Source: Macrostomum lignano (Eukaryota). Taken from it: a stretch of DNA of 32,155 nucleotides. The stretch is taken from the NCBI GenBank assembly GCA_002269645.1, contig NIVC01004889.1, positions 1 to 32,155 of the forward strand, read 5' to 3'. Each line of letters opens with the position of its first letter. Positions within the stretch are counted from its first letter, which is position 1. Made by a program: the position numbers and the translations under genes. The notes under the pieces were generated by a model, which ran no database searches, was not told where the DNA came from, and saw only the letters and a list, made by a program, of their open reading frames with translations. Positions 1-32,155 of this stretch are shown in pieces.

Positions 1-425
1 TTCATATGCTTTTGTTAATCAGTCATGTAATCTGCTTATCGTTTCCGCTTCTTTCTGTCTGCCTTCTCTTTTGGTGCATTGCGATTTTCAATGTTTGTGT
101 CTCGGTCTGTCCGTTTTTTATTTTCAAGCTACTTAAAGTAATGTGTCTATTCTTGAGCCTATATTTGGATATCAGTTCTGTCTGTTGCCTTTCTTACCTA
201 GATGTACTTATTATGCTTTGTCTAGACTTATGGTAGGAGCGAGTGGATTCTTTTTGTGTTCAGATTTTGTTTCAATATTTAAACTGTAAATATATTATCT
301 ATTGAGACTGTCATACAACTGAAAGTACAACTTAGGTCGCAGAGTTTTAGAAATTGCTGTTACTTAATTGATGAGATGCTTACAATATTTGCTATTGTGA
401 ATTGAAAAACGGTTGTGAGTGAATA

Positions 426-938
426 CTGGCTCTAGAGATTGCTCAGGCTGATGAGGCATTAGGGATGCTGGCTCTAGAGATTGCTCAGGCTGATGAGGCA
501 TTAGGGATGCTGGCTCTAGAGATTGCTCAGGCTGATGAGGCATTAGGGATGCTGGCTTTAGAGATTGCTCAGGCTGATGAGGCATTAGGGATGCTGGCTT
601 CAGAGATTGCTCAGGCTGATGAGGCATTAGGGATGCTGGCTTTAGAGATTGCTCAGGCTGATGAGGCATTAGGGATGCTGGCTCTAGAGATAGCTCAGGC
701 TGATGAGGCATTAGGGATGCTGGCTCTAGAGATTGCTCAGGCTGATGAGGCATTAGGGATGCTGGCTTCAGAGATTGCTCAGGCTGATGAGGCATTAGGG
801 ATGCTGGCTCTAGAGATTGCTCAGGCTGATGAGGCATTAGGGATGCTGGCTTCAGAGATTGCTCAGGCTGATGAGGCATTAGGAATGCTGGCTTTAGAGA
901 ATGCTCAGGCTGATGAGGCATTAGGGATGCTGGCTTCA
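426..938. repeat. 42-bp minisatellite, ~12 copies (CTGGCTCTAGAGATTGCTCAGGCTGATGAGGCATTAGGGATG)
   Basis: Near-identical tandem units read directly; they explain ORFs 364..960 and 465..968. Confidence 0.97.
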
Positions 939-1035
939 GCTGCACAAATTGATGGGGCACTGGATTAGGGTGCTCAGACTTATGGAGGCTGGGAGATAAG
1001 AGTGCTCAGATCGATGCAGCTCCATCTTCAACTTG

Positions 1036-1301
1036 ATGTCAGCCGGGCCACCCGCCGCCGACTCCGACATGTCGTTCGTCTTGTCTGACGCCGATCGTCG
1101 ACTCGGACTAAAAACTTCGGTGGCGTTGCAGCGCCTGGCTGAGGAAGTCGACGCAGTCAGGCGGAGCTCGTTTCGGCGCTGGCGCTTTGACCTGGCCTGC
1201 CTGTGGCGCCACCCGCCGATCACCCTGCCTCACATTGGCGTCAATCTGGCGCTGTGGGCTCTGCTGCTCGCCGCCTCCGCTTTGGCAGACCGGCCCGAGG
1301 A
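1036..1301 (+). CDS. TMEM94: TMEM94/KIAA0195-like protein, coding exon 1 (start codon uncertain: 1036 or 1069)
   Basis: LGLKTSVALQRLAEEV resembles the recalled human TMEM94 N-terminus LGLSTRKALSVLKEQL and is followed by a hydrophobic segment. Donor GTGAGA at 1302, phase 2, matches the next acceptor. Confidence 0.75.
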
Positions 1302-1313
1302 GTGAGAAGGCGC

Positions 1314-1590
1314 CTGTGTACCGCTCTATCTACCTGTCTACCGCTCTATCTACCTGTCTACCGCTCTATCTACCTGTCTACCGCTCTAACTACCCTGTCT
1401 ACCGCTCTATCTACCTATATACTGCTCTATCTACCTGTCTACCGCTCTATCTACCTATATACTGCTCTATCTACCTGTCTACCGCTCTAACTACCCTGTT
1501 TACCGCTCTATCTACCTATATACTGCTCTATCTACCTGTCTACCGCTCTATCTACCTGTCTACCGCTCTATCTACCTGTCTACCTGTCTA
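1314..1590. repeat. 20-bp minisatellite (TACCGCTCTATCTACCTGTC), left part, intron 1
   Basis: Tandem units; the same array resumes at 4016 after the LINE. Confidence 0.95.
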
Positions 1591-4015
1591 TTATTAATTT
1601 CCGGCGTGCCAACTGGGTCCTTTTCAAATTCACCCTGGAGAACTCGCTGTCTGACTTCAGCACTGACGGCAACGCTCATGGCGTCGAGAAGAATTTGCGC
1701 CGGATTATTCTCAAGGCGATGAAGACGGCCATCCCTGAAGGCCGATTCAAGCGCCAAGAAGCCTCGCCCTGCCCTGCTGTAATTCGCCACCTTCTAGCTG
1801 AACGCGACAAACTGCGCTCTGATGATGCTAGCGATCCTAGGATCCCTACACTCCAGAACCGCGTTACTGCTCTGATTGAAGAGGAACAACGTGCCCGATG
1901 GAACGATTTCTTGAATGAGCACGGGCAACAGCCTGCACCCACTCCGCATCTTTGGTCCACCATTAAACGTCTTTCCGGCCGTGTCACCTCCTCAGCTCGT
2001 AACATCATCATCCGTTTCGACGGAAGACCGACCTAGACCGACGCGGAGGCGGCTAATCGGCTTAATAAACAGTTCACGCAGCCGCGTGCTCACTGTTCGA
2101 ATCCAGCCATGCGCTTCGTCCGCCGCAAAGTTGCTGCACTCCCGCGCGAAGACCTGCTGCACTACCCTCTTGTATTTCTCCAAAGACAACCTGGTGCAGG
2201 CCATCAAACGCTCTAAGCCTTCGAAGGCTATCGGCCCTGACGGTATCTGTCCGCTAGTCATTAAACATTTCGGCCCCAAAGCCATCGACGTGCTCCTCGG
2301 CCTGTTCAACCGTTCGCTGCACTACAATGAAATCCCCGCGGTTTGGAAGAAATCGCTGATCTGCCCATTAATTAAAAGTGGCAAACCTCCGGATGACGGA
2401 GCCTCCTACCCCCCGATTTCGTTCCTCTCCCCGCTGGCTAAAATCTTTGAAAAACTCCTGCTGCCCCTGCTGACTGACCACCTTAAGCTCCCAGCTTGGC
2501 AGCACGGTTTCCGCCCAATGCACTCTACCACTACCGCATTGTGTCAGCTCGCCGAGCAGATCAGTACTGTTTTCTGCCAAGCCAAGCCCCGGCGAGAACT
2601 GGCACTGCTGCTCAGGATCTGAAGGCTGCCTTTGATTGTGTGGACCACTGTGAGCTCATCACCGACGTCTTCAACTCCGACCTGCCGAACCTCATCAAAG
2701 GCTGGCTCTGCAACTACCTTCTCGGTTGTCAAGCCCGCACAATACTCGTACTGCGCGACTGCAAGTCCGCCTGGCGCCAAGTTCGCATGGGAGTGCCCCA
2801 AGGTAGCGCGATCAACCCGCTTCTTTTCGCCTTCTACCTGAAGGACACCCCTACGCCGGATGACCCGAACTCCAGCCTTATCGGCTATGCCGATGACCTT
2901 ACAGCGGCTGCCTCTTCCGCGTCCATCTCGCGCATCCAAGAGCAACTCAACGCCTACTTAACGCGCTTGGCGCCGTTCCTCCATGCCCGCAAGCTCAAGG
3001 TCTCGGCAGCAAAATGCACCACGACGCTCTTCACTCCGGACCAACGGGAGTACGCCAAGGCCCTCGAGGTCTACTTCGACGGTTCCAGACTACCCCAGGC
3101 TCTCTTTCCTAAAATCCTGGGCGTGATCTTTGATCCGAAGATGACGTTCAGCCGTCACGTCAAGGCCACTATCGAGAAGGCCCACAAACATAACAGCGTC
3201 CTCCGCTGCTTGGCGGGTAGCAGTTGGGGCAGCTGCAAGGAGCTGCTGCTCAACACTTACAAGGCCATTTCGCGCAGCATCCTCAACTACGCTGCTCCTG
3301 TTTGGGGACCTGTCATCTCGTCCACCTCCTGGAACGGGCTCCAGTCGGTCCAAAACGCGGCCATTCGGTGCATCACCGGCTGCACCGTCAATACCTCTGT
3401 TGCCGACCTTCACTGCGAGACCCGGATGCTCCCGGTCCAGCAGCACAACAGGCTCCTGTCTCTCCAGTTCCTCCTGGCCTCTCGCCGTCCTGAGCACCCC
3501 TGCTACCACCTTTCCGCCTGCCCGGCTCCTCGCCGGCGCATGAAGCCGTCCATTTTTACCGCACCATTCTTTGACGATTCCTGGCAGCCAGTCGAAGCCC
3601 CGGCGGTCCTCGACGACGCGGCAGCCTGGGACAGGGCGAGGCGAGCTCAACACTCGCTCATCGTGCTCAATCACATCGACGGCCTACCTCCTAACCGCGT
3701 CGTCGGCCTTCGCCCCGACGTCTGCGATTCCGAGCGTTCTTTGCCGCGTCGGACCCGTTCTCTGCTCGCCCAGCTGCGCTCTGGCTTCAGTCCTATGCTT
3801 CGTAGTTACCAGCACCGGTTGAATCCTGAGACGCCTCCAAGCTGTCCTGAGTGCGACGCGGCCACGCATGATTGCCTGCATCTTTTTAATTGCCCGGCTC
3901 ACCCCACCGAGTTGGTGCCCTCTGACCTGTGGCGCAACCCTGTTGAAATCGCTGAGTTCCTGTCGCTGCCTGTCCAGCGCGACCCTGGCGAGGGTTAAAA
4001 ACAACAACAACAACA
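1591..4015 (+). mobile_element. 5'-truncated non-LTR retrotransposon (LINE): post-endonuclease linker, RT, C-terminal Cys/His knuckle, (AAC)n tail; no RNase H seen; clade not assigned
   Basis: NFRRANW linker start, SKAIGPDG, WKKSLICPLIK, QHGFRPMHST, DLKAAFDCVDH, GVPQGS, YADDL, LGVIFDPKMTF and CPECDAATHDCLHLFNC. TAA at 3996-3998 is followed directly by AAC repeats. Possible TSD ACCTGTCTA (1582-1590 / 4016-4024), not diagnostic inside the repeat. Confidence 0.93.
1595..3998 (+). pseudogene. Disrupted LINE ORF2 (reverse transcriptase)
   Basis: In-frame TAG at 2034-2036 plus frameshifts near 2170 and 2580-2620 split the RT over ORFs 1695..2036, 1915..2622 and 2496..3998. Confidence 0.88.
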
Positions 4016-4808
4016 ACCTGTCTACCGCTCTATCTACATATCTACCACTCTATCTACCTGTCTACCGCTCTATCTACATATCTACCGCTCTATCTACCTG
4101 TCTACCGCTCTATCTACATATCTACCGCTCTATCTACCTGTCTACCGCTCTATCTACCTGTCTACTGCTCTATCTACCTGTTTATCGCTCTGTCTACCTG
4201 TCTACTGCTCTATCTACCTGTTTATCGCTCTGTCTACCTGTCTACTGCTCTATCTACCTGTTTATCGCTCTATCTACCTGTCTACTGCTCTATCTACCTG
4301 TCTACCGCTCTATCTACCTGTCTACTGCTCTATCTACCTGTTTATCGCTCTATCTACCTGTCTACTGCTCTATCTACCTGTTTATCGCTCTATCTACCTG
4401 TCTACTGCTCTATCTACCTGTTTATCGCTCTATCTACCTGTTTATCGCTCTATCTACCTGTCTACTGCTCTATCTACCTGTTTATCGCTCTATCTACCTG
4501 TCTACCGCTCTATCTACCTGTCTACCGCTCTAATCACCCTGTCTACCGCTCTATCTACCTGTCTACCGCTCTATCTACCTGTTTATCGCTCTATCTACCT
4601 GTCTACCGCTCTATCTACCTGTTTATCGCTCTATCTACCTGTCTACCGCTCTAACCACCCTGTCTACCGCTCTATCTACCTGTCTACCGCTCTATCTACC
4701 TATATACTGCTCCATCTACCTCTGTACCGCTCTACCGCTCTATCTACCTGTCTACTGCTCTATCTACCTGTTTATCGCTCTATCTACCTGTCTACCGTTC
4801 TATCTACC
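4016..4808. repeat. 20-bp minisatellite, right part, intron 1
   Basis: Same TACCGCTCTATCTACCTGTC unit with TTTATCG/TACTG variants. Confidence 0.95.
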
Positions 4809-4906
4809 AAAAAATGAACAAAACAATTTCATGTCTGCCACTCTACCGCTGTGCACTTTGCAGTTTTTCTTAACCAAAACTTTATAAACCTGCCGCACTG
4901 TTCCAG

Positions 4907-5052
4907 TTTCCTACCAGTGGTCACCATGGCCCTTGTCCTGACAGCCATGCTGCTGCTCATTGGAGCCAATGTGGCCGCTGCGGTCCTTATCGACTGGCTG
5001 TCGCACAATGGAGTTGATAAGAAAATTCAGAACCTCTGCGCTGATTTAGCGG
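4907..5052 (+). CDS. TMEM94: TMEM94-like exon 2
   Basis: Acceptor TTCCAG (4901-4906), donor GTAAGA at 5053. Phase 2 in and phase 1 out fit the neighbours. Encodes the TM helix FLPVVTMALVLTAMLLLIGANVAAAVL. Confidence 0.8.
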
Positions 5053-5104
5053 GTAAGAATTTGGCGAAGACGACACGAACATTCGAGCACTGAATGATCG
5101 GATA

Positions 5105-5812
5105 GGATTAGAATCACTTCCTGTGGGATCTGAAGGATTAGAATCACTCCTAAGGGATCTGAGGGGATTAGAATCACTCCTGAGGGATCTGAGGGGATTT
5201 GAATCACTCCTGAGGGATCTGAGGGGATTAGAATCACTCCTGAGGGATCTGAGGCGATTATAATCACTCCTGAGGGATCTGAGGGGATTAGAATCACTTC
5301 TAGGGGATCTGAGAGATTAGAATCACTCCTGAGTGATCTGGGGGATTAGAATCACTCCTTAGTGATGTGAGGGGTTTAGAATCACTCATGGGGATCTGAG
5401 GGGATTAGAATCACTCATGGGGGATCTGAGGGGATTAGAATCACTCCTTAGTGATGTGAGGGGTTTAGAATCAGTCCTGGGGGATCTGAGGGGATTAGAA
5501 TCAGTCCTGAGGGATTTGAGGAGATTAGAATCACTCCTGAGGGATTTGGGGGGATTAGAATCACTCTTGAGGGGATTAGAATCACTCCTGAGGAGATTAG
5601 AATCACTCCTGAGGGATTTGGGGGATTAGAATCACTCTTGAGAGGATTAGAATCACTCTTGAGGTGATTAGAATCACTCTTGAGGGGATTAGAATCACTC
5701 TTGAGGGGATTAGAATCACTCCTGAGGGATCTGAGGGGATTAGAATCACTCCTGGGGGCGATTAGAATCACTCCTGAGGGGTTAGAATCACTCCTGAGGG
5801 GGTTAGAATCAC
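5105..5812. repeat. 30-bp / 21-bp minisatellite (GGGGATTAGAATCACTCCTGAGGGATCTGA), intron 2
   Basis: Tandem units read directly. Confidence 0.95.
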
Positions 5813-5857
5813 TCATACCGCTAAGAAATACATTGACTCGTATTGATTGCACTGAAG

Positions 5858-6372
5858 AGTACAGCCGCACCGTGAACTGGCCAGTCGAGTCAGCCTACCC
5901 GGACCTGAGCGCGCCCTCCGTGTCCACCATCCACTGCCACTGGACCCTCCGAGACGGGCACCTAATCAACCTACCTGCTATGCTATTGGTTCGCGACGAC
6001 ATTATCTACGTTCGTCCCGGCAGCGCTTTCAACGTGCACTGCTGCGAGTTGCCCCAGCAACAACAGTCGGAACAGTTGGCTAGATCGTTCGAACCGGATG
6101 ATCGGTACATGCCAGTGCTGCCTGATCCAGCCAGACGGTCGCTCAGCAGGCCCGTGTCTCACCGGGTTCTGCCGCCGCTGCGCTGCCGCGTGAAGCTGAC
6201 TCCGGCTGTGGATTTTGTTCGAGATTTTCTTAATCTGCACATTCGAGGCCGATCGGACTTGGACGCGCTGTTCGCCAGAGGCTGTCGGGCGTGTCTGGTC
6301 TGCGTGGGAGTCGCTTTTGCCGTGTGTTTGGTCGCCGCGCTGGCCAAACGGCACGTTATTGGGGAGGATTCG
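5858..6372 (+). CDS. TMEM94: TMEM94-like exon 3
   Basis: VNWPVESAYPDLSAPSVSTIHCHWTLRDGHLINLPAMLLVRDDIIYVRPG matches recalled human IQWPSAMYPDLHMPFAPSWSLHWAYRDGHLVNLPVSLLVEGDIIALRPG. AG at 5856-5857, donor GTAAGC at 6373. Confidence 0.88.
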
Positions 6373-6464
6373 GTAAGCTGTGCTGTAAGAGGGAGAGATA
6401 AAGATTTCGAATTTTATGACCTAAGCGTTTATAGTTCTTTAATTTTTAGTATATAGGATATGTG

Positions 6465-6960
6465 TACTTTAGTGCATCTAAAAGTACTTTAGGGGATTTT
6501 TACTATAGTGTAAAAGTACTCTTAGGCGGTGCGTACTTTAGATGAAAAGCACTTTTAAGGGACGTGTACTTTACTGCAAAAGTACTTTTAGGTTTCGTAC
6601 TTTTCTGCAAAAGTACTTTCAGGTTTTTTACTTTACTGTAAAAGTACTTTTATGGGTTTTGTACTTTACTGTAAAAGTACTTTTACGGCATGTGTACATT
6701 CGTTCAAAAATATATTCGTGATATTTGTGCTTTATATTGTGTAAAAGCGTACTTTAATGGACATCCACTTATGATAGGTGTACTTAGTAGTACAGATGCA
6801 CTCAAGTGTACATGTACTTCTGTGTAGCTGCACTTTATTCTAGATGCACTACTGTAGTCTGGATGTACTTTTGACTTTGTCTCTTTAATTTAACTTCGAT
6901 GTACTCTAGTTGGTGTACTTCAGGGTGAAGGTAAATGTGCTTTACACCAGGGTACTCCCA
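6465..6960. repeat. Degenerate ~32-bp repeat built on the palindrome AAAAGTACTTTT, intron 3
   Basis: AAAAGTACTTT/GTACTT recurs at ~30-33-bp spacing and decays 3'. Confidence 0.75.
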
Positions 6961-7016
6961 GTTGAAATGACGCAGACAAATTATTAAAGCTCTGCACTTT
7001 TACTCTGCACTTTTAG

Positions 7017-7391
7017 GTGTCAGCAGCCTACGCGCTGGCCTTCCCCTGCCTGGCCACCCTCCCCATCCTGCTGCTGTCCTGCCCGCCAATGTGGCACGCC
7101 CTGAACCTGTGGGAGCTGGCCAAAGCTCTGGTGCACGTGCACCGAACTTCTCTGGCTAGCGACGAGCTGCTTCGCCAGCCAGACAGGCCGCCATCGATGG
7201 ACAGCCTGACGGAGTCCATCGGCTCCCTGTCGGACCTGGACACCTGCGACACCACCGCTGCTGCCTCAATCGTTGCTGGCTGGCGAGACGCCTTGGCGAA
7301 GTTGATGTACCTGCTGACTGACAATGCGGAGGTGGACTGGAAGCTGGTGCACTCGTTTGGCACAATGTCCAGGCTGTGCTGCGCTGATAAG
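7017..7391 (+). CDS. TMEM94: TMEM94-like exon 4
   Basis: Acceptor TTTTAG, donor GTGCGA at 7392, phase 0. LVHSFGTMSRLCCADK matches recalled LLHSLGSVTVLCCVDK. Confidence 0.88.
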
Positions 7392-7400
7392 GTGCGACTT

Positions 7401-7769
7401 TGACTGCTCATAGTGCCAATTTGACTGATCATAATACCAATTTGACTGCTCATAGTGCCAATTTGACTGATCATAATACCAATTTGACTGCTCATAGTGC
7501 CAATTTGACTGATCATAATACCAATTTGACTGCTCATAGTGCCAATTTGACTGCTCATAATACCAATTTGACTGATCATACTTCTAATTTAACTACTCAT
7601 AGTGCCAATCTGACTGTTCATAGTGCCAATCTGACTGCTCATAGTGACAATTTGACTGCTCATAGTGACAATTTGACTGCTCATAGTGACAATCTGACTG
7701 CTCATAGTGACAATCTGACTGCTCATAGTGCCAATTTGACTGCTCATAGTGCCAATCTGACTGCTCATA
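7401..7769. repeat. 21-bp minisatellite (TGACTGCTCATAGTGCCAATT), intron 4
   Basis: Tandem units fill almost the whole intron. Confidence 0.95.
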
Positions 7770-7788
7770 CCGCTTCGCCTGTCTTCAG

Positions 7789-8256
7789 GAGGGCATCCTC
7801 AGCCTGCCCATCCCGCTGCCAGACAAAGTCTGTTTCTTACGCCGCAAGCACCGTCACCGCAGCACGCCCGCCCAGCGCAAGAAGTCGGACATGAGCTTGC
7901 AGACCTCCGAGGCCAACAGCGCCCTGCTGGACACGGAGGCGCATATTCACGTCCTGGACGTTTCGCATGACCCGAAGATTGCCTACCGACTGGACTTTGA
8001 CGATCCGCATTGGCGTCGGTTTTTGAAATCATTGAAGCCGCTGGGTCTGGCCATTCTGTTGAATAACTGCCACCCGTCTGCCAGGCCCAGCTATGACGCT
8101 TTCGCTCATCACGTGACCGCCGTCACGCTGCCGGATGATCCGCGCGCTTGCGTTAATAAGCGGCGTTGCCTGTGCGACTTGGCGAGGCTGATCGGCTTCA
8201 AGGATGCGGCTCGGGACCCCTTCAGCCTGCAGTTCACGCTGGGCACCTATCAGCAG
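7789..8256 (+). CDS. TMEM94: TMEM94-like exon 5
   Basis: Acceptor CTTCAG. EGILSLPIPLPDKVCFL, FDDPHWRRFLKSLKPLGLAILLN and LCDLARLIGF match TMEM94 motifs. Donor GT at 8257. Confidence 0.9.
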
Positions 8257-8304
8257 GTGGCTGCGGCATAGCGATGCTCTGTTTGAGTTTGCGATTTGGG
8301 TGCA

Positions 8305-8841
8305 GTGATTGATTGATTGATTGATTGATTTATTCCATTGATTGATTGATCGATTGATTGATTGAACTTGATTTTTGGATTGATTGATTGATTCTATTGA
8401 TTAATTTATTTATTCCATTGATTGATTGATTGATTGATTCTATTGATTAATTGGACTCGATTTATTGGATTGATTAATTGATTTATTTATTTATTAATTG
8501 ATTCAATTTATTGATTGATTGATTTTTTTATTCCATTAATTGATTGATTGATTAATTGAATTCGATTTATTGGATTGATTGAGTGATTGATTGATTCCAT
8601 TAATTGATTGATTGATTGATTGATTGATTCTATTGATTAATTGGATTCGATTTATTGGATTAATTGATTGATTCTATTGATTAATTGGATTCGATTTATT
8701 GGATTAATTGATTGATTCTATTGATTAATTGGATTCGATTTATTGGATTAATTGATTGATTCTATTGATTAATTGGATTCGATTTATTGGATTAATTGAT
8801 TGATTGATTGATTCTATTGATTAATTGGATTCGATTTATTG

Positions 8842-8873
<32 letters not shown>

Positions 8874-9365
8874 CTATTGATTAATTGGATTCGATTGATT
8901 GATTGATTGATTCTATTGATTAATTGGATTCGATTGATTGATTGATTGATTGAATTCGATTTATTGGATTGATTGATTGATTGATTGATTGATTCTATTG
9001 ATTAATTGGATTCGATTGATTGATTGATTGATTCTATTGATTAATTGGATTCCACTGATTGATTGATTTATTTATTTATTCCATTGATTGATTGAATAAT
9101 TGAATTTGATTTATTGATTGATTAATTGATTGATTGATTGATTGATTGATTAATTGATTCAATTTATTGATTGATTGATGAATTCAATGGATTGATTGAT
9201 CGAATGATTGGTTGATTCGATTGACTGATTGCTTTGATTGACTCATTGACTCATTACATTGATTCCATTGGTGAACTAAAAAATTAGATACAATTGATAA
9301 ATCGTAAATTAAGTTTACATTTTATGATTCAATTGATTGATAATTTAGTTCAGTTGATTGCTTTA
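8305..9365. repeat. (ATTG)n microsatellite with higher-order GATTCTATTGATTAATTGGATTCGATTTATTG units, intron 5
   Basis: Read directly. Confidence 0.95.
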
Positions 9366-9443
9366 TTGATTTTACGCTACTTGGGTATCTGTGCCGACAC
9401 ACACCCGAGCGTATTAATCTAGTATGCCAATTGCACATTTCAG

Positions 9444-9650
9444 GCCAGCAAGGAGGACCAGGGCAAGGACCAGTTCTTGAGGCTGCTCAGCGCGCTCAGA
9501 CAGAAGGCACCTGTCGGGCACACCTTCGGCTGCGCTGTGCAGCAGCGGCATCTGGGCGGGCAGTACTTTGTGCAGGGCTCGGCTGATGTGCTCGTGTCAG
9601 AGCTGTGTGCGGACTATTGGAATGGCAACTCTGTGTCTGCGCTCACTGAA
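9444..9650 (+). CDS. TMEM94: TMEM94-like exon 6
   Basis: Acceptor TTTCAG. QGSADVLVSELCADYWNG matches recalled QGTADVVLEACTDFWDG. Donor GTACAT at 9651, phase 0. Confidence 0.85.
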
Positions 9651-9710
9651 GTACATTGGGGTGTGCTCTGGTGGATTGAGTAGGGTTACCAGCATGTCAA
9701 ATTTGTTCTT

Positions 9711-10925
9711 GTAGGTTTGGTAGGGTTTATGGTAGGTTTGGTAGGGTTTATGGTAGGTTTGGTAGGGTTTATGGTAGGTTTTATGTTTCAATCAAGGCTT
9801 AGTAGGGTTTATGGTAGGTTTGGTAGTGTTTATGGTCGGTTTTATGTTTCCATCAAGGCTTCGTAGGGTTTATAGTAGGTTTGGTAGGGTTTATGGTAGG
9901 TTTTGTAGGGGTTATGGTAGGTTTTGTAGGGTTTATAGTAGGTTTGGTAGGTTTTATGTTTCAATCAAGGGTTGGTAGGGTTTATGGTAGGTTTAGTAGG
10001 GTTTCTGGTAGGTTTGGTAGGGTTTATGGTAGGTTTGGTAGGGTTTATGGTAGGTTTAGTAGGGTTTATGGTAGGTTTGGTAGGGTAGGGTTTATGATAG
10101 GGTTTATAGTAATTCTGGTAGGTTTGGTAGGGTTTCTGGTAGGTTTGGTAGGGTTTATAGTAGGTTTAGTAGGGTTTCTGGTAGGTTTGGTAGGGTTTAT
10201 GGTAGGTTTGGTAGGGTTTATGGTAGGTTTGGTAGGGTAGGGTTTATGGTAGGTTTAGTAGGGTTTATGGTAGGTTTGGTAGGGTTTCTGGTAGGTTTGG
10301 TAGGGTTTATGGTAGGTTTGGTAGGGTAGGGTTTTATGGTAGGGTTTGTAGTAATTCTGGTAGGGTTTATGGTAGGTTTGGTAGGGTTTCTGGTAGGTTT
10401 GGTAGGGTTTATGGTAGGGTTTGTAGTAATTCTGGTAGGGTTTCTGGTAGGTTTGGTAGGGTTTCTGGTAGGTTTGGTAGGGTTTATGGTAGGTTTGGTA
10501 GGGTTTATGGTAGGTTTGGTAGGGTTTATGGTAGGTTTGGTAGGGTAGGGTTTATGGTAGGTTTGGTAGGGTAGGGTTTATAGTAGGGTTTGTAGTAATT
10601 CTGGTAGGGTTTCTGGTAGGTTTGGTAGGGTTTATGGTAGGGTTTGTAGTAATTCTGGTAGGGTTTCTGGTAGGTTTGGTAGGGTTTCTGGTAGGTTTGG
10701 TAGGGTTTATGGTAGGTTTAGTAGGGTTTCTGGTAGGTTTGGTAGGGTTTCTGGTAGGTTTGGTAGGGTTTCTGGTAGGTTTGGTAGGGTTTATGGTAGG
10801 TTTGGTAGGGTTTATGGTAGGTTTAGTAGGGTTTATGGTAGGTTTGGTAGGGTTTATGGTAGGTTTGGTAGGGTTTTTGGTAGGTTTATTAGGGTTCATG
10901 GTAGGTTTGGTAGGTTTCCTAGGGC
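9711..10925. repeat. 21-bp G/T-rich minisatellite (GGTAGGTTTGGTAGGGTTTAT), intron 6
   Basis: Tandem units read directly. Confidence 0.95.
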
Positions 10926-11020
10926 TTTGTAGGAAGTCGTTCGAGCTCAACTGAACTCAAACTCAACCCAGGAGTCTCAAATGCAGCCAACTGGCTCTCC
11001 GCTCCCCGCCCTTTACCCAG

Positions 11021-11566
11021 CTGGACCGCAAGCGCCTGCTCAACTTCTACAGCCGGCACAGCTACTCAAGCTATTGCGACGCATTCGCTTACACGCCCGT
11101 GCTCAACAAGATGTCGCCGGCAGGCGGCAGCGGCGATCGATGCGTCGAATTGCCGCCGTTCCGGCTGAGCTCAGAGGAGGCTGAGGATCCGCCCACGCCA
11201 ATGCTGCTCAACACGCCTCTGTCAAGGACGTTCAGCGCTGAGACAACTTTGCATCGATCGTCCAATTTGTCCCTGACAGACGTAGACACCTGTCTGAGCA
11301 TGCAGAGCGGCCAGGTGTTTCTAGGAATGGTGGCCTCCCAGTTCCAGGCCAACTCCGATGTTGTCAGGCTCATCGACCAGCTGGAGCTGGGCTGCATCCG
11401 GTTCGTGTACTTTAGCGAGGAGAACGAACTGCGTAGCAGAGGATTCGCTGAACGTCTGGGACTCGAATCCGGCTGGAACTGTCACATCTCGCTGAGGAGC
11501 GACTCGTGCGGCGGCAGCAGGGCTACAGTGACCGCGGACAGGGAGCCGGTGCCCGCAGGCCTGACC
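11021..11566 (+). CDS. TMEM94: TMEM94-like exon 7 (last exon found; the C-terminal half of the gene is not in this window)
   Basis: LDRKRLLNFYSR, YCDAFAY and GQVFLGMVASQFQANSDVVRLIDQLELGCIRFVYFSEENELRSRGFAERLGLESGWNCHISL match the TMEM94 signature CIRFVYFS...GWNCHISL. Donor GTGAGT at 11567. Exons 1-7 join in frame (2523 nt, 841 codons). Confidence 0.92.
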
Positions 11567-11634
11567 GTGAGTCTTGGGTTCCATTGGCTGAGGGTGTCTG
11601 GTCGGATGCGTGCGATTGGGTCAGTGGGGTTGGT

Positions 11635-11946
11635 CTGATCTGGGTCAATGGGATCAGTGTCTGAGTCAATGAGATCAGTGTCTGGGTCAATAGGATCAGT
11701 GTCTGGGTCAATGGGATCAGTGTCTGAGTCAATGGGATCAGTGTCTGGGTCAATGGGATCAGTGTTTGGGTCAATGGTATCAGTGTCTGGGTCAATGGGA
11801 TCAGTGTTTGGGTCAATGGGATCAGTGTCTGGGTCAATGCGATCAGTGTCTGGGTCAATGGGATCAGTGTCTGGGTCAATGGGATCAGTGTTTGGGTCAA
11901 TGGGATCAGTGTCTGGGTCAGTGGGATCAGTGTATGGGTCAATGGG
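11635..11946. repeat. 21-bp minisatellite (GGGTCAATGGGATCAGTGTCT), intron 7, cut off by the Maverick
   Basis: Tandem units stop mid-unit at GGGTCAATGGG|AGTAGT. Confidence 0.95.
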
Positions 11947-22264: not shown

Positions 22265-22474
22265 TTATGTTCCTGAAAAACTCTTGGTTTTAGTTAGTTT
22301 CGTAGGTGTGGGTTTTAACAATTCCTTTCTTATTTTATCAGCTTGTAACTGCCTTAATTTTGCTAGTTCTAGTTCGTAATTATCTTCAGCTTTTTTAACT
22401 TTTTCTGATTGTTTTTTTATTAAATTATTATTATTATCGTGCTTTGCACGCGAACATGTTGTTCGATTACCCAT
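22265..22474 (-). CDS. Small basic coiled-coil protein, 69 aa, possible N-myristoylation (MGNRTTCS)
   Basis: AAAA-ATG start; fills the gap between penton and protease exactly. Confidence 0.55.
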   Translation of the reverse strand: MGNRTTCSRAKHDNNNNLIKKQSEKVKKAEDNYELELAKLRQLQADKIRKELLKPTPTKLTKTKSFSGT

Positions 22475-22484
22475 TTTTACAGTA

Positions 22485-23269
22485 CTAAACCTGTTTTATA
22501 CGTAAAATTATTGTTATTGACTGCCCACCAAAACTTATTAATCTATCGCTTTCATCTACAATCCTAATATAAATTGATTGAACATTATATTGATTTAATG
22601 GGTAATATATTGGGGTTTGGGTGCAACAATCATTTTCTCTCCAATTGGAACAGCAAGAAATGGGATTGAATAAATAATTCCACGTTGAACCAAAACTCCG
22701 TTATCGTCTGTTATATAACCACCGTTTGAAATGTCGGTTGTTATATTAATTGTATTTACTCCACCCTCTATATTTCCAACTGTATCACCGGTGCTTGATG
22801 TGGTAACTATTCGGGAATTAAATCCAAGTATGGTTCTGAGTGAATTTGCAATTGTGAAATCAACCTGATATCCGGATCCTAGTGATAGTGTGAATCTGCC
22901 AGACGGTAAATCAACACCTATAACAATTGCTCCTGCTACCCAATCACCATTAGTTGTTAATTCTCCTTCTATATAAGCATTCAAATCAGTATAGCTATAC
23001 GCTCCTGGGTTAACGCTAAATGTTGTCCAATTGGCTCCGGAATCTTTAGAATATCTAAATTGATTATTTGTTGCATTAATTAATTGAGGCATGTTGAAAA
23101 CCGAAAATAGTATTAAACCTATTTGATAACTTAGGCTTTGATCAAGTTGTAATGGATCGCGCAATTGAATCCGTTGCTCGCTGGTTGTCATTATAAACTG
23201 TAATGTTGTACTAAATTTTGAATTAGTTCGATCTACCAATTGTTTTATAGTATTTAAATTTGTAGTCAT
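22485..23269 (-). CDS. Minor capsid protein (penton, single jelly-roll), ~261 aa; frameshift near 22612-22618
   Basis: DPLQLD...YQIGL...FN...INATNNQFRY, PGAYSYTDLNAYI, DFTIANSLRTILGF, VN.INITTDI..GY. One added base gives IYYPLNQYNVQSIYIRIVDESDRLISFGGQSITIILRIKQV-stop. Confidence 0.85.
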
Positions 23270-23271
23270 TT

Positions 23272-24121
23272 TTATAGTGGGAAATTAATCGGACGAAGTC
23301 CGCGTTCCGATCGTATTCGTCTACGCGTGCTATGCTCCTCTTCTTCATTATCTTCTTTTATCAAATTTGTTAAAATTCTATGTTTCCTTTCTAACCTCGG
23401 ATTGATATAAATATGTTTGTATTGGCTATCATCCCAAATTTTTTTACACATACTTTTAAATGGTTTTGCATCCAATCCGGGATTAAATCTAGCGTGATAT
23501 TTTGTAATCATAGTTATCTAAATCAAACATTACACAACAGCTAGCATTCTTTTTTATAATCGATTCTAATTCTCTAAAGGATTGAGTAAGATAAAAAGCT
23601 CCAATTCCATCTCCTCTACCACTAACAAAAATTTCCTTTTGCAATTCTTGATCACCGTCATTAATACAATCATCAAAAATAATTAGTGTTTTATCATGTT
23701 TTGGAATTTGATCATAGGCTAATCGGGTTGATACTCTAACAGTTGGGGCTCGATCGGACGAAGTCCGCGACCCTTCGGGGCGATCGGTGATGTTTTCTGG
23801 CTGTTGTGCCATTGTTTTACATAAATCCTCAATGTCTGCTAGATTAAATCGCGGTTCGTCATCATCCTCATATTGCTCATATGCTCTTAACATTCTAAAC
23901 AAGACATCTTTTTTTAATTTGTTTTTTAATCCATGTTTAAGAAATTCATAATATTTTATTCTAGGTTTATTAGTATAAATTATTAAATTATTATAGTCTA
24001 ACATTCCATCTGTTGTTAATAAATCGTAAACAAAGTGTGTTTTTCCTTTACCTGATCCTCCGATTACTAAACAAAGAAAAGGATCATTTGGAAATATTTT
24101 ATTGTGTTTTGCCTTTACCAT
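23272..24121 (-). CDS. FtsK/HerA-type (A32-like) genome packaging ATPase; frameshift near 23512-23517
   Basis: Walker A LVIGGSGKGKT, Walker B LIIFDD, GRG..IGAFYLTQSF, then KKNAS. C-terminus continues in ORF 23272..23511. Confidence 0.92.
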
Positions 24122-24186
24122 TTTTAAAGAAATAATTTAAATAGGCGCGACGGTCGGAGACGGACACCGACGTGCTTTGCACTGCA

Positions 24187-25659
24187 CTAAAGTGGTGCGT
24201 CCCGAACAATCGTGCCATCAGCTTTAGCAATTGACATATATTCCTCTAGAAACAATACGTGGGCGTCAAGTGCCTGATTACCGGTTTTATTAATCTCTAA
24301 CATATAATTAAGTCCAATATTGGCTACGTTTTCTTTCTGTGCCGTTAGATCATAAACAACCACTGGATGAATGTTTAGAAACTCTGTGGGTGTGTACTGA
24401 GGGACGGCATACGCTTCATTTTTGGCATAATCTTGATAATATTTTATAAAATCATTAACATTATTATTTGCTATATTTAAATTTAGGGGGTCTTTAACCG
24501 GATAATATTGATCATCAACCTGCAGGCGGATATTCTGAACATTAAACTCGTTAATAGCTGCAGCCGCATTGTCTGTTGCGGTGGCTGCTTGTTCTGCTAT
24601 GGCACCGGATTGAAGCCAATATAAATCCCCATTTGCTCTTTTACTCCTTCTATTTGTTATCTTAAACCAAACAAAAATATATCTCACCCGACGTTTTGAT
24701 GTCAGTATTTGCCACTGGAATGAATCCTGGTTATTATTAATGGTTCGCATAAAATGTCGACGATTCAAATAAAATATTTCCTGATCATGCGTTAACTGAT
24801 TATCGATGTGTTTTAAAAGTGGGGCTGTTACCTCAATAGTTGGTACGACTAATTGAATTGAATCTATACGAACTGCTATATCGGTTGAAATTGAGGTTCC
24901 ATAAAGTATCCTAGGCTGATATCCACCAGATATTTGCAACTGTATCCCAAATTTTAATCCTTTCCATACCCGATTTGGTGAGAAAAACCCAAATAGTGGA
25001 AAGATTGAAAAGTCCTGCTCATATGCTGTTGCTGTGGTTAAAACCGCGACTGGGAATTTATTCTGACGATCTATAAAACCAGTATTAATATCTTTTGTAT
25101 TAGTCATAGTGGTTACAACTGGAACTATGTTTGTATTAAGGTAAACAATTAGCGCTGCAGTATCTGCACCGGCTGCGTTTTGTACATTAGGGAAAACTAC
25201 TGCTTGACCGTTACCTTTATCCGGCATCCACCCAACATTATCACCAACTTGTTTTGATAAATAAGTATAATTTAAATGTTTCAAAACTCCATTAATCTCT
25301 GCGGGGTTTGATGATGTCTCAACCTCAGCACCATTAACAGTTAGTTGAGCTTGGGAAAAACATTTATAAAACCAATCATTTTCTATTATTATTCCGGATC
25401 GATCTGCGATATCTCCGGCTGCAAGAGCAGTTCCATCATTTCTAGTATACAACCATCTAACGCGGAAAAACGCATTTTTCATATCCAATATAGTGTTGGT
25501 TGCGCCGATGTCAAAAGTTACCGTTCCAGTAGTAAAGTTATTTGAATTATCACTTGTTGGTAGGGTATAATTTAAATCTCTTGCTCTGACCTCATTAATA
25601 TACTGTCGGTGCTTTTTGAAATGAAATTTATCACTCCACATAGTTTTTGTTTCAGCCAT
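24187..25659 (-). CDS. Major capsid protein (double jelly-roll), 490 aa, intact
   Basis: VTFDI...LDMKNAFFRV, NDWFYKCFSQAQLTVNG.EVE..NP, RRVRYIFVWF, NIRLQVDDQYYP, FLNIHPVVVYDLTAQKE follow the Polinton MCP pattern. Size and position next to the ATPase fit. Confidence 0.87.
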   Translation of the reverse strand: MAETKTMWSDKFHFKKHRQYINEVRARDLNYTLPTSDNSNNFTTGTVTFDIGATNTILDMKNAFFRVRWLYTRNDGTALAAGDIADRSGIIIENDWFYKCFSQAQLTVNGAEVETSSNPAEINGVLKHLNYTYLSKQVGDNVGWMPDKGNGQAVVFPNVQNAAGADTAALIVYLNTNIVPVVTTMTNTKDINTGFIDRQNKFPVAVLTTATAYEQDFSIFPLFGFFSPNRVWKGLKFGIQLQISGGYQPRILYGTSISTDIAVRIDSIQLVVPTIEVTAPLLKHIDNQLTHDQEIFYLNRRHFMRTINNNQDSFQWQILTSKRRVRYIFVWFKITNRRSKRANGDLYWLQSGAIAEQAATATDNAAAAINEFNVQNIRLQVDDQYYPVKDPLNLNIANNNVNDFIKYYQDYAKNEAYAVPQYTPTEFLNIHPVVVYDLTAQKENVANIGLNYMLEINKTGNQALDAHVLFLEEYMSIAKADGTIVRDAPL

Positions 25660-25693
25660 TTTTTTAAGTTAAAAAAGTTTTTTATGTTAAAAA

Positions 25694-26358
25694 ATGAGTC
25701 AATTTATGGACGTTGATGGAGAGTTAGCGATTTATAAAGAGAAGCAAAGATATTCTGATTTTGTTAGAAATTTACAAAAAAGAAAGTTAGGAATACAATT
25801 AGCTGGCGAAAGATTTGCTGCTCCTTTTGTTAATCCTATTACTGGGAAAATTAGTGAACTAGAAAAAACAGATAAAGATCTTCTGGAAAAAATTGCTAAA
25901 AATACGAGCCAAAAGAGGATGAAATTTTGGATGAGCCGCCTGCTTATGATGTTGATCAAGCAATATTTAGAGTTGCAGAATTAGACGTGAGAGATTAGGG
26001 GTGGAGTTGAACAATATCCAAGAGATGCGCCACTAGTATTGCTGCGACAGATTTAGGTGGTGGTAATTATCGAATTGGTAGTTGATAAAATCGAAATGAA
26101 CTATATAGAGAATTGGGCGGAGCATTTAATATTATTACGAACCCTAGGGTAAAATTTAACCCTGATTTATATACTAGGGATGAATTAATAAGTGCTAGAA
26201 TTTTTTATGATGAGTTAGGAGGAGCTGTTAAAAATACCAGCTTGTATAAAAGGATTGTTAATTCTATAAATAACAAACCAGCTGTTGGTGATGGATTTAA
26301 AACACCGCGAAAACTTGTTTTAGCTGCTGCGAAAGCTGCTGGACATACTGGAGTTTAA
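25694..26358 (+). CDS. Conserved Maverick protein (PZ/PW-like, function unknown), ~220 aa, broken by about 3-4 frameshifts
   Basis: FVNPITGKI, NYRIG, YTRDEL...Y.RIV, and C-terminal GDG...LV..AAKAAGHTGV resemble recalled Maverick motifs (F.PIT..L; YT..DL..Y; G.G...L.AS..AGNT). Exact junctions are uncertain. Confidence 0.5.
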
Positions 26359-26385
26359 TTAATTGTTAAATTTATTTTTTATAAA

Positions 26386-26955
26386 ATGGATGAAACAAAA
26401 ATTTGTACTACGTGTAAAATTGAGAAACCGATGACTAAAGAATTTTTTTGTTGGAGAAATGACACAAAAAAATTTAAAAATCTTTGTCGATCTTGTGAGA
26501 AAGTTAAATGTACTATGTGGAGAATAAACAATAAAGATAAATGTAATAAATATGCAAAAAATAAATATCGCACTGATGAAAATTTCAAAAATATTAGTCT
26601 AATTAGAGCTAAAATAACTTGGGCATTGAGAACTTTTCATGACAAACATTATATCTCATATCTTGGTTGCACAAAAGAATTCTTTTTTGATTGGTTAAAT
26701 TTCACAAGAAATTATTATGTTCCAAAAAATTATACTGGAAAGTTAGATATTGATCATTTCATTCCCGCTTCTTCATTTAATTACAAAGACGATGATCAGA
26801 TTAAAAAGTCTGAAAATTGGAGAAATAAAAGATACTTAACTAGCGTAGATAATAACTATAAAAAAGTTAAACAACCAACAATTGAAGAATTTGCGAAACA
26901 ATTGGTGCTATCATGTATTTTTAAGGCTATTAAAAATGAACCAAATAGTGTTTGA
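26386..26955 (+). CDS. Free-standing HNH (beta-beta-alpha-Me) endonuclease with N-terminal C4 zinc finger, 189 aa, intact
   Basis: CTTC...CRSC; YLGCT..F..WL; DIDHFIPASSF...NWRN...L..VDN..K, the pattern of giant-virus/phage HNH endonucleases (IDH.IP...F......NL.PL...DN..K). Confidence 0.85.
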   Translation: MDETKICTTCKIEKPMTKEFFCWRNDTKKFKNLCRSCEKVKCTMWRINNKDKCNKYAKNKYRTDENFKNISLIRAKITWALRTFHDKHYISYLGCTKEFFFDWLNFTRNYYVPKNYTGKLDIDHFIPASSFNYKDDDQIKKSENWRNKRYLTSVDNNYKKVKQPTIEEFAKQLVLSCIFKAIKNEPNSV

Positions 26956-27061
26956 AGGAGGATTTTTAGACTTACAAAAAGGATTAACGAGCTTACCACC
27001 AATCTTTACTACTGGTAAATATACAGGGGAACTACACCTACCATCAATGAACTTCACAGGT
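26936..27061 (+). CDS. PLA2-integrase fusion gene, exon 1 (42 codons, MNQIVFEGGFLDL...ELHLPSMNFTG)
   Basis: TAAAA-ATG start. ELHLP..NFTG is the first half of the parvovirus-type PLA2 Ca-binding loop, completed by PGT at 27365. Confidence 0.88.
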
Positions 27062-27364
27062 TAACCCGTGGCCTGAGTGAGGAAGGCAATGTCCTTGCTA
27101 GTCACTATTTGTGGCGACATCTCCAAATTGCGTGAAACCCGTCATACAGCTTCAAGTACCACTTCAAGTGAGAAATCTTTTGAAGGAACAGAGGTAACTC
27201 CTCTTCCCAAAGGTAAAAAGCTTGAAGACACGGTGGCAATGCGCAGCCAAGCTCCTAAGTATTTTAAATATAAGGAGAAGGTTCAGAGAGCAGACGGAGA
27301 TGGGCGGTAATTATCGCCGCTTAAGGTGTGCTCCAGCCTCATTCGAAAGATTGAGGGTAAACAG
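27062..27364 (+). ncRNA. Group I self-splicing intron, subgroup IC1-like, 303 nt, no internal ORF of note
   Basis: Exon-terminal U27061 pairs with G27071 in P1 (CAGGU/GCCUG); intron ends in G27364. P3 CAUCUCC 27118-24/GGAGAUG 27296-302. P element AAAUUGCGUGAAA 27125-37; Q AAUGCGCAGC 27238-47; R GUUCAGAGAGCAGA 27281-94; S AAGGUGUGCUCC 27323-34. P7 is fully paired with G27288-C27333. P5abc has GAAA and GUAA tetraloops; P8; P9 with GAAA loop. GC ~47% by hand count. Confidence 0.95.
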
Positions 27365-28532
27365 CCGGGGACTAGACTGGATTTAAGATTAAATCCTGAC
27401 AATACTCCAAAATCTGATTCAATTCCAATAAATGGGATTGATTGGTTAGCATACTATCACGACTTAGCATATAGAGATGCTGACAAGAACCCGCCCGAGG
27501 AAGCATTAAGATTAAAACATGAAGCCGATCAAAAAATGATTCAAGGATTAGATAACTTGCAGGGATTATCGGTAGGTCAAAAATTAACTAGGTGGATGGT
27601 TAAAAAGATCTTGCAGTCTAAAGTTAAATTTGGTTTGGGAATTAATTATAATCAACATGGAAATAATTGTGTTGAGTGTTTGTTATTAAGTGGTGGGTTA
27701 AGTTCTGATGAGGCAAAGATTCTTCATAAAGAATATCGAAAACCTAAATTTTATAGAAAAATCATGAACTTCAAAAAGAATGAAATTTGGTATGCTGATT
27801 TAATGTCGATGCCGAACGAAAGAGGATATAAATATATCTTAACCATATTAGATGGTTTTACTCGATACGCGTGGGCTGTTCCTTTAAAATCCAAAAAGGA
27901 GAGGAGGTTGCTGCTGCTTTTAGAAGTCTTGGAGAAAAAAGCGAACGTTTGTGTGTTGACGAAGGAAAAGAATTTTACAATCCTCATATGTATAAATTGT
28001 ATCATTTTGAAAAAGGACAAGAAAGGAAAAAGACGCGAATGGGGAGTATATTAATAAAATTTATTCTATTTATGGAGAGAGTAAAAACGCATTAATAGAA
28101 AGATTTAATAGAACTTTAGGTAAGAAATTATGGTTTCAGTTTAGTCTTAATGGTAACCAAAAATGGGTAAAAATATTACCAGACGTAGTGAAAGATTATA
28201 ACAATTCATATCATTCGGCGATAAAGATGACTCCTCAACAAGCTTATAACAATCCTGAAAATGTTAGGGTTACTTTTGGAAAATTTGAAAAAAAAAAAAA
28301 AATTTTAAGTTGGTGATTCTGTTTATATCTATAAATGGAAAGATAAGTTTGAAAAGGGAAGAAAAGGATATTGGAAGATAAGTGAGAAATTTACTATCAG
28401 TAAAGTTTTAAATACCAATCCTACAACCTATATAATTGCTGATAAGGACGGTGAAGAAATATTGGGTTCTTTTTATGAGAACAGATATTATCTGCAACTA
28501 AGTTCGATCAGTTACTTAAGACAACATGGTAG
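27365..28532 (+). CDS. PLA2-integrase fusion gene, exon 2: parvovirus-type phospholipase A2, linker, rve (DDE) integrase, SH3-like C-terminal domain; frameshifts near 27895, 28025, 28288-28308 and ~28480
   Basis: PGTRLDLRL...PINGIDWLAYYHDLAY...EAD (HD dyad). Then LHKEYRK, WYADL (D), YILTILDGFTRYAWAVPLKSK, CVDEGKEFYN (D), LIERFNRTL (E), YNNSYHSAIKMTP, VGDSV...KFEKG...GSFYE. No chromodomain seen; the 3' end is approximate. Confidence 0.9.
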
Positions 28533-28564
28533 TAAATTTTTTATAACAAACAAAAACAATATTA

Positions 28565-28735
28565 TTACATAATTGTTACTAATATTATTATTGACATTTG
28601 TTCAACTGTTATCAAACTTAAATTTTCATTAAGTTCATTAATCGGCACATTTCCGATGTAGGAATAGTTTACCTTCATTTTTTTATATATATTTTTCACA
28701 ATAAATGTCGTTTCTGTTATAGAATAATAGTTCAT
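28565..28735 (-). CDS. Possible small ORF, 56 aa (MNYYSITETTF...)
   Basis: A-run before ATG and fills an otherwise empty gap; no motif. Confidence 0.35.
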   Translation of the reverse strand: MNYYSITETTFIVKNIYKKMKVNYSYIGNVPINELNENLSLITVEQMSIIILVTIM

Positions 28736-28751
28736 TTTTTAAATATTTTTT

Positions 28752-29066
28752 TCACATAAAAATTTCACTTTCATTCTCTGAATCACTGGTTTCATATGAA
28801 CTATTTGTTGATTCGGAATCTGTTGATCTAACCTCCCAATCATCCGAATTTAAATAATCTCCAAGTTGAAATATTAACTCACCCTCTTGTTCTAAATCAT
28901 ACATCTCATCTAGCTCTAATGGATAAAGTTTTAGGTCGTGCTTGTCGTCATATTTTAAATAAACTTCATCAATTATTCCATTCAAAATATGTTGTTTTAT
29001 TATCTCTGCATTTTTAGCAACAGTCTCAAAAGTATCACTAACAGAAAAGGTGTAAACTCGGTTCAT
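28752..29066 (-). CDS. Acidic hypothetical protein, 104 aa
   Basis: TATAAAAA-ATG 18 bp inside the right TIR; Ser/Glu/Asp-rich tail. Confidence 0.6.
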   Translation of the reverse strand: MNRVYTFSVSDTFETVAKNAEIIKQHILNGIIDEVYLKYDDKHDLKLYPLELDEMYDLEQEGELIFQLGDYLNSDDWEVRSTDSESTNSSYETSDSENESEIFM

Positions 29067-29083
29067 TTTTTATAACAGAAAAA

Positions 29084-29404
29084 GACCCTTCGCGCCTGCG
29101 GCGCGTGCGACGGGTTCTAGAAAGTTTGTGTGTGTTGGAGAGAGTTGGAAGCGTTGACGATACAAAATACCCAGCAAACCAAAGCGAGCGACGAGGGCGT
29201 GTTCTCACCATTCAAAAAGAATTAATCGTTGTAAGTGTGAAATGGCCTGTTTGACCGAAATGAAGCGAGGATGAGCGAAGCGAGTTGAGCGAAGTGAAGA
29301 CGAGCGAAAATGAAGGGAAACAGGCCATTTCACACTGATAAAGGGTTAAATTGTTTGCAATGGTGAGAATGGTTTGCTGGGTATTTTGTATGGTATATAC
29401 TACT
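29084..29404 (-). repeat. Right terminal inverted repeat (321 bp)
   Basis: Ends GTATATACTACT at 29404; reverse complement of the left TIR. Confidence 0.96.
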
Positions 29405-29559
29405 TTTGCCAATGTAACGGAGCTTTTGTCTATGGTAGCAAGGCTGGCACAGCGGCATTTAATTTGGTCCAACAAGCATTAACTTGGTCCATAGATTCAT
29501 TTGCAACTGCTGTGGTGGAGCAAGATTAGCCTAAGAATTGTGGACCATATGCTGGGCTT

Positions 29560-29900
29560 GTGATCGAAGCACTGGACAGAGGTGAACACCCAAAGGACAT
29601 TGCAAGGCTCCTGAATGTAAAAGAAAATATGGTTTACAACACCCGTCAGCGCGTTGAAACCACTGGCGGCAAAGATCGCCTGCCAAAGGGGTGAAAATCA
29701 CCAAGACAAGTTGCGAGAGCCTCTGGTCCAACTGCTACTCGATGCAGTTGAGACGAACCTTTGTTGACGTTGCAGAAAATGCAACAGAAGTTGAAGGATC
29801 TCCGTTGCATTGTTAAACCTTTCTTGGATTAAATTCAATGCGGAAAAAGCTACGTATATTTAGCAAAAGATTTCCGACAGCTGACCAAAATTCTGACAAG
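29560..29900 (+). pseudogene. Degenerate Tc1/IS630-like transposase 5' fragment (HTH region)
   Basis: VIEALDRGEHPKDIARLLNVKENMVYNTRQRVETTG (HTH-like), then in shifted frames KLREPLVQLLLDAVETN / LTLQKMQQKL / RKKLRI. No DDE core or TIRs found. Confidence 0.55.
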
Positions 29901-30896
29901 TCGGCAGAAACCAGGGCATGCTTAGCATTTAATCTGTCCAGATATTGTTGCAGGGTGAAAGTGACTTTATCTAAGCCATCAATGACGTCAAATCAACTGA
30001 TATTCACTTGTGTGCAGTCGATTTATTCATGAGATAAATCTGGCACAGTCACGACTTAATATCACAGGTGTGACCAGTTGCTCATTAGCAGTTACCTTCT
30101 GTTCTTACTTTTGCACTCCTATACAACACTTATTATCTAGATAGTTCTCAAATTAATAACCAACACTGCTGAGTTCACGGCTGATAAAACATAAGCGGCC
30201 ATCTGCTATCTCATCTTCATCTTTGCGTCGCTGACCAAGCGCACTTCACCTGTCTAATTACAATCATTTCTGCAGGAGGGAGAACAGTGAAGAATTGGCG
30301 CAGAGTGTGAGCGACAGGTGCAACAATCTAGGCACCGAAGCGCTAATTCACCCAATAATATGAGGTATGCTGCAAAAAAAAATTCCACGCGTTTTTTCTA
30401 ACGCGTCGGGAATTAAGAATTTGACGCACATACTAGCCGAATCTGGCCGAATAACACTATGCATGTTATAACACTATGCTACACAATTCACAAAGCTACA
30501 ATCAATACCATCTATGAGAAAAAATCTATAGTAGATTGGTGTATTCACGGGCAGCACGGATGCAACCGTTTTTATCTCCATAGTATCATGCTAGAGTAGA
30601 GAGTTGGGATGTTTTAGAGTAGTAACGCAATCGTCTTTTCATAACATTCACTGGTTGGGCATCTGCTGATACAGAGGGGGGGGGGGCTTAATACGGCTTG
30701 TCGTTAGCCCAGTCCTCGTAGAAAATATCAATATCGCTGCAGGGGATTTTAGGCATATAAATACTACGCATATATTGACGGGTTCAATACTTCTGCATTG
30801 ACAGTTGGGAGTAGAGTGGCGGGATATAAGCCACAGCGAGCTCAGTAAAACTGAACTGCTGCGGGCAAGTGCAAGGATTCCGTCAAGCTTTACAAA

Positions 30897-31024
30897 CATA
30901 CAGACGGATACAGACAGACACTAAAAAAAGAGAGACATACAGATAAAAAGGCAGAAAGACAGACAGACAGACAGACCGACAGACATACAGATAGACATAC
31001 AGTAATACAGACAGACATACAGTA

Positions 31025-31099
<75 letters not shown>

Positions 31100-31100
31100 T

Positions 31101-31155
<55 letters not shown>

Positions 31156-31194
31156 TACAGATAGACATACAGTAATACAGACAGACATACAGTA

Positions 31195-31241
<47 letters not shown>

Positions 31242-31242
31242 T

Positions 31243-31275
<33 letters not shown>

Positions 31276-31305
31276 AAGACAGACAGACAGACAGACAGAC
31301 ACTCT

Positions 31306-31341
<36 letters not shown>

Positions 31342-31474
31342 TACAGTAAGACAGACAGACAGACAGACAGGACAGACAGACAGACAGACAGATACAGACA
31401 GATAGACAGACAGACATACAGATAGACATACAGTAATACAGACAACATACAGTAATACAGACAGACATACAGTA

Positions 31475-31509
<35 letters not shown>

Positions 31510-31530
31510 GACAGACAGACAGATACAGAC

Positions 31531-31573
<43 letters not shown>

Positions 31574-31607
31574 ATACAGACAGATAGACAGACAGACAGA
31601 ACAGAAC

Positions 31608-31639
<32 letters not shown>

Positions 31640-31643
31640 CTCT

Positions 31644-31727
<84 letters not shown>

Positions 31728-31739
31728 ATAGACAGACAA

Positions 31740-31798
<59 letters not shown>

Positions 31799-31837
31799 TA
31801 CATACAGATAGACAGACAGACAGACAGACATACAGTA

Positions 31838-31880
<43 letters not shown>

Positions 31881-32019
31881 AGACAGACCGACACATACAT
31901 ACAGATAGACAGACAGACAGACAGACATACAGTAAGACACGACAGACAGACATACAGATAGACAGACAGACAGACAGACATACAGATAGACATACAGTAA
32001 GACAGACAGACATACAGTA

Positions 32020-32068
<49 letters not shown>

Positions 32069-32100
32069 CAGATAGACAGACAGACAGACACAATACAGTA

Positions 32101-32149
<49 letters not shown>

Positions 32150-32155
32150 TACAGA
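30897..32155. repeat. (GACA)n microsatellite with CATACAGTAA interruptions, runs off the window
   Basis: Read directly; explains the ORFs at 30883-32150. Confidence 0.98.

Follow-up and report, generated by a model that had tools for sequence, protein, structure and literature searches.

A group I intron in animal Maverick elements as a possible shield for the target of an Eco47II-like nuclease

Does a free-standing HNH-type nuclease gene spread together with the group I intron beside it, when that intron has no open reading frame (ORF) of its own? The question is raised by a Maverick element within the window analyzed here, 32,155 nucleotides of a Macrostomum lignano contig, for which an initial annotation proposed that the HNH enzyme cuts intron-less alleles of the adjacent PLA2 gene near the intron insertion site. 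Such collaborative homing is known from cyanophage S-PM2, where the psbA intron is paired with the free-standing endonuclease F-CphI (PMC6083498, PMC3984707).

The Maverick setting itself was borne out. The element carries a protein-primed DNA polymerase B (pPolB), an A32-like packaging ATPase, an rve integrase, and terminal inverted repeats, and it falls within the 15-25 kb size range of Mavericks/Polintons (Table 1). For target-site duplication one copy, that of the window, was compared, and its flanks differ from each other. By Pfam, the intron-containing gene is a fusion of a PLA2-like domain with the rve integrase, whose integrase region is broken by frameshifts in the window copy; natural intron-less alleles form a single open frame of 423-452 aa that runs through a G-P-G motif. 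As Wnt genes are present in the genome, some of them sharing contigs with copies of the element, the host is an animal. A fragment of a non-LTR retrotransposon reverse transcriptase lies in the host flank at 1700-4000 and served as a control below; the other flanking DNA of the window is mainly tandem repeats.

Table 1. Features of the Maverick element in the window
Feature	Position	Strand	Remarks
Maverick/Polinton element, 17,458 bp	11947..29404	.	terminal inverted repeats ~320 bp; zero internal GGNCC
Protein-primed DNA polymerase B (pPolB)	15027..17567	+	PF03175, E 1.1e-18
A32-like packaging ATPase	23489..24121	-	PF04665, E 1.5e-5
Probable major capsid protein, 490 aa	24187..25659	-	suggested by size and position; no significant Pfam match
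Zinc-finger HNH-type nuclease gene, 189 aa, open	26386..26955	+	one allele of an exchangeable slot
PLA2-integrase exon 1, 42 codons, the last a Gly codon (GGT)	26936..27061	+	
GGN, 5' half of intron-split GGNCC	27059..27061	+	
ORF-less group I intron (type A), 303 nt, terminal G in window copy	27062..27364	+	
P7 5' strand, GAGCA	27288..27292	+	pairs with 27329-27333
P7 3' strand, TGCTC	27329..27333	+	
CC, 3' half of split GGNCC, start of Pro codon	27365..27366	+	
PLA2-integrase exon 2, open part	27365..28054	+	

The local arrangement also agrees with the initial annotation: the HNH ORF shares its final 20 nt with the PLA2 start (ATG at 26936), and 106 nt separate its end from the intron, which in the window copy contains no ORF of 80 aa or more. 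Sequence and structure confirm a real ORF-less group I intron at this position, with splicing predicted across the junctions TTCACAGGT|...AAACAG|CCGGGGACT. Against Rfam RF00028 the intron scored 65.7 bits (E 2.8e-16; gathering score 50); a fast gathering-score Rfam scan of the whole window did not pick it up. Its fold had a z score of -2.57, and none of 100 shuffled sequences was equally stable. Across 13 aligned introns 90.9% of 481 cells were paired (34-50% in slid controls), and changes on both sides were found in 14 of 37 pairs, which was matched by 0 of 500 shuffles and compared with at most 4 in the slid controls, the structure having been drawn from the window copy, which biases the comparison in its favor. 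The group I core from P3 to P9 shows compensatory changes, three P7 pairs of intron A differ on both sides from those of the homologous introns B and C, and the U at the 5' splice site pairs with a G in P1. A scan for the P1 motif gave 10 matches, all of which we judged to be chance. Contigs of four runs, which we guessed to be RNA, held no intron-skipping joint over 26000-28000, and this is uninformative because contigs lose rare forms.

Group I introns universally end in G. Among sibling copies of the window intron (type A), the last base is A in 85 of 114 and G in 29; in a second Maverick family described below, it is G in 18 of 18. The copies ending in A (for example, L007) have an unchanged P7, and splicing at another G, nine bases upstream, would likewise be in frame. 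The hexacoral mitochondrial intron ND5-717 is a comparable group I intron without the terminal G (omega-G) and still ligates its exons in vivo (PMC6545197). Unlike in that intron, omega-A and omega-G are polymorphic here within one viral family, and splicing is a prediction. Further copies carry an intron of another type, B (L049:2210-2545, L109, and 22 further loci), with a 5' splice site identical to that of type A; P2.1 and P5abc are common to the two types, and the P3/P4/P6/P7 core is different. In type B, the 3' site homologous to that of A would be out of frame; splicing one base earlier would be in frame and would leave no Gly-Pro at the junction. Rfam detected intron B in neither of two copies, and we accept it as a group I intron on the basis of paired P3, P4, P7, and P9. 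An 833-nt insert within the type-B intron of L119 was rejected as an endonuclease gene, as it looks like an inserted element.

The initial annotation predicted that HNH and intron would occur together. Searches with the intron, the HNH gene, and exon 2 fetched 160 loci, and removal of 12 duplicates left 148 to be classed; only 150 of the 496 candidates from the exon 2 search were scored, so all locus counts are lower bounds. Seven of these belong to the second family and at least 141 to that of the window (family 1). Within family 1, intron A accompanies HNH at 80 loci and another slot gene, an Eco47II-like nuclease, at 30, and intron B accompanies them at 16 and 7, respectively; HNH stands without an intron at 3 loci, and in the remaining 5 the slot is filled by a third gene or a fragment or is not visible. 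Thus, HNH is found with an intron at 96 loci, the Eco47II-like gene occurs with an intron and without HNH at 37, and HNH adjoins an intron-less allele at 3. The assembly contains haplotype duplicates, and collapsing at ~99% reduces these figures to 64, 21, and 2 clusters. The choice of slot gene and the type of intron were unlinked: the Eco47II-like gene occupies 30 of the 110 loci with intron A and 7 of the 23 with intron B.

HNH is therefore neither needed beside the intron nor excluded from intron-less alleles, small as the numbers are, and the predicted dependence largely gave way to independence. Frames are open in 68 of 99 HNH copies, including 2 of the 3 beside intron-less alleles, and broken in 31. 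In addition, co-occurrence is expected in any case, as nearly every family-1 locus (138 of 141) has an intron, so the presence of an intron at 96 of 99 HNH loci, which agrees with a partnership, carries little contrast; the comparison of 37:0 with 96:3 is not significant (Fisher p 0.56), and with only three intron-less loci it leaves room for a partnership as well. It is possible that exon variants in those three alleles confer resistance to the enzyme. The Eco47II-like gene was beside an intron-less allele at 0 of 37 family-1 loci, a result of low power given the same p of 0.56. A genome-wide search with a junction pattern found 23 alleles without the intron. Of these, 20 belong to family 2 and 3 to family 1, the latter all with HNH, and none shares a contig with a match to the Eco47II-like gene.

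The HNH protein carries residues of a candidate beta-beta-alpha-metal motif. It had no Pfam match and no match in a word-index search; a full HMMER search recovered 1,409 relatives, and its atlas neighbor lay at 0.89. In 55 aligned relatives H124, N156, and K159 are invariant and N147 is nearly so. The predicted model had a pLDDT of 95. Its Foldseek matches were weak, with a best E of 0.058 and none below 0.001, and most were HNH domains of Cas9; the HNH profile searched against solved sequences reached a best E of 0.048. Among 123 viral loci, 16 ORF segments matched the HNH profile, and all 12 of those examined have group I core motifs inside or adjacent, with Rfam support in 5 loci; the loci were picked via an intron motif, which biases the frequency of intron-encoded relatives. 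Because relatives sit within group I introns of other viruses, HNH is placed by sequence in the homing-endonuclease stock. Some of these relatives lie within intron loops in viral contigs (L258:3602-7671, L241, L255, L207, and L274) that read as having several group I introns in a giant-virus-like major capsid gene, an assignment that follows from our own reading of L258.

These traits, together with the service of ORF-less introns in trans proposed for Bodo saltans virus (PMC5871332), are what speaks for HNH cutting the intron-less PLA2 junction and spreading with the ORF-less intron. We nonetheless regard this as improbable, and HNH is probably not the partner of the intron. Besides the two open HNH genes next to intron-less alleles and the 37 intron loci without HNH, the alleles of HNH diverge to ~51% identity (dN/dS 0.51), whereas the PLA2 exon that they would have to cut is conserved (dN/dS 0.06), and this reading leaves unexplained both the second family and the missing sequence word described below. 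HNH occupies about seven in ten slots, and its alleles are mosaic, with the N-terminal half the most variable (dN 0.17 versus 0.08). We infer that it is a later slot occupant with a target of its own, perhaps the Eco47II-like allele.

That alternative gene shares with HNH an identical start context and the same overlap of the PLA2 start, which makes the two alleles of one slot. The sole Pfam match of the free-standing protein is PF09553, the Eco47II family, at 20.6-25.3 bits (E 1.3e-5 to 3.8e-4), just below the cut-off; a related form encoded within introns passes it (30.7 versus 25.9 bits). In the atlas it lies at 0.94 to Eco47II clusters, which also occur in Nucleocytoviricota. Residues E49, D65, E76, and K78 are invariant in 13 of 13 aligned proteins, as is the catalytic D...ELK signature. 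The predicted model (pLDDT 89) has EcoO109I as its best full-length structural match (Z 9.6 over 166 residues, rmsd 3.6; next Z 6.3), and the matches at E below 0.001 are DdmD, EcoO109I, and AvaII. The protein thus combines PD-(D/E)xK residues with a restriction-enzyme fold. With dN/dS at 0.25 within family 1 and ~0.19 between families, it is under purifying selection, and frames are open in 26 of 37 copies and broken in 11. The sites of EcoO109I and AvaII share a GG-x-CC core, and the relatives cut RGGNCCY or GGWCC. Homologues of Eco47II have been linked to GGNCC (PMC10305163). Judged by family, fold, and the site depletion described next, this PD-(D/E)xK nuclease most likely cuts GGNCC. Relatives of the nuclease were absent from the phage records, and the viral contigs contained none of the Eco47II-like protein, the PLA2 exon, or the PLA2-integrase.

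GGNCC is missing from the element. Its 17,458 bp contain 0 occurrences where dinucleotide composition predicts 19.5, the lowest value of 64 palindromic patterns; codon-order shuffles of its ORFs gave a mean of 13.1 and a minimum of 4 (500 shuffles), and the synonymous-shuffle test alone was modest (P 0.014). Since the Gly-Pro codons spell GGNCC in every synonymous form, loss of the site also removes the dipeptide, and Gly-Pro is absent from 22 ORFs totaling 4,460 aa (7.5 expected), while Pro-Gly does occur. By comparison, the ORFs of the host LINE in the window have 11 GGNCC (12.3 expected) and 4 Gly-Pro, and host DNA has 26 GGNCC in 12 kb. Around the Eco47II-like gene, GGNCC was absent from the element-homologous part in 13 of 13 stretches of 10 kb, 11 of them lacking it entirely and 2 having it only outside that part. 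Both Maverick families compared for this depletion carry the Eco47II-like gene; the DNA upstream of intron-less alleles in family 2, taken in 10-kb stretches, proved to be mostly from the host and was rejected as a control. Family 1 is also low in CCNGG (6 versus 19.5) and CTNAG (16 versus 39.6), which is not clearly so in family 2; possibly this reflects another nuclease pressure.

The intron sits exactly where the missing word would otherwise be. The intron-less junction reads GGN|CC and encodes the Gly-Pro of the PLA2 G-P-G motif, so that the predicted target coincides with the insertion site and is split by the intron. In one of the intron-less family-1 alleles (L174) the junction is the sole GGNCC in 10 kb; L175 has one more in the element part, and L176 has three more, in non-homologous DNA.

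The second family shows the same combination in a different layout. A genome search with the Eco47II-like protein gave 103 matches, and at 18 of 20 loci around chosen divergent matches an intron holds the nuclease ORF within an extended P2.1 stem, downstream of the 5' splice site and ahead of the ribozyme core. These introns, of 836-895 nt, occupy the insertion site of intron A, and the order is exon 1, 5' splice site with the P1 of intron A, ORF, core, terminal G, and exon 2; Rfam scored 7 of 8 tested at 82-89 bits. As the gene lies inside the intron, co-occurrence of nuclease and intron is automatic in this family. Gene order differs from that of family 1, and the capsid proteins are only 23-37% identical. 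Yet GGNCC is missing here too: in one element the count is 0 versus 17.2 expected, and the ORFs tested lack Gly-Pro; it is also 0 in four more stretches, 9-10 kb long and two of them from intron-less elements. Counts taken from the terminal repeat onward gave none at 10 of 12 loci and one at the other 2. At two loci (L194 and L196), a GGNCC early in exon 2 is accompanied by a short broken nuclease ORF (93 aa). At another (L140), exon 1 and a truncated start of intron C with ORF are followed by a second, intron-less PLA2-integrase gene, which looks like nuclease loss with gain of an intron-less allele.

All of this might in principle be neutral coincidence: the introns would simply be carried along in a conserved motif, the genes in the slot would be idle cargo, and the lack of GGNCC would be a matter of composition. 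Group I introns generally favor conserved motifs, GC content is low (~34%), other palindromes are somewhat scarce, and the broken frames among HNH and Eco47II-like copies (31 of 99 and 11 of 37) would suit idle cargo. We consider this very improbable. The two families are diverged, yet both show zero GGNCC where 19.5 and 17.2 would be expected (Poisson probabilities 3e-9 and 3e-8), Gly-Pro is lacking although Pro-Gly occurs, the nuclease is under purifying selection, and the known site of its family, the missing word, and the insertion point are one and the same.

If the nuclease cuts GGNCC, how are the elements protected? In a restriction-modification system one would look for the cognate methyltransferase beside the nuclease, and none was found in a search for C5 methylases: with all 15 candidates scored, the genome gave 12 PF00145 matches, and not one shares a contig with a match to the Eco47II-like gene. 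A giant-virus-like metagenome contig (L205:5881-7425), on the other hand, pairs a distant homologue, an Eco47II-family nuclease, with a convergent C5 methylase and retains GGNCC (2 versus 4.7 expected). Two relatives of this methylase from bacteria were inspected, and one has an adjacent Eco47II gene.

On balance, we favor a reading in which the intron serves as a restriction-site shield whose partner is the Eco47II-family nuclease and not HNH. What the initial annotation proposed in general terms, a slot nuclease whose target the intron hides, fits the data; the enzyme it named does not fit as well as the Eco47II-like one. The Maverick nuclease would cut GGNCC, and the element would protect itself by genome-wide loss of the word instead of methylation. 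At the sole remaining Gly-Pro, in the PLA2 G-P-G motif, an intron at GGN|CC would break the DNA site and splicing would restore the codons. Among relatives, a 5-bp cutter would then be left with one target, the intron-less PLA2 allele, and could act as a homing endonuclease when elements replicate together, while also cutting unprotected foreign DNA. Because host DNA has many GGNCC sites, the nuclease cannot be active in ordinary nuclei; it would be silent there and active during viral replication, when it could cut host or helper DNA. Family 2 carries the gene inside the intron, and the free-standing upstream gene of family 1 would be the collaborative arrangement. In the window copy the slot would have been taken over by HNH, the target of which is probably not the junction, and the intron would be kept because nuclease-bearing siblings still circulate. 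We hold with slightly less assurance, but still lean toward, the wider proposal that this is restriction without a methylase in animal-integrated viruses, spread to other eukaryotic viruses as well, in which the purge of GGNCC and Gly-Pro together with a ribozyme over the sole indispensable site turns a 5-bp cutter into a homing endonuclease, present both within its intron and outside it.

The shield could also exist without homing. The nuclease might serve to attack host DNA, a helper, or a rival giant virus, or the pressure might come from the GGNCC restriction system of another virus, and the intron would then have spread through selection for immunity and ordinary recombination instead of break-induced conversion. 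A 5-bp cutter would find very numerous foreign targets, giant-virus restriction has been interpreted as host-DNA recycling or competitor exclusion (PMC7253447), and the occurrence of Eco47II clusters in Nucleocytoviricota fits such a role. Elements without a nuclease gene are purged as well. Moreover, 20 intron-less alleles persist in family 2, at least two with open PLA2-integrase frames, in elements ~98% identical to intron-plus ones downstream of the site, so homing is not sweeping. We nevertheless judge this account unlikely, if less so than a partnership with HNH. An ORF inside the intron, as in family 2, is the layout of a mobile intron, and this form apparently exists outside the genome too, since 12 of 24 outside homologues, read as translated sequence, continue into that of a ribozyme core. 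Fixed exon differences between intron A and intron B alleles are confined to -4 to about +22 nt, and these short intron-linked tracts indirectly resemble co-conversion tracts. The two accounts are not exclusive, as the shield step is common to both. In a tree, both Maverick forms of the nuclease group (support 89/91) among intron-encoded relatives; this hints, though not firmly, that the family 1 gene left its intron rather than entering one.

Under the shield-and-homing reading, the system resembles both collaborative homing and restriction, yet no C5 methylase accompanies the nuclease, and HNH is not kept apart from intron-less alleles. With S-PM2 and F-CphI it shares a group I intron that has no ORF and interrupts a conserved gene, an adjacent free-standing nuclease, a predicted block of self-cleavage, and the existence of one nuclease in free-standing and in-intron states, as in the proposed pathway to mobile introns. 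It differs in being an animal nuclear element in which the partner is likely to be an enzyme of restriction type with a short site, left with a single target through genome-wide site loss, and the tree hints at exit from the intron, not entry. Eco47II-type restriction-modification, including that of giant viruses (PMC10305163, PMC7253447), is matched in family, in the invariant D...ELK of 13 proteins, and in the EcoO109I-like fold; unlike in type II systems, the gene is found in Mavericks without an adjacent C5 methylase and within introns, and protection apparently comes from the purge and the intron.

Other viruses offer partial parallels. A 2025 survey of protist Polinton-like viruses reports RF00028 introns of ~300-380 nt, similar in size to intron A, in a few protist groups only; the gene that holds them is short and precedes the one for the capsid, and the parts of the survey available assign no endonuclease to them (PMC12220804). 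Here, by contrast, the host is an animal, the gene is a PLA2-integrase, three intron types occur, and a nuclease can be named. Bodo saltans virus has introns that carry HNH or GIY-YIG endonucleases, as well as offspring of these without an ORF, and, like the system here, is a eukaryotic DNA virus with trans-served ORF-less introns and a proposed role for them as a weapon in co-infection (PMC5871332). It differs as a cytoplasmic giant virus with classical long-site endonucleases, and the portions of that report at hand describe no site purge (PMC5871332). HNH domains are carried by nematode Polinton polymerases (bioRxiv 2023.08.22.554363), and both restriction-modification and collaborative homing have been suggested for Polinton-like viruses (PMC11296320; bioRxiv 2026.10.13.758929). 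By term counts, the main text of the adintovirus paper has no mention of endonucleases, restriction, or splicing (PMC8502044). In the literature covered, which leaves out Repbase reports, most subscription journals, and supplements, neither the presence of group I introns in Mavericks of animals nor an intron-encoded Eco47II-type enzyme with a site purge turned up.

A 2013 review placed nuclear group I introns only in rRNA genes of microorganisms (PMC3679873), and the introns described here add well over a hundred protein-coding loci in animal nuclear DNA. If the nuclease does cut GGNCC, an ORF-less intron would be kept as an immunity gene, homing specificity would have been reached by a new route, with fewer sites in place of a longer one, and restriction and homing enzymes would be linked through both gene layouts in one genome. 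It would also be indirect evidence that these Mavericks replicate as viruses and come into conflict when they share a cell.

The slot and its surroundings vary further among sibling copies. At L104:1368-1832 and L153 there is a third slot gene of ~155 aa, acidic and without a Pfam match, and what is left of the 3' end of HNH comes after it. Both the overlap of slot and PLA2 (26936-26945 in the window) and the intron loops P5 and P6 repeatedly carry short hairpin-like inserts (30-65 nt).

Follow-up and report, generated by a model that had tools for sequence, protein, structure and literature searches.

A group I intron, probably mobile, in a PLA2-integrase fusion gene of a Maverick with a probable animal host

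In the parts of the literature covered here, adintoviruses or group 2 Maverick-Polintons with PLA2 (PLA2X) are described as having pPolB, an rve integrase, an A32 ATPase, a protease, a parvovirus-type PLA2 and TIRs, and in adintoviruses as well as in insect Mavericks the PLA2 is reported to have a gene of its own (PMC8502044; PMC5803895; PMC3671162; 10.64898/2026.06.19.733378). In adintoviruses the PLA2 gene has a pX-like tail, the integrase has a chromodomain (PMC11071296), and the accounts of the adintovirus/Maverick PLA2 gene, as far as covered, are without a group I intron. The element studied here has the same set of genes, the protease being a probable one, and TIRs, but its PLA2 is fused to the integrase and its pX-like protein is separate, its integrase is without a chromodomain (the last frame ends at 28532), and its PLA2-integrase gene holds a group I intron.

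The element lies in a 32,155-nt stretch of DNA, which was analysed as a whole and is called the window below (see Table 1 for the features). By its TIRs and gene set it is a Maverick/polinton: a Pfam search finds pPolB (PF03175), an A32 ATPase (PF04665), an rve integrase and PLA2. The capsid and cysteine protease genes have no profile match in Pfam or PHROGs; the assignments made for them and for the penton gene, from size, position and known motifs, are probable. The probable protease, with motifs read by eye, has His, Asp and Gln in one frame and the Cys motif in another, i.e. it is a broken copy. The N-terminal part of pPolB has a DGNCF motif, presumably like that of a vOTU protease. A fibre-like region (19419-21535, minus strand) and penton/ATPase regions (22595-23269 and 23489-24121, minus strand) are apparently split or shortened by frame changes, as is a gene of unassigned kind (25694-26358, plus strand), unlike the open MCP. 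Since the TIRs are near-identical and the MCP and polymerase have long open frames, this copy seems to carry assembly indels or to have decayed recently. No target-site duplication is found, and the flanking sequences at the two element ends differ; Mavericks/Polintons have a target-site duplication of 6 bp, and its absence bears on the history of the insertion, not on the gene set.

Upstream of the element are two colinear TMEM94/ERMA-like exons, several kb apart and with minisatellites between and around them. The Maverick begins about 300 nt past the second TMEM94-like ORF, probably inside an intron, and no later TMEM94 exon was recognised by eye in 29405-31000. We infer a eukaryotic host with long introns, which judging by the sequence is probably an invertebrate animal; TMEM94 also has non-animal relatives. 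Other features in the window include a non-LTR retrotransposon reverse transcriptase in two frames (1915-3998, plus strand), an ORF (5980-6453) with no match in a PDB sequence search, a short frame next to the right TIR that by eye resembles a Tc1/mariner helix-turn-helix (29530-29694, plus strand), a long low-complexity repeat of tetranucleotide type (30883-32155), and many further minisatellites in 364-12139.

Table 1. Features of the window, with positions counted from its first nucleotide
Feature	Position	Strand	Remarks
TMEM94/ERMA-like exons (two, colinear)	7891-8268 and 11111-11635	+	E 5e-14 and 5e-26 to PDB chains
Maverick/polinton element, 17.5 kb, low-GC	11947..29404		321-nt TIRs and gene set
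TIRs	11947-12267 and 29084-29404		321-nt arms, one mismatch (320/321 identical)
pX-like core protein, 249 aa	13115..13864	+	Adeno_PX E 0.007 (weak)
pPolB	13948-17567	+	split by one frame change near 14900; 908-codon frame open
Probable adenain/Ulp1-type protease	21750..22263 (start approximate)	-	motifs by eye
MCP, 490 aa	24187-25659		open frame
189-aa ORF, probable free-standing HNH/endonuclease VII nuclease	26386..26955	+	overlaps PLA2 start by 20 nt
PLA2-integrase exon 1, 42 codons	26936..27061	+	ATG 26936; N-terminal GG motif; ends at Gly of PLA2 loop
Group I intron, 303 nt, no ORF	27062..27364	+	RF00028
Exon 2, parvovirus-type PLA2 domain	27365..27640	+	H-D-x-x-Y and downstream Asp kept; ends KFGLG (conserved GxG)
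Exon 2, variable linker with LSGG|L	27641..27720	+	disordered in P0001 model
Exon 2, rve integrase, no chromodomain	27721..28532	+	broken by at least three frame changes

The initial annotation of this locus had read PLA2 and integrase as one ORF. The in-frame junction is there, since exon 2 is stop-free through KVKFGLG and LLSGGLSSDEAKILHK into the integrase, but a single frame up to 28532 is not, since the frame from 27365 hits a stop at 28054. According to tblastn with intact homologues, the integrase changes frame near 27874-27892, 28035-28041 and 28301-28303 (homology departs from the 27365 frame near 27890, ahead of the last two members of the DDE triad, Asp and Glu), and the final codons ahead of TAG at 28532 are, read by eye, in yet another frame. 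The PLA2 of exon 2 matches PF08398 with an E-value of 0.005, too weak to pass the cut-off; a PDB sequence search with it gave no match. Its H32, D33, Y36, D55 and G90 are invariant across 26 aligned proteins. The Gly loop and the His-Asp-x-x-Tyr and Asp residues, which we take to be the catalytic motifs of parvovirus-type PLA2, are all present, and the Tyr of the loop is replaced by Phe in the window as well as in the homologue P0001.

Homologues bear out the suspicion, voiced in the same annotation, that the fusion occurs in relatives: it is genuine and common, and an assembly artefact as its source is ruled out by the fused homologues. Out of 41 long homologues, 38 carry both PLA2 and integrase, and of the 580 representatives from clustering at 50% identity, the best 150 include 65 with both domains; the homology query was itself fused, so that these counts are not the frequency of fusion among Mavericks. 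The 190 proteins in total include 102 with both domains (about three of them doubtful), 71 with PLA2 only (many of these matches being fragments of fusions) and 17 with integrase only, and many of the homologues are not independent (P0005-P0026 are largely one lineage). PLA2 and rve integrase as a single protein is a trait of a widespread Maverick clade. The structure model of P0001 (pLDDT 85) has two domains joined by a linker with pLDDT below 50 at residues 120-136, and its folds match foamy-virus integrase (E 1e-10) and an entomopoxvirus PLA2 (E 8e-5). An extension past the integrase end is found in just one of the 26 aligned proteins, and the chromodomain is mostly absent from the clade. 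We note that P0069, P0133 and P0160 have a helical insert of 220-250 residues between PLA2 and integrase, flanked on both sides by LG-containing motifs.

An internal ATG had been put forward as a way for the integrase to bypass the intron, in which case the integrase would have its own start within exon 2 and the fusion would be incidental. Exon 2 has five in-frame ATGs, and other Mavericks are described, in the part of the source covered, as having separate integrase genes (PMC5803895). The linkers of 100 fusions (two of the 102 were dropped as incomplete matches) contain a Met in only 20 cases, however, and the window linker has none. The Met at 27764 falls after a conserved HK-RK block and is not conserved: eight of the nine relatives shown have Ile, Val or another residue there, and in the other one a Met sits one column before it. 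An open junction in about 100 proteins further argues for selection on read-through, and we consider a separate integrase start very improbable, the least probable of the readings discussed here.

The intron was found by a local Rfam scan of 601 nt, in which RF00028 matches with 65.7 bits (E 1.9e-16; gathering score 50 bits); a scan of the whole window at the gathering threshold gave 0 matches. Its boundaries were set by the U-G pair at the 5' site, the terminal G and the intron-free P0001 (76% identical), whose residues 1-32 align to 26966-27061 (72%) and whose residues from 33 onward align from 27365, i.e. the exons are joined exactly at 27061/27365. All of P1-P10 can pair, with P2, P2.1 and a P5abc-like extension in addition: P1 has the U-G at the 5' site, P3 (7/7) and P7 (5/5) are Watson-Crick throughout, and P4, P5a, P6a/b, P8, P9 and a short P10 pair as well. 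The subclass is presumably IC1-like. The P7 sequence departs from the Rfam consensus on both strands, yet still pairs, which argues for constraint on the intron; the z of the intron is -2.18. The insertion point is between two near-invariant PLA2 residues in the most conserved loop, and group I introns are described, in the covered part of PMC5360047, as inserting in conserved regions. The intron is thus intact in its predicted fold, and self-splicing is predicted.

Two statements of the initial annotation on splicing hold for the window allele. From ATG 26936 the frame is open for 42 codons and then meets TAA as the first codon of the intron (further in-frame stops follow at 27074 and 27308, after that at 27062), so that unspliced RNA would give 42 aa. 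Both domains need splicing, as the conserved GPGT loop would be lost with each of the 11 in-frame GT-AG options; spliceosomal removal was rejected for the same reason.

The locus could also be a dead relic or a mis-assembly, with an intron that no longer splices or an element that is not in an animal chromosome (a chimeric join or a non-animal host); animal cells would then have nothing new at work in them. The missing target-site duplication and the many frame changes in the element are in line with this, and the identity of the host by sequence rests on the two TMEM94-like exons. The TIRs, which are identical at all but one position, the pairing of all intron helices, the open frames of the MCP and of the polymerase, and two flanks that both look like host DNA speak against it, and we find this reading rather unlikely.

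To see how the intron is distributed among alleles, exon 1 of P0009 was used as the query among short proteins, which gave 70 matches (clusters). Nine of these clusters (65 member sequences) break out of the frame at precisely the junction, with YLG-Q[MT]PVA-stop as their end. At the same codon the window has G-stop-PVA-stop, in which the stop-PVA-stop is the start of the intron, in the P1/guide region. Another 47 continue in the PLA2 frame (43 short proteins that read straight through the site plus P0197, P0229, P0242 and P0246), and the remaining 14 break earlier or are without the motif. Moreover, 7 of 258 proteins begin with a Met right before PGTRL, as the terminal G would give, and the short leader of P0008 (MCTS...) resembles the VCSS of the window at the P7 strand. 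Exon 1 of intron-bearing and intron-free proteins has up to 53 of 55 residues in common, and identity with the window is higher for the intron-free P0001 (76%) and P0003 (58%) than for the other lineage that has the intron (45%). Going by these predicted protein ends, the same intron most likely occupies one and the same codon position in two lineages that are far apart, and is missing from many alleles. The part of P0148 ahead of the junction is unrelated in sequence, and P0002 begins only past it; both may stem from additional alleles that carry the intron and are closer to the window. In the search for DNA of relatives, genome contigs gave 19 pattern matches, none of them confirmed, and a 16-nt intron core gave 81 loci versus 278 expected by chance, with no longer match (one of the 81 loci has a partner motif). 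The best blastn match among phages has an E-value of 0.3.

A shared site with patchy alleles is the pattern of a mobile intron (or of repeated loss), not of a required switch. It had been proposed that the ribozyme acts as a regulatory gate, making entry and integration conditional on splicing, with LSGG|L as the processing site. This would fit the dependence of both domains on splicing in the window allele, the large number of intron-bearing alleles in the second lineage (65 members) and the presence of an adenain-type motif at this position in the two closest relatives (IHGK|G and LYGS|G). The gating claim is not supported by the comparison with relatives, because P0001 is intron-free at 76% identity and one lineage has both alleles; intron-free alleles occur in both lineages, no sensor-like domain was seen in the intron, and the strict motif is found in few linkers (see below). 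We therefore regard a gate as improbable, and a mobile, optional intron as the better reading.

A candidate for the homing enzyme of this intron is the ORF just upstream of the PLA2 start. Its 189-aa product has weak matches to PHROGs endonuclease VII (E 0.001) and HNH (E 0.003) and weak phage tblastn matches (E 0.004-0.07), and the nearest named atlas cluster is HNH at 0.89. No Pfam match and no direct homologue was found, and the structure model is poor (pLDDT 44). Collaborative homing, i.e. an intron that works with an adjoining free-standing nuclease, is described in the covered parts of PMC11296320 and 10.64898/2026.10.13.758929.

The adenain consensus is (M/I/L)XGG|X (PMC7998265), and the protease of mavirus cleaves at GG|X and GX|G, motifs that are stated, in the part of the paper covered, without a P4 rule (PMC6048507). 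The linker between PLA2 and integrase is 3 to 249 residues long in the 100 fusions (median 15.5). A GxG closes the PLA2 domain in 74 of them, and in 89 the stretch from the last PLA2 helix to the integrase contains GG or GxG, as compared to 1.3% in the control (length-matched integrase windows, 95 proteins, 200 draws). GG or GxG is also found ahead of PLA2 in 72 of 105 proteins, and in the P0001 model the GxG site lies at the boundary of helix and disorder. The LSGG|L of the window fits the adenain consensus, as had been stated, but fails as the cleavage site of the family: the strict motif, (M/I/L)XGG|X or (M/I/L)XGX|G, follows the PLA2 end in 8 of 100 linkers, those of the two closest relatives included (18 when the PLA2 end is counted as well). 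It is also present in 6 of 17 element ORFs (exon 2, and once each in MCP, penton, ATPase and two others), so that a single match is weak evidence. KFGL|G is the better candidate cleavage site, with LSGG|L as a local second site.

The fusion may instead stay uncut, with PLA2 as a tag on the integrase for both packaging and membrane crossing and GxG merely the end of the PLA2 fold. GxG is equally common in PLA2-only proteins (45/57, some of which end right after it) and so may be a structural cap; many PLA2-only matches, however, are fragments of fusions. Five fusions have just three residues from GxG to the integrase, 11 of the 100 have no GG or GxG at all, and P4 is mostly Lys and not M/I/L (K/R-hydrophobic-GxG in 61/100). 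On the other side, the mavirus motifs carry no P4 rule, and the pX-like protein has nine GG-hydrophobic or GxG-hydrophobic motifs in its 249 aa, a motif type that is absent from the MCP and the N-terminal polymerase ORF, and it is likely a protease substrate that reveals the cleavage preference of the element. All in all, an uncut fusion appears unlikely, although it is the alternative to which we give the most room. The pX-like protein has two pX-like hydrophobic repeats after GG plus six GxG-hydrophobic repeats, and its product is likely a polyprotein of small virion peptides.

Our preferred explanation, which we hold to be probable but far from certain, is an optional, mobile group I intron in the gene of a conserved packaged precursor, beside a probable free-standing HNH nuclease. 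The PLA2-integrase precursor would most likely be packaged in the virion, where the protease of the element would cut the G-x|G that closes PLA2 and probably also the GG before PLA2. Cutting would free an entry enzyme and an integrase, and the fusion would so deliver the integrase into particles. The packaged, protease-cut precursor of the initial annotation is plausible, given that in mavirus the integrase is packaged and the protease cleaves at GG|X and GX|G. A group I intron has invaded the most conserved PLA2 loop, as a neutral passenger that would leave the mRNA by itself and hence be tolerated in an essential gene; its fold is intact, its splicing is predicted, and its presence in the second lineage is suggested by protein ends. 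The overlapping upstream HNH-like gene would most likely spread the intron by cutting intron-free alleles through collaborative homing, which is the weakest step. The copy in the window has either decayed or acquired indels in assembly.

An intact group I intron in an essential gene of an endogenous virus of a probable animal would mean that mRNA is spliced by a ribozyme in animal cells, and its patchy distribution would mean that Mavericks come into contact and exchange DNA. With the fusion comes a testable explanation of how the integrase gets into Maverick particles, as well as a named processing site. A regulatory gate, if true, would matter more but is unlikely, and the significance rests on the intron in a probable animal virus and on the fusion, not on gating. 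In the open-access articles searched, we found neither the PLA2-integrase fusion nor an animal Maverick with a group I intron reported: a term search of the covered part of a coral paper (PMC11131425) gave no occurrence, the covered part of PMC11161782 has no mention of PLA2, and a nematode paper, as far as covered, goes no further than to speculate that an HNH domain came from an intron (10.1101/2023.08.22.554363). Group I introns are known from protist viruses.

Among known systems, mavirus (PMC6048507) and adenovirus with its adenain (PMC7998265) have a Clan CE protease, like the probable one here, and GG|X and GX|G motifs, in the parts of these papers covered, but the conserved GxG site here has Lys at P4, versus M/I/L in the adenain consensus. 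Mavirus virions hold the integrase and a cut, lipid-hydrolase-like protein, but from separate genes. Eukaryotic nuclear group I introns are described from rDNA and animal ones from non-bilaterian mitochondria, according to the covered part of PMC5360047. Phage collaborative homing (PMC11296320, covered in part) shares with the window an ORF-less intron, predicted to be self-splicing in the window, beside a free-standing nuclease gene, but is described for phages, whereas here the setting is a eukaryotic endogenous virus with a putative nuclease. An ORF-less RF00028 intron of about 300 nt in a viral protein gene is likewise found in protist polinton-like viruses (PMC12220804) and chloroviruses (PMC7019647), where, in the portions covered, the hosts are cryptophytes, Paulinella and green algae and the genes encode a short protein before the MCP, or TFIIS. 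Unlike these, the intron in the window has a probable animal host and lies in a PLA2-integrase gene.

Follow-up and report, generated by a model that had tools for sequence, protein, structure and literature searches.

Optional group I introns at a Gly-Pro site of the Maverick PLA2-integrase gene in the genome of the flatworm Macrostomum lignano

Group I introns matching RF00028 have been reported from integrated Polinton-like viruses of three protist groups, Paulinella, Desmodesmus, and Rhodomonas (PMC12220804). HNH domains occur in the polymerases of nematode Polintons, in a report whose accessible text mentions no introns (PMC10748475), and PLA2-like genes have already been described in animal Mavericks (PMC8502044). 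According to a review, nuclear group I introns are exclusive to the rRNA genes of microorganisms, and the IC1 scaffold is the more complex one (PMC3679873). Collaborative homing is known from the cyanophage S-PM2 psbA intron and the free-standing nuclease F-CphI (PMC3984707; PMC6083498) and is also described in phages in a further report (PMC11296320). Known homing nucleases recognize sites of ~20 bp or more, which avoids toxicity (PMC3943268). The restriction enzymes EcoO109I and AvaII have the sites RGGNCCY and GGWCC, respectively (PMC7337904), and Eco47II has the site GGNCC (PMC10305163). Our search, which covered mainly the main texts of open-access articles, found no report of such introns from animal Mavericks or from the nuclear DNA of flatworms, nor of one combined with an Eco47II-like ORF. 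Supplementary Tables S11-S12 of PMC12220804 list intron-bearing elements and could bear on the novelty.

The window, the whole 32,155-nt stretch of Macrostomum lignano DNA analyzed here, contains a Maverick element of 17,458 bp with 321-nt terminal inverted repeats and AG...CT ends (Table 1). Its hallmark genes are pPolB (PF03175), the packaging ATPase (PF04665), and the rve integrase (PF00665, whose score is below the cut-off on the window's integrase fragment). The capsid and protease candidates at 24187-25659, 22595-23269, and 21853-22263 had no Pfam or PDB match and show weak likeness to an ORF of L127, a Polinton-type contig from IMG/VR. Most start codons of the Maverick genes (window 12449-29066) have the context AAAATG or TAAAATG and follow leaders that are very rich in A+T. 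The interrupted gene encodes a PLA2-integrase fusion, since PF08398 and PF00665 lie in one frame in an intron-less allele; both domains are present in many environmental relatives. Within the PLA2 calcium-loop motif, the intron separates the Gly codon from the Pro codon. A sequence-only reading of this DNA had called the host a PLA2 gene. It was correct about the calcium loop, and the gene turns out to be the fusion, frameshifted in the window copy from about 27890 on, in the integrase part; most copies have a frame of ~400 aa.

Table 1. Coordinates of the mapped features in the window.
Feature	Position	Strand	Remark
Last mapped exon of TMEM94-like host gene	11012..11575	+	371 nt before left repeat
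Left terminal inverted repeat	11947..12267		321 nt, starts AGTAGT
Mapped part of the element	15027..17567	+
A32-like packaging ATPase (PF04665)	23489..24121	-
Free-standing HNH/Endo VII-like ORF	26386..26955	+	directly upstream of exon 1; weak match
Exon 1 of PLA2-integrase gene	26936..27061	+	ends in Gly codon, whose U pairs with G27071
P1	27057..27075	+	exon 27057-27061 with guide 27071-27075
ORF-less IC1-like group I intron, terminal G	27062..27364	+	Rfam, empty alleles
P10 guide	27065-27070	+	pairs first bases of exon 2
P2.1	27097..27117	+	nuclease ORF of relatives just 5' of P2.1 3' strand and P3
P3 (27118-24 with 27296-302), P4, P5, P6, P6a, GAAA-receptor-like loop	27118..27302	+
P5abc domain	27146..27229	+	69-75 of 84 nt common to all three Maverick intron types
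P7 with G27288-C27333 guanosine-binding pair, P8, J8/7 between strands	27286..27334	+
P9.0, P9 with GAAA loop, terminal nucleotide	27335..27364	+
Exon 2: PLA2-like (PF08398) fused to rve integrase	27365..28485	+
Right terminal inverted repeat	29084..29404		100% complementary to left

The insert in this gene is an ORF-less IC1-like group I intron with a complete core and optional presence, and its identity as a real group I intron is virtually certain. The Rfam model RF00028 matches window 27052-27355 (+) with 65.7 bits (gathering score 50; E 9.9e-15), and the alignment covers the whole model (1-253). The intron is 303 nt long with 46.5% G+C between flanks of 28% and 32%, and a stop codon opens it in the frame of exon 1. 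Both ends are fixed by three intron-less family-1 alleles of the same genome (L070, L089, and L093), in which the F/Y-A-G-P-G-T motif is uninterrupted and the insert precisely absent. A genome-wide pattern for such empty alleles matched exactly these three loci, and its control matched none. The predicted fold of the intron has an MFE z-score of -2.57, and none of 100 shuffled sequences was equally stable. The IC1 subgroup is marked by P5abc with an A-rich bulge and a GAAA loop, a receptor in P6, and P2 with P2.1, all of which are present in the window intron. The receptor (CCUAAG...UAAGG) is one base off the canonical form in the window and canonical (UAUGG) in some other copies (L080, L081, L095, and L097). 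The pairs of the window P7 are G-C, G-C, A-U, G-C, C-G, and A-U, and one of the two P9.0 pairs is A.A.

The sequence-only reading had anticipated much of this. Its boundaries (27062-27364) are borne out by the natural intron-less alleles, its group I assignment by the covariance model, and its IC1-like label by the subgroup features; the helices that it had drawn (U27061.G27071, a 7-bp P3, P4, P5abc, L5b GAAA, L5c GUAA, P6a, P8, and P9 GAAA) are all present. Its rule of an exon U and a terminal G applies to the window, which has G27364, and the U.G pair is found in all 54 distinct copies, but the G is the minority state in the family. The reading did not foresee the large intron family, its A-ending majority, the two further intron types at this site, the nuclease with its probable GGNCC target, or the published introns of protist Polinton-like viruses.

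Several features of the intron are worth recording. A 75-codon open stretch at window 27083-27307 is in the same frame as the nuclease ORFs of relatives that run through the core. Many copies (L021, L023, L049, L055, and others) have a 30-nt hairpin-like insert in P5abc at the equivalent of window 27211, which makes the intron 333 nt long. Similar short palindromic inserts are found elsewhere in the elements, in family-2 introns, and near the start of exon 1 (L079, L081, and L083). They look like a small mobile hairpin.

The genome contains 212 candidates for the window intron, and the 40 that were scored are 96-100% identical to it. For a comparison of copies, 98 fetched loci gave 81 extractions and 54 distinct introns (two lacked the 5' part; the rest were of other types or empty). 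In all 54, the U.G in P1, the P2.1 core, P6, and the P7 G-C pair (G27288-C27333) are invariant. Of these, 36 end in A and 18 in G. The P9.0 pairs are retained as A-U in 48 and G-C in 53, and this conservation pins the terminal position. Genome-wide, 84 of 113 window-type 3' ends have A and 29 have G (controls 0), counted as pattern matches in one assembly and not as copy numbers; a first, looser pattern was discarded (695 matches vs. 977 in its control). All 84 A-ending matches read ...AAACTA ahead of the Pro codon. The window form, with G kept and one P9.0 pair lost, accounts for 10 of the 29 G-ending matches. A-ending copies retain P9.0, the core, and open exon frames.

The Gly|Pro site is occupied by more than the window type. 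Further matches to RF00028 in the genome number 28 (72-91 bits), and all ten that we fetched are IC1 introns with a canonical P7 and a G before exon 2 in a second Maverick family; this family-2 type has 29 matches in the genome. Families 1 and 2 are ~60% alike. The site is occupied in both, and both have empty alleles, in family 2 many of them with 463-aa frames. Another type at the same site, with 24 genome matches and a compensated P1, has a core that we take to be IE-like from its motifs. Rfam matched one such intron (L096, 41.6 bits, E 2e-8) and gave no match for another (L065). In L065-L068, L075, L083-L086, and L096, the 3' flank of the IE-like intron has no in-frame Pro-Gly-Thr, and exon 2 may begin at a shifted site there. 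In total, the survey of Maverick PLA2 genes proposed in the sequence-only reading finds the same insertion site filled in 166 pattern matches by three intron types. These types are mosaics or close kin, because 69-75 of 84 nt of P5abc are shared among them vs. 46-54 of 84 for four viral comparators.

The site is also used outside this genome. Two protein clusters start with an in-frame intron 3' end and have an intron-less cluster mate. In the contig L127, an IE-like intron of 302 nt interrupts the gene at this Gly|Pro junction too, and a GIY-YIG gene lies upstream. The junction is an insertion hot spot. The many-source Rfam scan missed 11 of 12 intron-bearing loci and the L127 intron, which was found by the short-stretch scan; 19 other IMG/VR loci were covered by this intron-insensitive many-source scan only, and L147-L148 lay outside it. 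A number of family-2 exon-1 matches end one residue early with short frames (at C2167:29923, C3908, C620:188468, C1101:171889, C2508, C870:201167, and others), possibly reflecting a further insert at or beside the same site.

The intron and its exons show signs of constraint. Among the 54 introns, paired positions differ by 0.024 on average and unpaired ones by 0.076, compared with 0.32-0.34 at synonymous exon sites. Pairing is kept in 22 of 36 variant pair types (13.3 expected), five of them changed on both sides, and broken in 14. Variation is seen at 39 of the 161 paired columns and at 51 of the 142 remaining intron columns (p 0.03), a modest excess in the unpaired part. The selection on structure proposed in the sequence-only reading agrees with the smaller difference at paired sites and the kept pairings. 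In intron-bearing copies, exon 1 has a pN/pS of 0.29 (53 of 54 sequences usable) and the PLA2 portion of exon 2 one of 0.07 (51 of 54); restricting the comparison to A-ending copies gives the same values. Both exons of the intron-bearing copies are under purifying selection. This pattern is as for a spliced gene, and a recent sweep of the intron into diverged alleles could look similar. No co-conversion gradient was found on the 3' side of the insertion site. The last two codons of exon 1 have zero diversity, and five other bins are likewise zero or uninformative.

The window intron has no nuclease ORF inside, but its relatives do. Of 29 family-2 introns, 28 have such an ORF, arranged in the order exon 1, ORF, core, with the 5' splice site and the ORF position taken from coordinates only. 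It starts 78 nt past exon 1 in 22, has an open frame of 216-250 aa in 16, and reads into the core. A free-standing gene for the same Eco47II-like protein (58-66% identity) directly precedes exon 1 in a minority of family-1 copies (11 of the 93 loci classified, as judged by motif); the others have HNH/Endo VII-like ORFs. Three nuclease classes (HNH-like, Eco47II-like, and GIY-YIG) occupy this upstream slot. The HNH-like ORF is not tied to the intron, because all three empty family-1 alleles (L070, L089, and L093) have it. Five of nine environmental nuclease homologues continue into the intron core, with a match exceeding every one of 200 shuffles, and one of them reads through the P7 variant of the window intron. 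The window intron is thus most plausibly a nuclease-bearing intron in its ORF-less form.

The nuclease itself is likely a small PD-(D/E)XK enzyme of the Eco47II/EcoO109I kind. It matches PF09553 with E 3.9e-5 and a score of 23.8, below the cut-off of 25.9, and is Eco47II-like in the atlas (0.94). The predicted model has a pLDDT of 89 and is nearest to EcoO109I by TM-score (0.61-0.63); AvaII and DdmD also match at E < 0.001, with DdmD at the top by E-value. Residues E49, D65, E76, and K78 are invariant in 10 of 10 nuclease sequences. A profile search of PDB sequences with the nuclease gave no match, no relative of it was found on viral contigs, and no methyltransferase was seen among the ORFs of the window element.

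The empty insertion site reads GGNCC in five of five alleles, necessarily, because a Gly-Pro codon pair always spells GGNCC. The remainder of the element avoids this word. The 17.4-kb window element has none, where 16.1 are expected by the Markov model (none of 300 simulations was as low) or 10.8 by the maximal-order model, and GGNCC has the lowest observed/expected ratio of 256 words. Gly-Pro is absent from the 3,987 aa of the element proteins (7.2 expected), and codon resampling gave zero GGNCC in 7 of 500 trials. The 98 fetched loci, which are overlapping homologues and not independent, hold seven GGNCC, five at empty insertion sites and two outside the element-matching part; two more are found in decayed family-2 copies. 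The controls are not depleted (103 vs. 88 expected in 22 IMG/VR integrase loci, 30 vs. 26 in the host flanks), and 3 of the 22 IMG/VR loci have no GGNCC. The element (11947-29404) is also short of CCNGG (0.35) and CTNAG (0.56). Gly-Pro is scarce in distant integrases as well (7 vs. 29.6 expected), which are not an independent control. Some related PLA2-integrases (P0128, P0133, P0134, P0138, and P0170) have Gly-Ala for Gly-Pro, and the forced GGNCC is gone; it is possible that these are escape variants. A 5-bp cutter would be toxic in the nucleus; an enzyme of this kind would need to work apart from host chromatin or be confined to the late phase of replication.

A search with a pattern for the P7 variant of the window found 4 viral and 24 metagenome loci, most of them group I-like and a few of them chance matches. 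Eight of eight tested flanking ORFs of the capsid kind belong to giant-virus major capsid genes, and several giant-virus introns with this P7 have G before the next exon. The giant-virus relatives suggested by the sequence-only reading are therefore real in that the same P7 variant lies beside eight such capsid genes. Its reading of the three P7 changes as selection in this lineage does not hold, as the same P7 is found in the capsid introns and is invariant or close to it among the Maverick copies. The variant appears to have been inherited and not evolved in Mavericks, because giant-virus capsid-gene introns carry it, and giant viruses are probably the nearest identified source. An adaptation of P7 to the terminal A was considered and rejected, since the variant is also present in G-ending copies and in G-ending giant-virus introns. 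Runs of two to four group I introns within 3 kb are seen on three giant-virus-like contigs (L101, L114, and L119). Two G+C-rich, phage-like loci (L116 and L126) have the same P7 variant, and L116 adjoins a phage capsid gene.

Taken together, a mobile family of giant-virus-derived group I introns that parasitizes Mavericks by homing is a likely reading of these data. Exons 1 and 2 would be joined by ordinary two-step group I splicing, with the 5' site defined by P1 and its U.G, the 3' site by P9.0 and P10, and guanosine bound in P7. Splicing may also work with the terminal A, perhaps less well. We consider it quite likely that the intron is spliced during the life cycle of the element. The intron would spread by homing among co-occurring Mavericks, driven by the small PD-(D/E)XK nuclease that is intron-encoded in family 2 and encoded beside the gene in some family-1 copies. 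This nuclease is predicted to cut a site with the core GGNCC, and it seems moderately likely that it drives the homing. With GGNCC lost elsewhere in the element and split by the intron, a short restriction-type site would become unique in a viral genome. Giant viruses are the most likely origin of this intron type, whether directly or via Polinton-like viruses, and the type may have reached the flatworm chromosomes as cargo of the integrating element. More tentatively, this could be restriction-enzyme-based homing at an unavoidable Gly-Pro GGNCC, with introns occupying the site, swapping modules there, and defending it, and with mostly A-ending ribozymes splicing protein-coding RNA in bilaterian cells.

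The setting of the locus bears on whether the element belongs to the worm at all. The TMEM94-like gene to its left has a flanking exon that is 100% identical to Macrostomum lignano proteins and ends 371 nt from the left repeat. Residues 1-838 of 1374 of TMEM94 map to 1054-11575, and the later exons are absent from the contig. No target-site duplication was found at the window locus, whose left and right flanks differ, and a DNA run shows different sequences ahead of the right flank. The locus may be recombinant or mis-joined for these reasons. The claim that the intron is sense to the host pre-mRNA stands for the upstream TMEM94 exons, which are on the + strand, but is weakened by the later exons being off the contig and by the missing duplication. 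The right flank (29405-29800) is a high-copy repeat unlike the left flank, presumably Tc1/mariner-like, and a non-LTR retrotransposon with a reverse transcriptase (PF00078) lies inside a TMEM94 intron at window 1700-4000. An element from a protist, alga, or virus that was sequenced with the worm and mis-assembled into host contigs would fit the possibly chimeric locus and the close relatives on environmental contigs. It is nevertheless most improbable, as the exon beside the left end is the worm's own, element matches sit inside contigs up to 986 kb, contigs pass from the terminal repeat into several different flanks, and 20 of 20 runs holding the stretch, from six studies, carry one organism label. 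The Maverick integration in the worm genome is well supported, and the claim of an intron in a protein gene of an animal-embedded Maverick agrees with the inverted repeats, the pPolB, ATPase, and integrase genes, and the neighboring TMEM94 exon.

If the intron is real and the element resident, it may still be inert in the flatworm: spliced in an earlier host or helper-virus factory, and present now as passively amplified fossils whose omega-A copies are dead, while the handful of empty alleles, or translation from a start codon within the gene, supply the integrase. The contigs are all unspliced; the joint 27061-27365 is absent from those of four of four runs, and one contig, from a run whose RNA origin is a guess, covers 26940-28109 and retains the intron. 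Among the 20 runs holding the stretch, none is listed as RNA, a status that is itself a guess. The missing joint is not evidence against splicing, because contigs drop rare forms and a DNA run missed the joint despite the empty alleles. Omega-A in 84 of 113 matches and the Met at 27536, which lies ahead of the whole integrase domain, also suit an inert intron, as do the existing empty alleles. Against it, omega-A copies keep P9.0, the core, open exon frames, and an equally low pN/pS, the corallimorpharian mitochondrial ND5-717 intron without omega-G yields ligated exons in vivo in the available account (PMC6545197), and intron-bearing elements seem to have been active recently, given their identical terminal repeats and many near-identical copies. 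We find it quite unlikely that the intron is inert in the flatworm. Splicing could also be real and the nuclease a weapon of competition or defence, or an enzyme with a long site, with GGNCC avoidance otherwise caused and the intron merely sheltering the one site that the element cannot recode. Other palindromes (CCNGG and CTNAG) are depleted too, three nuclease classes share the upstream slot, and intron nucleases can serve interference and competition between viruses (PMC11620839, in its accessible part). Yet the site, the specificities of the enzyme family, and the complete absence of GGNCC agree three ways, and an intron at one site across divergent families is what homing predicts. We regard this explanation as unlikely; it overlaps the preferred reading of homing, and the nuclease can serve both functions.

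If homing at GGNCC and splicing are both true, two limits would be broken, namely that nuclear group I introns reside only in microbial rRNA genes and that homing nucleases need long sites. A tractable laboratory animal would then be available for asking if animal cells permit splicing by group I ribozymes and for what reason these ribozymes are otherwise missing from animals. The natural G- and A-ending forms of one intron would allow a direct comparison of the second splicing step. Homing presupposes that two elements come together, and introns of the giant-virus type must have had a donor; the introns would therefore be indirect evidence for viral replication of animal Mavericks and for gene exchange between them and large DNA viruses. 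The PLA2-integrase genes of intron-bearing elements would also be mis-annotated as broken.

Among known systems, Coxiella Cbu.L1917 is another group I intron without a terminal G, and like it and the corallimorpharian ND5-717, the Maverick intron shows a natural loss of omega-G with an intact core. Unlike both, it has G and A forms in one genome, with A dominant. Among the introns in capsid and polymerase genes of giant viruses (Nucleocytoviricota), eight loci beside a major capsid gene have the same P7/J8/7 variant, some with a free-standing HNH gene adjoining; the Maverick introns differ from them in host gene and site, in a P5abc only 46-54 of 84 nt alike, and in being integrated in an animal. 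I-Ssp6803I is a PD-(D/E)XK homing endonuclease tied to a group I intron, and the Maverick nuclease resembles this type in its predicted fold and intron association. Its predicted PD-(D/E)XK fold is also that of Eco47II, EcoO109I, and AvaII, and the empty site matches their core sequence. Described homing enzymes have long sites (PMC3943268), unlike the putative nuclease with a GGNCC core. As with S-PM2 psbA and F-CphI, an ORF-less intron here adjoins a nuclease gene, in the window an upstream ORF that is weakly Endo VII/HNH-like. In contrast to S-PM2, one Maverick nuclease is both intron-internal and free-standing in the same genome, and the targets are predicted.

The rDNA introns Tetrahymena Tth.L1925 and Didymium Dir.S956-1 offer parallels in the IC1 core with P5abc, the IE-like type, and the optional presence with or without a nuclease, as far as the available text of PMC3679873 describes them. 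The Maverick introns differ from these in lying in a protein gene on animal chromosomes, with an altered P7 and mostly a terminal A. The closest likeness is with the Polinton-like viruses of PMC12220804, where a group I intron of 300-380 nt also interrupts a protein gene of an integrated Polinton-type element. In the accessible text, those cases have protist hosts only, the Rhodomonas intron is in a short gene upstream of the capsid gene, and no nuclease is identified inside the introns, whereas in Macrostomum the host is an animal, the gene is the PLA2-integrase, three intron types occur, and a nuclease lies inside or beside. Group I introns in protist Polinton-like viruses are already known, and what sets the Macrostomum case apart is the animal host, the PLA2-integrase site, the three intron types, and the nuclease.
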